Shown here: positions 1 to 64,000 of the stretch, piece by piece
Numbering within the stretch: the first letter of the stretch is position 1
How the letters are laid out: every line of letters begins with the position of its first letter
Assembly (NCBI GenBank): GCA_963744145.1
Contig: CAVUSO010000001.1
Coordinates: forward strand, 1 to 64,000
Origin: an uncultured cyanobacterium
Lineage (GTDB): Bacteria > Cyanobacteriota > Cyanobacteriia > Cyanobacteriales > CAWUOF01
DNA length: 64,000 nt
Direction of reading: 5' to 3'
Made by a program: the position numbers and the translations under genes
The notes under the pieces: model-generated
Told to the model about the DNA's origin: nothing
The model's database searches: none
The model's input: the letters and a program-made list of their open reading frames with translations, nothing else

Positions 1-840
1 CTCTCTAATATTGGTAAAGTTTACGATGATTTAGGGGAAAAACAGCAAGCCTTAACCTACTATAATCAAGCCTTGCCCCTAGGACGGGCGGTGGGCGATC
101 GCGGTGGTGAAGCTACTACTCTCAATAATATTGGTGCTGTTTACGATGATTTAGGGGAAAAACAGCAAGCCTTAACCTACTATAATCAAGCATTGCCTCT
201 ATTCCGGGCGGTGGGCGATCGCACTGGTGAAGCTACTACCCTCTCTAATATTGGTAAAGTTTACTCAGATTTAGGGGAAAAACAGCAAGCCTTAACCTAC
301 TATAATCAAGCCTTGCCCCTAAGACGAGCGGTGAGCGATCGCACTGGTGAAGCTACTACCCTCAATAATATTGGTTTTGTTTACGATAGTTTAGGGGAAA
401 AACAGCAAGCCTTAACCTACTATAATCAAGCCTTGCCCCTAAGACGAGCGGTGAGCGATCGCAATGGTGAAGCTGCTACCCTCAATAATATTGGTGGTGT
501 TTACGATAGTTTAAGGGAAAAACAGCAAGCCTTAACCTACTTCAATCAAGCCTTGCCCCTAGTTCGGGCGGTGGGCAATCGCACTGGTGAAGCTACTACC
601 CTCAATAATATTGGTAAAGTTTACGATGATTTAGGGAAAAAACAGCAAGCCTTAACCTACTATAATCAAGCCTTGCCCCTAGTTCGGGCGGTGGGCAATC
701 GCACTGGTGAAGCTAGAACCCTCAATAATATTGGTGCTGTTTACGATGATTTAGGGGAAAAACAGCAAGCCTTAACCTACTATAATCAAGCCTTGCCCCT
801 AACACAGGCGGTGGGCGATCGCGGTGGGGAAGCTAATACC
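1..840 (+). repeat. Coding tandem array of 120-bp TPR units (family A), 7 units visible
   Basis: Exact 120-bp period of ...gaaaaacagcaagccttaacctac...; the array runs off the window edge. Confidence 0.97.
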
Positions 841-2517
841 CTATATAATCTAGCTTGGCTAAAGCGTAGTCAGGGCAATCTGCAAGAAAGCCTCTCTGAT
901 ATTAAAAGTGCAGTGAATATTATTAAAGACCTCCGCACTAAAATCGCCAGTCAAAACCTCCGCACTTCCTACTTTGCTACAGTGCAACATTATTACAAGT
1001 TTTATATTGACTTACTAATGCAATTGCACAAACAGCACCCCTCTCAAGGATTTGATGCTCAAGCATTAAACGCTAGTGAAAGCTCTCGAGCCCGTGGATT
1101 AATTGAACTTCTCACTGAAGCTATAGCTAATATTCGTAAAGGAGTTGATCCGACTCTATTAAAACAGGAAAAGGAGATAAATTTTAGATTTGATGTTTTT
1201 GAAAAGAATCGCCTAAAAATTCTCAATGGTAATCCTACCCAAGAACAAAAAGATGAACTGCAACAACAGGAAAAAAAACTCCTTGAAGAATACAAGAATA
1301 ATCTTGACGAAATCCGTACTAATAGCCCTAGTTACGCCAGTTTAAAATATCCTCAGCCTCTCACTCTAGCAGAAATTCAACAAAACGTTCTTGATGACAA
1401 TACTTTGTTGCTGCAATATTCTTTGGGAAGCGATCGCAGTTACATCTGGGCAGTAACCAAAACCGAGATTACCAGTTATGAACTCTCCAAAGGAGGAAAA
1501 GAAATAGAGAAATTAGCCAAGGATTTTATAAACGAAATAAGTGGTTCCAGTGGCCCCTATAACGCTAATCTTCTATCTAACATTGAAACTGCTAACCAAC
1601 TCAGTGAAGTAATCCTCAAACCAGTAGCAGCAAAATTAGGTAATAAACGTCTACTCATTGTTGGAGATGGAGTCTTACAAACTATCCCCTTTAGCGTCTT
1701 AGCGATACCAGGAAAAACCAAATATACACCCTTATTAGTAGACCATGAAATAGTCATGTCCCCATCCGCATCCACCATCTCCATTATCAGAAGCGATCGC
1801 ACTACCCACCAAATAGCACCAAAACTGATAGCTCTGTTTGCTGATCCTGTATTTGATCCTAAAGATCAACGTTTTGGAAAGACTCCACCTATCCAGACAG
1901 CAGACGCAAATAATCAAAATATACGAGCAACTATAGAAGGAAAATTGAAACGATTAAATCATACCAGAGAAGAAGCTAACGGAATTATGGCAACGTTGCC
2001 TAGTCAAGACCAGGGGCAAGAATTCTTAGACTTTAGTGCTAATCTTGAAGCGGTAACTAATCCAAATCTGAAGCAATACCAAATTATTCATTTAGCTACC
2101 CACGCAATTCTTGATAATGAACATCCAGAATTATCAAAAATTGCTTTATCTAGGTATGATCAGCAAGGAAATCAGCAAAACGATTTATTATTAAAGGATA
2201 TATTTAACCTTGACTTAAATGCCGAATTAGTGGTATTAAGTGCCTGTGAGACTGGATTAGGACAAGACATCAAAGGAGAAGGTTTAATCGGATTAACTAG
2301 GGGATTTATGTATGCGGGATCTCCAAGGGTTTTAGTATCACTATGGAGTGTAGATGATCAAGCTACGGCGGAACTAATGAAGAAATTTTACCAAAAGATG
2401 CTGCAAGAAAAACTAACCCCAGCAGCAGCTTTGAGAGCCGCACAAATTGATATGTGGAAAGAGCAATATACCCCCTATTATTGGGCGGCTTTTACTATGC
2501 AAGGTGAATGGCGCTAA
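1..2517 (+). CDS. TPR-repeat CHAT-domain protease (paralog 1), 5'-partial
   Basis: Frame is open from base 1 ([14 protein letters not shown]...). Seven 40-aa TPR units, then CHAT with HLATHA and VVLSAC motifs and the C-terminal [14 protein letters not shown]. Confidence 0.93.
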
Positions 2518-2734
2518 ATAATTGATTTTTGAGAAAACCTTAATTCATCTCAATTTAGTTGTTTGATCGCGATCGCACTTGGAGATTTTTGGCTCAAGCG
2601 ATTGTCATCAATTATTTTGATGATAGCGATCGCGGTGAGAGAGTATAATAAAAGAACAAAGATGGGCATCTAGATAATTGTCAGAAATGACTAAAAGTAG
2701 GTATAATGGATCTAAAATTATTCAGATTTAGCTT

Positions 2735-2968
2735 ATGACGGTAGCTCAATTGAGTGGAAACTATGAAATCGAGATTCCGATAGCGGTGCGAGAACTATTG
2801 AATCTGAAACCGGGTGATTCTCTGCAAGTAAAAGTAGTAGATGGCAATGTGGTGATGGTGCCAATTCCCAGCCACACTTCCCACTTATTTGGAAAACATA
2901 AGCACCTCTGGCAGGGAGTGGATGCTGTTGCCTATATTCGTCGGGAACGTGAGTCATGGCGCGATTAG
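2735..2968 (+). CDS. AbrB/MazE-family antitoxin (orphaned copy)
   Basis: EIEIPIAVRELLNLKPGDSLQV swapped-hairpin motif; near-identical to 6098..6331. Confidence 0.85.
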   Translation: MTVAQLSGNYEIEIPIAVRELLNLKPGDSLQVKVVDGNVVMVPIPSHTSHLFGKHKHLWQGVDAVAYIRRERESWRD

Positions 2969-3017
2969 AAGACCTGGAGGGTTAGATATTTGGATGCTTA
3001 GAGATATTAACGGTTGA
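2956..3017 (+). pseudogene. PIN/VapC toxin remnant with an internal deletion of about 385 bp
   Basis: The first ~25 bp and last ~37 bp match the two ends of 6319..6765 and are joined directly. Confidence 0.85.
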
Positions 3018-3074
3018 TTTTCCTAGCTCTTTTACGATTATTTCGATCGCGCGATCGCCTCGCTCAAAATCAGT

Positions 3075-3410
3075 TTAAGTGATCGCATATCCAGTATGTT
3101 GCCGAACGTAGGGGGGATGAAAAGCCAGCACAATGGAGTCTTTGGGAATGCCACCAGCGACTAATTTATCGGTGATTCCTTCTTCAATTCCATCATGATG
3201 AATCCAGAGCTGGCGATCGCGAATTTCCACATGAACGAGACAGTCGTGAATCCGCTTTTTACCGTCCCAGCCTTCATTCATGATTAAAAAATTATTCCTA
3301 TCTTGACTGACAATAGCTATTTTATTAATTGCACTGTGACTATAGGTTATATCAGCATAGTATAATATAGTTTTATAGATTAAATCGCGGTATTCATCTA
3401 TTCTATCCAT
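3075..3410 (-). CDS. xisI: XisI family protein
   Basis: Motifs GWDGKKRIHDCLVHVEI, WIHHDGIEEGI and GIPKDSIVLAFHPP are typical of XisI. Confidence 0.9.
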   Translation of the reverse strand: MDRIDEYRDLIYKTILYYADITYSHSAINKIAIVSQDRNNFLIMNEGWDGKKRIHDCLVHVEIRDRQLWIHHDGIEEGITDKLVAGGIPKDSIVLAFHPPYVRQHTGYAIT

Positions 3411-3519
3411 TGTGTAATTATCTCCTTATTCGGATCGAAAACAATAATTTTTAGCGGTTGACTATCTAAAACTGCTTGGACTATTTCTTCAGAAAAAAAA
3501 CTGAGATATATTTCTTCAA
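3398..3519 (-). pseudogene. XisH C-terminal remnant
   Basis: Minus strand reads EEIYLSFFSEEIVQAVLDSQPLKIIVFDPNKEIITQWIE*, overlapping the xisI start as in xisHI; the 5' part is absent. Confidence 0.75.
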
Positions 3520-3778
3520 TCTACTACTTGCCTAGATAACTTTGTTCAAAAATACCTGGTTGCGCCATCAATTCTTTAAAATTGCCCTACTAAACTATCT
3601 TTTCTCTAACATAACATAAATAAGATTGGCAGGATAAATCGTTTTTTATTATAATCAGGACTTACTCATATTTTTGAATATATGAAGATTTATGACATTA
3701 CCGGGTGAAATTTCCTACATATTGGGTTATTTTCCGAATATAGCATTGGAGCTTTTTAGAGATAATATTGGGGTGATT

Positions 3779-5881
3779 ATGACCAGAATATTTTTACCAG
3801 GAATATTAGCTGTTGCAACAGTTTTCTGTGGTAATAGGTTTGGCTTGGAAAGGGCGATCGCTGCTGAAACTGTTCCTAGAATTGCCCAACAAAAGCCGGG
3901 AAATGATTCTACTGATCAGACTAAGGCTGATCGTCTTTTGCAGGAAGCAGAAGATTTATATAAAAAACAAACTGTTGAATCTTATCAAGAGGCAATTAGG
4001 AAACTTGCAGAAGCGTTAAAAATTTACCATAATTTAGGCGATCAGAAACATGAGTCTTATATTCTTCTTGGAATTGGTAACATTTACGATAGGTTAGGGG
4101 AAAAACAGCAAGCCTTAACCTACTATAATCAAGCCTTGCCCCTTAGACGGGCGGTGGGCGATCGCCGTGGTGAAGCTAATACACTATTTAATTTGGCTTG
4201 GTTAAAACATAGTCAGGGTAATCTGCAAGAAAGCCTCTCTTCCATTGAAGATGCTATCAAAATCGTGGAAAATCTTCGCACTAAAGTTGTTAGTCAAGAC
4301 CTCCGTGCTTCTTACTTTGCTACCGTGCAAGGTTATTATGAATTTTATATCAACTTACTGATGGAACTGCATCAACAACACCCCACCCAAGGATATGATG
4401 TTAAAGCCTTTGAAACTAGCGATCGCTCGCGGGCGCGTTCCTTAATCGAACTGTTGACAGAAGCTAGAGCTAAAATTACTACTGGTGTAGACCCTCAACT
4501 GTTAGCCCAAGAACAGGATATTAAAAGCCGAATTGATGCCTTTGAAAAGAATAGCCAAAAAATCCTTAATGGTAATTATACCCCAGAACAAAAAGCTAAA
4601 CTCCAACAACAAGAAATTAATCTCTCACAACAATACAATACTATTCGCGACCAAATTCGCATCAGTAGCCCAGCTTATGCTCATTTAAAATATCCTGACC
4701 CCATTACTCTTGCTGATGTTCAACAAAAAATACTGGATGATCATACGGTTTTACTTCAATATTCCCTAGGTAGCGATCGCAGTTACTTATGGTTAGTCAC
4801 CAAAACCGAAATCAGTAGTTATGAATTACCTAAAAAGAGTGACATTGAAAAAGTAGCGCAAGAGTTTATAGATACATTAACCGCAGGTACTACGAGATCC
4901 TTTACTAAATTAGTAATGAAAAGTAGTAGTGATTTAAGTAATGTTATTCTCAAACCAGTTGCCGAAAAATTAGGTAATAAACGCTTATTGATTATTCCTG
5001 ATGGTGGATTACAATATACTCCATTTAGCGCCTTAACTATCCCAGATAAACCTACCATTCCTTTAATTGCCGACCATGAAATAGTCTTATCACCATCAAT
5101 ATCAACTCTAACTGCAATTAGACAAAATACTAATCAAAATATTGCCCCCAAACAATTAGTAGTTTTTGCTGATCCAGTATTTAATATTGATGATGAACGG
5201 TTTGGGAAAAATGTAGCGATTAAACCTAAAAATCCAGGCGATCGCGGATTACCAATTGAAGCCCAACAATTAGAAAGGTCAGCAGCAGCAGCAGGGATTA
5301 AATTGAACAGATTACCATATACCAGAGCAGAAGCGGATAAAATTATTACCCTTGTCAATGAAAATCAACGTCAAGAATTACTAGATTTTAATGCCAATTA
5401 TGATGCGGTTAATAGTTCCAAATTAAATCAATATAAAATAATTCACTTTGCTACTCATGGATTTATTGATACTGAACACCCAGAATTATCCGGTGTAATC
5501 CTGTCTTTAGTAGATAAACAAGGCAATTATCAAAATGGTTATTTGAGATTAAACGATATCTTTAACCTCAGTCTAAATGCAAAATTAGTAGTATTAAGTG
5601 CTTGTGAAACAGGATTGGGAAAAGAAATAAAAGGGGAGGGATTAGTAGGATTAACTAGAGGATTTATGTATGCAGGTACTCCGAGAGTATTAGTTTCATT
5701 ATGGAGTATTAATGACGAATCAACCTCTGAGTGAATGGGGAAATTCTATCAGAAGATGCTCAAGGAAAACTTAACACCTGTCTCTGCATTAAGAGCAACG
5801 CAATTAGAAATGTGGCAACAAGGAAAATGGCAAGCTCCTTACTACTGGGCTGCTTTTACCATGCAAGGTGAATGGCGCTAA
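3779..5881 (+). pseudogene. Signal-peptide TPR-CHAT protease (paralog 2) with an in-frame TGA at 5732-5734
   Basis: Likely start MTRIFLPGILAVA; a single array-type TPR unit; HFATHG and LSAC motifs. After the TGA the same frame continues MGKFYQKML...[12 protein letters not shown] to 5881. Confidence 0.85.
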
Positions 5882-6097
5882 CTTATTGATTTTTGAGAAA
5901 ACCTTAATTCATCTCAATTTAGGTTTCTGATCGCGATCGCATCCGGGATTTTTAGCTCAAGCGATTGTCATCAATTATTTTGATGATAGCGATCGCGGTG
6001 AGAGAGTACAATAGAAGAACAAAGATGGGCATCTAAATAATTGGCAGAAATGACTAAAAGTAGGTATAATGGATCTAAAATTATTCAGATTTAACTT

Positions 6098-6331
6098 ATG
6101 ACGGTAGCTCAATTGAGTGGAAACTATGAAATCGAGATTCCGGTAGCGGTGCGAGAAATATTGAATCTGAAACCGGGTGATTCTCTGCAAGTAAAAGTAG
6201 TGGATGGCAATGTGGTGATGGTGCCAATTCCCAGCCACACTTCCCACTTGTTTGGAAAGCATAAGCACCTCTGGCAGGGAGTGGATGCTGTTGCCTATAT
6301 TCGTCGGGAACGTGAGTCATGGCGCGATTAG
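6098..6331 (+). CDS. AbrB/MazE-family antitoxin
   Basis: AbrB-like sequence overlapping the downstream PIN gene. Confidence 0.87.
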   Translation: MTVAQLSGNYEIEIPVAVREILNLKPGDSLQVKVVDGNVVMVPIPSHTSHLFGKHKHLWQGVDAVAYIRRERESWRD

Positions 6332-6765
6332 AAAATCTGGAAGGTGTTAATGTTGCCTTGGACAGTGTGATTTTTATTTATGCTCTAGAAGGAAATCTAG
6401 AATTTGGTCAACTAGCACGACAAATTTTTGAGATGATAGAACAGGGAAAATGTCGAGGGTTTGCCTGTGACTTGGTAATAGCTGAATTAATGGTTAAACC
6501 ATTGCGTCAAGGATATCCCGAAATTGCCGAAGAATATGCTAGAGATTTGCCATCTTTTCCTAATCTGAAGTTTTGCTCCATCACTCAAAAGATTATTATT
6601 GGCGCGGCTCGTCTGCGTGGTAATAGTAATCTGGGTTTAATTGATGCTTTGCATTTGGCAACTGCTGTAGAATTTGGATGTACGGTTTTTCTGACTAATG
6701 ATGCAGCTCTTCGTCACCCCGATGTAGGGTTAGATATTTGGATGCTTGGTGATATTAACGGTTGA
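6319..6765 (+). CDS. PIN-domain (VapC-like) toxin
   Basis: VALDSVIFIY, DALHLATA and FLTND acidic PIN motifs. Confidence 0.9.
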   Translation: MARLENLEGVNVALDSVIFIYALEGNLEFGQLARQIFEMIEQGKCRGFACDLVIAELMVKPLRQGYPEIAEEYARDLPSFPNLKFCSITQKIIIGAARLRGNSNLGLIDALHLATAVEFGCTVFLTNDAALRHPDVGLDIWMLGDING

Positions 6766-6799
6766 TTTTCCTAGCTCTTTTACGATTATTCCGATCGCG

Positions 6800-7164
6800 C
6801 GATCACTCCTAATAAAGATGAGGTTAATGATTGGATCGGAGGGAGCCGAAGTTAGCCCAGAGATGACAGAAGACAGCTTTTTGAATATATGAGGATTTAT
6901 GACATTACCGGATGAAATTCCCTACAGGTTAGATTAACTAGAGGGTTTATGTATGCAGGTTCACAAGCGAGTTTTAGTATCATTATGGAGTATGAACGAT
7001 CAATCTACTGCTCAACTAATGGTGAAATTTTATCAAAAGATGCTCAAAGATAAATTAACCCCAGCCGCTGCCTTGAGAGCTGCACAACTGGAAATGTGGC
7101 AACTCCGAAAAAGGGGACTCCCTTTTATTGGGCGGCTTTTACCATGCAAGGTGAATGGCGATAA
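6800..7164 (+). pseudogene. TPR-CHAT deletion remnant (upstream region fused to the CHAT 3' end)
   Basis: 6800-6931 matches the upstream region at 8465-8598, then jumps to gattaactagagggtttatgtatgca...atgcaaggtgaatggcgataa. Confidence 0.85.
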
Positions 7165-7348
7165 GGTATTGATTTTTTAGGAAATCCAAATTTCTGGAGC
7201 TGGCGATCGCCCTCAACTTATCTCAATTTAGGGTTCTATTCGCGATCGCACTCCGGGATTTTTAGCTCAAGCGATGAGCGTCAATTATTTTGATGATGGC
7301 GATCGCGGTGAGAGATTTTTATTGAAAGCGATCGCCATAAATATTGAC

Positions 7349-8378
7349 TCAAACTGAATCTGAATTTGTGGACTGATAGAGAGTCCGCCATTCATCTAAA
7401 GTATTAGCAGTTTCTAATCCTAACAAAATCGTTTCCAATCGACCAGGATCGGTAATGACCCGAAATTTCCGGGAGAAGGGCTAAACCTGGATCACCAAAT
7501 TTGAGCTTTAAACCTAGTTCAATCCCTTTTAATAACCCGACTTGACGACCTTCTTGAATCCCGACTTGACGACCTTCTTGAATCCCGACTTGACGACCCT
7601 CTTGAATCCCGACCTGACGACCTTCTTCACGACCGATTCTTTGTACACTGGTGATATATGGCATACTTCTTTCCTCCTCTAATTGTTGTACTTCTTGCCA
7701 AAACTCCTGTTCTAACTCTCTTGGTAGGCTCATCACCCAATCGATAAATTGAAATAAATTAATTACATCTATTCTTGAGTAGTTCTGCTCATACAGCCGC
7801 CTGATTAACATCAATTTCCATTTTTTCCGTTCTTGGCGATCGTCCTTGGTTTCTTGGGCTTTGAGATGAGCTATGACTACTATAGCAAAAGGATTGCGGC
7901 TGGTCTCTAACTCTGACCATTGACTCAGGTAGTCTAGCAACTTGACTACTTTAAAGTTAAACTGAACTTTGGTTTCCCATAATTGATAGCCAAATTCCTG
8001 GGGTTGCCAATTTTTGCGTTCGTCTCCTAAGATGGCTAAACTGACTACTGGTCGGCGATACTTGTCATAGATGCGGTAATTATAAACAAACATTCGTTCG
8101 CTAAATTCCGATTCTTCTTGGTTTTGGACTTCGATGTGAATTAATACCCAAGTTTCTGTACCATTTTTGCGCCAAACCTTGACTAACTTATCTACTAACC
8201 TTCTCCCCAGTTCTGCATCCCGTACCACTTTTTGCAGTTCCTTGTCCAAAAATTCTGGGGGACGTTCCCAGTCGATTTCTGCATAAGCTGCTGGCAGAAA
8301 GAACCGGATAAAATCGGCAAAATAAAGTTCTAATATGTCTTTCCAGGGACTATCGAATTCTGTCTGAGGCTGGTTCAT
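7349..8378 (-). CDS. Rpn/YhgA-like PD-(D/E)xK nuclease (putative transposase); 1-bp frameshift near 7460
   Basis: DSPWK...DKLVKV...IHIEVQ...ERMFVYNYRIYD. Removing one G at 7459-7461 restores a family-like tail ITDPGRLETILLGLETANTLDEWRTLYQ. Confidence 0.85.
7537..7626 (-). repeat. 24-bp coding tandem repeat (EGRQVGIQ, about 4 copies) in the Rpn C-terminus
   Basis: Repeated cccgacttgacgaccttcttgaat. Confidence 0.9.
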
Positions 8379-8651
8379 CTGTGATCATAAATACTTCGAT
8401 CGCATTTTAGCAAATTTGGAGAAATTATAGTAAAATTTTGATCATGCTAGGTTATTCTGATCGCGCGATCGCTCCTAATAAAGATGAGGTTAATGATTGG
8501 GTCGGAGCAAGTCGAAGTTAGCCCAGAGATGACAGAAAGCAGCTTTTTGAATATATGAAGATTTATGACATTACCGGATGAAATTCCCTACAGGTTAGGT
8601 TATTTTCTCAGTATAGCAATGGAGCTTTTTAGAGATAATATTGGGGTGATT

Positions 8652-11583
8652 ATGACCAGGATATTTTTACCAGGAATATTAGCGGTTGCAACAGTTTTGT
8701 GTGGTAATCGATTTGGGTTGAGTGAGGCGATCGCCACGGAAACTATTCCTAGAATTGCCCAACAACAGTCGGGAAATGATTCTACTGATAAAGCTAAAGC
8801 AGATCGTCTTTTGAAGGAAGTAGAAGATTTATATAAAAAACAAACTGTTGAATCTTATAAAGAGGCAATTAACAAATGTGAAGAAGCATTAAAAATTTAC
8901 CATAGTTTAGGTGATCGGAAAGATGAATCTTATGTTCTTCGTGGAATTGGTAATATTTACAACTTATTAGGGGAAAAACAGCAAGCCTTAACCTACTATA
9001 ATCAATCCTTGCCCCTAACACAGGCGGTGGGCGATCGCGGTGGGGAAGCTAATACCCTCAATAATATTGGTTTAGTTTACGATGATTTAGGGAAAAAACA
9101 GCAAGCCTTAACCTACTATAATCAAGCCTTGCCCCTATTCCGGGCGGTGAGCGATCGCACTGGTGAAGCTACTACTCTCAATAATATTGGTGTTGTTTAC
9201 TCAGATTTAGGGGAAAAACAGCAAGCCTTAACCTACTATAATCAAGCCTTGTCCCTATTCCGGGCGGTGGGCGATCGCACTGGTGAAGCTACTACCCTCT
9301 CTAATATTGGTAAAGTTTACTCAGATTTAGGGGAAAAACAGCAAGCCTTAACCTACTATAATCAAGCCTTGCCCCTTAGACGGGCGGTGGGCGATCGCAC
9401 TGGTGAAGCTACTACCCTCTCTAATATTGGTAAAGTTTACTCAGATTTAGGGGAAAAACAGCAAGCCTTAACCTACTATAATCAAGCCTTGCCCCTAGGA
9501 CGGGCGGTGGGCGATCGCGGTGGTGAAGCTACTACTCTCAATAATATTGGTGCTGTTTACGATGATTTAGGGGAAAAACAGCAAAGCCTTAACCTACTAT
9601 AATCAAGCCTTGCCCCTAACACAGGCGGTGGGCGATCGCGCTGGTGAAGCTAGAACCCTCAATAATATTGGTAAAGTTTACTCAGATTTAGGGGAAAAAC
9701 AGCAAGCCTTAACCTACTATAATCAAGCCTTGCCCCTAGGACGGGCGGTGGGCGATCGCACTGGTGAAGCTACTACCCTCAATAATATTGGTTTTGTTTA
9801 CGATAGTTTAGGGGAAAAACAGCAAGCCTTAACCTACTATAATCAAGCCTTGCCCCTAACACAGGCGGTGGGCGATCGCGGTGGGGAAGCTAATACCCTA
9901 TATAATCTAGCTTGGCTAAAGCGTAGTCAGGGCAATCTGCAAGAAAGCCTCTCTGATATTAAAAGTGCAGTGAATATTATTAAAGACCTCCGCACTAAAA
10001 TCGCCAGTCAAAACCTCCGCACTTCCTACTTTGCTACAGTGCAAGATTATTACAAGTTTTATATTGACTTACTAATGCAATTGCACAAACAGCACCCCTC
10101 TCAAGGATTTGATGCTCAAGCATTAAACGCTAGTGAAAGCTCTCGAGCCCGTGGATTAATTGAACTTCTCACTGAAGCTATAGCTAATATTCGTAAAGGA
10201 GTTGATCCGACTCTATTAAAACAGGAAAAGGAGATAAATTTTAGATTTGATGCTTTTGAAAAAAATCGCCTAAAAATTCTGAGTGGTAATCCTACCCAAG
10301 AACAAAAAGATAAACTGCAACAACAGGAAGAAAAACTCCTTGAAGAATACAAGAATAATCTTGACGAAATCCGTACTAATAGCCCTCGTTACGCCAGTTT
10401 AAAATATCCTCAGCCTCTCACTCTAGCAGAAATTCAACAAAACGTTCTTGATGACAATACTTTGTTACTGCAATATTCTTTGGGAAGCGATCGCAGTTAC
10501 ATCTGGGCAGTAACCAAAACCGAGATTACCAGTTATGAACTCTCCAAAGGAGGAAAAGAAATAGAGAAATTAGCCAAGGATTTTATAAACGAAATAAGTG
10601 GTTCCAGTGGCCCATATAACACTAATCTTCTATCTAAAATTGAAACTGCTAACCAACTCAGTGAAGTAATCCTCAAACCAGTAGCAGCAAAATTAGGTAA
10701 TAAACGTCTCCTCATTGTTGGAGATGGAGTCTTACAAAATATCCCCTTTAGCTTCTTAGCGATACCAGGAAAAACCAAATATATACCCTTATTGGTGGAC
10801 CATGAAATAGTCATGTCCCCATCCGCATCAACTATTTCCTTGATCAGAAGCGATCGCACTACCCACCAAATAGCACCAAAACTATAGCTATATTTGCTGA
10901 TCCTGTATTTGATACAATAATGATCAACGTTTTGGAAATACTCCACCTATCCAGACAGCACCAAATAATCAAAATCTTACACCGTTAGCAAGACTATAGA
11001 AGGAAAATTGAAACGATTAAATCATACCAGAAAGAAGCTGACGGAATTATGGCAACGTTGTTTAGTCAAGACCAGGGGCAAGAATTCTTAGACTTTAGTG
11101 CTAATCTTGAAGCGGTAACTAATTCCAAATTTGAAGCAATACCAAATTATTCATTTAGCTACCCACGCAATTCTTGATAATGAACATCCAGAATTATCAA
11201 AAATTGCTTTATCTAGGTATGATCAGCAAGGAAATCAGCAAAACGATTTATTATTAAAGGATATATTTAACCTTGAATTAAATGCCGAGTTAGTGGTATT
11301 AAGTGCCTGTGAGACTGGATTAGGACAAGACATCAAAGGAGAAGGATTAATCGGATTAACTAGGGGATTTATGTATGCGGGATCTCCAAGGGTTTTAGTA
11401 TCACTATGGAGTGTAGATGATCAAGCTACAGCGGAACTAATGAAGAAATTTTACCAAAAGATGCTGCACGAAAAACTAACCCCAGCCGCAGCTTTGAGAG
11501 CCGCACAAATTGAAATGTGGAAAGAAGAACAATATACTCCCTATTATTGGGCGGCTTTTACTATGCAAGGTGAATGGCGATAA
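8652..11583 (+). pseudogene. Signal-peptide TPR-CHAT protease (paralog 3), frameshifted
   Basis: ORFs 8565..9602, 9610..10887 and 11131..11583 join into one gene near-identical to paralog 1. Indels at about 9584, 10885, 10914, 11032 and 11123 may be consensus errors. Confidence 0.85.
8945..9900 (+). repeat. Coding tandem array of 120-bp TPR units (family A), 8 units
   Basis: 120-bp period with the same consensus as 1..840. Confidence 0.95.
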
Positions 11584-11770
11584 GGTGATGTTTTTAAGTT
11601 TTTCTCAGGTTGCGATCCAATCGAGGAGACTAATTAATTGGAAAATGCGATCAACTTTAATTTCTTTCCTGGCGATCGCCTTATTTAACTTGGAAACGCG
11701 ATCGCCAGGGACTAGGATACTAATTCGTGCCAAGATAGGATAAGGAGCTGTTACGCAGTTAATTTGGGTA

Positions 11771-11801
11771 TTTGTAGCGACCAAGATGGTCGCACTACAA
11801 A
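11771..11801. repeat. Short palindromic REP-like element
   Basis: tttgtagcgaccaagatggtcgcactacaaa hairpin; related copies near 12257 and 23119. Confidence 0.55.
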
Positions 11802-12499
11802 GATCCGGCATATTGGTAATCTATTTGAAATGACGAACAGCTTACTAATCCCCATATTGACCTAGGATTTAGAAACTGTAAAATGATGAAATAGTAAAAA
11901 ATGAAAAGAGAACACATTCACAGGATCAATAACCATTATGTCGGGGCTGAATATAAATTGTTGGCTAGTAACATTTATTTGGAGCGATCGCACTTAAGCT
12001 AAAAAACGTGGCTAAATCAAGAATCTCTGTTAATACTTTAACATCTCTTTTACCAGGCATAACTCTAAATTCCTCCAAAAATATTCCCTCGCTTGGATTT
12101 ATATTTAACAATAAATATTGTTTCTATGTCAATGGTTACAGCACTTTAAGTTACTTTTTGATATATTTGTTAATATTGTTTAATAAATTTGACTAATAGT
12201 TTAGCATAACATACACCGAAGAGCCTTAATTTTTTCTTAGATTGTAACCCTAAACGCGACCAAGATGGTCCCATTACAAAGTCTTGCTAGATAATCGTCT
12301 CAATTTTTGAATTGGGTTTTCCGATTTTCGGTAAAAGTATTTCCAAAGATAGTAAGTCATCTTTCCCCAAATGCTATTGAATCGATTAAGGTGAAATTTT
12401 AAGATGTTTAACAAGAAGAAAACGGTTAAGTAATTAACAAGTTTCTTTGCCCATGTAGTCAAAATTCTGATGTAATTTTCACCCAAAATTGAGGTATCA

Positions 12500-12838
12500 A
12501 TGATGAAATTATTTTCCTCTAAATCAACCATTTTTCTACTTCTATTAGGTTCTCTTAGCAGTTCCGTTTTTAGTCTTCCAGCTCATGCTAATGAGGTTAG
12601 TTCATTTCCCGATGGCTTTCGTCCAATTCATCATCAAGAGGATGCGATCGCGATCAGAAAGCCGAAATTTCTAGGTCAAAACCGGACTCATGAGCCAAGG
12701 GATGGAGTCAAAAATTCCAACTATTACGGACCAATGGTTCGGCGTGTAGAACATCAAGAAGTCAAAAATCGCGACCATTATAGCCCCATCCGTCGGCGCG
12801 TAGAACATCAAGATGGTAATTGGGGTTTCCGACGTTAG
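12500..12838 (+). CDS. Small secreted protein with two 18-aa repeats (copy 1)
   Basis: GAGGT ribosome site; hydrophobic leader ending AHA|N; repeat VKN......RRVEHQ twice. Confidence 0.75.
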   Translation: MMKLFSSKSTIFLLLLGSLSSSVFSLPAHANEVSSFPDGFRPIHHQEDAIAIRKPKFLGQNRTHEPRDGVKNSNYYGPMVRRVEHQEVKNRDHYSPIRRRVEHQDGNWGFRR

Positions 12839-13017
12839 GATTAACCTGACTTCCATATCCATGTAATTCTCCCAGTTATTGCCCGACGCTTTAATTGTTA
12901 ATTCCATTGATGACGATTTTTTGAGAGACGCGATCGCACTTCTTGGTTCCTCCCACTATTTTGAACATAGCGATCGCAACTCTTTCCTAAAACATTATCA
13001 ACAACAGGTCGTAAAAC

Positions 13018-13428
13018 ATGATGACTCAAGCTAAGTTATTACAATTTCGATTTAGTCAACTAATTCTGATGGTATTAGTCGTTATGCCAATAGTGACCTT
13101 ATCTGCTCAGAAAACCCTAGCTATACCATTAGACCAATACCTTCGTAAGGCATTAGATGGGATGCTTGGGCCGGAACCTAATCCTGACCCCCCAACAAAT
13201 GTTCCTGCTTCACAATCCCCTGGTCAATACCCTACTTCTCCAAATAATTCATTACCACCTTATACATATCCTCCAAATTATCCACAACCTTATTATCCAG
13301 TTCCACAACCTTATTATCCAGTTCCACAACCTTATTATCCAGGTTATCAACAATGGAATAACCGACCACCTTATTACCCTCACCCTCCTATCCATTATCA
13401 TTACCCAGTTTATCCAAGGCGTTGGTAA
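13018..13428 (+). CDS. Secreted or membrane-anchored Pro/Tyr-rich protein (copy 1)
   Basis: Hydrophobic N-terminus ending TLA|I; 21-bp repeats encoding PQPYYPV; frame conserved in copy 2. Confidence 0.7.
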   Translation: MMTQAKLLQFRFSQLILMVLVVMPIVTLSAQKTLAIPLDQYLRKALDGMLGPEPNPDPPTNVPASQSPGQYPTSPNNSLPPYTYPPNYPQPYYPVPQPYYPVPQPYYPGYQQWNNRPPYYPHPPIHYHYPVYPRRW

Positions 13429-13791
13429 ATCAGGTTCTGAAAATGACTCATCCAAAAATTTAGTATCTTGAAGGAAAATAGTTAATATAATTTGCCTAAA
13501 AACGCTATTTATCCCATCAATTCCCCACACTTATACAGCTCGGTGCTGATCGCGATCGGCACCGCTAAAATTAGCAATTTTAGTTATTTTAGTCGCGGGT
13601 AACACCCTCGCACAAGAACCTCCAGATCACGATTTTTCTGCCTTCTTTGGGGCAATGAGCAGAATTTAGTGACCCTCAATATAGACTATAATGGAGACCT
13701 TTTCCAGATTTTGGAAATCAATTTACCGGAAAAGGTAAAGCCAAAGCTAGTTCTGATCCGATATTATCTATTTTTAGGCTAAGAGGAAATT

Positions 13792-14133
13792 ATGATGAGT
13801 GAAAATTTAACGGAATGGTTTGCGATCGCTGGTAAAGAGCTTCCTACCGCAGATATAGAGAGATCAGTAAAAATAGCAATTGCTGGGGGGATTCATACTC
13901 CTAAAGAAATGAAATTGAGATTAGAATTAAAGCCAGAATGGCTTTTAGTTCTGCAATTGGCTAGTGAAGAAGCCTTAACGGATAAGGGCATAGCTAAAAA
14001 AATAAATGTATGTGAAAAGACTGTGCGTAATTATTGGAATCATATTTATAATGCTTTGCAAATTTATGATGATGCGGATCAAAATATTCGAGTTCAAAGC
14101 ATAAATATGGCGCGAAAACGTGGAGTTCTTTAA
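13792..14133 (+). CDS. LuxR/NarL-type HTH regulator lacking most of the receiver domain
   Basis: LTDKGIAKKINVCEKTVRNYW HTH; AAGAGG ribosome site; directly upstream of the CHASE2 kinase. Confidence 0.75.
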   Translation: MMSENLTEWFAIAGKELPTADIERSVKIAIAGGIHTPKEMKLRLELKPEWLLVLQLASEEALTDKGIAKKINVCEKTVRNYWNHIYNALQIYDDADQNIRVQSINMARKRGVL

Positions 14134-14158
14134 GAAAACTTAAATATCGGATTTGATC

Positions 14159-16162
14159 ATGTCAATGAAAGAAAAATTACTCAAAGTTTTGCTCATGTTA
14201 ATGAAAGTAAATTACTCAAAGATTTTATTAGGAACGCTAGTTATTGGAATCCTAATTACAGGTCGTCTAAGTGGAATGTTTCAGTTGTTTGAATGGATGG
14301 CTTTTGATAATTTCCTGCGGATGAGTCCAGCAGAACCTGTTGATAACCGGATGGTGATTATTGGTATTAATGAAGACGATATTCATCGTTTTAAATATCC
14401 AATTCCAGATCAAGCTTTAGCTAAATTATTAATAACTTTACAGGGATATAATCCCGCTGCTATTGGTCTTGATTTAGTTCGGGATTTACCGATTGAGCCA
14501 GGACATCAAGATTTAATAAAAGCTTTTAAAATTGAAAATTTGATCGGGACAAAAAAAGTTTTAGCAGAACCAGGTGATCCGGAAAATGTCATAATTAACC
14601 CACCACCAGAACTTCCTTCTAAGCAAGTAGGGTTTATTTATACATTACTTGATGATGATGGTAATGTGAGACGTTATCTTTTGAGTGAAAGGCAAACGGG
14701 TAAAGAATTTAATATGTCCTTTGCTATTCGTTTGGCAGAAAAATATTTATCGACCAAGGGATATTCCTTAGAAAATCGTCCAACTGATAAATGGACTATG
14801 CAGTTTGTCTCTAAAAATCCCGATCGCTCCATTGAATTAACCCGTTTTCGTTCTCCTAGTGGAGGATATGTAAGCGCTGATGATGGGGGAAGCCAAATTC
14901 TGCTTAATTTTAGAAGTGGCAAAAGTCCTTTTCGGATTATATCTATGAATGATATCGAAACTGGTAAAGTAACCAGAAATGATATCGAAGGGCGTATTAT
15001 CCTTATAGGGATGAGAACTTATAGTGCTAAAGATTTAGTCAATGCTGCCGCGATCGCTAATAGTAATAGAGGGCAAGTTTTTGGGATAGAATTTCAAGCT
15101 CATGCAATTAGTCAAATTATTAGTGCAGTGCTAGATGATCGACCTTTAATCAAAGGTTTACCAGAGTTTTTAGTATATGTATATATGGTAATTTTGGGAA
15201 TAGTTGGGATCTATTTAGGTTCACTTAATAAATTACCGTTGCAGATTTTGCTCATTAACATCATTGTCAACATCGTTTTGATCGGAGTAGGTTATGGATT
15301 TATCCTAATGGGTTGGTGGATTCCAGTTGTACCTTCTTGTTCAAGTCTAACCCTAACTACCATTGCTCTATTGTTTTATCGATATGAGTTTTATCGATAT
15401 GAGCAATATCTGAAAACACAAATTAATGAACGGGATCAAATTATTGATGAAGTATATGCAATGATTCATAATGGACCATTGGCAAATACTAATCTAATTT
15501 TAAGTGAATTTCAAGTTGATACCTCATCCAATCACCAGTTATTAGCAAAGCTGAAAGAGTTAAGACAACAACTGAAGGAAATTCGTCAAAGAATGCGAAA
15601 GGAACTTCTAGATCAAGGAGTTAGTCTATATGTTCAGGATTTAATGATCAGTGTGGTAGAAGAACCTCTCCATGAAATCCTTTATCAAGTGTATTTGAAG
15701 ACGATTTCTCTGGATTTTCCCTGTTTTACTAATATTTACATGGTGCCAACTTTTGAGCAGCTAGATACTTCGTCTTTAAATGATGTACAAAAGAAAGAAA
15801 TTTGTAGATTTTTGGAAGCAGCATTATTCAATGTGGGGATGCACGCTCAAGGAGCAAATAAACTGGAGGTAAACTGTAAACAAGAGCAAGGAATAAACGT
15901 TATTCGGATTGTTGATAATGGTAAAGGTATGGATTTATCTAAATCGGAAGGATGGGGGACATCTCATGCTAAAAAATTAGCAAAGTCTTTAGGTGGTAAA
16001 TTTTCTAATTATACCAATCATGCTGCCCACTGCACTATTTGTGAGTTAACTTGGTCTAGCAAAAAACCTAATTTCTGGAAATTGATGGGTCAGTTTATAA
16101 AAATCAAACTAATAAACCGTAAAGATACCATTGACAAAAAGCATCAGGGATATTTAAGCTAG
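14159..16162 (+). CDS. CHASE2-domain sensor histidine kinase (copy 1)
   Basis: DNRMVIIGINEDD, PAAIGLDLVRD and GIEFQAHAISQI CHASE2 motifs; three TM segments; H-box IHNGPL; N-box EAALFNV; DNGKG. Confidence 0.9.
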   Translation: MSMKEKLLKVLLMLMKVNYSKILLGTLVIGILITGRLSGMFQLFEWMAFDNFLRMSPAEPVDNRMVIIGINEDDIHRFKYPIPDQALAKLLITLQGYNPAAIGLDLVRDLPIEPGHQDLIKAFKIENLIGTKKVLAEPGDPENVIINPPPELPSKQVGFIYTLLDDDGNVRRYLLSERQTGKEFNMSFAIRLAEKYLSTKGYSLENRPTDKWTMQFVSKNPDRSIELTRFRSPSGGYVSADDGGSQILLNFRSGKSPFRIISMNDIETGKVTRNDIEGRIILIGMRTYSAKDLVNAAAIANSNRGQVFGIEFQAHAISQIISAVLDDRPLIKGLPEFLVYVYMVILGIVGIYLGSLNKLPLQILLINIIVNIVLIGVGYGFILMGWWIPVVPSCSSLTLTTIALLFYRYEFYRYEQYLKTQINERDQIIDEVYAMIHNGPLANTNLILSEFQVDTSSNHQLLAKLKELRQQLKEIRQRMRKELLDQGVSLYVQDLMISVVEEPLHEILYQVYLKTISLDFPCFTNIYMVPTFEQLDTSSLNDVQKKEICRFLEAALFNVGMHAQGANKLEVNCKQEQGINVIRIVDNGKGMDLSKSEGWGTSHAKKLAKSLGGKFSNYTNHAAHCTICELTWSSKKPNFWKLMGQFIKIKLINRKDTIDKKHQGYLS

Positions 16163-16235
16163 ATTGGAGATAAAAGATTGGATTAAAAAGTTTTCTTGGG
16201 CTATAATTTGTAACTGTAAATAATGAGTAGGAGTA

Positions 16236-17123
16236 ATGTTGGTTATGAAGCGATTTTTCTGGTTATCTAATAAATCTTTTAACTATAAACTACTGCTCAT
16301 TTGTATCTTTAGTTTATCTCTAACCATCTCCAAGGTAGGTTTGGCTGAATTTCAACCACCATCTGATGCTTCTTCTCCATCTGGTCTATCAGGTTCATCA
16401 AGTAGTAGAGGTGGAAGTTGTGATCAGGATAGAACAACCGAATTAACATTATTAGGTCCGATCAATCCGATCGGATATGTGGGACAATTGAATTCTAATG
16501 AGATCACATTCGCTTGGTTTGTTCCTAGTCAAATTCCTAAGCAAACATCAGTAGCATTTAGGCTTTCTAATTCAACACATGCTATTATATGGCAAACAGA
16601 TTTAAAACTTTCTTCAGGAATTATGACGATTTCTATACCCAAGGGAAAGCTATTAGTTGGACAGAAATATCTCTGGGAAGTGTCTATTTGCTATAATAAT
16701 CTTGATCACCCATCTAAGTTTCTCAGGCTTGGAACAGAGCTAGCGGTTATAGATGTACCATCTAATTTGGCACTAGAACTTGCTAAAACTAAAGACTCTT
16801 TGCAGAGAGCAGCTCTCTATGCAAAAGCTGGTTTATGGTACAATGCTGTTAGCGAAGCTGTAACGACTAAAGAGCAAGAAGAGTCAAAAGTAAAACAATA
16901 CCTAGTAACTCTATTAAAAGATTTAAAAGGAATAGAGGAGAAAAAGTTAAAGGAAAAATTTCCAAATCTTGAAAAAGAAAATTTAGAAACTTTCTGTGAT
17001 TCGACCGCCATCAGGAAAGAGGGTTTCAAAGATGTTTGTGAGCAAGTTAGATCATTAGATAAAATCATCAAAACTCAAGCTTTGCTTTCTGCTCCAATTA
17101 CCCCAGCTAAGCTTGATCATTAA
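16236..17123 (+). CDS. DUF928 family secreted protein
   Basis: Signal peptide, FQPP...SSSRGGSC, TFAWFVP, YLWEVSI, YAKAGLWYNA. Confidence 0.85.
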   Translation: MLVMKRFFWLSNKSFNYKLLLICIFSLSLTISKVGLAEFQPPSDASSPSGLSGSSSSRGGSCDQDRTTELTLLGPINPIGYVGQLNSNEITFAWFVPSQIPKQTSVAFRLSNSTHAIIWQTDLKLSSGIMTISIPKGKLLVGQKYLWEVSICYNNLDHPSKFLRLGTELAVIDVPSNLALELAKTKDSLQRAALYAKAGLWYNAVSEAVTTKEQEESKVKQYLVTLLKDLKGIEEKKLKEKFPNLEKENLETFCDSTAIRKEGFKDVCEQVRSLDKIIKTQALLSAPITPAKLDH

Positions 17124-17239
17124 TCATCCCCAAATTTTGGTAGAGCAACCTAGCATCAAAACCAGAATCTTGATAAAATCAACATAAAATAACCACAGGT
17201 AGTCTTGTCTGACAACCCTAGTCAATGACACCAAATTGT

Positions 17240-17340
17240 CTCCAGACTTAGTTATCTCCTGGGAAGCATTACCAGATGATTTTGAATTAGAGGATGAACC
17301 TGTGGAAAATACCGGACAGCCATTACTAGCTGGAGCTTGA
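17240..17340 (+). pseudogene. Uma2 (DUF820) N-terminal fragment
   Basis: Reads LVISWEALPDDFELEDEPVENTGQPLLAGA*. Confidence 0.6.
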
Positions 17341-17725
17341 GAGTGTCAATGCTACTGCTAGGGGGAAGCAAGCTAGGGGATGATATCGTGACCTTATGAT
17401 CATTTCATCTCTTCAATCAGCACGGAATTAGGGCAAAAGGATCTAATATGCGTTCGTATTGGGCTAAGGGATTATTATCATTATCTTTCTGGGTAGCACG
17501 ACTGGGAGTACAATCCCAAATCTCACAGATTAATTGCACCTTAGTTTTACCTACTGCTCTCCCATCTTTGATGAGCTGAAAAATTTCCTCATCAGTTGGT
17601 TCCTAGTGATCAACATTCTCTAGTGAAGCCTGTAGATGTTCAAGCGATCGCACTCACTAAACAAGCGAGAGTGTGGTAAGATATATAACATCTTAAATTG
17701 ACCGATTTTTCTAAGAGGAAAATAT

Positions 17726-18304
17726 ATGGTATTAGTAGCGGAACAAGTCAAGCAAAGGAAAAAACTATTTACTGTAGACGAATATCATAAGATGGGTGAG
17801 GTTGGGATTATTCATCCAGATGAGAGAGTAGAACTGATTGAAGGAGAGATTTTTACAATGGCAGCAATGGGTAGACCCCATAGAGCAGGGTTACTTAGGC
17901 TAAATAAAATTTTATCTAAAGAACTAGGTGAACTTGCTACAGTTGGCATTCAAGTTCCGATTATTTTGGATGATCTATCAGAACCAGAACCAGATGTATC
18001 GTTACTGATACCTCGTGCTGACTATTATGCTGGGATAGACCCTAATCCTAAAGATGTCTATTTGTTGATTGAGGTATCCCATACCACCCTTGACTATGAC
18101 CATGATAAAGCAATTACATACTCAAAGTCTGGGATAAAAGAACTTTGGATCGTAAATATTACAGCAGATTTAATAGAAGTTTATCGCGACCCTTCAGCTC
18201 AGGGTTATCAAACTGTTTTGGAGTTTAGACGCGGTGATTCTATTTCACCTTTAGCTTTTCCTGATCTGGTTTTGTCTGTTGATGAACTTTTGGGCATCGA
18301 TTAG
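17726..18304 (+). CDS. Uma2 (DUF820) family endonuclease
   Basis: FTVDEYHKM, RVELIEGEI, SEPEPD, LLIEVS, GIKELWIVN. Confidence 0.92.
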   Translation: MVLVAEQVKQRKKLFTVDEYHKMGEVGIIHPDERVELIEGEIFTMAAMGRPHRAGLLRLNKILSKELGELATVGIQVPIILDDLSEPEPDVSLLIPRADYYAGIDPNPKDVYLLIEVSHTTLDYDHDKAITYSKSGIKELWIVNITADLIEVYRDPSAQGYQTVLEFRRGDSISPLAFPDLVLSVDELLGID

Positions 18305-18596
18305 CGATCGCTCTCCATGAACAAGCGATGTCCCTAAAGAGTTGTTACGCGATCGCTCTCCATTAAACCAAAACGCGATCGCATTGTGACTTTGAAAGAG
18401 TATCACTCGACCTCACCCAAATTGTAAAGTTATGTAAACAAAAGCGTCGTCGCCTGCGTTTTTGGAGATTTGAATTAGGCGATCGCATTCAAACTATGTC
18501 AAATCAGATTAAATAATTATGTTATTGGTTATCGCTGGGAAATGGGGTTTAAAATCTGAGCATCAATAAAACAAATTAACCTTGATTTTTAGAGAT

Positions 18597-21500
18597 ATGG
18601 TTATGGGTCTAAATATTTATAAGTTTAATGTACGGGCGTGCTTAGGGGCTTTAGCTTATGGAGTTATTTGGTCTAGTCCTTTAATTATAATTGATAGGGC
18701 GATCGCTGTTGATGGGGTTCAAAGAGCGATACCTCTGGGTCGTCGTGATATGATCGCACAACAGCCAAGTTCACCAAATATAGATAAAGCTAATGCTGAT
18801 CGTCTTTTTGAAGAAGGACTGCAACTATATAAGCAACAGACAATTGAGTCTCTAAAAGAGGCGATTAAGAAGTGGGAAGAAGCAGGAAAAATCTATCATG
18901 ACCTGGGCGATCGCTCTGGTGAAGCTAATACCCTCAACAATATCGGTCTCGTTTACAACTCATGGGGGGAAAAGCAGAAAGCCTTAGACTTCTACAATCA
19001 GTCTTTGCCCCTCTCTCGGGCGGTGGGCGATCGCTCTGGTGAAGCTAATACCCTCAACAATATCGGCAATGTTTACAACGATTTGGGGGAAAAGCAGAAA
19101 GCCTTAGACTTCTACAATCAGTCTTTGCCCCTCAAACGGGCGGTGGGCGATCGCTCTGGTGAAGCTAATACCCTCGGTAATATCGGCAATGTTTACAACT
19201 CATGGGGGGAAAAGCAGAAAGCCTTAGACTTCTACAATCAGTCTTTGCCCCTCAAACGGGCGGTGGGCGATCGCTCTGGTGAAGCTAAGACCCTCAACAA
19301 TATCGGCAATGTTTACAACTCATGGGGGGAAAAGCAGAAAGCCTTAGACTTCTACAATCAGTCTTTGCCCCTCTTTCGGGCGGTGGGCGATCGCTCTGGT
19401 GAAGCTAATACCCTCATTGGTATCGGCAATGTTTACAACTCATGGGGGGAAAAGCAGAAAGCCTTAGACTTCTACAATCAGTCTTTGCCCCTCTCTCGGG
19501 CGGTGGGCGATCGCTCTGGTGAAGCTAATACCCTCATTGGTATCGGTCTCGTTTACAACGATTTGGGGGAAAAGCAGAAAGCCTTAGACTTCTACAATCA
19601 GTCTTTGCCCCTCTTTCGGGCGGTGGGCGATCGCTCTGGTGAAGCTAATACCCTCATTGGTATCGGCAATGTTTACAACTCATGGGGGGAAAAGCAGAAA
19701 GCCTTAGACTTCTACAATCAGTCTTTGCCCCTCTCTCGGGCGGTGGGCGATCGCTCTGGTGAAGCTAATACCCTCAACAATATCGGCATTGTTTACAACG
19801 ATTTGGGGGAAAAGCAGAAAGCCTTAGACTTCTACAATCAGTCTTTGCCCCTCTCTCGGGCGGTGGGCGATCGCTCTGTTGAAGCTAAGACCCTCAACAA
19901 TATCGGCAATGTTTACAACGATTTGGGGGAAAAGCAGAAAGCCTTAGACTTCTACAATCAGTCTTTGCCCCTCTTTTGGGCGGTGGGCGATCGCTCTGGT
20001 GAAGCGTCTACCCTCATTGGTATCGGCAATGTTTACAACTCATGGGGGGAAAAGCAGAAAGCCTTAGACTTCTACAATCAGTCTTTGCCCCTCTCTCGGG
20101 CGGTGGGCGATCGCTCTGGTGAAGCGTCTACCCTCATTGGTATCGGTCTCGTTTACAACGATTTGGGGGAAAAGCAGAAAGCCTTAGACTTCTACAATCA
20201 GTCTTTGCCCCTCTCTCGGGCGGTGGGCGATCGCTCTGGTGAAGCTAATACCCTCAACAATATCGGTCTCGTTTACAACGATTTGGGGGAAAAGCAGAAA
20301 GCCTTAGACTTCTACAATCAGTCTTTGCCCCTCTCTCGGGCGGTGGGCGATCGCTCTGGTGAAGCTAATACCCTCAACAATATCGGCTTGGTTTACGACG
20401 ATTTGGGGGAAAAGCAGAAAGCCTTAGACTTCTACAATCAGTCTTTGCCCCTCTCTCGGGCGGTGGGCGATCGCTCTGGTGAAGCTAATACCCTCATTGG
20501 TATCGGCAATGTTTACAACTCATGGGGGGAAAAGCAGAAAGCCTTAGACTTCTACAATCAGTCTTTGCCCCTCTCTCGGGCGGTGGGCGATCGCTCTGGT
20601 GAAGCGTCTACCCTCGGTAATATCGGCAATGTTTACTCAGATTTGGGGGAAAAGCAGAAAGCCTTAGACTTCTACAATCAGTCTTTGCCCCTCTCTCGGG
20701 CGGTGGGCGATCGCTCTGGTGAAGCGTCTACCCTCAACAATATCGGCAGTGTTTACTCAGATTTGGGGGAAAAGCAGAAAGCCTTAGACTTCTACAATCA
20801 GTCTTTGCCCCTCTCTCGGGCGGTGGGCGATCGCACTGGTGAAGCTATTACCCTTTTTAATCAAGCTCAGCTAAAGCGTAGTCAGGGGAATCTGCAAGAA
20901 AGCCGCTCAGACATTGAAAATGCAGTACATATTATTGAAGACCTTCGCACTAAAATTGCTAGCCCAGACTCCCGCATTTCCTACTTTGCTACAGTGCAAG
21001 ATTATTACAAGTTTTATATTGACTTACTCATGCAGTTGCACAAACAACACCCCTCCCAAGGATTTGATGCTCAAGCACTAGAAGCTAGCGATCGCTCTCG
21101 GGCCCGTGGATTAATTGAACTCTTAACAGAAGCTAAAGCTAAAATTACTACTGGAGTAGACCCGAAATTATTAGAACAGGAACAAAATATACAATTCAAA
21201 ATTGATGCTTTTGAAAAAAATCGCCTAAAAATTCTCAATGGTAATCCTACCCAAGAACAAAAAGATGAACTGCAACAACAGGAAGAAAAACTCCTTGAAG
21301 AATACAAGAATAATCTTGACGAAATCCGTACTAATAGCCCTAGTTACGCCAGTTTAAAATATCCTCAGCCTCTCACTCTAGCAGAAATTCAACAAAACGT
21401 TCTTGATGACAATACTTTGTTGCTGCAATATTCTTTGGGAAGCGATCGCAGTTACATCTGGGCAGTAACCAAAACCGAGATTACCAGTTATGAACTCTCC

Positions 21501-22562
21501 AAAGGAGAAAAAGAAATAGAGAAATTAGCCAAGGCTTTTATAAACGAAATAAGTGGTTCCAGTGGCCCCTATGACGCTAATCTTCTATATAACATTAAAA
21601 CTGCTAACCAACTAAGTGAAGCAATCCTCAAACCAGTAGCAGCAAAATTAGGTAATAAACGTCTACTCATTGTTGGAGATGGAGTCTTACAAACTATCCC
21701 ATTTAGCGTCTTAGCGACACCAGGAAAAACCCAATATACGCCCTTACTGCTAGACCATGAAATAGTCATGTCCCCATCCGCATCTACCATCTCTATTATC
21801 AGAAGCGATCGCGCCACCCACCAAATAGCATCAAAACTATTAGCGATGTTTGCCGATCCTGTATTTAATAACAATAATGATCAACGTTTTGGTAATACTC
21901 CATCGAGCCATACAGCAGAAAATAATCAAGACAGAGGTAGAACAGGGGAATTAGAGAGAGCTATAAGAGATATTGGAGGAAACTTAAAACGATTACCTTA
22001 TACCAGAACAGAAGCTGATAGCATTATGGCCATATTGGATAGTAAAGACCAGGGGCAAGAATTATTAGATTTTAGTGCTAATCTTAATGCTGTTAATAGT
22101 CCCACGCTCAACCAATATCAAATTGTCCATTTCGCTACTCACGGTATTATTGATAATGAACATCCAGAATTATCAGGAATTGTTTTATCTCTGTATGATC
22201 AGCAAGGAAATCCTCAAAACGGCTATTTACGATTGAATGAGATATTTAACCTCCAATTAAATGCTGAATTAGTAGTCTTAAGTGCTTGTAAGACAGGATT
22301 AGGAACAGAAGTAAAAGGAGAAGGATTAGTCGGATTAACTAGGGGATTTATGTATGCGGGATCTCCAAGGGTTTTAGTATCACTATGGAGTGTAGAAGAT
22401 AAAGCTACGGCGGAACTAATGAAGAAATTTTACCAAAAGATGCTGCAAGAAAAACTAACCCCAGCAGCAGCTTTGAAAGCCGCACAATTTGATATGTGGA
22501 ACGAGAAAAAATATACCCCCTATCATTGGGCGGCTTTTACTATGCAAGGTGAATGGCGATAA
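18597..22562 (+). CDS. Signal-peptide TPR-CHAT protease (paralog 4), 16-unit TPR array, intact
   Basis: Leader ending AIA|V; 16 TPR units; HFATHG and VVLSAC catalytic motifs. Exact start uncertain (18582, 18597 or 18603). Confidence 0.93.
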   Translation: MVMGLNIYKFNVRACLGALAYGVIWSSPLIIIDRAIAVDGVQRAIPLGRRDMIAQQPSSPNIDKANADRLFEEGLQLYKQQTIESLKEAIKKWEEAGKIYHDLGDRSGEANTLNNIGLVYNSWGEKQKALDFYNQSLPLSRAVGDRSGEANTLNNIGNVYNDLGEKQKALDFYNQSLPLKRAVGDRSGEANTLGNIGNVYNSWGEKQKALDFYNQSLPLKRAVGDRSGEAKTLNNIGNVYNSWGEKQKALDFYNQSLPLFRAVGDRSGEANTLIGIGNVYNSWGEKQKALDFYNQSLPLSRAVGDRSGEANTLIGIGLVYNDLGEKQKALDFYNQSLPLFRAVGDRSGEANTLIGIGNVYNSWGEKQKALDFYNQSLPLSRAVGDRSGEANTLNNIGIVYNDLGEKQKALDFYNQSLPLSRAVGDRSVEAKTLNNIGNVYNDLGEKQKALDFYNQSLPLFWAVGDRSGEASTLIGIGNVYNSWGEKQKALDFYNQSLPLSRAVGDRSGEASTLIGIGLVYNDLGEKQKALDFYNQSLPLSRAVGDRSGEANTLNNIGLVYNDLGEKQKALDFYNQSLPLSRAVGDRSGEANTLNNIGLVYDDLGEKQKALDFYNQSLPLSRAVGDRSGEANTLIGIGNVYNSWGEKQKALDFYNQSLPLSRAVGDRSGEASTLGNIGNVYSDLGEKQKALDFYNQSLPLSRAVGDRSGEASTLNNIGSVYSDLGEKQKALDFYNQSLPLSRAVGDRTGEAITLFNQAQLKRSQGNLQESRSDIENAVHIIEDLRTKIASPDSRISYFATVQDYYKFYIDLLMQLHKQHPSQGFDAQALEASDRSRARGLIELLTEAKAKITTGVDPKLLEQEQNIQFKIDAFEKNRLKILNGNPTQEQKDELQQQEEKLLEEYKNNLDEIRTNSPSYASLKYPQPLTLAEIQQNVLDDNTLLLQYSLGSDRSYIWAVTKTEITSYELSKGEKEIEKLAKAFINEISGSSGPYDANLLYNIKTANQLSEAILKPVAAKLGNKRLLIVGDGVLQTIPFSVLATPGKTQYTPLLLDHEIVMSPSASTISIIRSDRATHQIASKLLAMFADPVFNNNNDQRFGNTPSSHTAENNQDRGRTGELERAIRDIGGNLKRLPYTRTEADSIMAILDSKDQGQELLDFSANLNAVNSPTLNQYQIVHFATHGIIDNEHPELSGIVLSLYDQQGNPQNGYLRLNEIFNLQLNAELVVLSACKTGLGTEVKGEGLVGLTRGFMYAGSPRVLVSLWSVEDKATAELMKKFYQKMLQEKLTPAAALKAAQFDMWNEKKYTPYHWAAFTMQGEWR
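18905..20850 (+). repeat. Coding tandem array of 120-bp TPR units (family B), 16 full units
   Basis: Invariant gaaaagcagaaagccttagacttctacaatcagtctttgcccctc every 120 bp. Confidence 0.98.
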
Positions 22563-22727
22563 GGTGATGTTTTTAAGTTTTTCTCAGGTTGCGCTCCAAT
22601 CGAGGAGACTAATTAATTGGAAAATGCGATCAACTTTAATTTCTTTCCTGGCGATCGCCTTATTTAACTTGGAAACGCGATCGCCAGGGACTAGGATACT
22701 AATTCGTGCCAAGATAGGATAAGGAGC

Positions 22728-22923
22728 AGTCTTTAATAATATGTCGATGATTTTGATGTAATCTATGGCTTTTTGTACCACACTTAGAGCAGATCCCAAA
22801 TGGCTTTTCTGATTCGAGTTGTAAAATTATTCCAATCTCAGAATGAAAACGATATGATTTAACTTTTAGATCGGCTAAATCAAGAATCTCTGTTAATACT
22901 TTAACATCTCTTTTACCAGGCAT
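22728..22923 (-). mobile_element. ISL3-family transposase N-terminal remnant
   Basis: LTEILDL...CSKCGTKSHRLHQNHRHIIKD zinc-finger motif; shorter remnant at 12010-12062. Confidence 0.7.
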
Positions 22924-23365
22924 AACTCTAAATTCCTCCAAAAATACTCGCTCGCTTGGATTTATATTTAACAATAAATATTGTTTCTATGTTAATGGTT
23001 ACAGCACTTTCAGTTACTTTTTGATATATTTGTTAATATTGTTTAATAAATTTGACTAATAGTTTAGCATAACATACACCGAAGAGCCTTAATTTTTTCT
23101 TAGATTGTAACCCTAAACGCGACCAAGATGGTCCCATTACAAAGTCTTGCTAGATCATCGTCTCAATTTTTGAATTGGGTTTTCCGATTTTCGGTAAAAG
23201 CATTTCCAAAAATAGTAGGTCATCTTTCCCCAAATGCTATTGAACCGATTAAGTTGAAATTTTAAGATGTTTAACAAGAAGAAAACCGTTAAGTAATTAA
23301 CAAGTTTCTTTACTCATGTAGTAACAACTCTGATGTAATTTTCACCCAAAACTGAGGTATCAATC

Positions 23366-23701
23366 ATGAAATTATTTCCCTCTAAATCAACCATTTTTCT
23401 ACTTCTATTAGGTTCTCTTAGCAGTTCCGTTTTTAGTCTTCCAGCTCATGCTAATGAGGTTAGTTCATTTCCCGATGGCTTTCGTCCGATTCATCATCAA
23501 GAGGATGCGATCGCGATCAGAAAGCCGAAATTTCTAGGTCAAAACCGGACTCATGAGCTAAGGGATGGAGTCAAAAATCCCAACCATTACAGACCAATCG
23601 GTCAGCGTGTAGAACATCAAGAAGTCAAAAATCGCGACCATTATAACCCTATCCGTCGGCGCGTAGAACATCAAGATGGTAATTGGGGTTTCCGACGTTA
23701 G
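23366..23701 (+). CDS. Small secreted protein with two 18-aa repeats (copy 2)
   Basis: Paralog of 12500..12838. Confidence 0.75.
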   Translation: MKLFPSKSTIFLLLLGSLSSSVFSLPAHANEVSSFPDGFRPIHHQEDAIAIRKPKFLGQNRTHELRDGVKNPNHYRPIGQRVEHQEVKNRDHYNPIRRRVEHQDGNWGFRR

Positions 23702-23880
23702 GATTAATCTGACTTCCATATCCATGTAATTCTCCCAGTTATTGCCCGACGCTTTAATTGTTAATTCCATTGATTAGGATTTTTTGAGAGACGCGATCGC
23801 ACTTCTTGGTTCCTCCCACTATTTTGAACATAGCGATCGCAACTCTTTTCTAAAACATTATCAACAACAGGTCGTAAAAC

Positions 23881-24270
23881 ATGATGACTCAAGCTAAGTT
23901 ATTACAATTTCGATTTAGTCAACTAATTCTGATGGTATTAGTCGTTATGCCAATGGTGACATTATCTGCTCAGAAAACCCTAGCTATACCATTAGACCAA
24001 TACCTTCGTAAGGCATTAGATGGGATGCTTGGGCCGGAACCTAATCCTGACCCCCCAACAAATGTTCCTGCTTCACAACCCCCTGGTCAATACCCTACTT
24101 CTCCAAATAATTCATTACCACCTTATACATATCCTCCAAATTATCCACAACCTTATTATCCAGTTCCAAAACCTTATTATCCAGGTTATCAACAATGGAA
24201 TAACCGACCACATTATTACCTTTACCCTTCTATCCATTATCATTACCCAGTTTATCCAAGGCGTTGGTAA
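23881..24270 (+). CDS. Pro/Tyr-rich secreted protein (copy 2)
   Basis: Paralog of 13018..13428 with one fewer 21-bp repeat. Confidence 0.7.
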   Translation: MMTQAKLLQFRFSQLILMVLVVMPMVTLSAQKTLAIPLDQYLRKALDGMLGPEPNPDPPTNVPASQPPGQYPTSPNNSLPPYTYPPNYPQPYYPVPKPYYPGYQQWNNRPHYYLYPSIHYHYPVYPRRW

Positions 24271-24514
24271 ATCAGGTTCTGAAAATGACTCATCCAAAAA
24301 TTTAGTATCTTGAAGGAAAATAGTTGATATAATTTGCCTAAAAACGCTATTTATCCCATCAATTCCCCACACTTATACAGCTCGGTGCTGATCGCGATCG
24401 GCACCGCTAAAATTAGCAATTTTAGTTATTTTAGTCGCGGGTAACACCCTCGCACAAGAACCTCCAGATCACGATTTTTCTGCCTTCTTTGGGGCAATGA
24501 GCAGAATTTAGTGA

Positions 24515-24757
24515 TACCAATTCACCATGAAGATACATTGATAAGATTGATCTGTGGGTGAGGGTGGGTTTTGATGATTAGTAGGTAAATGTCAAACATC
24601 TCGGTGAACCCACCCCTACAGAAATCCGCAAATTGAGGATAAAATTGGTAGGGGCAGGTTCACCAGTCAATTTTGCCACCAACAGATCACCATTATAAAC
24701 CTGCCCTGACCTAACAGATCAACCTCAGATTAAGTGCAATTTCATAGTTAATTAGTA
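24515..24757. mobile_element. 243-bp MITE with internal REP-like pairs
   Basis: Absent from copy 1 (empty site ttagtgaccc near 13668); ends taccaatt...aattagta; 3-bp TGA duplication. Confidence 0.88.
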
Positions 24758-24879
24758 TGACCCTCAATATAGACTATAATGGAGACCTTTTCCAGATTTT
24801 GGAAATCAATTTACCGGAAAAGGTAAAGCCAAAGCTAGTTCTGATCCGATATTATCTATTTTTAGGCTAAGAGGAAATT

Positions 24880-25221
24880 ATGATGAGTGAAAATTTAACG
24901 GAATGGTTTGCGATCGCTGGTAAAGAGCTTCCTACCGCAGATATGGAGAGATCAGTAAAAATAGCAATTGATGGGGGGATTCATACTCCTAAAGAAATGA
25001 AATTGAGATTAGAATTAAAGCCAGAATGGCTTTCAGTTCTGCAATTGGCTAGTGAAGAAGCATTAACAGATAAGGGCATAGCTGAAAAAATTAATGTATG
25101 TGAGAAAACTGTGCGTAATTATTAGAATCATCTTTATAATGCTTTGCAAATTTACGATGAAAACAATAAGAATATTCGAGTTCAAAGCATAAATATGGCG
25201 CGAAAATGTGGAATTCTTTAA
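24880..25221 (+). pseudogene. LuxR-type HTH regulator, copy 2, nonsense TAG at 25123-25125
   Basis: TGG in copy 1 is TAG here; the frame continues to the homologous stop. Confidence 0.85.
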
Positions 25222-25231
25222 GAAAGTTTAA

Positions 25232-27175
25232 ATGGATTTTATCATGTCAATGAAAGAAAAATTACTCAAAGTTTTGCTCATGTCAATGAAAGTAAATTAC
25301 TCAAAGATTTTATTAGGAACGCTAGTTATTGGAATCCTAACTACAGGTCGTCTAAGTGGAATGTTTCAGTTGTTTGAATGGATGGCTTTTGATAATTTCC
25401 TGCGGATGCGTCCAGCAGAACCTGTTGATAACCGGATTGTGATTATTGGTATTAATGAAGACGATATTCATCGTTTTAAATATCCAATTCCAGATCAAGC
25501 TTTAGCTAAATTATTAATAACTTTACAGGGATATAATCCCGCTGCTATTGGTCTTGATTTAGTTCGGGATTTACCGATTGAGCCAGGACATCAAGATTTA
25601 ATAAAAGCTTTTAAAATTGAAAATTTGATCGGGATAAAAAAAGTTTTACTAGAACCAGGTGATCCGGAAAATGTCATAATTAACCCACCACCAGAACTTC
25701 CTTCTAAGCAAGTAGGGTTTATTGATACATTACTTGATGATGATGGTAATGTGAGACGTTATCTTTTGAGTGAAATGCAACCGGGTAAAGAATTTAATAT
25801 GTCCTTTGCTATTCGTTTGGCAGAAAAATATTTATCGACCAAGGGATATTCCTTAGAAAATAACTCAACTGATAAATGGACTATGCAGTTTGTCTCTAAA
25901 AATCCCGATCGCTCCATTGAATTAACCCGTTTTCGTTCTCATAGTGGAGGATATGTAAGCGCTGATGATAGGGGAAACCAAATTCTGCTTAATTTTAGAA
26001 GTAGTCCTTTTCGGATTATATCTATGAATGATATCGAAACTGGTAAAGTAACCAGAAATGATATCGAAGGGCGTATTATCCTTATAGGGATGAAAACTCA
26101 TAGTGCTAAAGATTTAGTCAATGCTGCCGCGATCGCTAATAGTAATAGAGGGCAAGTTTTTGGGATAGAATTTCAAGCTCATGCAATTAGTCAAATTATT
26201 AGTGCAGTGCTAGATGATCGACCTTTAATCAAAGGTTTACCAGAGTTTTTAGTATATGTATATATAGTAATTTTGGGAATAGTTGGTATCTATTTAGGTT
26301 CACTTAATAAATTACCGTTGCAGATTTTGCTCATTAACATCATTGTCAACATCGTTTTGATCGGAGTAGGTTATGGATTTATCCTAATGGGTTGGTGGAT
26401 TCCAGTTGTACCTTCTTGTTCAAGTCTAACCCTAACTACCATTACTCTATTGTTTTATCGATATGAGCAATATCTGAAAACACAAATTAATGAACGGGAT
26501 CAAATTATTGATGAAGTATATTCAATGATTCATAATGGACCATTGGCAAATACTAATCTAATTTTAAGTGAATTTCAAGTTGATACCTCATCCAATCACC
26601 AGTTATTAGCAAAGCTGAAAGAGTTAAGACAACAACTGAAGGAAATTCGTCAAAGAATGCGAAAGGAACTTCTAGATCAAGGAGTTAGTCTATATGTTCA
26701 GGATTTAATGATCAGTGTGGTAGAAGAACCTCTCCATGAAATCCTTTATCAAGTGTATTTGAAGACGATTTCTCTGGATTTTCCCTGTTTTACTAATATT
26801 TACATGGTGCCAACTTTTGAGCAGCTAGATACTTCGTCTTTAAATGATGTACAAAAGAAAGAAATTTGTAGATTTTTGGAAGCAGCATTATTCAATGTGG
26901 GGATGCACGCTCAAGAAGCAAATAAACTGGAGGTAACCTGTAAACAAGAGCAAGGAATAAACGTTATTCGGATTGTTGATAATGGTAAAGGTATGGATTT
27001 ATCTAAATCGGAAGGATGGGGGACAGCCCAGGCTGAAAAATTAGCAAAGTCTTTAGGTGGTAAATTTTCTAATTACACCAATCAGACTGCTCACTACACT
27101 ATTTGTGAGTTAACTTGGTCTAGCAAAAAAACTAACCTCTGGAAATTAATGGGTCGGTTTATAAAATCAAACTAA
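25232..27175 (+). CDS. CHASE2-domain sensor histidine kinase (copy 2)
   Basis: Paralog of 14159..16162 with the same motifs. Confidence 0.9.
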   Translation: MDFIMSMKEKLLKVLLMSMKVNYSKILLGTLVIGILTTGRLSGMFQLFEWMAFDNFLRMRPAEPVDNRIVIIGINEDDIHRFKYPIPDQALAKLLITLQGYNPAAIGLDLVRDLPIEPGHQDLIKAFKIENLIGIKKVLLEPGDPENVIINPPPELPSKQVGFIDTLLDDDGNVRRYLLSEMQPGKEFNMSFAIRLAEKYLSTKGYSLENNSTDKWTMQFVSKNPDRSIELTRFRSHSGGYVSADDRGNQILLNFRSSPFRIISMNDIETGKVTRNDIEGRIILIGMKTHSAKDLVNAAAIANSNRGQVFGIEFQAHAISQIISAVLDDRPLIKGLPEFLVYVYIVILGIVGIYLGSLNKLPLQILLINIIVNIVLIGVGYGFILMGWWIPVVPSCSSLTLTTITLLFYRYEQYLKTQINERDQIIDEVYSMIHNGPLANTNLILSEFQVDTSSNHQLLAKLKELRQQLKEIRQRMRKELLDQGVSLYVQDLMISVVEEPLHEILYQVYLKTISLDFPCFTNIYMVPTFEQLDTSSLNDVQKKEICRFLEAALFNVGMHAQEANKLEVTCKQEQGINVIRIVDNGKGMDLSKSEGWGTAQAEKLAKSLGGKFSNYTNQTAHYTICELTWSSKKTNLWKLMGRFIKSN

Positions 27176-27297
27176 TAAACCGTAAAGATACCCTTGACAA
27201 AAAGAATAAAAGATATTTAACCTAGATTAGAGATAAAACATTGGATTAAAAAGTTTTCTTGGGCTATAATTTGTAACTGTAAATAATGAGTAGGAGT

Positions 27298-27527
27298 TTC
27301 AGCAAGTTTGACAGATGGGAGATTAATTGAATCCCAAGATGTGGAAATTGGAGAAAATGGCCGCCGCAGGGGCGTATTGCAATACGCCCGTACACATAAG
27401 GGTGTGACTCCAAATCGTCGAATTGCGATTGAAGATCCCGCCATGCGACATGGGCGAAAAAGCCGTTCCCAAAAATTTAATGGTTATAAACGCCACATTC
27501 TTAAAGACTTAAATTTAGGTATGATTA
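27298..27527 (+). mobile_element. IS1182-like transposase internal fragment
   Basis: QDVE...KGV..NRRIAIEDPAMRHGRKSRSQKFNGYKRHILKDL resembles cyanobacterial IS1182-family transposases. Confidence 0.65.
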
Positions 27528-27815
27528 TACCAATTAACTATGAAATTGCACTTAATCTGAGGTTGATCTGTTAGGCCAGGGCAGGTTTATAATGGTGATC
27601 TGTTGGTGGCAAAATTGACTGGTGAACCTGCCCCTACAAATCCCGGTTGATTGTGATCATAAATTCATTCACCTGCCCCTACAAATCCTGTTAATCTTGT
27701 CATCCTCTAATCCTGATCGATTTTTTGGTGAATCTCTGTAGGGGCGGGTTCACCGATGAACTTGCTACACACAAATAACCTTAATGAACCCGCCCTGCCC
27801 CACAGATCAACTTGA
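27528..27815. mobile_element. MITE-family copy with extra REP-like units and a different right end
   Basis: Starts taccaattaactatgaaattgcacttaatc like the other copies; several acctgcccctaca and gtaggggcgggttcacc motifs. Confidence 0.75.
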
Positions 27816-27821
27816 TGAACT

Positions 27822-27887
27822 TCATAAACCTGGAATAGGCTGTAAATCATCATAGGGAAAAGGCGCAAGAACAATTTTAGCCTTCAT
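27822..27887 (-). pseudogene. PemK/MazF toxin N-terminal remnant
   Basis: MKAKIVLAPFPYDDL overlaps the stop of the upstream antitoxin-like gene and is truncated next to the MITE. Confidence 0.65.
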
Positions 27888-28278
27888 CCTTAAATGGTTT
27901 ACCATCATCTAGAGTGTAAATATCTTCTTCCGGGTCAAAGATCGAAACGAAATTAACATCTGAACAAGCTGCACTACTCAATTCTGTGTCATGGAAAAGC
28001 CGACCATCAGCTAAAGTATAGATGTCTTCTTCTGGATCTTTAAGAAAATCAAATACAGGGTTTCTAACTACAGTCTTCAGCCATTCATATTCTTCTATTT
28101 CTACTTTTTTCAATAAAGTATTTTCTAGTATTTCCAGTTGTTTCAGATCGGAATAGGTAATAATAGCTGCTATTTCTTTACCTTCTTGCTGAATCACAAT
28201 TCGCTCTCCTGTTTCTGCTACTCTGCTAATCAGGCTTGATAAATTTTCACGCTCTACATTTTCCTGAATTTGTGTCAC
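27877..28278 (-). CDS. Phd/YefM-like antitoxin with duplicated DPEEDIYTL.DG motif
   Basis: RENLSSLISRVAETGERIVIQQEGKEIAAII. Confidence 0.7.
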   Translation of the reverse strand: MTQIQENVERENLSSLISRVAETGERIVIQQEGKEIAAIITYSDLKQLEILENTLLKKVEIEEYEWLKTVVRNPVFDFLKDPEEDIYTLADGRLFHDTELSSAACSDVNFVSIFDPEEDIYTLDDGKPFKDEG

Positions 28279-28682
28279 ATCATTCTCCCTTTTTGTTAAA
28301 TAGGAATATTGCTCATGGCTGTCTTTAGTAAATCACTATTTTATCATCTTTTCTAAAACTACGCGATCGCTATTTCAACAACTATAACAGTATCTCACTT
28401 TTACTATATGTTAGTAATGGTTGAGTTTCGCTGATGTTGACGAAGAAAGGAACAACGCGATCGGGATTGTTTTCCGCAAAATCGAAGAATGACTGAATTT
28501 GTTCTCCTACATTCCTAAAGCGATCGGGTAGATCGGCTCCATCTGGGATGTTTGAAAGGTTACTCATGGGATTAAGTGAGATAGACGGCATCACATGGAT
28601 AAAATCCTACGCCTTAAAGTCTAGCTAGCCACAGAAAATTTTGCAACCCCAAAATGGGATTGACTGAATATTCTATCATTTA

Positions 28683-28927
28683 TACCAATAACCCATGAAA
28701 TTGCACTTAATCTGAGGTTGATCTGTTAGCTATGGGCAGGTTTATCATAGTGATCTGTTTGTTACAGAATTGATTGGTGAACCTGTCCCTACCAATTTTA
28801 TCCTCAATTTGCAGATTTCTGGTTGAGTGGATTCACCGAGATTTTTGAGACTTACCTACTAATCATCACGCACCCACCCTCACCCACAGATCAATTTTAT
28901 TAATGTATCTTCAAGCATGAATTGGTA
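28683..28927. mobile_element. 245-bp MITE, inverted relative to 24515..24757
   Basis: Ends taccaat...attggta; TTA on both flanks; reverse complement of the first copy. Confidence 0.88.
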
Positions 28928-29069
28928 TTACCATACAAAAATGCTAGCTTTGGGGTCAGCTTTGTCGAACTATGCTCCCCAGAATTGAGCAAATTCTAGC
29001 AATTGGTGCATTCACTATCGAAGAGATAGAAACTTTTTAACTAACCTATCAGATCAAGTAAAAACAATC

Positions 29070-29435
29070 ATGATTTCCTTTTACCAACGCCTACAAAAAA
29101 TTAAAGAAAAACCAGGACTCTATATCGGTTATCCCTCTGTCTCTGACTTATTTATCTTCCTCTGCGGTTACAGACGTGCTTGCCAGGATATGGGATTGAC
29201 CTTAAGCGATGAAGAACGAGAATTCCATGAATTTCAGCCTTGGTTACAGAAAAGATTTCGTCTGAGTACCTCCGCTTCTTGGGCAAAAATTATCCTCCTC
29301 TATTCTAGTGATGAACCCCATGCTTTTCAAATGTTTTTTGAGTTATTTGAAGAATTTTTGAACTCCCGTTCTCAACTGGAGAAAATCGAAGAAAAGTCAG
29401 AGAAAAAGCAAATTGTTAAAACTTCTTTTTTATAA
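29070..29435 (+). CDS. Hypothetical protein
   Basis: 121-aa ORF with normal composition (KIKEKPGLYIG...FLCGY...FQPWLQKRF). Confidence 0.7.
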   Translation: MISFYQRLQKIKEKPGLYIGYPSVSDLFIFLCGYRRACQDMGLTLSDEEREFHEFQPWLQKRFRLSTSASWAKIILLYSSDEPHAFQMFFELFEEFLNSRSQLEKIEEKSEKKQIVKTSFL

Positions 29436-29488
29436 CTCATAGGTCAAATAGTCTATGCTAACTGCTCGCTGAGAATTTTCAAGTTATA

Positions 29489-30454
29489 ATGACTATGACA
29501 TCAGCCATCTCTGAACTCATGTTTCCCTTTCCTTATCCAGTTCCCCAACAAGATCCTCCGGCTCCCCCGCGAGAAACGCTCCCCACCATGTATGATCTAC
29601 CTAGTGAAAACCCGGAGGAACCTGGTTTGCCCGATGAATTTCATGATTGGCAACCTCAATTTTTAAGTCAGACTTTTCGCCCGACTAAATACCCCAGTTC
29701 CCAAGTATTTAGTGCCAGCGATATGAATCTTTACTATGATGTGCGTCATCCCCTCTGGTACAAACGACCCGATTGGTTTGGAGTAGTGGGTGTATCGCGC
29801 TTTTATGATGAAGTTGATTTGCGTCTTTCTTATGTAGTGTGGCAAGAAGGAGTCAATCCCTTAGTCGTGGTGGAATTACTCTCACCAGGAACAGAACAGG
29901 AAGATTTAGGTGAGGGCAATTTAGAGCAATTGTCTCGGAAAGATGAATTGGGAGCAGGGAATGGCTTGAACATAGACAGAAAACCGAAACCACCGAGGAA
30001 GTGGGAAGTGTATGAGCAAATCTTACGCATTCCTTACTATTTTGCATTCAGCCGTTATACCAATGAACTGAGAGCATTTCGATTAATTGGGGGACATTAT
30101 CAGGAATGGGAGCTAGAAGCCCAGGGTGGATGGATTGAGGAATTAGGGTTAGGATTAGGTGGATGGCAAGGTGAGTATCAAGGGTTAGAGCGATTATGGC
30201 TACGCTGGTATGATGAAAATGGTAATTGGATTCTGACGGAAACTGAACAAGAACGTATCAGGGCCGAACAAGAACAACAGCGTGCTGAACAAGAACAGCA
30301 GCGTGCTGAACAAGAACGTCTGAGGGCTGAACAAGAACAACAACGGGCCGAACAAGAACGTCTGAGGGCCGAACAAGCCGAATCAAAGTTAGCCGAGTTG
30401 CTTCAACGATTGCAGGAGTCAGGAATTGATCCTAATCAGTTTTTGCCTGGTTAG
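29489..30454 (+). CDS. Uma2 family endonuclease with a repetitive coiled-coil tail
   Basis: LPTMYDLPSENPEEPGLPDEFH, KRPDWF, VVELLSPGT; 21-bp RAEQE repeats at about 30240-30380. Confidence 0.9.
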   Translation: MTMTSAISELMFPFPYPVPQQDPPAPPRETLPTMYDLPSENPEEPGLPDEFHDWQPQFLSQTFRPTKYPSSQVFSASDMNLYYDVRHPLWYKRPDWFGVVGVSRFYDEVDLRLSYVVWQEGVNPLVVVELLSPGTEQEDLGEGNLEQLSRKDELGAGNGLNIDRKPKPPRKWEVYEQILRIPYYFAFSRYTNELRAFRLIGGHYQEWELEAQGGWIEELGLGLGGWQGEYQGLERLWLRWYDENGNWILTETEQERIRAEQEQQRAEQEQQRAEQERLRAEQEQQRAEQERLRAEQAESKLAELLQRLQESGIDPNQFLPG

Positions 30455-30625
30455 TTGATCTGGTCTAACAATCAGTAATTTTGAGGCGATCGCCATTTTC
30501 TCGCTCTTGATGCGATCGACCGAAATTAACGTTTCGCCTTCTTGATTTGATGGTTAGAAATCATCAACTTGGTTTTCTATTAGTCTTCCCAACGAGTATT
30601 GGCTCTTCGGTACTTGTTAGGTGCT

Positions 30626-31693
30626 TCAATTTCTGGATAAAACTCTTGACATTTTTGCCAGTTTCAAAGTTTGGTTGCCAGCATCAAGGGTGATCGGACC
30701 AGGAGCCTCTACTGTCCGAATATTGACAAACCCAACTTCCGTTAGCCAACTGCTGATTTCAGCAAACGAGAAAGTATCCCCTTCATCCGTACCTACTAGC
30801 ATATTGACAGCAAAAATTGTCCCATTGATCGGACCGGTTCGCGCCTCATTGACAAGCCACTCCGCGATCGCGATCGTTCCACCCGGAGCAAGGGCCTCAA
30901 AAACTTTGTGGAGCAATTGACGGCTGCGTACTTCACCTTCACTGTGAATAATATGCCCTAGTATTGCTAGATGATAGCCCGTACCGAAAGCAGCGATCAG
31001 CAAATCACCCTCAATGCACTTATACCGATCAGTCAGCCCAAATCGCTCGGCATTCTTCTTGGTAACGGGAATAACACCAGCCCAATCAACAGCAGTGACA
31101 TGAATTTTTGGCGATTGCTGGGCGATCGTTATGCCCCAAACACCCGACCCCGCTGCCAAATCGAGAACATCCAGTGACTGTTCTACATTGGCAACATCTA
31201 ATACTTTAGCCAGCACTTGCGCTGCTGGAAAGCTAGTCGGAAAAATATCGTTAACAAACTGCTGAAAAAAATCAGTGCCAGCCGATTCTTGATTGATAGC
31301 AGTTGTGGGCTTGCCTGTGCGAACAACTTCTGTTAGGTCTAACCATCTGGGCAACATTTGACGGCTAATGTGCCGGAACAGACCGCCACAGAAGCTAGGT
31401 TTGTTACTCACAAGAAAAGCGGCACTTTCAAGTGTCAAGGTATAGGTTTGCTCTACGTCTTTCGCCAAAAATTCTAAAGCAACCAGGGCATTTAATAAAA
31501 TTCGCAAGCCACGCACGGATGCTCCGGTAGCTTGACTGAGTTGCTCGATCGTTTTCCCACCTGCATCTAACAAATCGAAGATCTGATAATGGATTGCTGT
31601 TTCGATAATCAGTGGCGGTGCGTAACCAAAAGTAAACTGCATCAAGCGTTCTGGTGTTACAGGCGGTTGGCTCGTTTGCTGAGATTGATTCAT
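30626..31693 (-). CDS. SAM-dependent O-methyltransferase (Methyltransf_2 with dimerisation domain)
   Basis: VLDLAAGSG, IEGDL, LGHIIH, LAPGG. A 1-bp insertion near 30693 probably masks a native end GPSPLMLATKL* at 30664. Confidence 0.88.
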   Translation of the reverse strand: MNQSQQTSQPPVTPERLMQFTFGYAPPLIIETAIHYQIFDLLDAGGKTIEQLSQATGASVRGLRILLNALVALEFLAKDVEQTYTLTLESAAFLVSNKPSFCGGLFRHISRQMLPRWLDLTEVVRTGKPTTAINQESAGTDFFQQFVNDIFPTSFPAAQVLAKVLDVANVEQSLDVLDLAAGSGVWGITIAQQSPKIHVTAVDWAGVIPVTKKNAERFGLTDRYKCIEGDLLIAAFGTGYHLAILGHIIHSEGEVRSRQLLHKVFEALAPGGTIAIAEWLVNEARTGPINGTIFAVNMLVGTDEGDTFSFAEISSWLTEVGFVNIRTVEAPGPITLDAGNQTLKLAKMSRVLSRN

Positions 31694-32029
31694 AGACTTT
31701 TCTCCTTTACCTTTGCGACATTAATCTTACAACATCTTTATAGTCGTGATTCTTAATTAGTATTAGGTTCTGGGGCATCAATTTCTGGATAGTGATTTTA
31801 AATAACTATGATGAGTGACAAAGTTCAGTTATTAAAATCTTTTCAAGATTTTAATCAAATTTGTAACTATTTGTAAATATCCCAGCAGAATTCACGGAAA
31901 TGGCATAATTTAAAATGAACATCTAACCGGGGTAAAGTTTGCCGATTAGGGTAGAAAAAACTAAATGATTAGAATTGGTCAAATCAGTGCTTATACAAAA
32001 ACTAATAAAAGAGAACGGAGAATGGCTAT

Positions 32030-34555
32030 ATGCTCATCAATTACCGACAAATAATTATAGAAAAAAACCAACCTAGACCGCGATCGCCAAAATTAAAATT
32101 AATCAGTACCGCTGTAAATCTGGGGTGCTTCACCGTTTTTTTATTCAACACTTGTCTATCTGCTTCAGCCCAAATTACGATCGATCAGACTTTACCAAAT
32201 AATAGTAGTGTGATGATCAATGGTAATCTGATCCAGATTGAGGGAGGTACTAAAGCTGGTAGAAATTTATTCCATAGCTTTAGTGAATTTTCGGTTAATC
32301 CTGGAACAGAAGTATATTTTAATAACTCTCTAGATATTCAAAATATTTTTACTCGGATTACAGGTAATACCATTTCAAATATTAACGGATTAATTCAGAC
32401 TAATGGTACTGCTAATTTATTTTTCCTTAACCCTAATGGGATTATTTTTGGTCCGAATGCGGCTTTAAATATTGGTGGTTCATTTATTGGTAGTAGTGCC
32501 AGTAGTATCAAATTTTCTGATGGTAGTCAGTTTAGCGCAAAACCTACTAATTTACCCTCACCATTATTAACCATAAATACGCCGATCGGGTTACAATTTG
32601 GTGCTAATCCAGGTCAGATTATTAATCAATCAACAGTGAGTATTCCCAATGTTAGTCAACCGGTGGGATTAGCAGTACCATCAGATCAAACCTTAGCATT
32701 GGTGGGAGGAGATATATTACTCCAAGGAGGAAATTTAACCGCATCGGGAGGAAGAATCGAGTTAAGTGCGGTGGGAGACAATAATTCAGTTAGTCTCACT
32801 CCCCTGGGAAATGGAGCAGGTTTTAGCTTGGGGATTCAAGATTTACAAAATTTACGTGATATCCAACTATCAAAGGGTGCATTAGTCAATACCAGTGGTA
32901 CAGGAGGGGGAGATATTCAGCTGCAAGGAAAACAAATTACGCTGCAAGATGGAGCAAGTTTGTTAGGATTGACTTTAGGTGATCTACCCGGAGGAACAAT
33001 TACAGTTAATGCTACAGGATCATTAGCAATAGCGGGGATCGGAGATTATGAAAATATAGTCAGAAAATTTGTGACAGGAACAATTGGATTGACTGATTTA
33101 CATAGCGGATTATTTGCTACTACATTAGGTACTGGTAAAGCTGGTAATGTGATTATTAACACACCCCAATTTACAGCAGATAATGGTGGTTATGTATCTG
33201 CGACTACAGTTAGTTCAGGTCAGGGTGGAACGATCATCGTAAATGCAGGATTGGTGCAATTAAATTCCTCATTTATTGCCACAGGAACTTCAGTAAATGG
33301 GGGAAATTCTGGGGATGTAACTGTTAATACTAATAAATTTATAGCTGATAATAATGCCATTATCACTACTTCTAGCTTTAGTACTGGTCAAGGAGGAAAT
33401 TTAAGTATTAACGCCCAGGATTCAGTTGAATTAATTGGAGTTAATCCCTTTACTATTATTCCCAATGTTCAAGGTTTTACTGGATTTTTTAGTAGTGGTT
33501 TAGGAGCTGGAAAAGCTGGTAATTTAGAGATCAATACCAAAACCTTATCTATGCTCAGTGGTTCCGATGTAGCTGCAAGTGTATTTGGTACTGGAGATGG
33601 GGGAAATATTACCATTAGAGCGACAAATTTGGTGGAATTAATTGGCAAATCTCCGAATGGTGAAGCTTTAACTTCGATCAATACTCTCACTCAACCTGGT
33701 TCGACGGGAAAAGGTGGAAATTTAGTGATTCAAACTCCAAATTTAACTCTGCAAGATGGAGCGACTTTAAGTGTGCGATCGCGCGGTTCAGGTAGCACTG
33801 GAAATTTACAAGTAATTGCCAATACCGTAAAAATTATCAATCAAAGTGGAATTGAAGGAACAGCAGTAGCTGGAGAAGGAGCCAACTTAGATTTTAATAC
33901 AAACACCTTACAAATAACTCAAAATAGTTTTATTTCTGCTACTGCTGGGACAGAAGGTGGACCAGGAAATGGTGGGAATATTAACATTAATACTAATACT
34001 TTAGGACTTTTAGAAAATAGTAGTATTGTCGCTAATGCTTTTTCTGGAAAAGGAGGAAATATTACCATTAATACTCAAGGAAATTTTATTTCAGCCGATA
34101 GTAAAATTACCGCTAGTTCAACTCTAGGGGTCAGTGGAGTAATTGCTATTAACACTCCGGAAATTGACCCAACTAAGGGATTAGTTAACTTACCCCAGAA
34201 TTTTACTAATGCGAGATCATTAATTAGTTCTAGTTGCGATCGGGCTCAAAGTAATCAGTTTACCATTACCGGAAAAGGAGGATTACCCCCTGATCCGAAT
34301 CAGACCCTGTTAGGAACAGCAGTTTGGAGAGATTTGCGATCGCTAAATTTAGGACGGGTCAGTCAGACTACTGATCAAACTAATCAATTTGACGTAACCT
34401 TGAGAAAAAAATTTCCACCGAGGATTTTAGAAGCAAATGGATGGATAATAGATCAACAGGGAAAAGTTAAGTTAGTTGTAGATACTACTCAAGGAAGTAT
34501 TCCCCATATTTGGTATTTTCCGGTAGAATGTGGGGGAATTTCCCGAAGCTCTTGA
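32030..34555 (+). CDS. Filamentous-hemagglutinin N-terminal domain (TpsA-like) exoprotein 1
   Basis: AQIT.D, NLFHSFSEFS, NLFFLNPNGIIFG; G.GGNI.I beta-helix repeats; FTITGKGGLP tail. Confidence 0.93.
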   Translation: MLINYRQIIIEKNQPRPRSPKLKLISTAVNLGCFTVFLFNTCLSASAQITIDQTLPNNSSVMINGNLIQIEGGTKAGRNLFHSFSEFSVNPGTEVYFNNSLDIQNIFTRITGNTISNINGLIQTNGTANLFFLNPNGIIFGPNAALNIGGSFIGSSASSIKFSDGSQFSAKPTNLPSPLLTINTPIGLQFGANPGQIINQSTVSIPNVSQPVGLAVPSDQTLALVGGDILLQGGNLTASGGRIELSAVGDNNSVSLTPLGNGAGFSLGIQDLQNLRDIQLSKGALVNTSGTGGGDIQLQGKQITLQDGASLLGLTLGDLPGGTITVNATGSLAIAGIGDYENIVRKFVTGTIGLTDLHSGLFATTLGTGKAGNVIINTPQFTADNGGYVSATTVSSGQGGTIIVNAGLVQLNSSFIATGTSVNGGNSGDVTVNTNKFIADNNAIITTSSFSTGQGGNLSINAQDSVELIGVNPFTIIPNVQGFTGFFSSGLGAGKAGNLEINTKTLSMLSGSDVAASVFGTGDGGNITIRATNLVELIGKSPNGEALTSINTLTQPGSTGKGGNLVIQTPNLTLQDGATLSVRSRGSGSTGNLQVIANTVKIINQSGIEGTAVAGEGANLDFNTNTLQITQNSFISATAGTEGGPGNGGNININTNTLGLLENSSIVANAFSGKGGNITINTQGNFISADSKITASSTLGVSGVIAINTPEIDPTKGLVNLPQNFTNARSLISSSCDRAQSNQFTITGKGGLPPDPNQTLLGTAVWRDLRSLNLGRVSQTTDQTNQFDVTLRKKFPPRILEANGWIIDQQGKVKLVVDTTQGSIPHIWYFPVECGGISRSS

Positions 34556-34599
34556 GCAAAATCATCTCGATTTTGAAACTAACCATTTAGTTTAAGTAT

Positions 34600-37347
34600 A
34601 TGCACCAACTATCAAGACACTTTGTCCTCACAACTCTTTTATCTTTCTATCCTTTGATCGCAGGTGCCCAAATTACACCGGATGCTACATTACCGAGCAA
34701 TAGCACCGTAATTCCTCAAGGTCAAAATTTCCAAATTCAGGGTGGGACAAGAATTGGTAATAATCTTTTCCACAGTTTTCAAGAATTTTCCCTCAGTACA
34801 GGACAGACAGCTAATTTTAATAATGATCTAAATATTCAAAATATTTTCAGTCGTGTTACGGGTGGAAAAATATCTAATATTGATGGATTAATTCAAGCAA
34901 ATGGGAGCGCTAACTTATTTTTCCTCAATCCCGCAGGGATCATATTTGGTCCTAATGCTTCTCTTCATTTAGGTGGTTCTTTGATTATAACTACTGCTAA
35001 CAGCATCAAATTTAGCGATGGTAGTTTTTTCAGTGCAACTAATCCCACTGCACCACCATTATTAACAGTAAATGTACCGATTGGTTTACAGATTGATTCC
35101 AATCCAGGTGCAATTCAAGTTCAAGGAAATGGTAATAATCTGCAATATGATCCTAATACTTTAGCGACAGTGCGAACTCAAAGACCTGTTGGTCTCCAAG
35201 TACCCGATGGTAATACTTTAGCTTTATTAGGTGGAGATATTAATTTAACTGGAGGTAATATTACTGCTGCTGGGGGAAGAATTGAACTAGGTAGTGTTGC
35301 TCAAGGTTTGGTTACTCTTACTCCGCTTAACTCCTCTGTTCCAATCAATCAAGGAGGGATTGTTGGATGGAAGCTTGGATATGAAGGAATTACTAATTTT
35401 CAAGATATCAATCTAACCCAAGGAGCTTCTGCTTCGAGTAGTGGAATCAGTGGAGGTCAAACTCAAGTTCAAGGTAGAAATATTATCATCGCAGATGGTG
35501 CTGCAATTTTAGCAGATACTTTAGGAAAATATAATGGTGGAGGGTTAATTGTCAAAGGGTCAGAATCAGTTCAAGTAACTGGTTCCTCTGATTTATTTTC
35601 GAGTAGTTTATTTGCTTCTGTTGATCCAGGGGTAACGGGAAATGGGGGATTGCTCACGATTGAAACTGGACGTTTAGTGATTACTAATGAGGGGATAGTT
35701 GGTGCTGATACATTTGGGGTTGGTAATGCAGGGGGAATTAATATTAAAGCGAACTCAGTGGAAGTTTCTGGGGGTAGTGTCCTAGAAGCTTCTGTATATA
35801 CGGGAGCTACAGGAAATGGGGGAGTTTTAAATATTAATACTAATAGTTTATCCGTGCTTGGAGGTTCACAGATTTTAAATTTTACTCGAGCTGGTGGTAA
35901 TGCTGGAGATATTAATATTAATGCTAATCAAGTTAATGTCGATGGAACCACCCAGTCAGGTAGTTATCCGAGTTTATTGTCGGTTTCTGTGGAATCAGGA
36001 GCTACAGGTCAGGGTGGGAAGTTAAATGTCACAACTGATAGTTTATTTATTACGAATGGAGCGAGACTAGGAGGTAATACTTCAAGTACTGGTAAAGCTG
36101 GAGAAGTTAATATTTCGGCTAATTTAGTAGAAGTAAGTGGATTTGGGAAGAAAGGTAATTTAAGTATTTTGTCTGCTGATGCAGATCAAAATACTGGAAA
36201 TGGAGGAAGTTTAACGATTAATACGGGGAAATTACTGGTCAACAATGGAGGACAAGTTAGTACCGGCACTTTTGATAGTGGTCAAGGAGGTAATCTCATT
36301 ATTAATGCAACTAATTCGATTGATTTAAGTGGAGAAACTCCTGTATTTCCTCTGCGCGATCGCTCTTACTTTACTGATAGTTCTGGACAATTTTTTCCCA
36401 GTGGTTTATTTGCGGGTTCACAAGGAACAGGAAATGCTGGTAGTTTATCAATCCAAACTCCTCAATTAAGTGTCAGTAATCAAGCTCTAATTTCTGCGAG
36501 TGGTTTTACTGGAAAAGGAGGAAGTTTATTGGTGCAAGCTCCCAATTTAACTTTGGATAATGGAGGAAAATTAAGTGTGCGATCGCAAGGAACGGGAGCA
36601 ACTGGAAATTTACAAGTAATTGCGAATACAGTTAAATTTAACCATCAAAGTGGGATTGAAGGAACTTCGATTACTGGGGAAGGAGCTAACTTAAGCTTAA
36701 GTGCAGATACCATCCAATTAAGAAATAATAGCTTTATTTCCGCTACTGCGGGGACTCAAGGTGGACCGGGAAATGGTGGGAATATTAATATTACGACCAA
36801 TACCTTGGGACTTTTAGAAAAAAGTAATATTGTTGCTAATGCGTTTTCTGGGAAAGGTGGAAATATTACTATTACTACTCAAGGAGATTTTCTTTCCCCA
36901 GATAGTGAAATTACTGCTAGTTCTCAATTAGGATTAAATGGGGTGGTTGATATTCGTACCCCTGGAATTGATCCGAGTAAGGGATTAGTTAACTTACCCC
37001 AGAATTTTACCAACGTGAGTAAATTAATTAGTTCCACCTGCGATCGAACCCAAAGTAATCAATTTACTATAACTGGAAAAGGAGGATTACCTCCTAATCC
37101 AGGTCAGACCATTGTCGGAACTGCTATTTGGCAAGATCTGCGATCGCTTAGGGGGAAACAAAACCATAATTATGCTCAAGTAAATTATCAATTTGATGTC
37201 CCTTTAGCAAAACATTTTGCTCCTCCTATTCTCGAAGCAAATGGATGGATTATCGATCAAGAAGGGAAAGTTAAGTTAGTTACTCATATACCTCAAGAAA
37301 ATAGTCAGAATGGTTGGTATCATTCAGTCCCTTGTCGGGGTAGTTAG
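34600..37347 (+). CDS. Filamentous-hemagglutinin N-terminal domain exoprotein 2
   Basis: NLFHSFQEFS, NLFFLNPAGIIFG and the same architecture. Confidence 0.93.
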   Translation: MHQLSRHFVLTTLLSFYPLIAGAQITPDATLPSNSTVIPQGQNFQIQGGTRIGNNLFHSFQEFSLSTGQTANFNNDLNIQNIFSRVTGGKISNIDGLIQANGSANLFFLNPAGIIFGPNASLHLGGSLIITTANSIKFSDGSFFSATNPTAPPLLTVNVPIGLQIDSNPGAIQVQGNGNNLQYDPNTLATVRTQRPVGLQVPDGNTLALLGGDINLTGGNITAAGGRIELGSVAQGLVTLTPLNSSVPINQGGIVGWKLGYEGITNFQDINLTQGASASSSGISGGQTQVQGRNIIIADGAAILADTLGKYNGGGLIVKGSESVQVTGSSDLFSSSLFASVDPGVTGNGGLLTIETGRLVITNEGIVGADTFGVGNAGGINIKANSVEVSGGSVLEASVYTGATGNGGVLNINTNSLSVLGGSQILNFTRAGGNAGDININANQVNVDGTTQSGSYPSLLSVSVESGATGQGGKLNVTTDSLFITNGARLGGNTSSTGKAGEVNISANLVEVSGFGKKGNLSILSADADQNTGNGGSLTINTGKLLVNNGGQVSTGTFDSGQGGNLIINATNSIDLSGETPVFPLRDRSYFTDSSGQFFPSGLFAGSQGTGNAGSLSIQTPQLSVSNQALISASGFTGKGGSLLVQAPNLTLDNGGKLSVRSQGTGATGNLQVIANTVKFNHQSGIEGTSITGEGANLSLSADTIQLRNNSFISATAGTQGGPGNGGNINITTNTLGLLEKSNIVANAFSGKGGNITITTQGDFLSPDSEITASSQLGLNGVVDIRTPGIDPSKGLVNLPQNFTNVSKLISSTCDRTQSNQFTITGKGGLPPNPGQTIVGTAIWQDLRSLRGKQNHNYAQVNYQFDVPLAKHFAPPILEANGWIIDQEGKVKLVTHIPQENSQNGWYHSVPCRGS

Positions 37348-37433
37348 GGTAACCTTCCTGGAGGAACACATATACCAAGGAAATTTTGCCAAGATTTGGT
37401 ATGATCCAGTAGAGTTTGATCTCTTTAATTCAG

Positions 37434-39911
37434 ATGAATAAAAATCCGCCCAAAATACCACAATTTTTCTTTAATAGAAAAGCATTAATTGGTACTCTAG
37501 CAATCTTATCCTGGCAAACTTGTAGTATAGCTTTAGCACAAATTATTCCTGATTCCAGTTTACCAACTAACAGTCATGTGATGATCAATGGAAATATTAT
37601 TCGCATTGAGGGAGGTAGTAAAGTTGGAGGAAATTTATTCCATAGCTTTAGTGATTTTTCTAACAGTGATGGGACTACAGTATTTTTCAATAATCCGCTC
37701 GATGTGCAAAATATTTTTACTCGGATTACTGGTAATACTAGCTCCAATATTAATGGCGTAATTCAGAGTAATGGGACGGCTAATTTATTTTTAATTAACC
37801 CCAATGGAATCACTTTTGGTCCGAATGCAGCGTTAAATATTGGTGGTTCATTTATTGGTAGTAGTGCTAATAATATTCAATTTACTGATGGAACTCAATT
37901 TAGCGTTAAATCTAATAATTTAGTCACTCATTTATTGACAATTACAGCGCCGATTGGTTTACAATTTAACGCTAATGCTGGTAACATTATTAATCAATCT
38001 ACTGTCAGTATTCCTAATATTACACACCCGATCGGATTAGCAGTACAACCGGGAAAAACTTTAGCATTAATAGGTGGAAATATTCTCTTATCAGGAGGAG
38101 TTTTAACCGCATCGGGAGGAAGAATCGAGTTAAGTGCTGTGGGAGATAATAATAGGGTGAGTCTGACTCCGATCGCGACTGGTTTTATGTTGGGAATTCA
38201 AGACTTGCAAAATTTAAGGGATATTCAATTATCACAAGGTGGGTTAGTCAATACCAGTGGAATTGGAGGAGGAGATATTCAACTTCAAGGAAGACAAATT
38301 AGTCTCCAAGATGGTGCGAGTTTATTAGGGTTAACCTTAGGTAATCTTCCGGGGGGAAAAATTACTGTTAATGCTGCTCAATCTTTAACCATAACAGGAA
38401 TCGGAGATTATGAAAATGTAGCCCGAAAATTGACAACTGGAAATGTTGGTTTAAATGAACTACATAGTGGGATATTTGCAATTACTTTAAATACTGGTAA
38501 AGCTGGTAATATTATGATTAATACTCCCCAATTAATCGCTAATAATGGAGCTTATATCGCTACAAGTACCCTAGCTCCAGGTCAAGGAGGAAATATATTA
38601 TTAAATACATCTCTGCTGCAATTAAATTCATCATTTATCGCGACGGGAACTGCTGGGATAAATTCTGGAGATGCGGGAGATTTAACGATCAATACTAATC
38701 AATTTATCGCTAATAATAACGCCATTTTAGCAACTTCGAGTTTTGGTAATGGTAAAGGAGGAAATTTAACTGTTAATGCAACGGACTTAATTAAATTAAT
38801 TGGGATTGATCCGTTTCAAGTTACTCCTAATACAAATGTAATTGCATTTACAGGTTTTTCTAGTGGTGCTGTGGGAACTGGAAAAGCAGGAAATATCCTC
38901 GTCAATACCAAAAAATTAATTATGTTGAGTGGAGCAGAATTATCTGCTAGTGTATATAATACAGGAGACGGAGGAAATATTACGATTAATGCAACTAAAT
39001 CTCTAGAGGTAGTTGGTATTTCTCCGAATGGCAAAAATTTAACATCCATCAATGCTCTAACTAACCCTGGTTCTACAGGACAAGGAGGAAGTTTACTGAT
39101 CCAAACTCCGAACTTAACTTTGCAAGATGGAGGAAGATTAGGTGTGCGATCGCAAGGAACGGGAAAGACGGGAAATTTACAAATAATTGCTGATCAAGTT
39201 AAATTTATAAATCAAGCTGGAATTGAAGGAACTTCGAGTGCTGGAGCAGGAGCTAATCTTAGTTTAAGTGCGAATACCATCCAATTAAGTAAAAATAGCT
39301 TTATTTCCGCTACTGCTGGTACAGCAGGTGGTGTGGGAGATGGTGGGAATATTAATATTCATACCCATACTTTAGGACTTTTAGAAAATAGTAGTATTGT
39401 CGCAAATACCTTTTTGGGAACAGGTGGAAATATTACTATTAATACTCAAGGAAATTTTATTTCGACCGATAGTAGCATTACCGCTAGTTCCAAATTTGGG
39501 ATCGATGGTACAGTGACCATTAATAATCCTAATCTTAATTCTAATAGTGGTGTGATCCTGTTATCACAAAAGGAGATAGATGCACTTGGTCTGATTGCTC
39601 GCGATCCCTGTAAAAAAATTCACAATAATAGTTTTATTATTACTGGTAAGGGTGGTTTACCTCACACTCCTTTTGATTTATTCACCACCAATGAAATATT
39701 AGCGGATTTAGGAACAGAATTACCTCAGACTCCTCTCTTACCCCATCAAATTATTTCTACTTCCACAAAGAATTTATCTCCTTCTAGCTCAGAACCGATG
39801 ATGGAAGCAACTGGATGGATTATCGATCAACAGGGAAAAGTTAAATTAGTTACCGATGTTCCTCAAGTAAATAATATTTGGTATCATCAAGTACATTGCA
39901 GGGATAGTTAA
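37434..39911 (+). CDS. Filamentous-hemagglutinin N-terminal domain exoprotein 3
   Basis: NLFHSFSDF, NLFLINPNGITFG; closest to exoprotein 1. Start uncertain. Confidence 0.92.
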   Translation: MNKNPPKIPQFFFNRKALIGTLAILSWQTCSIALAQIIPDSSLPTNSHVMINGNIIRIEGGSKVGGNLFHSFSDFSNSDGTTVFFNNPLDVQNIFTRITGNTSSNINGVIQSNGTANLFLINPNGITFGPNAALNIGGSFIGSSANNIQFTDGTQFSVKSNNLVTHLLTITAPIGLQFNANAGNIINQSTVSIPNITHPIGLAVQPGKTLALIGGNILLSGGVLTASGGRIELSAVGDNNRVSLTPIATGFMLGIQDLQNLRDIQLSQGGLVNTSGIGGGDIQLQGRQISLQDGASLLGLTLGNLPGGKITVNAAQSLTITGIGDYENVARKLTTGNVGLNELHSGIFAITLNTGKAGNIMINTPQLIANNGAYIATSTLAPGQGGNILLNTSLLQLNSSFIATGTAGINSGDAGDLTINTNQFIANNNAILATSSFGNGKGGNLTVNATDLIKLIGIDPFQVTPNTNVIAFTGFSSGAVGTGKAGNILVNTKKLIMLSGAELSASVYNTGDGGNITINATKSLEVVGISPNGKNLTSINALTNPGSTGQGGSLLIQTPNLTLQDGGRLGVRSQGTGKTGNLQIIADQVKFINQAGIEGTSSAGAGANLSLSANTIQLSKNSFISATAGTAGGVGDGGNINIHTHTLGLLENSSIVANTFLGTGGNITINTQGNFISTDSSITASSKFGIDGTVTINNPNLNSNSGVILLSQKEIDALGLIARDPCKKIHNNSFIITGKGGLPHTPFDLFTTNEILADLGTELPQTPLLPHQIISTSTKNLSPSSSEPMMEATGWIIDQQGKVKLVTDVPQVNNIWYHQVHCRDS

Positions 39912-40072
39912 ACAAAGTACCGCGATGATGATTAACTTTACTGATGGTACTCAATTTAGTGCTAAACTTAATCTTAGCAATACCCCTAGGGGTGACTTGG
40001 TCGGAGTATTTAAGGAAAATAAAAATTGCCCCAATGCGATCGCTAAACAATCAAACCTAGGAGAAGTTCAAA

Positions 40073-42637
40073 ATGACTACTAAAATCATTGCTATTTTCA
40101 AATCTATTCACGTTAATATTTGGCTAGGAATAATAACTTTTTTGTTAATTATAACAGTTTTTCCTGTAGCAGCAAAAAATTTGCCTTCCATCGAACCACA
40201 AGTACAAACTACTGGAAATTTATTAGAACAAGGTGTAACTTTAGATGAAAATGGACAATTCGCTGAAGCAATTAAAATTTGGCAACAAGCAGAGCAAAAC
40301 TATCAACAACAAGGTGATTATCTTAATCAAGCATTAAGCTTAAGCTATCTATCCTTAGCATATCAAGAATTAGGACAATGGGTTCAAGCACAGAAAGCGA
40401 TCGCTAGTTCTTTAGATTTACTAAAAAAAACATCTCACTTAGATACTCAGGGGATCGCAATTTTAGCAAGAGTTTTAAATAGTCAAGGTAATTTTGAACT
40501 AGCGATTGGACATGGAGAAGAAGCACTGAATATTTGGCAAGAAGCAGAGCAAAACTATCAGAAAGCTGGGGATAAATTGGGAGTATTAGGTAGTCAAATT
40601 AACCAAGCTCAAGCTCTGCAAAACTTAGGATTATATCGACGGGCAAGAACTAGATTAGAAACAATTAATCAACAGCTCCAAACTCAACCAGATTCAGAAT
40701 TAAAGGTGATTGGATTGCAAAGTTTGGGAGTAGCTTTACAAGTAGTAGGTGATTTAAAACAGTCGGAGAAAATCTTAAACCAAAGTTTATCAATTAGCTC
40801 CAAAAAAAATCAAAGTGCAATTTTATTTAGTTTGGGTAATACCGCACGAGGATTGCAAAAAATTGAAGTAGCAAAGCAATTATACGAACAAGCAGCTCAA
40901 ACAGCAAATACAGCGATTGGCAAATTAGAAGCACAATTGAATCTATTCAGCTTACTCATCGAAACTAAACTGGAAGTAGAGAGCGAAAACTTATTACCAA
41001 AAATCATTGCTGGATTAGAAGAAATATCTCCCAGTCGTGCTGGAATTTATGGAAGGGTGAATTTAGCAGAAAGTTTAATCAAGCTCCAAACATACCACCA
41101 AAATCTGACCAATAGCAATTTTGCTCCTCAGATAGCTAAAATTTTAGCAACGGGAATCGAACAAGCAAAAACCTTACATGATCAACGAGCTGAAGCTTAT
41201 GCAATCGGTGAGTTAGGACATCTGTATGAACAAAACCAACAGTGGTTAGATGCAGAAAAACTAACCGAAAAAGCATTAGGAATTGCCCAGGAAATTAACG
41301 CTTATGATATCACCGCTCGTTGGCAATGGCAACTAGGAAGAATTTTCAAACAAACCGGGAATATCCCAGCTGCGATCGCTGCTTATACTGAAGCAGTAAA
41401 AAACTTACAATCCCTCCGGAGTGATTTAGTTGCAATTAATCCCGATGTGCAATTTTCTTTTCGTGAAAGTGTCGAACCAGTTTATCGACAGCTAGTGGAA
41501 TTATTATTACAATCCAATCCGAGTCAAGCCAATCTCAAACAAGCAAGAGCAGTAATTGAAAGACTACAACTAGCTGAACTAGATAACTTCTTTCGGGAAG
41601 CTTGTTTAGCTGCTAAACCAGAGCAAATTGATAAATTTGATCCCCATGGAGCAATAATTTATCCGATTATCTTACCCGATCGCTTAGAAGTAATCGCATC
41701 TTTATATGGACAACCCCTGAAAAATTACCAAACCAGGTTAACGCAAACTGAAATAGAAACTACCCTCGAACAATTACTAGAATCCTTGAACCCAGCTTAT
41801 TCAAACTCAAAACGTCTCATGCTATCCCAGCAAGTGTATGATTGGTTAATTCGACCGATCGCAGCTGACTTAGAGACCAGTAAAATCAAAACCTTAGTAT
41901 TTGTACTTGATGGTGCTTTACGAAACTTACCAATGTCAGCTTTACATGATGGCAAACAATATTTAATTGAAAAATATAGTGTAGCCCTGAGTCAAGGTTT
42001 GCAATTACCAAAATCCCGATCGTTGGTGAAAGGAGAAATTAAAGCTTTAACCGCAGGATTAACTGAAGCTCGTCAAGGTTTTGCTGCACTACCAGGAGTC
42101 AAGAAAGAAATCAACCAAATTGCAGCCGAAGTGCCATCTCAAATCTTCTTAGATCGAGATTTTACCGCAAGCAAACTCCAAAACCTCCTCAAAACCACTA
42201 ATTTTCCCATCATTCACCTCGCAACCCACGGACAATTTAGCTCCCATGCAGAAAATACCTTTCTCCTGACCTGGGATGGACAAGTTAATGTGAAAGATTT
42301 TGATGAATTAATTCGCGCTCGCGGACAAACCGCTAGTAATCCCTTAGAATTATTAGTCTTAAGTGCTTGTCAAACCGCAACAGGTGATAAAAGAGCTGCT
42401 CTGGGGTTAGCTGGAGTAGCAGTGCGATCGGGAGCAAGGAGTACCATGGCAACATTATGGTCAGTCAAAGATGAATCGACAGCAAAACTGATGACGCACT
42501 TTTATCAACAGATCAATTTCCCCGGAGTCAGTAAAGCCGAAGCTTTGCGTCAAGCCCAACTGAATTTATTGCAACAAAATAAATATCAACATCCCTTTTA
42601 CTGGGCACCTTTTATTTTGGTGGGAAATTGGTTATAG
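40073..42637 (+). CDS. Signal-peptide TPR-CHAT protease with degenerate TPRs (paralog 5)
   Basis: Leader ending VAA|K; HLATHGQF, LVLSACQTA, HPFYWAPFILVGNWL. Confidence 0.93.
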   Translation: MTTKIIAIFKSIHVNIWLGIITFLLIITVFPVAAKNLPSIEPQVQTTGNLLEQGVTLDENGQFAEAIKIWQQAEQNYQQQGDYLNQALSLSYLSLAYQELGQWVQAQKAIASSLDLLKKTSHLDTQGIAILARVLNSQGNFELAIGHGEEALNIWQEAEQNYQKAGDKLGVLGSQINQAQALQNLGLYRRARTRLETINQQLQTQPDSELKVIGLQSLGVALQVVGDLKQSEKILNQSLSISSKKNQSAILFSLGNTARGLQKIEVAKQLYEQAAQTANTAIGKLEAQLNLFSLLIETKLEVESENLLPKIIAGLEEISPSRAGIYGRVNLAESLIKLQTYHQNLTNSNFAPQIAKILATGIEQAKTLHDQRAEAYAIGELGHLYEQNQQWLDAEKLTEKALGIAQEINAYDITARWQWQLGRIFKQTGNIPAAIAAYTEAVKNLQSLRSDLVAINPDVQFSFRESVEPVYRQLVELLLQSNPSQANLKQARAVIERLQLAELDNFFREACLAAKPEQIDKFDPHGAIIYPIILPDRLEVIASLYGQPLKNYQTRLTQTEIETTLEQLLESLNPAYSNSKRLMLSQQVYDWLIRPIAADLETSKIKTLVFVLDGALRNLPMSALHDGKQYLIEKYSVALSQGLQLPKSRSLVKGEIKALTAGLTEARQGFAALPGVKKEINQIAAEVPSQIFLDRDFTASKLQNLLKTTNFPIIHLATHGQFSSHAENTFLLTWDGQVNVKDFDELIRARGQTASNPLELLVLSACQTATGDKRAALGLAGVAVRSGARSTMATLWSVKDESTAKLMTHFYQQINFPGVSKAEALRQAQLNLLQQNKYQHPFYWAPFILVGNWL

Positions 42638-42756
42638 GAAACTTAATCCCAGATTTACAAAAAATTCATGAAATCTGGAAATGACAGGTTTACAATTGAA
42701 GAAGAAGTAAAGATAATTGTCATAGTAGGACGTTAAAAATAGCTAGGTTAACAATC

Positions 42757-43563
42757 ATGGGTAAAAATAAAAAACTTTCACCTTTCTCGATCTTGTCGAT
42801 TGCCTTATCCTTAGAACTAGCGATCGCCATAGGATTACCAATCCGGACTCTAGCACAGACAGGACCAGGACAAAATCAACCGTTAACTTTGAGTGCTGGG
42901 GTAACTTTTGACCCACCAGGAGATAGTAAACCTGATGATTCTGCGGGTGGAGCATCTCGTGATGGTGGTAGATGTGCAGATGATCCCAAAACTGCTGGAC
43001 CAGCACTTACTTCATTAATCCCCGTGACTAATCGAGGGTTAACCGTCGCGACCCATCCTACATTCTTTGTTTATGTTCCAGCAACTTCAGCAACAGAAGG
43101 ATTTCTCAGCATTGAGGATGAAAATAACCCGCAACAACAGTATCAGACTAATATCCCCCTGACTGGTCAAGCTGGTGTAATCGGTGTACCCTTACCAGAT
43201 AATGCCCCAGTCTTAGAAGTAGGTAAAACTTATAAATGGTCTTTTGTGATCAAATGTGGAGGTGTCCTCAGACCTGATAGTCCTCTGGTGGAAGGAAAAG
43301 TTCAGAGAGTGGAAGTATCTGATCTTCCTCGTGTGGAAGGACAAATTCAGAGAGTAGAAGCAGCAGACCTCAGTAATCAGTCCCCGCTAGAACGAGCATC
43401 AGTCTACGGTAAGAAGGGAATTTGGTACGATACTTTAGCTAATTTAGCGATCGCTCGTCGCGATCGACCTGATGATGCTAGCTTAAAAGACGCTTGGACC
43501 CAACTGCTCCAATCCAAATCCGTTGGACTTGATGCGATCGCCACTCAACCACTCTCTAAATAA
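42757..43563 (+). CDS. DUF928 family secreted protein
   Basis: FDPPG...GGASRDGGRC, HPTFFVYVP, YKWSFVI, GIWYDTL. Confidence 0.9.
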   Translation: MGKNKKLSPFSILSIALSLELAIAIGLPIRTLAQTGPGQNQPLTLSAGVTFDPPGDSKPDDSAGGASRDGGRCADDPKTAGPALTSLIPVTNRGLTVATHPTFFVYVPATSATEGFLSIEDENNPQQQYQTNIPLTGQAGVIGVPLPDNAPVLEVGKTYKWSFVIKCGGVLRPDSPLVEGKVQRVEVSDLPRVEGQIQRVEAADLSNQSPLERASVYGKKGIWYDTLANLAIARRDRPDDASLKDAWTQLLQSKSVGLDAIATQPLSK

Positions 43564-43672
43564 TTCTAGTCTTAATAATTGGAAGCATTTTGCTGGTTTA
43601 TGTAGTGCTAGTGAGCAAGATCCTCGCAGTACAATAGCCAGCAATATATTTTTTCTCCTGTGCGAAAATAAT

Positions 43673-44812
43673 TTAGCCTCCCATTCCGGGAATGATGTTT
43701 TTAGTCAGAAATTTAATCGCTTTATTAGCGACATCGCTATAACGCAATTCTCCACATAAAATTTGCCCCATCCGATCAGTAGCGACGGGTCGTTTAATTG
43801 CGACTTTATAAGCAATCCCAGGAATCCGATAAAACACAGCAGCTAAACGTTGAGCCCAAACCATGTCCACACTCCATTCTTGATTCATTACTTCGGTATA
43901 TCTCTCCAAAGCATTTAGATCTCCACTCAGAGCATGGTCAATTGCGTCTGTTGCTTTTAAAGCACTAAAGATCGAGGGACGAATTCCTTCCGCAGTCATC
44001 GGATCGACTACACAAGCAGCTTCTCCTGCTAAAACTGCATTTTGAGTATGCAATTTTTGATTACCATCCCAGAAACATAAGGGATGTCCATATTGCTTGG
44101 TGTGGTTGAGATCAATCCCAAACTGAGTCGCATAATTAGCTAATTGCTGTTTTAAATCTTGGGATTTACCTTCACTACCGCGAAAAACCCCTGCTCCAAT
44201 TGAATAACCATCAGCTTTAGGAAAGTTCCATACATAGCCATTTTTGACTAATCCAAACTCAAAATGAGCTTTATGACCATCTTCTACTGGGTTAGATGAT
44301 TCTGCTTCTAAAGCTCCTCCCAAAAAGCGCTTACGTTCTTTAAAACCTAGCAATTTAGCCATTGGACCTTTAGCCCCATCAGCAGCAATGATATAGCGAC
44401 CGGCAATCGGACCATTATTGGTATTGACTTGCCAATGATTGCTCTTATATTCTACTCCAATAACTTCGGTATTATCTTTTACTTCTGCCCCTAATTTTTG
44501 TCCCTGTTGAATCAGAAAGTAGTCAAAAATATCTCTTCTGACCATCCAGATTGGTTCTTTGGTTTTTAGTTCTACTTCTACTGGATCGCCCATTTTCCAG
44601 GTATAGCGTACTGTATTGACCTTTAAGGAAATTGCTGGTGAGAAATCAAAATCAAACCATTCAGCAATTACAGGTGATACACCACCACCACAGGGTTTAT
44701 ATCGAGGTAGAGATTCTTTTTCTAACACTAAAACCGCACGTCCCCGTTTTGCTAAGTGATAAGCTGCGGTTCCTCCGGCTGGACCAGCACCAACAATAAT
44801 ACAGTCAAACAT
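43673..44812 (-). CDS. Geranylgeranyl reductase family FAD oxidoreductase
   Basis: IVGAGPAG, PRYKPCGGG, AGEAA..VDP..AEGI. Confidence 0.92.
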   Translation of the reverse strand: MFDCIIVGAGPAGGTAAYHLAKRGRAVLVLEKESLPRYKPCGGGVSPVIAEWFDFDFSPAISLKVNTVRYTWKMGDPVEVELKTKEPIWMVRRDIFDYFLIQQGQKLGAEVKDNTEVIGVEYKSNHWQVNTNNGPIAGRYIIAADGAKGPMAKLLGFKERKRFLGGALEAESSNPVEDGHKAHFEFGLVKNGYVWNFPKADGYSIGAGVFRGSEGKSQDLKQQLANYATQFGIDLNHTKQYGHPLCFWDGNQKLHTQNAVLAGEAACVVDPMTAEGIRPSIFSALKATDAIDHALSGDLNALERYTEVMNQEWSVDMVWAQRLAAVFYRIPGIAYKVAIKRPVATDRMGQILCGELRYSDVANKAIKFLTKNIIPGMGG

Positions 44813-45130
44813 AGTCGCTAAATCTTGCTCCTAAATTAGTTGATAAACTGGCATGATTTTAACTGTTTTATTATTCTTTTTCTATTTTTTACTCTGAATT
44901 TATCTAGGATTTAAAATCCTTTCTATTTCCCTGCTCTAATCAGAATTAAGAAACCATCACAATTCCATCTAGCTGTTTGTAGTGAAAACTTTAATTTCTA
45001 TGGACAAATTAAAACTAAAATCCTCACTACAAACTGGTTTGCTTGCTGATCTGTCTAACTATTTTCCAAATTATCTCAAAGATAGAGTTACTGGGAAAAC
45101 AAGTTTAGTCTGATTTACTATTTTGGGATT

Positions 45131-45679
45131 TTAGACAGTCATAATGTCTTTTTCTTTTTCAGCTAATAATTCATCAATTTTAGCAGTGTATTTGTTGGTT
45201 AGTTTTTGCAGTTTATCTTGCTGATCCCGTGCTTCATCTTCGGAAATTTCGGCACTTTTTTCCTCTTTGCGGATTGTATCTAAACTGTCACGACGGATAT
45301 TCCGAATGGAAACTTTGCCTTCTTCAGCATATTTGGCCACAATTTTTCCTAACTCTTTGCGCCGATCGCTAGTTAAAGGGGGAATATTTAAACGGATAAT
45401 TGCACCATCGTTACTTGGTGTAAGCCCAACATCGGACAAGGAAATTGCCTTTTCAATTATATTCAAACTTTGGCGATCGTAAGGTTGAATGGTAATCGTG
45501 CTAGCATCTGGGGTACTAATATTTGCTAGAGCTTTGAGAGCAGTTGGAACACCATAGTAGTCTACCAATACCTTATCAAGTAGGGAAGCATTGGCCCGAC
45601 CTGTGCGAACGGTATTGAAAGCCCTTTGGGTAGCCTCAACGGCTTTTTGCATAGTAGATTCAATTTCAGCTAATTTCAC
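45131..45679 (-). CDS. frr: Ribosome recycling factor
   Basis: RTGRAN...IRNIRRD; GTG start at 45679 after GGAGG; downstream of pyrH. Confidence 0.97.
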
Positions 45680-46394
45680 AGAAACCTCCCACAAGGGTTC
45701 CTACAGATTCTCCCAACACGGCACGACGGATATTTCCGGATACCGCTAGGTCAAATACAATGATAGGGATGTTGTTATCTTTACAAAGGGCGATCGCCGT
45801 GCTATCCATCACCTGTAATTCTTGGGTCAAAACATGACCATAGGTGAGGGTTTGATAACGACGAGCCTGGGGATTGAGGTGGGGATCGGAGTCATAAACC
45901 CCATCTACTTTAGTTGCTTTAAAAATGATATTGGCATCAATTTCTGCCGCTCTGAGGGCCGCAGTGGTATCAGTGGTAAAGAATGGATTACCAGAACCAG
46001 CTCCAAAAATCACGACTCGACCTTTTTCCAGATGGCGAATCGCCCGACGCCTGATATAGGGTTCGGCCACTTCTTGCATGGCGATCGCGGTTTGGACCCG
46101 AGTGGGGACTCCGATTTGTTCGAGCCGATCTTGCAAGGTGAGGGCATTCATTACGGTGGCAATCATGCCAATATAATCGGCGGTAGCCCGATCCATTCCA
46201 CCAGCGGCACCTTTAACACCACGAAAGATGTTACCACCACCTACTACTATGGCGATCTGGACTCCACTAGCAGCCACTTCCGCTACTTCTTGAGCGATTT
46301 CCTGAACTACTACTGGATCGATGCCGTAGGTCAGTTTGCCCATCAGGGCTTCACCACTCAGTTTTAGCAAAACCCGTTGGTAAACCATACCCAT
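45666..46394 (-). CDS. pyrH: UMP kinase
   Basis: [26 protein letters not shown]. Confidence 0.98.
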
Positions 46395-46459
46395 CGCTTG
46401 ATTATGTTCTGAATAGAAATCGTTTCCAACTTAACATAGCACTTGTCATTGGTGATTAA

Positions 46460-46999
46460 TTATTGTCGCCATTTTAATGAACAGCCAATCGCTGGGGTAT
46501 TTTCATTGGCGATCGCATCTCCTCGGAGGGTTTGGGTGATTGCGTTGCCCAGATAAGGAACTTTGACCAATTCTGGATTTTGACAATTATCATCCACACC
46601 ACCGTTGTAGCGCAGTATGCCCATATGATCTAATAAAAATATTTCTGGGGTGGTGGAAGCGCCAAACGTTCGGGCTACATCTTGAGTAACATCACGTAGA
46701 TAGGGAAAGTTGAGCTGATGGGTTTGAGCAAATATTTTCATGTTCTCAAAGCTGTCATCGGGATAACGGGTAGCGTCATTAGGATTAATCCCAATTAAGG
46801 TAAAGCCTTGATCTTGAAAATCGGTCTGAATTTTTTTCAGCCGTTCTAAATACTTTTGCACGTAAGGACAGTGATTGCACATAAAAACCACGCCCACAGC
46901 CCGATTTTTTTCCAAGTAGCGAGCCAGATGGTGAACTTGATCGTCAACACCGGGCAATTCAAAATCTGGGGCATAACTGCCAAGGAGTATATCTGACAT
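46460..46999 (-). CDS. Thioredoxin-family (redoxin/AhpC-TSA) protein
   Basis: APDFELP, CNHCPYV, IGCSLKW. Confidence 0.92.
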   Translation of the reverse strand: MSDILLGSYAPDFELPGVDDQVHHLARYLEKNRAVGVVFMCNHCPYVQKYLERLKKIQTDFQDQGFTLIGINPNDATRYPDDSFENMKIFAQTHQLNFPYLRDVTQDVARTFGASTTPEIFLLDHMGILRYNGGVDDNCQNPELVKVPYLGNAITQTLRGDAIANENTPAIGCSLKWRQ

Positions 47000-47066
47000 T
47001 GTGATGATGTTCCTGAATACCTGCTACTAATTATCTTGTAAGCAAAGGATATGTTTTGATCGATCT

Positions 47067-47978
47067 TTACCAACCTTGAGCTTCAGCTTGATAGCCAATT
47101 AATTTATAAGCAAGTTTAGCCGCAGTAAATTCGGAAACTACTGCATCTGTAACTGGTGCTAGTTCCATGATATCGCTACCAATTACTTGATATTCTGTGA
47201 ATAATTTTTTTAAGAACGTCATGAATGAATACCAGTTTAAGCCTCCTGGTTCTGGAGTTCCTACCCCAGGAATGAGCGTTGGATCAAGTCCATCTAGATC
47301 AATGGTCAGAAATACTTTTTTGGTCTTAATTGCGGCGATCGCTTGAGCAATCCAATCTGTGTGCATCGCGATATCTCTGGCTCGAAATACGGTGAGGTTT
47401 TGTGCTTTAATGAGGTCAGCTTCTTCTTTACAGATGCTGCGAATCCCAATTTGGATGGTCGGTAAACCTAAATCTAAAATGCGACGCATGACACAAGCAT
47501 GGTTATGGATTGAACCTTGATACTCCTGACGCAAATCTCCGTGAGCATCAATTTGAATCACGGTAAAAAGTTCGTCTGGAAATGCTTTTTTATATGCTGC
47601 TACTACTCCTTCGGTAATACTGTGTTCTCCTCCTAATGAGATCACAAATTTGCCATCTGCGACAAATTCATAGACTGTCTTAGTGGTAATTTCCAGCATT
47701 GCTTCAGCCGAAACTGGTGTTTGATTACGAGTATCAGCGATCGATGTATGTGTATAAATACCTATATCGTAACATACTTCCCGGTCTAATTCTTCATCAT
47801 AGTATTCCACTTGATGAGAAGCAGTTAAGATGGCATCTGGACCATTTTCGCAACCCCGTCGATAGGTGGTAGTAGCTTCGTAAGGAATCGGTAAAATGAC
47901 CACCTGAGCGCGATCGTAGGTCGAGGTGACCTCTTCTCCGAGGTATGGCAGCAGATTAGTTACGGTTGGTACAGACAT
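47067..47978 (-). CDS. speB: Agmatinase
   Basis: GGEHS, DAHGD, DLDGLDP, GTPEPGG ureohydrolase motifs. Confidence 0.93.
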   Translation of the reverse strand: MSVPTVTNLLPYLGEEVTSTYDRAQVVILPIPYEATTTYRRGCENGPDAILTASHQVEYYDEELDREVCYDIGIYTHTSIADTRNQTPVSAEAMLEITTKTVYEFVADGKFVISLGGEHSITEGVVAAYKKAFPDELFTVIQIDAHGDLRQEYQGSIHNHACVMRRILDLGLPTIQIGIRSICKEEADLIKAQNLTVFRARDIAMHTDWIAQAIAAIKTKKVFLTIDLDGLDPTLIPGVGTPEPGGLNWYSFMTFLKKLFTEYQVIGSDIMELAPVTDAVVSEFTAAKLAYKLIGYQAEAQGW

Positions 47979-48099
47979 AGTAAAAAATTAGATAAAGTCA
48001 CCTTATTTATAGTGACATATTTAGCGTTTCTAGCACTAACTAAAAAAACACAAAATTAGCGCCAGTCAGATTGCTCTATGAGAGCTTCTTAGATTTTGG

Positions 48100-48351
48100 C
48101 GATCGCTAGCAAGACTAATCATTTGCCAGAAGTCTGAGTTCATTAGGGTGACCAAGAGCGAATTAGATTCCATTGAATTTGAGTTAGCTAATATTGACCA
48201 AAAGCACCAGCGAGATTTGCAGAAATATCAGCAAACCGACGGTGATTTGAGCGAGATTTTTCCACCCAATCCAGGCGCTCACTGCCGTTTTTGCCCATTT
48301 AACTCCATCTGCGAGTTTTCTGTTGTTAGACCTCGTTTAACACCTATTTAG
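48100..48351 (+). pseudogene. C-terminal fragment of a PD-(D/E)xK (RecB/Cas4-like) nuclease
   Basis: PNPGAHCRFCPFNSIC cysteine cluster with no N-terminal catalytic part. Confidence 0.6.
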
Positions 48352-48369
48352 CGACCTGTTCCATGACCT

Positions 48370-49182
48370 TCAAGGTGCGTTCGCCACGGCGCAACTGTGG
48401 TCGAGCAGCTCTTCCCCACTCCCCCTGTCGCCATGCTCCCAGTTGGCCATATCAGCCAGAAGAATAAACCCCTCGCTGCCGTTCTCGAATTTCATTCCTG
48501 TGATGACGAGCGTCTGGGTTCGCATATTATTTTGCGCCTCATGCTCCTGTGCTAGAAGGAGAAACGGATTGACGTTTCTCAGATCCTTCGAGTAGATCCG
48601 CCGTCCTCGGTAGGTATGCCCGTTCAGCTTGATTGGCAGCGCCGCCCAATCTGTGCCGATGGCACTTAAGTGTTCGAGCAGCGCCAAGCGCGTCTCGGGC
48701 GAGATGCAGTCGATATGGATATGCAGTTGGTTCTGGCTGCGCCCGTAAGCTGAATTGACTGCTAGAGCGGTCTCATCGCGCCGCAGCTTGCGCCGCAGAT
48801 GCTGTGACATCAGATCGCGTGCCTCCCAGGCATATCTCCAGTATTCGGGTGCGTTTTTCTCCAGCAGAACTGGGCTCTCGATCCCGGAAATGGCAGCGGT
48901 TGGAAGCAGCAAATATTGGGCCACGCCTACTTTGTCTTTGAGAAGCGCGTAGCCGTCCTTCAGATCAACGCTGACGCAAGGCGCGGGATTACCGCTATGT
49001 TCCTGACCGGAAACACAGCGGTCATGTACGATATGCCACAACACGTCGCTTTTAACTTCCATCCCCATAGAGCCCGCGCAGTCTACGAGTAACACCATAG
49101 ATAAGGCGATGCCAAAGGCGTTGCGCGGAGCGCAGATCGCTAGATTTCTGATCCAATGCTTAACCATTTTTGTTTTTTTCAA
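48370..49182 (-). CDS. cdh: CDP-diacylglycerol pyrophosphatase
   Basis: LWHIVHDRC, QYLLLPT..ISGIES, AVNSAYGRSQNQLHIHIDC, GSGEELLDHSC. Start uncertain (possibly 49098). Confidence 0.9.
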   Translation of the reverse strand: MKKTKMVKHWIRNLAICAPRNAFGIALSMVLLVDCAGSMGMEVKSDVLWHIVHDRCVSGQEHSGNPAPCVSVDLKDGYALLKDKVGVAQYLLLPTAAISGIESPVLLEKNAPEYWRYAWEARDLMSQHLRRKLRRDETALAVNSAYGRSQNQLHIHIDCISPETRLALLEHLSAIGTDWAALPIKLNGHTYRGRRIYSKDLRNVNPFLLLAQEHEAQNNMRTQTLVITGMKFENGSEGFILLADMANWEHGDRGSGEELLDHSCAVANAP

Positions 49183-49263
49183 AAGTACAATAAATCAGTA
49201 TGAATCTCTTGATAGGGGATGCTCCCGTTTCCAACGGGTTAAAAGCAAAAACTAAGATTGCTT

Positions 49264-49476
49264 TTATTCCATCAGATTATCTGTGGTCGGTTCACCAGGA
49301 TAAAAGCGATCGCTCAAAATTTCTTCTAACAAATATGGACAATTTTCTGGAAAGGTTTTTCGTGGCAGATTTGTTTCTCCTGAAGCTAAGGCCATTCCTC
49401 TACTGTAAGCTGTTTGGAGAGCTTCTTGTAGGTAAGGTTTGAGACTAGGATTTTCTTTGAGCAACTCTAATATATC
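49264..49476 (-). pseudogene. DUF29 family C-terminal remnant
   Basis: LLKENPSLKPYL...ETNLP..TFPENCPY; the 5' part is cut by the element starting at 49477. Confidence 0.8.
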
Positions 49477-49597
49477 GGTTCTCCCGTACTTATGGTGATT
49501 AGTAAAAATTATTGAATTTCCTTATGCTTACTACATCAGCTTTCCCCCTGCTCCCTATCCCCCTTTCCCTGCCGAAAAACGGGATTTTCCACTACAA

Positions 49598-51842
49598 CCC
49601 ACATTCCGCACCCTGAACTGTCACAATTCGTAATTACTGAAATAAACCTCTATCAAAGCTGAAATTTTGGCCCACTATCGTCAAAAAAGAGGTTTTTAAA
49701 CCTTGATGGTCAGGTCATCAATCTCTAGTTTATTAATAATTATTAGCAATAAGTAGAAAATGAGGATTTCGGCCCGTTTTTTCAATAAATTTTGGTGTTG
49801 ACTAGCTCTCTTAACTCAGTTTTGTTAGTTAATAACTGAACAATCTCTAGTTAAGATAGGTTAATTCTTAGCTCTTAATTAAATTCAAGAACTCATTCAA
49901 GCTAAATATATTTATGCTATATTAGCAAGAGGATTAAGTGATAAATTTATAGTAGCGCCGACAATCTTCTGGTAGCAGGGTCAGGATAAATTCACGTTCA
50001 TTACTCCAATTAGATACTTGTTGTTGTTGTTGAAATGTGACCAGGTGAATTGCTTGAAAGCATTGAAATATCCATTTAGCTGTTGGACGGTCTGTTGCTT
50101 TCCCTAACTGATTTTTTATGGTTGATTTTGCTGCTGATAAAGCGGCTCGTATTTGTCTTTGTGCTAGGGTATAAACCAGTAAACCTAGCCCCATAATTGC
50201 TGCTAATGATTCGATGCGTTCGGGACTTTTCAGATAAACACTATCTGCAAAAAATGTGGGATCTTTAAGAAAACCAAATCCTCTTTCACAGGATTGCTGT
50301 GCCTTATACTCAGTCAGCATTGCCTCATTACTAATTTCGCTTTCTGCTAAAACGTTCGTCGCAATTATGAATCTACCTGCACTGTTAGTTTCTTGTTCAA
50401 TTTGGCTTTTATCCTCGGTAAAACTGCCGAGAATTTGATAACACTTTTTTTGACTTTTATCTAATTTATCTGGTCTGATTTCCCTGACTTCTTTTGGTTC
50501 AATTTGATGATATTTAAAGGATTTCGATAGGTGAGTTAATGCCTTGACTGCATCAGCTTTACAGGCAAATCTATCTTGGGATAATTTTCCTAATTCGCTG
50601 TTCAGTTTGGTGGCGGATTTACTAATTTTCTGTGATAATTTCCGTAAATCTGATTCTCTTCTTTCTTGACTTTCCACAACTAGCCATCTTTGCTTTATCC
50701 CACCATAAGTCTGCTCTTTTGCCGCCCATGAATATCCAACTAATTTGCTTTTAGTAAATTCTGAATCTGGCAAATTTGCTACTAATTCTTGGGCTAATTT
50801 TATCTTTAACGGTACTCGGCTTAACCACTTAATTTCCGACATTAATTTGAGATTATCTTCTGTATATAAGGCACAATCAGCTACGATTAAACTATCTACT
50901 TTTATTTGATTTTTATAATCAATTGCTATCTTCGCAAAGCATGATGAGTCGGCTTGATTTCCTGACGCTGCTTTTAAAAATATTGGGATATCTCCATCCC
51001 CGGTACATACTAATTCTATTAAAAATTGTTTTAAATCAGGTCTATGGTCACGGGAATAACCGTAATTTATTTTGATTGGTTGTCGCGATTTTATTTGGGG
51101 CTCTCCTTGGTCTGACAATTCTGGCTGACTAAATATTATCTCTGGTAATTCTTGATGATATTCCCCATGTACGTGAATTGACGATGAGTCTAGATGGGAT
51201 GTATTTAAAGATATATCAAACTTTTTAACTGCATTTAAAGTAATTGCTAAAAATATTGTATCCAGTCCTTTACTATATAGTTTATCCATCACTCTTCCCA
51301 GTTTATCGTCATTTAAATATTCGGGCTTTACCCCGGCTCCTATTAAATGTTCACAGGGAATTGATTCAAAAAATTTCGGAAACATATATAATGGTTTAGA
51401 AATAAATCCTAACCCATTGATAATCATTGCTTTAACTGCTTGTCCAGCAGTAACTTTTTCTCCCGATTCTATCCCGATTAAATTATTAATTATTTCTACT
51501 ATTCCAATCGTATCTACTATTCCTGCTACTAACCCCAGATGGTCGATATTCTGAATTTTAATATCGTTTATGTCTACCATAGTTACCCAATTTAACGAGC
51601 CAATTTTTGGTTCAATTATCGCATTTTTAGGCTCGATTGCAATTAATTTTTTTACTCTTTCATTTTCCGGACTTCTGCTACGGTTAATCTCTCAATAACC
51701 CAGAGCATTCTTTCTGCTCATAAATCTAGTTTAATAAAATTTATTCTCATTAATCTCATTTATGATCTTTTTGAGCCAACTTTCTTCGTCCCCAATTTTT
51801 ACCCTTTTATTAAGATGTGCCAGTGAGGGTGCGGAATGTGGG
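49598..51842 (-). mobile_element. Complete IS1634-family insertion sequence
   Basis: Terminal inverted repeats cccacattccgcaccct / agggtgcggaatgtggg; 6-bp target duplication ctacaa at 49592-49597 and 51843-51848. Confidence 0.93.
49934..51580 (-). CDS. IS1634-family DDE transposase
   Basis: IDHLGLVAG, LNDDKLGR, HLDSSS, YGYSRDHRPDLKQF, ERGFGFLK. Confidence 0.95.
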   Translation of the reverse strand: MVDINDIKIQNIDHLGLVAGIVDTIGIVEIINNLIGIESGEKVTAGQAVKAMIINGLGFISKPLYMFPKFFESIPCEHLIGAGVKPEYLNDDKLGRVMDKLYSKGLDTIFLAITLNAVKKFDISLNTSHLDSSSIHVHGEYHQELPEIIFSQPELSDQGEPQIKSRQPIKINYGYSRDHRPDLKQFLIELVCTGDGDIPIFLKAASGNQADSSCFAKIAIDYKNQIKVDSLIVADCALYTEDNLKLMSEIKWLSRVPLKIKLAQELVANLPDSEFTKSKLVGYSWAAKEQTYGGIKQRWLVVESQERRESDLRKLSQKISKSATKLNSELGKLSQDRFACKADAVKALTHLSKSFKYHQIEPKEVREIRPDKLDKSQKKCYQILGSFTEDKSQIEQETNSAGRFIIATNVLAESEISNEAMLTEYKAQQSCERGFGFLKDPTFFADSVYLKSPERIESLAAIMGLGLLVYTLAQRQIRAALSAAKSTIKNQLGKATDRPTAKWIFQCFQAIHLVTFQQQQQVSNWSNEREFILTLLPEDCRRYYKFIT

Positions 51843-51863
51843 CTACAAGTACGGGAGAGCCAC

Positions 51864-54479
51864 CTAAAACAGCACAAAATTAGCAGCAGTGAGATTACCT
51901 GCTGACAATCCATATACCGTAGATAAAAGTTGTCCAGTGCTGGTCACTGTAATATTAGTATTAGAGCCATTACCAGTAATTGTGAGTTGATTGAAAGTTA
52001 ACCCACCCGATAGTCCCAAGAAATCTCGACCAGGTTGAAAGTTGATGATATTAGAAATACCTTTATTAATCGCAAAGGTGTCGTTACCAATTCCACCGAT
52101 TAAGGTATCATTACCCAGGTCACCACTTAAGAAATCACTTCCAGTTCCAGCATAGATAATATCGTTACCTTGACCACCAAAGATCGTGTTATTCCCAGTG
52201 CCACCATAGATGATGTCATTTCCTTGGTTACCGTAGAGTAAACTATTACCAATACCACCATAAATCCTATCTGCTCCCGACCCTCCTAAAATCGTGTCGT
52301 TACCAATTCCACCATAAATCAGGTCGTTTCCTAAGTCTCCTGACAGGTAATCATTACCTTTACCACCATAGAGAATGTCATCCCCTTGACCACCAAACAT
52401 GGTGTTGTTCCCACTACCACCATAGATGACATCATTCCCTTGATTACCGTAAAACAAACCATTCCCAATAGCACCAAACAGAGTATCACTCCCAGAACCT
52501 CCATAGATAATATCGCTCCCAGAACCTCCATAAATTAGGTCGTTTCCTAAATCTCCCGACAGATAATCATTCCCTGTACCACCAAACAGAGTATCATCAC
52601 CTTGACCACCAAACATGGTGTTATTTCCCACTCCTCCGTAGAGGAGGTCATTGTCTTGATTTCCGTAGAGTAAATTATTTCCTGAGTCTGCAAATAGGGT
52701 ATCACTTCCAGAACCACCGAGAATCGTGTCGTCTCCTTGACCACCATAGATCAGATCATTCCCTAAATCTCCCGAGAGATAATCATTCCCTTGATTCCCA
52801 TAGAGAATATCGTTCCCTTGACCACCATAAAGAATGTCATTACCTGGACCACCAAATAAGGTATCGTTACCTTGGTTTCCATAGATGACATCGTTACCAG
52901 TACCACCGTAAATTAAATCATTTCCTGCTAAGGCTAAGGCAATATTATTGCCCGTGCCCGATGGTAAAGTAGCGACATCATCATTAGAGGTGAAATAGAT
53001 GGCATTATCGATCGCGATCAAACCATAACTATAAATAATCCCATTACTAGAATTTGATTTGTTGCCAGAAAAAGTGGTATTAGTAATATTGGCAGAGCCA
53101 ACACCTTGGGATATAAATCCACCTCCTAATCCGGTAGTAATATTATTAGTAAAAGTGCTATTTTGAATAGTAAAGTTAGAGTTGTATCCGCCAATTCCAG
53201 CACCACCAGCAGTATAAGATTTATTATTGCTAATTGTGCTATTTTGAATAGTTACTAATGAAATACCAAAATAAGCTCCACCATAAGTAAATGAAGATTC
53301 ATTACTGTCGATACGACTATTAGTAATTAAAGTAGGAGTTTTTTCAACGGAAATAGCACTATTAGCAGTTTTATTATTAGTAAAAACCGAATTATTTATG
53401 GTTAAACCTGCTTGCTGATTAATATAAACGCAAGTTATACTATTATTAGTAAACGTACTACCAATTATGCTAGTCTGACCACCAGCATTACCATAAACTA
53501 CAAAATCACTACCGAAGTTGTTACTAAATATGCTGTTCGTTATAGTCAAGCTGCTTCCCGAAAGATAAATCCCACCGTTATTGTTAATAAACTGACAGTT
53601 TTGGAGATTTAATGTAATATTATTTCCACTGATAATCCCCGATTCTATCCCAGGAAAGGGAGAGGCATAACCATTAGTAATAGTCAAGTTATTAGCAGCA
53701 AAGTTGATATTCGATTGCACATTAAAAATGTTGTTAGCATTATTACCGCTCAGGGTAACTAATCCTCCCCCATCAATGGCTGTATTTGCTGCGATCGCGA
53801 TGGGACTACTCAGGGTAATCGTGACAGGTGTCCCACCGGTATTAAAGGTAACATTACCACCACCTGCTAATGCAGCTCTTAATGCTGCTTCCGTAATACT
53901 TTGTGGTGTCCCATTACCGACTATACCAGCAGCGACAAATTGATATTGTTTTCGGGTTGCTAATGTAAAAGCTAAGGGGGATTTAATTTTACCAATTCTG
54001 AATCCTAAATCCCAATTACCACCTTGGTCTGCACTACCTGTTAAATTAGTAGAAGCGGCAATATTTGTTTGGGTTATTTCCCTTAACTGTTGAATGAATG
54101 CGACACCTTTTCCCGCCGCAACATTACAACCATAAAGTAAAATATCTGCATCTGGGGTGAGATATTTGTGCCACTGTTGTAGGTAAGGGTAATATGGTGG
54201 TAAAGTGTCTGAATTCAGTTGAATATTGCCCAAATAAATACATCCAGGACTACCATGAGAAAAAATATGAACTGTTGCTAGTTTTCCCGAACAATTAGCA
54301 AATTTTTCGATTTCTGTGGTAATTTGCTCAATGCCATTGCGATCGCGCTCTAGCACAATTACCTTAATATTTGGTAATACTCCTTGAACTAGAAACCCAA
54401 TGTCATCTACTCCTGAATCGATGAATAGAAGCGATCGGGATTGATGGATTTGCTCAGAATACTTGGACTTCAACAGCAT
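51864..54479 (-). CDS. DUF4347 + beta-helix + RTX Ca-binding repeat exoprotein (paralog A)
   Basis: [26 protein letters not shown]-rich beta-helix; GGxGND nonapeptides; ends LTAANFVLF. Confidence 0.92.
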   Translation of the reverse strand: MLLKSKYSEQIHQSRSLLFIDSGVDDIGFLVQGVLPNIKVIVLERDRNGIEQITTEIEKFANCSGKLATVHIFSHGSPGCIYLGNIQLNSDTLPPYYPYLQQWHKYLTPDADILLYGCNVAAGKGVAFIQQLREITQTNIAASTNLTGSADQGGNWDLGFRIGKIKSPLAFTLATRKQYQFVAAGIVGNGTPQSITEAALRAALAGGGNVTFNTGGTPVTITLSSPIAIAANTAIDGGGLVTLSGNNANNIFNVQSNINFAANNLTITNGYASPFPGIESGIISGNNITLNLQNCQFINNNGGIYLSGSSLTITNSIFSNNFGSDFVVYGNAGGQTSIIGSTFTNNSITCVYINQQAGLTINNSVFTNNKTANSAISVEKTPTLITNSRIDSNESSFTYGGAYFGISLVTIQNSTISNNKSYTAGGAGIGGYNSNFTIQNSTFTNNITTGLGGGFISQGVGSANITNTTFSGNKSNSSNGIIYSYGLIAIDNAIYFTSNDDVATLPSGTGNNIALALAGNDLIYGGTGNDVIYGNQGNDTLFGGPGNDILYGGQGNDILYGNQGNDYLSGDLGNDLIYGGQGDDTILGGSGSDTLFADSGNNLLYGNQDNDLLYGGVGNNTMFGGQGDDTLFGGTGNDYLSGDLGNDLIYGGSGSDIIYGGSGSDTLFGAIGNGLFYGNQGNDVIYGGSGNNTMFGGQGDDILYGGKGNDYLSGDLGNDLIYGGIGNDTILGGSGADRIYGGIGNSLLYGNQGNDIIYGGTGNNTIFGGQGNDIIYAGTGSDFLSGDLGNDTLIGGIGNDTFAINKGISNIINFQPGRDFLGLSGGLTFNQLTITGNGSNTNITVTSTGQLLSTVYGLSAGNLTAANFVLF

Positions 54480-54685
54480 ACTGGATTACCCCCATTAAAT
54501 CTTGCTATTATTACTTTTTTAAAATTATGGTACCAAAATTTCCAGGAATGAACCCTGATTAGCGAATATCCGGCTTTATGGTCAGAAGTCCACTATTGGC
54601 TAATTGCTGGACTCGCGCGATCGCGCTTCGGGCAAAAGTGCTAAACTAGAAACAATAATTCGAGGAAATCGCTAGGGAGGTTGAG

Positions 54686-54937
54686 TTGATGAGTCCGTTA
54701 CTACAACAGGTGTTGCAAGAAATTAATCAATTGACAATAGAAGAACAATTTGAGGTACTTAATCACACGACAGAACAATTGAAACGTCGGGCTGTTACCC
54801 AAAATAAATCTAAAAGAAGTTGGCGAGAGTTACGTGGGATTACTTCTAATTTATTAGAAAGTCAGGATGCTCAGGAATGGATCAATCAATTACGCAGTGA
54901 ATGGGATAAACGAGAAAAAGGAATTTTTGAGGGGTGA
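54686..54937 (+). CDS. Putative antitoxin
   Basis: Small ORF (KRSWRELRG...DAQEWINQLRSEWD) overlapping the PIN gene by 4 bp. Confidence 0.75.
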   Translation: MMSPLLQQVLQEINQLTIEEQFEVLNHTTEQLKRRAVTQNKSKRSWRELRGITSNLLESQDAQEWINQLRSEWDKREKGIFEG

Positions 54938-55383
54938 TGAAACTTGAGGTCGCATTTCAACAAGTGAATCGGCTTTTTATTGATTCTGCCCCAGTAATTT
55001 ATTACGTCGATATGAGCGCGATTTATTTTCCAATTATGGATGGTATCTTTGATTGGATTGAGTCGAGGTTAATTCGTCTAGTAACATCTCCAGTTACCTT
55101 GACTGAATGTTTAGTCTTACCAATCCGTCAAAATCATCGATCTCAACAACAATTGTTTATCGATATTATTACATCTCAAGACACGGCTGATTTTGTTGAG
55201 ATTACTTCAACTATTGCCACAAATGCTGCCGAAATTCGGGCAAGATATAATCTACAATTACCTGATGCTTTCCAAATTGCAACAGCATTAGAAACCAACT
55301 GTGAGGCGTTTTTGACTAATGATGTTCAACTAAAACGAGTTACCGAGTTAAGGGTTTTAGTAGTAGGTGAGTTAGAATTGTGA
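54934..55383 (+). CDS. PIN-domain (VapC-like) toxin
   Basis: FIDSAPVIY, TLTECL, LPDAFQIATA, FLTND. Confidence 0.9.
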   Translation: MMKLEVAFQQVNRLFIDSAPVIYYVDMSAIYFPIMDGIFDWIESRLIRLVTSPVTLTECLVLPIRQNHRSQQQLFIDIITSQDTADFVEITSTIATNAAEIRARYNLQLPDAFQIATALETNCEAFLTNDVQLKRVTELRVLVVGELEL

Positions 55384-55736
55384 TTAGTCTATCACCTATT
55401 TATGAAATCCGGATATTCAAGTTTGCCGATCGCTACCAAGACTAATCACCAGAATGAATCCCCAAAAAACCTAACTCTAATTTTTCTTTCTCAACAGCAA
55501 TTATACAATTTTTTAATTCCCTAGATATTTTTTATAATACCAGTAAAGAAAATATAGAAAATTATATAGCCCACCGGATAAGTTTCTCTCTTGTGAGTGA
55601 ATGAATCTCTCTTGTGAGCATATAATATGATCCGGTGCAGCATGAAAACATTGATATAGCGTTGTTTTAGCGTTTATACGGTGTATACAATATTTTTATC
55701 CAACCGATTGACAGGTATCAAATGAGCGGATCAAAC

Positions 55737-57409
55737 CTAAAACAGCACAAAATTAGCAGCAGTGAGATTACTGGCTGACAATCCATAGACCGTAGATAAA
55801 AGTTGTCCAGTAGCCGTGAGGGTAATATTAGTATTAGAGCCATTACCAGTAATTGCGAGTTGATTGAAAGTTAACCCACCCGATAATCCCAAGAAATCTC
55901 GACCGGGTTGAAAATTGATGATATTAGAAATACCTTTATTAATCGCAAAGGTGTCATTACCGATCCCACCGATTAAGGTATCATTACCTAAGTCACCACT
56001 CAAGAAATCACTTCCAGTTCCAGCATAGATAATATCGTTACCTTGACCACCAAAGATAGTGTTATTCCCAGTGCCACCATAGATGATGTCATTCCCTTGA
56101 TTCCCATAGAGTAAACTCTTACCGGAGCCACCATAAATCGTATCAGCTCCAGAACCACCATAAATGATATCGTTACCAATTCCACCATAGATCAGGTCGT
56201 TTCCTAAATCTCCTGACAGATAATCATTACCTGTACCACCAAAGATAGTGTCATCACCTTTCCCACCAAACATGGTGTTATTCCCCACACCACCATAAAG
56301 AATGTCATTTCCTTGGTTACCGTAAAGTAAATTATCGCCTGAATCACCAAACAGTGAATCGTTACCTTGACCTCCTAAAATGGTGTCATTCCCTTGACCT
56401 CCATAAATCAAATCATTGCCTAAATCTCCAGATAAATAATCATTACCCTGATTTCCATAGAGAATGTCATCACCTTGACCACTATAATTATTACTAGTGA
56501 ATCTACTGTTAATTATAGTATTACCAGTAAATGTACTATTAATTATAGTATTATTACCATTAAACCCCAAAGATACGGGACTATTGGATTGGCTATTTGT
56601 GTTGTTGTTAATAAATTGACTGTTGATAATTTGATTATTAGGATATTCACTACAGGAAATTACATTAGTATTGTTATTTAATTGACAATTTTGTAAAGTT
56701 AATGCGCTATTATTTCCAGTTACAATACTATTAATACTATTAGTAATAGTAATGTTACTAGCCTCAAAGTTTACGCTGGGCTGAACGTTAAAAACTCCGT
56801 GAGCATTATTACCACTTAGGGTAACTAATCCTCCCCCATCAATAGTGGTATTTGCCGCGATCGCTAATTCACTCCCAAGGGTAATAGTTACAGGTGTCCC
56901 ACCACTATTAAAAGTTACATTACCACCACCTACTAATGCAGGGTTGTTAATGTAAAAGCTAAGGGGGATTTAATTTTACCGATTCTGAATCCTAAATCCC
57001 AATTACCACCTTGGTCTGCACTACCTGTTAAATTAGTAGATGCGGCAAGATTTGCTTGGGTTAATTCACTTAACTGTTTAACAAATGCTGCACCGTTGAC
57101 CGATGCTACATTGCAACCATAAAGTAAAATATCTGCATCTGGGGTGAGATATTTGTGCCACTGTTGTAGGTAAGGGTAATATTGTGGTAAAGTGTCTGAA
57201 TTCAGTTGAATATTGCCCAAGTAGAGACATCCGGGACTACCATGAGAAAAAATATGAACTGCTGCTAGTTTTCCCGAACCAGTAGTAAATTTTTTAATTT
57301 CTATGGTAATTTGCTCAATGCCATTGCGATCGCGCTCTAGTACAATTACCTTAATATTTGGTAATACTCCCTGAGCAAGAAACTCAATATCATCTACTCC
57401 TGAATCGAT
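55737..57409 (-). pseudogene. DUF4347/beta-helix/RTX paralog B, 5'-truncated with internal deletion
   Basis: Homology to paralog A runs to 57409. The start is lost, there is a frameshifting deletion at about 56940, and the core is shortened. Confidence 0.85.
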
Positions 57410-57411
57410 TT

Positions 57412-58648
57412 ATGTTGGATGCAAAATCACTATTTGACGAAAGTTATTATGATACCGCTAATCCAGATGTAGCGAGTGCGATCGCGAAAGGACAAATAAC
57501 AAGTGGATGGCAGCATTTCCAGTTATTTGGAGACAAGGAAGGGCGAAATCCCAGCGCTTTCTTTAATACACAATTTTATCTTTCTGAATATAACGATGTA
57601 GCTAATGCAGTTAAGCAAGGTTATACAACCGCGTTCGATCATTATATTGCCAATGGACAAAAAGAAGGTCGTGACGGTAGTGTTTTATTTGATGATAATT
57701 ATTATTTAAGCCATAACGCCGATGTCCAATCAGCAGTTACCAGCTCGGCTAGTTCGGTAGATCCATTAACAGGAATTCAACATTATATTCAATTTGGTCT
57801 AAAGGAAGGGCGGGCAGGTTCAATTGAATTTGACCCTACTTACTATATAAATAATAATGCTGATTTAAAAGCAGATAACCTTACCAATTATCAAGCAGCG
57901 GAACATTTTGTCCTGAATGGAGAAAACGAAGGACGTTCGAGCGTCTTCAGCTTTTGATGTGCAATATTACTTAAATAACAATGCGGATTTAAAAACGGCT
58001 AGATTAAGCTATCAGCAAGCATTTCAACATTATGTTACTAATGGCTTAAAAGAAGAACGGGTGGCTAGAGCTGGACTGATTAATGCTGGAAGTAACAATG
58101 ATCAAATTAACATGAGTTTACAAATATTCAGTAGTAATAAAACACCCAATGTAGTGATTTATAGTGTTAATTCGCCCCATGCGCTAGTTCCTGGTTCCAA
58201 TTATGTTGGATTTCCTGGTCCCAATTTCAGTTATATAGTAGCACCTGGAGTTGGTATTCCAGCCATACAAGCCACTTGGACTTCTGTTAATACTGATGGT
58301 GTTTATACTGTCACCAATAATACTGACACTCCGATTCATAACTTAAGTTTTTATAATTCTTATTATCCCATAGGAAGATTTGCCAATGGTTTTAGTCTGT
58401 CTGATGCGGGAGGTATTAATGCTTCTGGTCAAAATGATTTTAAACCAACCGATGTAGCTGGTAGTATATCTGATATTTTTGGGATCATACAGTACGATCC
58501 TTATTATGGTAACGGCGAATTAAATTTTATCAGTGGTAATAAAACTGGACTTCTACCCCATCAGTCAATGGACATCGTTTTTCACTTTACTGTTCCTCAA
58601 GATTTATCCATAAATCATCCAGTAATTATACTAACTACACCCAGCTAG
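57412..58648 (+). CDS. Surface-type protein with FD..YY...N.DV...H....G..EGR repeats; frameshift near 57935
   Basis: Five ~40-aa repeats across ORFs 57358..57957 and 57917..58648; removing one T gives EGRRASSAFDVQYY. Confidence 0.7.
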
Positions 58649-58761
58649 TATGATTGACTATTAAAACCTTTCTTGATTATTTTCTGAGTGGGGAGGGAGC
58701 GCGATCGCCGGAGTGAAACTATCCAGAGCCTAACATTTAATCACAACATTGCCAAGAGTAC

Positions 58762-61554
58762 CTAAAACAGCACAAAATTAGCAGCAGTGAGATTACTGGC
58801 TGACAATCCATATACCGTAGATAAAAGTTGTCCAGTCGCAGTGATAGTAATGTTAGTATTAGAGCCATTACCAGTAATTGTGAGTTGATTGAAAGTTAAC
58901 CCACCCGATAATCCTAAGAAATCTCGACCGGGTTGAAAATTGATGATATTAGAAATACCTTTATTAATCGCAAAGGTGTCGTTACCGATCCCACCAATTA
59001 AGGTATCATTACCCAGGTCACCACTCAAGAAATCACTCCCAGTACCAGCATAAATAATATCGTTACCTTGACCACCAAACATAGTGTTATTCCCAGTACC
59101 ACCATAGATGATGTCATTTCCTTGATTCCCATAGAATAAACTATTCCCAACACCACCAAACAGAGTATCGCTTCCAGAACCACCATAAATGATATCGTTC
59201 CCAGAACCACCATAAATTAGGTCATTTCCTAAATCTCCGGACAGATAATCATTCCCTGTACCACCAACGATAGTGTCATCACCTTTCCCACCAAACATGG
59301 TATTATTTCCCACTCCTCCATAAAGGAGATCGTTGTCTTGATTTCCGTAGAGTAAATTATTTCCTGAGTCACCAAACAAAGTATCACTTCCAGAACCACC
59401 GAGAATCGTGTCGTTTCCTTGACCACCATAGATCAAATCATTCCCTAAATCTCCCGACAGATAATCATTCCCTTGATTCCCATAGAGAATATCGTTACCT
59501 TGACCACCAAATATAGTGTTATTACCAGTGCCACCATAGATGAGGTCATTCCCTTGATTCCCATAAAGTAAACTTTGACCGAAGCCACCATAAATCGTAT
59601 CTGTTCCAGACCCTCCTAAAATCGTGTCGTTGCCAATTCCACCATAAATCAGGTCGTTTCCTAAGTCTCCTGAGAGGTAATCATTCCCTGTACCACCAAC
59701 GAGAGTGTCATCACCTTGACCACCAAACATGGTGTTATTTCCTACTCCTCCGTAGAGGGTATCATTTCCAGAGCCACCGAGAATTGTGTCGTTTCCTTGA
59801 CCAGCATAAATTAGATCATTCCCTAAGTCTCCCGAGAGATAGTCATTACCTTGATTCCCATAGAGAATATCGTTTCCTTGACCACCATAAAGAATGTCAT
59901 TACCTAGACCACCAAATAAGGTATCGTTACCTTGGTTTCCATAGATGACATCGTTACTACTACCACCGTAAATTAAATCATTTCCTGCTAAAGCTAAGGC
60001 AATATTATTATTCGTGCCCGATGGTAAAGTAGCGACATCATCATTAGAGGTGAAATAGATAGCATTATCGATCGCGATCCAGCCATAAGGAGACATAATA
60101 CTAGAATTTGATTTGTTGCCAGAAAAAGTGGTATTAGTAATATTGGCAGAGCCAAGACCTTGGGATAGAAATCCACCTCCTAATCCGGCGGTAGTAATAT
60201 TATTAGTAAAAGTGCTATTTTGAATAGTAAAATTAGAGTTGTCTCCGCCAATTCCACCACCACCAGCAGTATCAATTCCACCACCACCAGCATAAGATAT
60301 ATTATTGCTAATTGTGCTATTTTGAATAGTTACTAATGGACTACCGGCAAAATTAGCTCCGCCAGGACTAAATGAAGATTGATTACTGTCGATAAGACTA
60401 TTAGTAATTAAAGTAGGAGTTTCATCGACTTCAATAGCACTACCAGCAGTTTTATTATTAGTAAAAACCGAATTATTTATGGTTAAACCTGCTTGCTGCA
60501 CTATATAAACGCAAGGTATACTATTATTATTAAACCTACTACCAATTATGCTAGTCTGACCACCAGCATTACCATAAACTACAAAACTATTACCGAAGTT
60601 GTTACTAAATATGCTGTTCGTTATAGTCAAGCTGCTTCCCGAAAGGTAAATCCCACCGTTATTGTTAATAAACTGACAGTTTTGGAGATTTAATGTAATA
60701 CTATTTCCACTGATAATTCCCGATCCTACCCCAAGAGGGGCATAACCATTAGTAATAGTCAAGTTATTAGCAGCAAAGTTGATATTCGATTGCACATTAA
60801 AAATGTTGTTAGCATTATTACCGCTCAGGGTAACTAATCCTCCCCCATCAATAGTGGTGTTAGCTGCGATCGCGATGGGACTACTCAGGGTAATCGTGAC
60901 AGGTGTCCCACCCGTATTAAAGGTAACATTACCACCACCTGCTAATGCAGCTCTTAATGCTGCTTCTGTAATACTTTGTGGTGTCCCATTACCGACTATA
61001 CCAGCAGCGACAAATTGATATTGTTTTCGGGTTGTTAATGTAAAAGCTAAGGGGGATTTAATTTTACCGATTCTGAATCCTAAATCCCAATTACCACCTT
61101 GGTCTGCACTACCTGTTAAATTAGTAGATGCGGCAATATTTGTTTGGGTTATTTCACTTAACTGTTGAATGAATGCGACACCTTTTCCCGCCGCAACATT
61201 ACAACCATAAAGTAAAATATCTGCATCTGGGGTGAGATATTTGTGCCACTTTTGTAGGTAAGGGTAATATGGTGGTAAAGTGTCTGAATTCAGTTGAATA
61301 TTGCCCAAATAAATACATCCAGGACTACCATGAGAAAAAATATGAACTGTTGCTAGTTTTCCCGAACAATTAGCAAATTTTTCGATTTCTGTGGTAATTT
61401 GCTCAATTCCGTTGCGATCGCGCTCCAGTACAATTACCTTAATATTTGGTAATACTCCTTGAACTAGAAACCCAATGTCATCTACTCCTGAATCGATGAA
61501 TAGGAGCGATCGGGATTGATGGATTTGCTGAGAATATTTGGACTTCAACAGCAT
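58762..61554 (-). CDS. DUF4347 + beta-helix + RTX exoprotein (paralog C)
   Basis: Near-identical ends to paralog A; more RTX repeats; divergent core. Confidence 0.92.
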   Translation of the reverse strand: MLLKSKYSQQIHQSRSLLFIDSGVDDIGFLVQGVLPNIKVIVLERDRNGIEQITTEIEKFANCSGKLATVHIFSHGSPGCIYLGNIQLNSDTLPPYYPYLQKWHKYLTPDADILLYGCNVAAGKGVAFIQQLSEITQTNIAASTNLTGSADQGGNWDLGFRIGKIKSPLAFTLTTRKQYQFVAAGIVGNGTPQSITEAALRAALAGGGNVTFNTGGTPVTITLSSPIAIAANTTIDGGGLVTLSGNNANNIFNVQSNINFAANNLTITNGYAPLGVGSGIISGNSITLNLQNCQFINNNGGIYLSGSSLTITNSIFSNNFGNSFVVYGNAGGQTSIIGSRFNNNSIPCVYIVQQAGLTINNSVFTNNKTAGSAIEVDETPTLITNSLIDSNQSSFSPGGANFAGSPLVTIQNSTISNNISYAGGGGIDTAGGGGIGGDNSNFTIQNSTFTNNITTAGLGGGFLSQGLGSANITNTTFSGNKSNSSIMSPYGWIAIDNAIYFTSNDDVATLPSGTNNNIALALAGNDLIYGGSSNDVIYGNQGNDTLFGGLGNDILYGGQGNDILYGNQGNDYLSGDLGNDLIYAGQGNDTILGGSGNDTLYGGVGNNTMFGGQGDDTLVGGTGNDYLSGDLGNDLIYGGIGNDTILGGSGTDTIYGGFGQSLLYGNQGNDLIYGGTGNNTIFGGQGNDILYGNQGNDYLSGDLGNDLIYGGQGNDTILGGSGSDTLFGDSGNNLLYGNQDNDLLYGGVGNNTMFGGKGDDTIVGGTGNDYLSGDLGNDLIYGGSGNDIIYGGSGSDTLFGGVGNSLFYGNQGNDIIYGGTGNNTMFGGQGNDIIYAGTGSDFLSGDLGNDTLIGGIGNDTFAINKGISNIINFQPGRDFLGLSGGLTFNQLTITGNGSNTNITITATGQLLSTVYGLSASNLTAANFVLF

Positions 61555-61750
61555 ACTGGATTACCCCCATTAAATCTTGCTATGATTACTTTTTTAAAAT
61601 TATGGCACCAAAATTTCCAGGAATGAACCCTGATTAGCGAATATCCGGCTTGATGGTCAGAAGTCCACTATGGGCTAATTGCTGGACTCGCGCGATCGCC
61701 GGAGTGAAACGATTGAGCCTAATATTTAATCAGAACATTGCCAACAGTAC

Positions 61751-64000
61751 CTAAAACAGCACAAAATTAGCAGCAGTTAGATTACTGGCTGACAATCCAT
61801 ATATTGTAGATAAAAGTTGTCCAGTCGCGGTGACAGTAATATTAGTATTAGAGCCATTACCAGTAATTGTGAGTTGATTGAAAGTTAACCCACCCGATAG
61901 TCCCAAGAAATCTCGACCGGGTTGAAAATTGATGATATTAGAAACACCTTTATTAATCGCAAAGGTGTCATTACCAATCCCACCGATTAAGGTATCATTA
62001 CCCAGGTCACCACTCAAGAAATCACTTCCAGTTCCAGCATAGATAATATCGTTACCTTGACCACCAAAGATAGTATTATTACCAGTACCACCATAGATGA
62101 CATCATTACCTTGATTACCGTAGAGTAAACTATTACCGGAACCACCATAAATCGTATCTGCTCCCGACCCTCCTAAAATCTTGTCGTTACCAATTCCACC
62201 ATAAATCAAGTCGTTTCCTAAGTCTCCTGACAGGTAATCATTCCCTGTACCACCAACGAGAGTGTCATCACCTTTCCCACCAAACATGGTGTTATTTCCT
62301 ACTCCTCCATAGAGGATGTCATTGTCTTGATTTCCGTAGAGGAAATTATTTCCTGAGTCTGCAAATAGGGTATCGCTTCCAGAACCACCGAGAATGGTGT
62401 CGTTCCCTTGACCACCATAGATCAGGTCATTCCCTAAGTCTCCAGATAGATAGTCATTCCCTTGATTCCCATAGAGAATATCGTTCCCTTGACCACCATA
62501 AAGAATGTCATTACCTAGACCACCAAATAAGGTATCGTTACCTTGATTTCCATAGATGACATCGTTACCATTACCACCGTAAATTAAATCATTTCCTGCT
62601 AAAGGAAAGGCAATATTAATTCCGGATGGTAAGGTGGCTACATCATCATTAGCGGTGAAATAGATGGCATTATCGATCGCCACGGTGTTACCATAAACCC
62701 CATTACTATAAATCCCATTACTAAAAGTTGATTGGTTGCCAGAAAAAGTAGTATTAGTAATATTGAGAGAGGTAGGATTTATCAATTGCAATCCACCTCC
62801 TTGATTAGTAGTAGTATTATTAGTAATAGTGCTATTTTGAATAGTCACGTTATTATTATTGTATCCGTAAATTCCACCACTAGCACTGGAACTTGAATTA
62901 TTAGTAATGGTAGTATTTTGAATAGTTACTGCTCCCTGATTGAAACTCGTTGGACCGACGTAACCGTGATTACTATCGATGCGACTATTAGTAATTAAAG
63001 TATTAGTTTTATAGGTATCTATTATGCTACTATTAAGAGCAAAATTGTTGGTAAATACAGAATTATTAATGGTTAAACTTGATTGCTGGTCAGTAGCAAT
63101 GCAGCAATAATTATTAGTAAATGTACTATTAATAATGCTAGTCTGACCACCACCACTACTAGCAATTAATGGCAGGTTATAGTCAATGCGATTGTTAATA
63201 AGCTGACAGTTTTGAATTGTAAAATTATTGCCACCGATAAAACCACGGGAATTAGTAATAGTCAGATTGTTAGCAGTAAAATTGATGTTTGATTGCACAG
63301 AAAAAATAAAGTCCGCATTATTACTTAAGGTAACTAATCCACCCCCATCAATGGTTGTATTAGCCGCGATCGCGATCTTACTCAGAGTAAGAGTTACAGG
63401 TGCTCCACCACTATTAAAAGTTACATTACCACCACCTACTAATGCAGCTCGTAATGCTGCTTCGGTGATACTTTGTGGTGTCCCATTCCCAACTACACCA
63501 GCAGCGACAAATTGATATTGTTTTCTGGTTGCTAATGTAAAAGCTAAAGGGGATTTAACTTTACCTATTCTTAACCCTAAATCCCAATTACCACCTTGGT
63601 CTGCACTACCTGTTAAATTAGTAGAAGCAGCGATATTTGTTTGGGTTATTTCACTGAGCTTTTTTACAAATGCTCTACCTATTCCTTGTCCTATTTTACA
63701 ACCATAAAGGAATAGCTCTCCATGGTTAACCAGATAATTTTGCCAACTACTTAAGTATAGATAGTATTTAGTTAATGTGTCTAAAGTAAGTTCAGTATTA
63801 CCTAAATAAATACAACCAGGACTACCGTGGGAAAAAATATGGAGTGAGGTGACTTTTCCTTGAGTATGAGCAAAGTTGGCTAATTCCCGAGTAATTTGCT
63901 CGATCCCATCTTGGTGACGATCGAGAATAATCACAGAAGTGTTGGGTAAAATCCCTGTAGCTAGAACGGGAATATCATCGATCGCACCATCAATGAATAA
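61751..64000 (-). CDS. DUF4347 + beta-helix + RTX exoprotein (paralog D), 5'-partial
   Basis: Same architecture; DUF4347 homology ([12 protein letters not shown]) continues to the window edge. Confidence 0.9.

Follow-up and report, generated by a model that had tools for sequence, protein, structure and literature searches.

How can the units of a tandem array in a coding gene be identical almost to the last base and still differ from one another at a few fixed places within each unit? The question is raised by a gene in the stretch of DNA analysed here (hereafter the window), which comprises the first 64,000 nucleotides of contig CAVUSO010000001.1 from an uncultured cyanobacterium (assembly GCA_963744145.1). 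The gene encodes a protein with an N-terminal hydrophobic segment, a TPR solenoid and a C-terminal CHAT domain (Table 1). The array comprises 16 units and forms a genuine, intact TPR solenoid, presumably the arm that serves a caspase-like CHAT protease, in a filamentous cyanobacterium, as sensor or for substrate binding. The explanation that we consider probable as a whole is that on this protease the units of a real solenoid undergo concerted evolution while diversity is retained at the binding residues.

Table 1. Features of the locus (positions in the window) and of the repeat unit (1-based columns and residues of the unit)
Feature	Location	Strand	Remarks
CHASE2 sensor gene	14153..16162	+	Pfam; recurrent DUF928 neighbour
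DUF928 gene	16236..17123	+	Pfam; recurrent neighbour of CHAT genes
TPR-CHAT gene	18582/18603..22562	+	Longest ORF 1326 aa from TTG 18582; public protein record 1319 aa from ATG 18603, 100% identity
N-terminal hydrophobic segment	18636..18692	+	ORF residues 19-37; Lys/Arg just before
Diverged N-terminal capping helix pair of TPR solenoid (N-cap)	18786..18905	+	Unit alignment, model
TPR array, 16 x 120-bp (40-aa) in-frame units	18906..20825	+	TRF, unit alignment
Diverged C-terminal capping unit (C-cap)	20826..20945	+	First 29 nt still repeat-like
Helical linker, solenoid to protease domain	20946..21599	+	Model helices H46-H191
CHAT domain (caspase-like, clan CD)	21600..22553	+	Residues 1007-1324; PF12770, E 3.8e-70
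Putative dyad His1187	22140-22142	+	CHAT domain of TPR-CHAT gene
Putative dyad Cys1236	22287-22289	+	CHAT domain of TPR-CHAT gene
Slot 1	Columns 19-24; residue 8		TPR position 2; N/K/S
Slot 2	Columns 31-36; residues 11-12		TPR positions 5-6; NN/GN/IG
Slot 3	Columns 40-45; residue 15		TPR position 9; N/L/I/S
Slot 4	Columns 52-60; residues 18-20		TPR positions 12-14; NSW/NDL/DDL/SDL
Slot 5	Columns 109-111; residue 37		TPR position 31, near helix B end; S/K/F

A TPR solenoid on a CHAT protease

TRF reports a single array (18904-20854, period 120, 16.3 copies, 92% matches, 0% indels, score 3111). Its units are in frame, and the array of 16 x 120 bp proposed in the original prediction is real. In the 1326-aa protein, Pfam finds TPR families (TPR_12, E 2e-163, 15 stretches; TPR_1, E 6.5e-105, 16 stretches) and CHAT alone, with no NACHT or NB-ARC domain. 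The units match TPR profiles as helix-turn-helix units, and in the structure model they are paired 17-residue helices. The C-terminal domain has the profile match, the caspase-like fold and the conserved His and Cys of a clan CD CHAT protease, H1183, H1187 and C1236 being invariant in 120/120 homologues. No sequence match was found between the CHAT part and solved structures, and a fold search was used instead; here Foldseek matched the C-terminal half to the TPR-CHAT protein Csx29 (8d9h_E, E 1e-13), DdvA (8rw5, 7.6e-11; 8rot), separase, SAVED-CHAT and gingipain. A hydrophobic 15-mer (Kyte-Doolittle >= 1.6) occurs within the first 70 residues of 88 of the 120 homologues, including the protein itself (1.84). 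Judging from its sequence, this segment is probably a Sec signal or a signal anchor, and the protein is probably exported and acts outside the cytoplasm.

The family to which the protein belongs is large, with at least 7717 proteins matching at E <= 1e-50. In the collections searched, the closest protein outside the source genome is 57% identical, and no near-identical orthologue was found among the proteins and contigs there. An exact 48-nt framework string had 0 matches in metagenome and genome contig collections, from which records of the source genome may be omitted. PADLOC, run on 13 proteins around the gene, returned generic TPR models only, and NCBIfam likewise yielded nothing beyond generic TPR hits and hits under the cut-off.

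Reassortment of alleles among the units

Variation among the units is confined almost entirely to five slots (Table 1), where TPR positions are numbered from the alignment of Pfam TPR_1 profile positions 1-28 with residues 435-462, which makes unit residue 7 TPR position 1. Of the 120 nucleotide columns 25 vary, 23 of them inside the slots. The remaining two columns each differ in a single unit, which is unit 9 in both cases (column 13, G to T; column 111, C to T), and these are the two single substitutions that the original prediction had allowed for outside the slots. Across the 90 framework columns, 15 of the 16 units have 0 differences and one has 2. Compared in pairs, the units are on average 91.7% identical in nucleotides and, over 640 aa, 88.8% identical in amino acids, with a lowest amino-acid value of 80%. 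The slot alleles that had been predicted match the unit alignment exactly, and the three combinations cited as examples (N-IG-N-NSW-S, S-IG-L-NDL-S and K-NN-N-NSW-F) are present in units 5, 7 and 14, in unit 11 and in unit 4. There are 14 distinct slot haplotypes among the 16 units. Alleles of a slot can lie up to 3-4 bases apart with intermediate codons absent, at two slots a linked synonymous change sits in the codon just ahead (Ala for slot 1, Gly for slot 3), and the consensus unit has AAT or AAC (Asn) codons at five slot residues.

The prediction had also held that slots are reassorted between units, and this is borne out by the four-gamete test, in which 9 of the 10 slot pairs are incompatible with a recombination-free tree; at the level of single sites, all four gametes are present at 70 of 171 biallelic site pairs. 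In 8 of the 10 slot pairs there is no association (permutation p > 0.4), these pairs being near linkage equilibrium, though slots 1-4 are only 6 bases apart. One may nevertheless consider that each unit acquired its alleles by independent point mutation under positive selection, along a simple duplication tree and with no recombination. A few of the alleles are indeed a single step apart (slot 1, N/K; slot 3, N/I/S; position 12, N/D; slot 5, S/F), but the nine slot pairs fit no tree, and the recurrent alleles stand 3-4 bases away from the consensus, with their linked synonymous changes and with no intermediates. Since a repeated origin of such multi-base alleles together with their linked synonymous changes is very unlikely, we regard this scenario as very improbable.

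The Asn codons of the consensus might instead bring to mind targeted hypermutation of AAY codons by a diversity-generating retroelement (DGR) or a similar mutator, as DGRs are present in cyanobacteria according to the available text of two papers (PMC7517822, PMC10907252). However, the consensus base is A in only 11 of the 25 variable columns and another base in the remaining 14, and only a small set of discrete alleles is seen, which recur. Reverse-transcriptase matches occur three times in the genome, at 3.19, 5.01 and 5.09 Mb, each distant from every array, and copies of the unit in the genome are confined to coding arrays, which means that there is no template repeat. The distant reverse transcriptases, the missing template repeat and the non-adenine differences rule out a DGR variable region, and targeted hypermutation of any such kind retains practically no credence.

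Predicted position of slots 1-4 in the groove

TPR positions 2, 5, 6, 9, 12 and 13 are given as the peptide contacts of HOP on the concave face in the available text of Magliery & Regan (PMC1261162), and these are the positions that slots 1-4 occupy, with position 14 in addition. All six HOP contact positions fall among the 10 variable residues of the 40 (chance 5.5e-5). In the AlphaFold2 model (pLDDT 88.5), helix A extends over unit residues 3-19, and by arithmetic from helix geometry residues 8, 11, 12, 15, 18 and 19 lie within one 120-degree arc of this helix. Both the correspondence with HOP and the single helix A face in the model agree with the predicted placement of slots 1-4 on the concave groove. 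The closest solved relatives are the TPR domains of LGN/Pins (phmmer E 5e-64; Foldseek TM up to 0.85), and slot 3 aligns with the Asn of the LGN Leu-Gly-Asn triplets that, within the inner groove, makes hydrogen bonds to the backbone of the peptide (PMC3438535).

The variable residues would thus form a stripe along helix A, the surface that faces the inner groove in TPR proteins and touches a peptide bound there in extended form, and the consensus Asn at five positions would resemble the backbone-binding Asn ladder of LGN/Pins. The groove would most likely hold a polypeptide, either one that is cut by the C-terminal His/Cys protease or one that controls it.

Paralogous and homologous arrays

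The closest paralogue lies at C1:7624566-7629830 and has 27 units. Its N-cap is identical at 150 of 153 nt and 37 of its 536 C-terminal codons are different, while its units differ from the present framework at 9-16 of 90 columns. More generally, framework differences number 0-2 of 90 within the array, but 9-18 when its units are compared with the 57 units from five paralogous arrays, and framework pS is 0 within the array versus 0.20-0.33 between arrays. Within the array, units resemble one another more than they resemble paralogous units, as in concerted evolution. Other repeat genes of the source genome show like behaviour. Entropy within arrays was also computed for 18 homologous arrays of other cyanobacteria and is highest at TPR positions 2, 9, 31, 38, 13, 5, 39 and 12, and at the level of sequence a conserved frame with variable groove positions is common to the whole TPR-CHAT family. 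In two sequencing runs, contigs with flanks 98-99% identical retain the framework, and every difference falls in a slot (X2, 4 of 4 differences; X3, 1 of 1); these are short contigs that possibly represent other units of those arrays.

We also ran the per-site dN/dS comparison that had been suggested for the slots. The framework has pS 0.000 and pN 0.0036 within the array; for the 10 slot and adjacent codons pN is 0.31 and pS 0.38, a pN/pS of about 0.8 by the Nei-Gojobori method, which is unsuited to multi-base alleles and recombining units and leaves the comparison uninformative. That this ratio is not above 1 would be expected if the array were amplified recently from one unit and the slots varied merely as solvent-exposed, unconstrained residues, in which case there would be neither selection for diversity nor a ligand code. 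In keeping with this, exposed helix-A positions are the most variable ones in TPRs generally (PMC1261162, available text), and among the arrays examined homogeneity is highest in this one (92% matches versus 78-88% in paralogues and relatives). Yet the minimum number of base steps is 30 in the 30 slot columns versus 2 in the 90 framework columns, and neutral mutation cannot produce this in a very young array that has 0 synonymous framework changes. Moreover, a process that homogenises the frame would erase neutral variation in the slots too, identical multi-base alleles recur on different backgrounds, and like positions vary within the 18 independent arrays. Recent amplification with neutral slots is, in our view, unlikely.

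Concerted evolution with retained diversity would account for these patterns as follows. Frequent recombination among units, whether by unequal crossover, slippage or gene conversion, would keep the units identical, while old multi-nucleotide alleles would be retained, probably by selection for diversity, only at about eight residues per unit. Breakpoints inside units may have reassorted the slot alleles almost freely, giving each unit a combination of its own, and any gain, loss or conversion of a unit would rewrite the groove.

Reliability of the assembly

A separate concern is that the array exists but that its unit number, its unit order or some of its slot combinations are chimeric. No contig or read among four public runs, which are available as short Logan contigs, spans the array, and unit number and order are taken from the assembly alone. 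One contig of run X1 joins 18938 to 20619 and skips 14 units. Both ends of contig C1, which also carries the present array, fall inside a related 120-bp array whose register and reading frame are broken at the junction, which indicates that such arrays can cause trouble in the present assembly, and short-read assemblies of such repeats are called unreliable in the available text of PMC12222747. On the other hand, the genome is assembled in 4 contigs, one of 7.63 Mb, and the array keeps its frame with 0 indels and leads into a domain that is intact. Of 30 bins, 25 are covered by pieces from X1, which is possibly the source sample, and at least 99% likeness is reached by 20 of the 32 pieces placed. 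The contig that skips 14 units has 17 framework mismatches, which assign it to another array type or make it a graph artefact, and it was set aside as evidence on the present array. Stretches of the array that no contig of X1-X5 covers speak neither way. Chimerism in such details seems to us unlikely.

Genomic neighbourhood and possible role

DUF928 and CHASE2 genes lie close to the CHAT gene (Table 1). In the source genome, 11 of the 17 DUF928 ORFs are within 6 kb of a CHAT ORF versus 1.6 by random placement, and 9 of the 17 are within 3 kb of a CHASE2 ORF; among relatives, DUF928/CHASE2 adjacency is seen at only 3 of the 10 loci examined. DUF928 is mentioned in a single paper of the literature searched, and Kaur et al. 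2020 (PMC7159879) mentions neither CHAT nor CHASE2. The locus is a pointer to an uncharacterised CHAT-DUF928-CHASE2 module, and the protein probably acts outside the cytoplasm with the DUF928 and CHASE2 proteins. A complex prediction that paired 685 aa of the TPR array with residues 36-295 of the adjacent DUF928 protein, on an alignment of 7 rows, scored 0.00, which is no answer and no evidence either way. Among the 41 window ORFs scanned with Pfam there is no gasdermin gene, no Cas7-11/gRAMP gene and no ECF sigma gene, and we rejected a gasdermin-activating or CRISPR-linked TPR-CHAT defence protease as an identification because the adjacent gene that it requires is absent from these ORFs.

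A more far-reaching reading, to which we attach little weight, would make the protein a modular, rewritable peptide reader outside the cell. The five slots of each unit would read a short stretch of an extended polypeptide held on the Asn ladder, and recombination within the array, between slots 6 bases apart, would make the 'words' of the units, new words perhaps arising by independent repair of mismatch clusters in heteroduplex. The CHAT protease would cut the bound target and so feed the CHASE2 sensor, in a surface self/non-self recognition of filamentous cyanobacteria distinct from cytoplasmic NLR-type immunity. The target might be the DUF928 protein, cut at an Arg of its N-terminal region that is invariant in 7 of 7 sequences, or else a TPS exoprotein or a surface protein of foreign origin.

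Comparison with known systems

Under concerted evolution with retained binding-residue diversity, this would be among the cleanest natural cases of a repeat protein with a scaffold homogenised to the base and with presumed binding residues that carry old, freely reassorted alleles, and it may offer a natural template for modular peptide-binding TPR design. Marold et al. reportedly described a naturally near-identical TPR-like array in 2015.

The regime itself is not new. High-internal-conservation (HIC) TPR, ANK and WD40 repeats of fungal NLRs are described in the available text of Dyrka et al. 2014 (PMC4986451), with a criterion of at least 85% identity over at least 100 aa, and the present array, at 88.8% mean amino-acid identity over 640 aa, falls within it. 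Like the array, the fungal repeats have more than 85% mutual identity and vary at few positions. In the fungal repeats these map to the concave binding face; here 8 residues of 40 are recurrently variable, six of them at the predicted groove positions TPR 2, 5, 6, 9, 12 and 13. The evolution of the fungal repeats is attributed, in the available parts of PMC4986451 and of Ament-Velasquez et al. 2025 (PMC12222747), to unequal crossover, unit shuffling and diversifying selection, and for the HIC repeats of the Podospora hnwd genes the same sources give repeat-number polymorphism and positive selection as shown. The present protein differs from fungal NLRs in having no NACHT or NB-ARC domain and a C-terminal CHAT effector, in its units of 40 rather than 42 residues, in its bacterial host and in that it is probably exported.

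Within the phylum, the available text of Hu et al. 2017 (PMC5587647) describes highly repetitive cyanobacterial WD40 proteins with near-identical repeats and diverse predicted interaction hotspots, as well as a cluster of CHASE2, DUF928 and repeat-protein genes in Nostoc punctiforme. These proteins have phylum and regime in common with the array but fold as beta-propellers instead, and TPR-CHAT arrays are not covered in that text. A remark on WD/TPR repeats of bacterial NLRs appears in the available text of Dyrka et al. 2020 (bioRxiv 10.1101/2020.01.06.895854). No description of TPR-CHAT arrays of this kind was found in the literature searched, although bacterial TPR cases may be listed in the supplements to Dyrka 2014 and to Hu 2017. 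The reassortment, the placement of slots 1-4 at groove positions and the protease domain of the original prediction stood. The regime was known before from what the accessible parts of PMC4986451 and PMC5587647 report for fungal NLRs and cyanobacterial WD40 repeats, and no new principle is established. The locus extends the fungal NLR regime to a large bacterial family of TPR-CHAT proteases with no NTPase, probably exported.

Of the individual domains, the TPR part is most like LGN/GPSM2/Pins (PDB 3sf4, 3ro2, 4wnd, 6hc2, 4a1s), with which it shares 40-residue units and the consensus, and which holds extended peptides in its inner groove (PMC3438535); unlike the present protein, however, LGN/GPSM2/Pins acts in eukaryotic polarity, its 8 units are diverged and show no internal homogenisation, and it lacks a protease. 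The order of TPR followed by CHAT is found in Csx29 (type III-E CRISPR, Craspase) and in the anti-sigma factor DdvA, whose sequences are only 12-14% identical to the present protein and whose TPRs are few and diverged. The TPR and CHAT part of DdvA is extracytoplasmic (PMC6061681), which provides a precedent for a TPR-CHAT protein acting outside the cytoplasm.

Array structure and reassortment among units

TRF detected one array only (18904-20854; period 120, 16.3 copies, 92% matches and no indels), and the long ORF that encloses it has a 1319-aa product in the public protein collection, starting at the ATG at 18603. The array is flanked on each side by one diverged capping unit. At the nucleotide level 25 of the 120 columns per unit vary, 23 of them inside five short blocks, the remaining two being singletons that both fall in unit 9. 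These five blocks cover unit residues 8, 11-12, 15, 18-20 and 37, and since Pfam TPR_1 positions 1-28 align with residues 435-462, so that unit residue 7 is TPR position 1, they correspond to TPR positions 2, 5-6, 9, 12-14 and 31 (slots 1 to 5). These are exactly the positions named in the original prediction, whose allele lists and three example haplotypes all match the units as cut; its observation of the array is borne out without reservation.

The 90 framework columns (those outside the slots) show no differences in 15 of the 16 units and two in the remaining one, and two base steps account for all of them, versus 30 base steps in the 30 slot columns (minimum spanning trees of alleles). 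By the Nei-Gojobori method, pS is 0.000 and pN 0.0036 for the 30 framework codons, and 0.38 and 0.31, respectively, for the 10 slot and slot-adjacent codons. One may consider that the slots vary merely by neutral relaxation, but this does not explain alleles that are discrete and deep in a frame that has no synonymous variation. In two alleles the codon directly 5' of the slot carries a synonymous change, and only six invariant bases part each of slots 1 to 4 from the next; hitch-hiking with slot alleles is limited to the directly adjoining bases.

Reassortment of the slots between units had also been claimed, and a four-gamete check agrees: nine of 10 slot pairs, treated as multi-state characters, are incompatible with any tree lacking recombination or recurrence, and all four gametes occur in 70 of 171 biallelic site pairs. 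Association between slots is absent in eight of 10 pairs (permutation p > 0.4) and weak, without correction, for slots 1 and 5 (p 0.035) and slots 3 and 4 (p 0.048). A single duplication tree without recombination would require alleles that lie three or four bases apart to have originated repeatedly, which is implausible, and it is therefore rejected. The pattern is the signature expected of frequent unit recombination, in which the frame is homogenised and variation is kept at a few sites. A diversity-generating retroelement (DGR) as the source of slot variation is excluded, as A is found in the consensus at only 11 of the 25 variable columns, the slot alleles are discrete, the three reverse-transcriptase matches of the genome lie megabases away and the genome contains no template copy of the unit.

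Features discussed in the text (window positions unless a contig or locus is named; C1, contig of the source genome G000 that carries the window; L, loci of relatives)
Feature	Location	Strand	Remark
Array-bearing ORF	18582-22562	+	single long ORF enclosing the array
In-frame array	18906-20825	+	16 units of 40 codons
CHASE2 gene	14153-16162		neighbour of the array gene
DUF928 gene	16236-17123		neighbour of the array gene
Uma2-family gene	17726-18304		between DUF928 gene and array gene
Further Uma2-family genes	L023; L035:15149-15724		beside TPR-CHAT genes
Small 3' ORFs	23366-23701; 23881-24270	+	just 3' of the array gene
CHAT/DUF928/CHASE2 modules	14153-17123; 25232-27172; 40073-43560; L024; L025; L026; L034		recurrent
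Three tandem TPS-domain genes	32030-39908		two-partner secretion
Three RTX/DUF4347/beta-helix genes	51867-63934	-	108- and 216-bp internal repeats
Broken TPR-CHAT paralogue	3692-5878		one TGA
Broken TPR-CHAT paralogue	8565-11583		frame break near 9600, six stops in CHAT part
Closest paralogue	C1:7624566-7629830		27 units
WD40 array	C1:3402389-3404079		12 units
34-residue TPR array	C1:4669830-4670873		variation mainly in helix A
WD40-CHAT gene	L031:6803-11695		genome G011; 1631 aa
Array at the ends of C1	1-2517; C1:7634077-7634710		related 120-bp TPR array of another TPR-CHAT gene

Sequencing reads and assembly

No array-spanning contig was present among the Logan contigs of the runs examined. 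Run X1, with flanks matching the window exactly and contigs in 25 of the 30 bins, is possibly the source sample itself; an X1 contig joining across 14 skipped units was set aside because of its 17 framework mismatches. In runs X2 and X3 the flanks are 98-99% identical to the window. X2 yielded a contig of 104 nt on unit 16 whose four differences are confined to slots 3 and 4 and make a combination absent from the array studied, and X3 a contig of 150 nt that departs from the window once, in slot 5. These contigs, which could derive from other units of those arrays, are a hint that close relatives differ at the slots on the same framework.

C1 both begins and ends inside a related 120-bp array. 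Across the junction of the two ends its period falls out of register and its frame is broken, with at least three frame changes in the upstream part, which points either to decay of the gene there or to an assembly without clean closure. This cautions that arrays of this type can be difficult for the assembly used. The one studied lies 18.9 kb into the contig, and we consider an error in its unit number or order improbable.

Predicted groove and protease domain

Residues 63-802 were modelled by AlphaFold2 from the single sequence with high confidence (pLDDT 88.5) as a regular solenoid in which 17-residue helices are paired, helix A being unit residues 3-19 and helix B 23-39. Residues 8, 11, 12, 15, 18 and 19 are spaced i, i+3, i+4, i+7, i+10 and i+11, and at 100 degrees per residue from the modelled helix limits they fall within a single 120-degree arc facing away from residues 10, 13 and 17, which are conserved and hydrophobic; slot 5 is predicted towards the C-terminus of helix B. 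Magliery and Regan (PMC1261162) describe TPR positions 2, 5, 9, 12, 13, 33 and 34 as the most variable, lying on the concave face, and peptide binding by HOP via positions 2, 5, 6, 9, 12 and 13. The ten variable residues of the array unit include all six HOP contact positions (chance 5.5e-5). Among solved proteins the closest are the 40-residue TPRs of LGN/Pins (phmmer E 5e-64; Foldseek TM up to 0.85, 28% identity), in which, according to PMC3438535, ligands sit in the inner groove and the Asn of Leu-Gly-Asn triplets provides bidentate hydrogen bonds; this Asn aligns with slot 3. Homology thus suggests that the helix-A slots are on the concave face. The consensus unit has Asn at five predicted groove positions, each in 8-13 of the 16 units, and variant alleles swap it for hydrophobic, small or charged residues.

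Pfam places TPR_12/TPR_1 over residues ~70-790 and CHAT at 1007-1324 (E 3.8e-70), with no NACHT or NB-ARC domain in the protein. His1183, His1187 and Cys1236 are invariant (120/120) in a C-terminal alignment of the best 120 homologues. The model of residues 750-1326 (AlphaFold2, 80-row alignment; pLDDT 85, pTM 0.86) is closest in Foldseek to Csx29, the type III-E CRISPR TPR-CHAT protease (E 1e-13), followed by the anti-sigma factor DdvA, separase, SAVED-CHAT and gingipains. Given the Pfam match, the invariant residues and these fold matches, assignment as a predicted caspase-like protease is sound.

Paralogues and other arrays

The TPR-CHAT family is very large (at least 7717 members at E <= 1e-50 among 8000 candidates scored), its named members being cyanobacterial 'CHAT domain-containing' or 'tetratricopeptide repeat' proteins, and 18 of 31 related genomes, the source genome included, have a match at E <= 1e-30. 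Among the 8000 candidates no near-identical orthologue was found, the best outside the source genome having at most 57% identity. At least eight paralogues in the source genome share the C-terminal module of the array protein; five of them lie in the window region, including two broken ones. In the closest paralogue 150 of 153 N-cap nucleotides are identical and 37 of 536 C-terminal codons differ, while its units differ from those studied at 9-16 of 90 framework columns; framework pS is 0.20-0.33 between arrays and 0.05-0.18 within five other arrays. Because similar flanks accompany diverged frameworks, and pS is higher between than within arrays, each array is homogenised separately and turnover is much faster in the arrays than in their flanks. 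Simple import from the five paralogous arrays is ruled out as the source of the slot alleles, since IG, GN, slot-1 Ser, SW and K are absent as nucleotide strings from their 57 units.

Slot-confined variation is a trait of the family and the genome rather than of the array gene alone. In 18 other proteins with arrays of at least six units and at least 75% mean identity, taken from the best 120 homologues, within-array entropy peaks at TPR positions 2 (1.70), 9 (1.67), 31 (1.62), 38 (1.39), 13 (1.24), 5 (1.00), 39 (0.95) and 12 (0.83), i.e. at the slots named above and at two loop residues that do not vary in the array studied. Of the arrays compared, which included those of paralogues and of relatives' loci, this one is the most homogeneous at the DNA level (92% versus 78-88% matches) and among the longest. 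Elsewhere in the genome, a WD40 array has recurrent variation at four residues, with a fifth changed in one unit, and a 34-residue TPR array follows a similar regime. The C-terminal module of the WD40-CHAT protein of a relative, whose gene adjoins a Peptidase_C14 caspase gene, is homologous to that of TPR-CHAT (45% identity), so the same protease module has been joined to a different repeat sensor.

Gene neighbourhood and a possible mode of action

Within the first 70 residues, 88 of the 120 best homologues, the array protein included, have a hydrophobic segment with preceding basic residues, probably a signal peptide or signal anchor. The neighbours of the array gene are of extracytoplasmic types. 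In the source genome 11 of 17 DUF928 ORFs, detected with profiles built for this analysis, lie less than 6 kb from a CHAT ORF, where random placement gave 1.6 (maximum 5, 500 trials), and for nine of the 17 a CHASE2 ORF is found no more than 3 kb away. TPR-CHAT adjoins DUF928 and a CHASE2-cyclase gene at three of 10 relatives' loci, two of which add genes for a metallo-beta-lactamase fold (Apyc1-like) and a cNMP-binding MscS channel. DUF928 is present in 57 of 61 genomes of the host's order, and in the literature searched a single paper mentions it; its proteins have in common a signal peptide and, near the N-terminus, a motif in which Pro and Arg are invariant (7/7 sequences).

Other genes were observed nearby. 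Uma2-family (putative restriction endonuclease-like) genes repeatedly lie beside TPR-CHAT genes, the one in the window being matched by PADLOC to candidate system PDC-S03 (E 6e-12). The two small 3' ORFs, neither with a Pfam match, both encode a hydrophobic segment near the N-terminus; the product of one is rich in His and internally repetitive, that of the other rich in Pro and Tyr. The TPS trio (filamentous-haemagglutinin-type, N-terminal domains) directly precedes a diverged TPR-CHAT gene and a further DUF928 gene, and the three large RTX (HemolysinCabind) genes lie beyond.

An extracytoplasmic sensor that combines TPR and CHAT has a precedent in DdvA of Myxococcus (PMC6061681). The solenoid may bind an extended polypeptide in its predicted Asn-lined groove, which would be presented to the protease, or would regulate it, outside the cytoplasm, and the groove could be retuned by gain, loss and conversion of units.

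Comparison with known repeat systems

The interpretation originally offered, a recombinationally reprogrammable binding surface on a protease, is largely right, although its novelty was overstated. No description of high internal conservation (HIC) in TPR-CHAT proteins was found in the literature searched, but the regime itself is known: it resembles that of the highly-repetitive WD40 proteins of cyanobacteria (as presented in PMC5587647) and of the HIC repeats of fungal NLRs, for whose TPR motifs Dyrka et al. (PMC4986451) report repeat-number polymorphism, positive selection and variable sites on the concave side, and a similar regimen has been proposed for bacterial NLR repeats (bioRxiv 10.1101/2020.01.06.895854). 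Unlike the fungal HIC receptors, the array protein is not an NLR. The array is a real and unusually clean instance of an already known regime.
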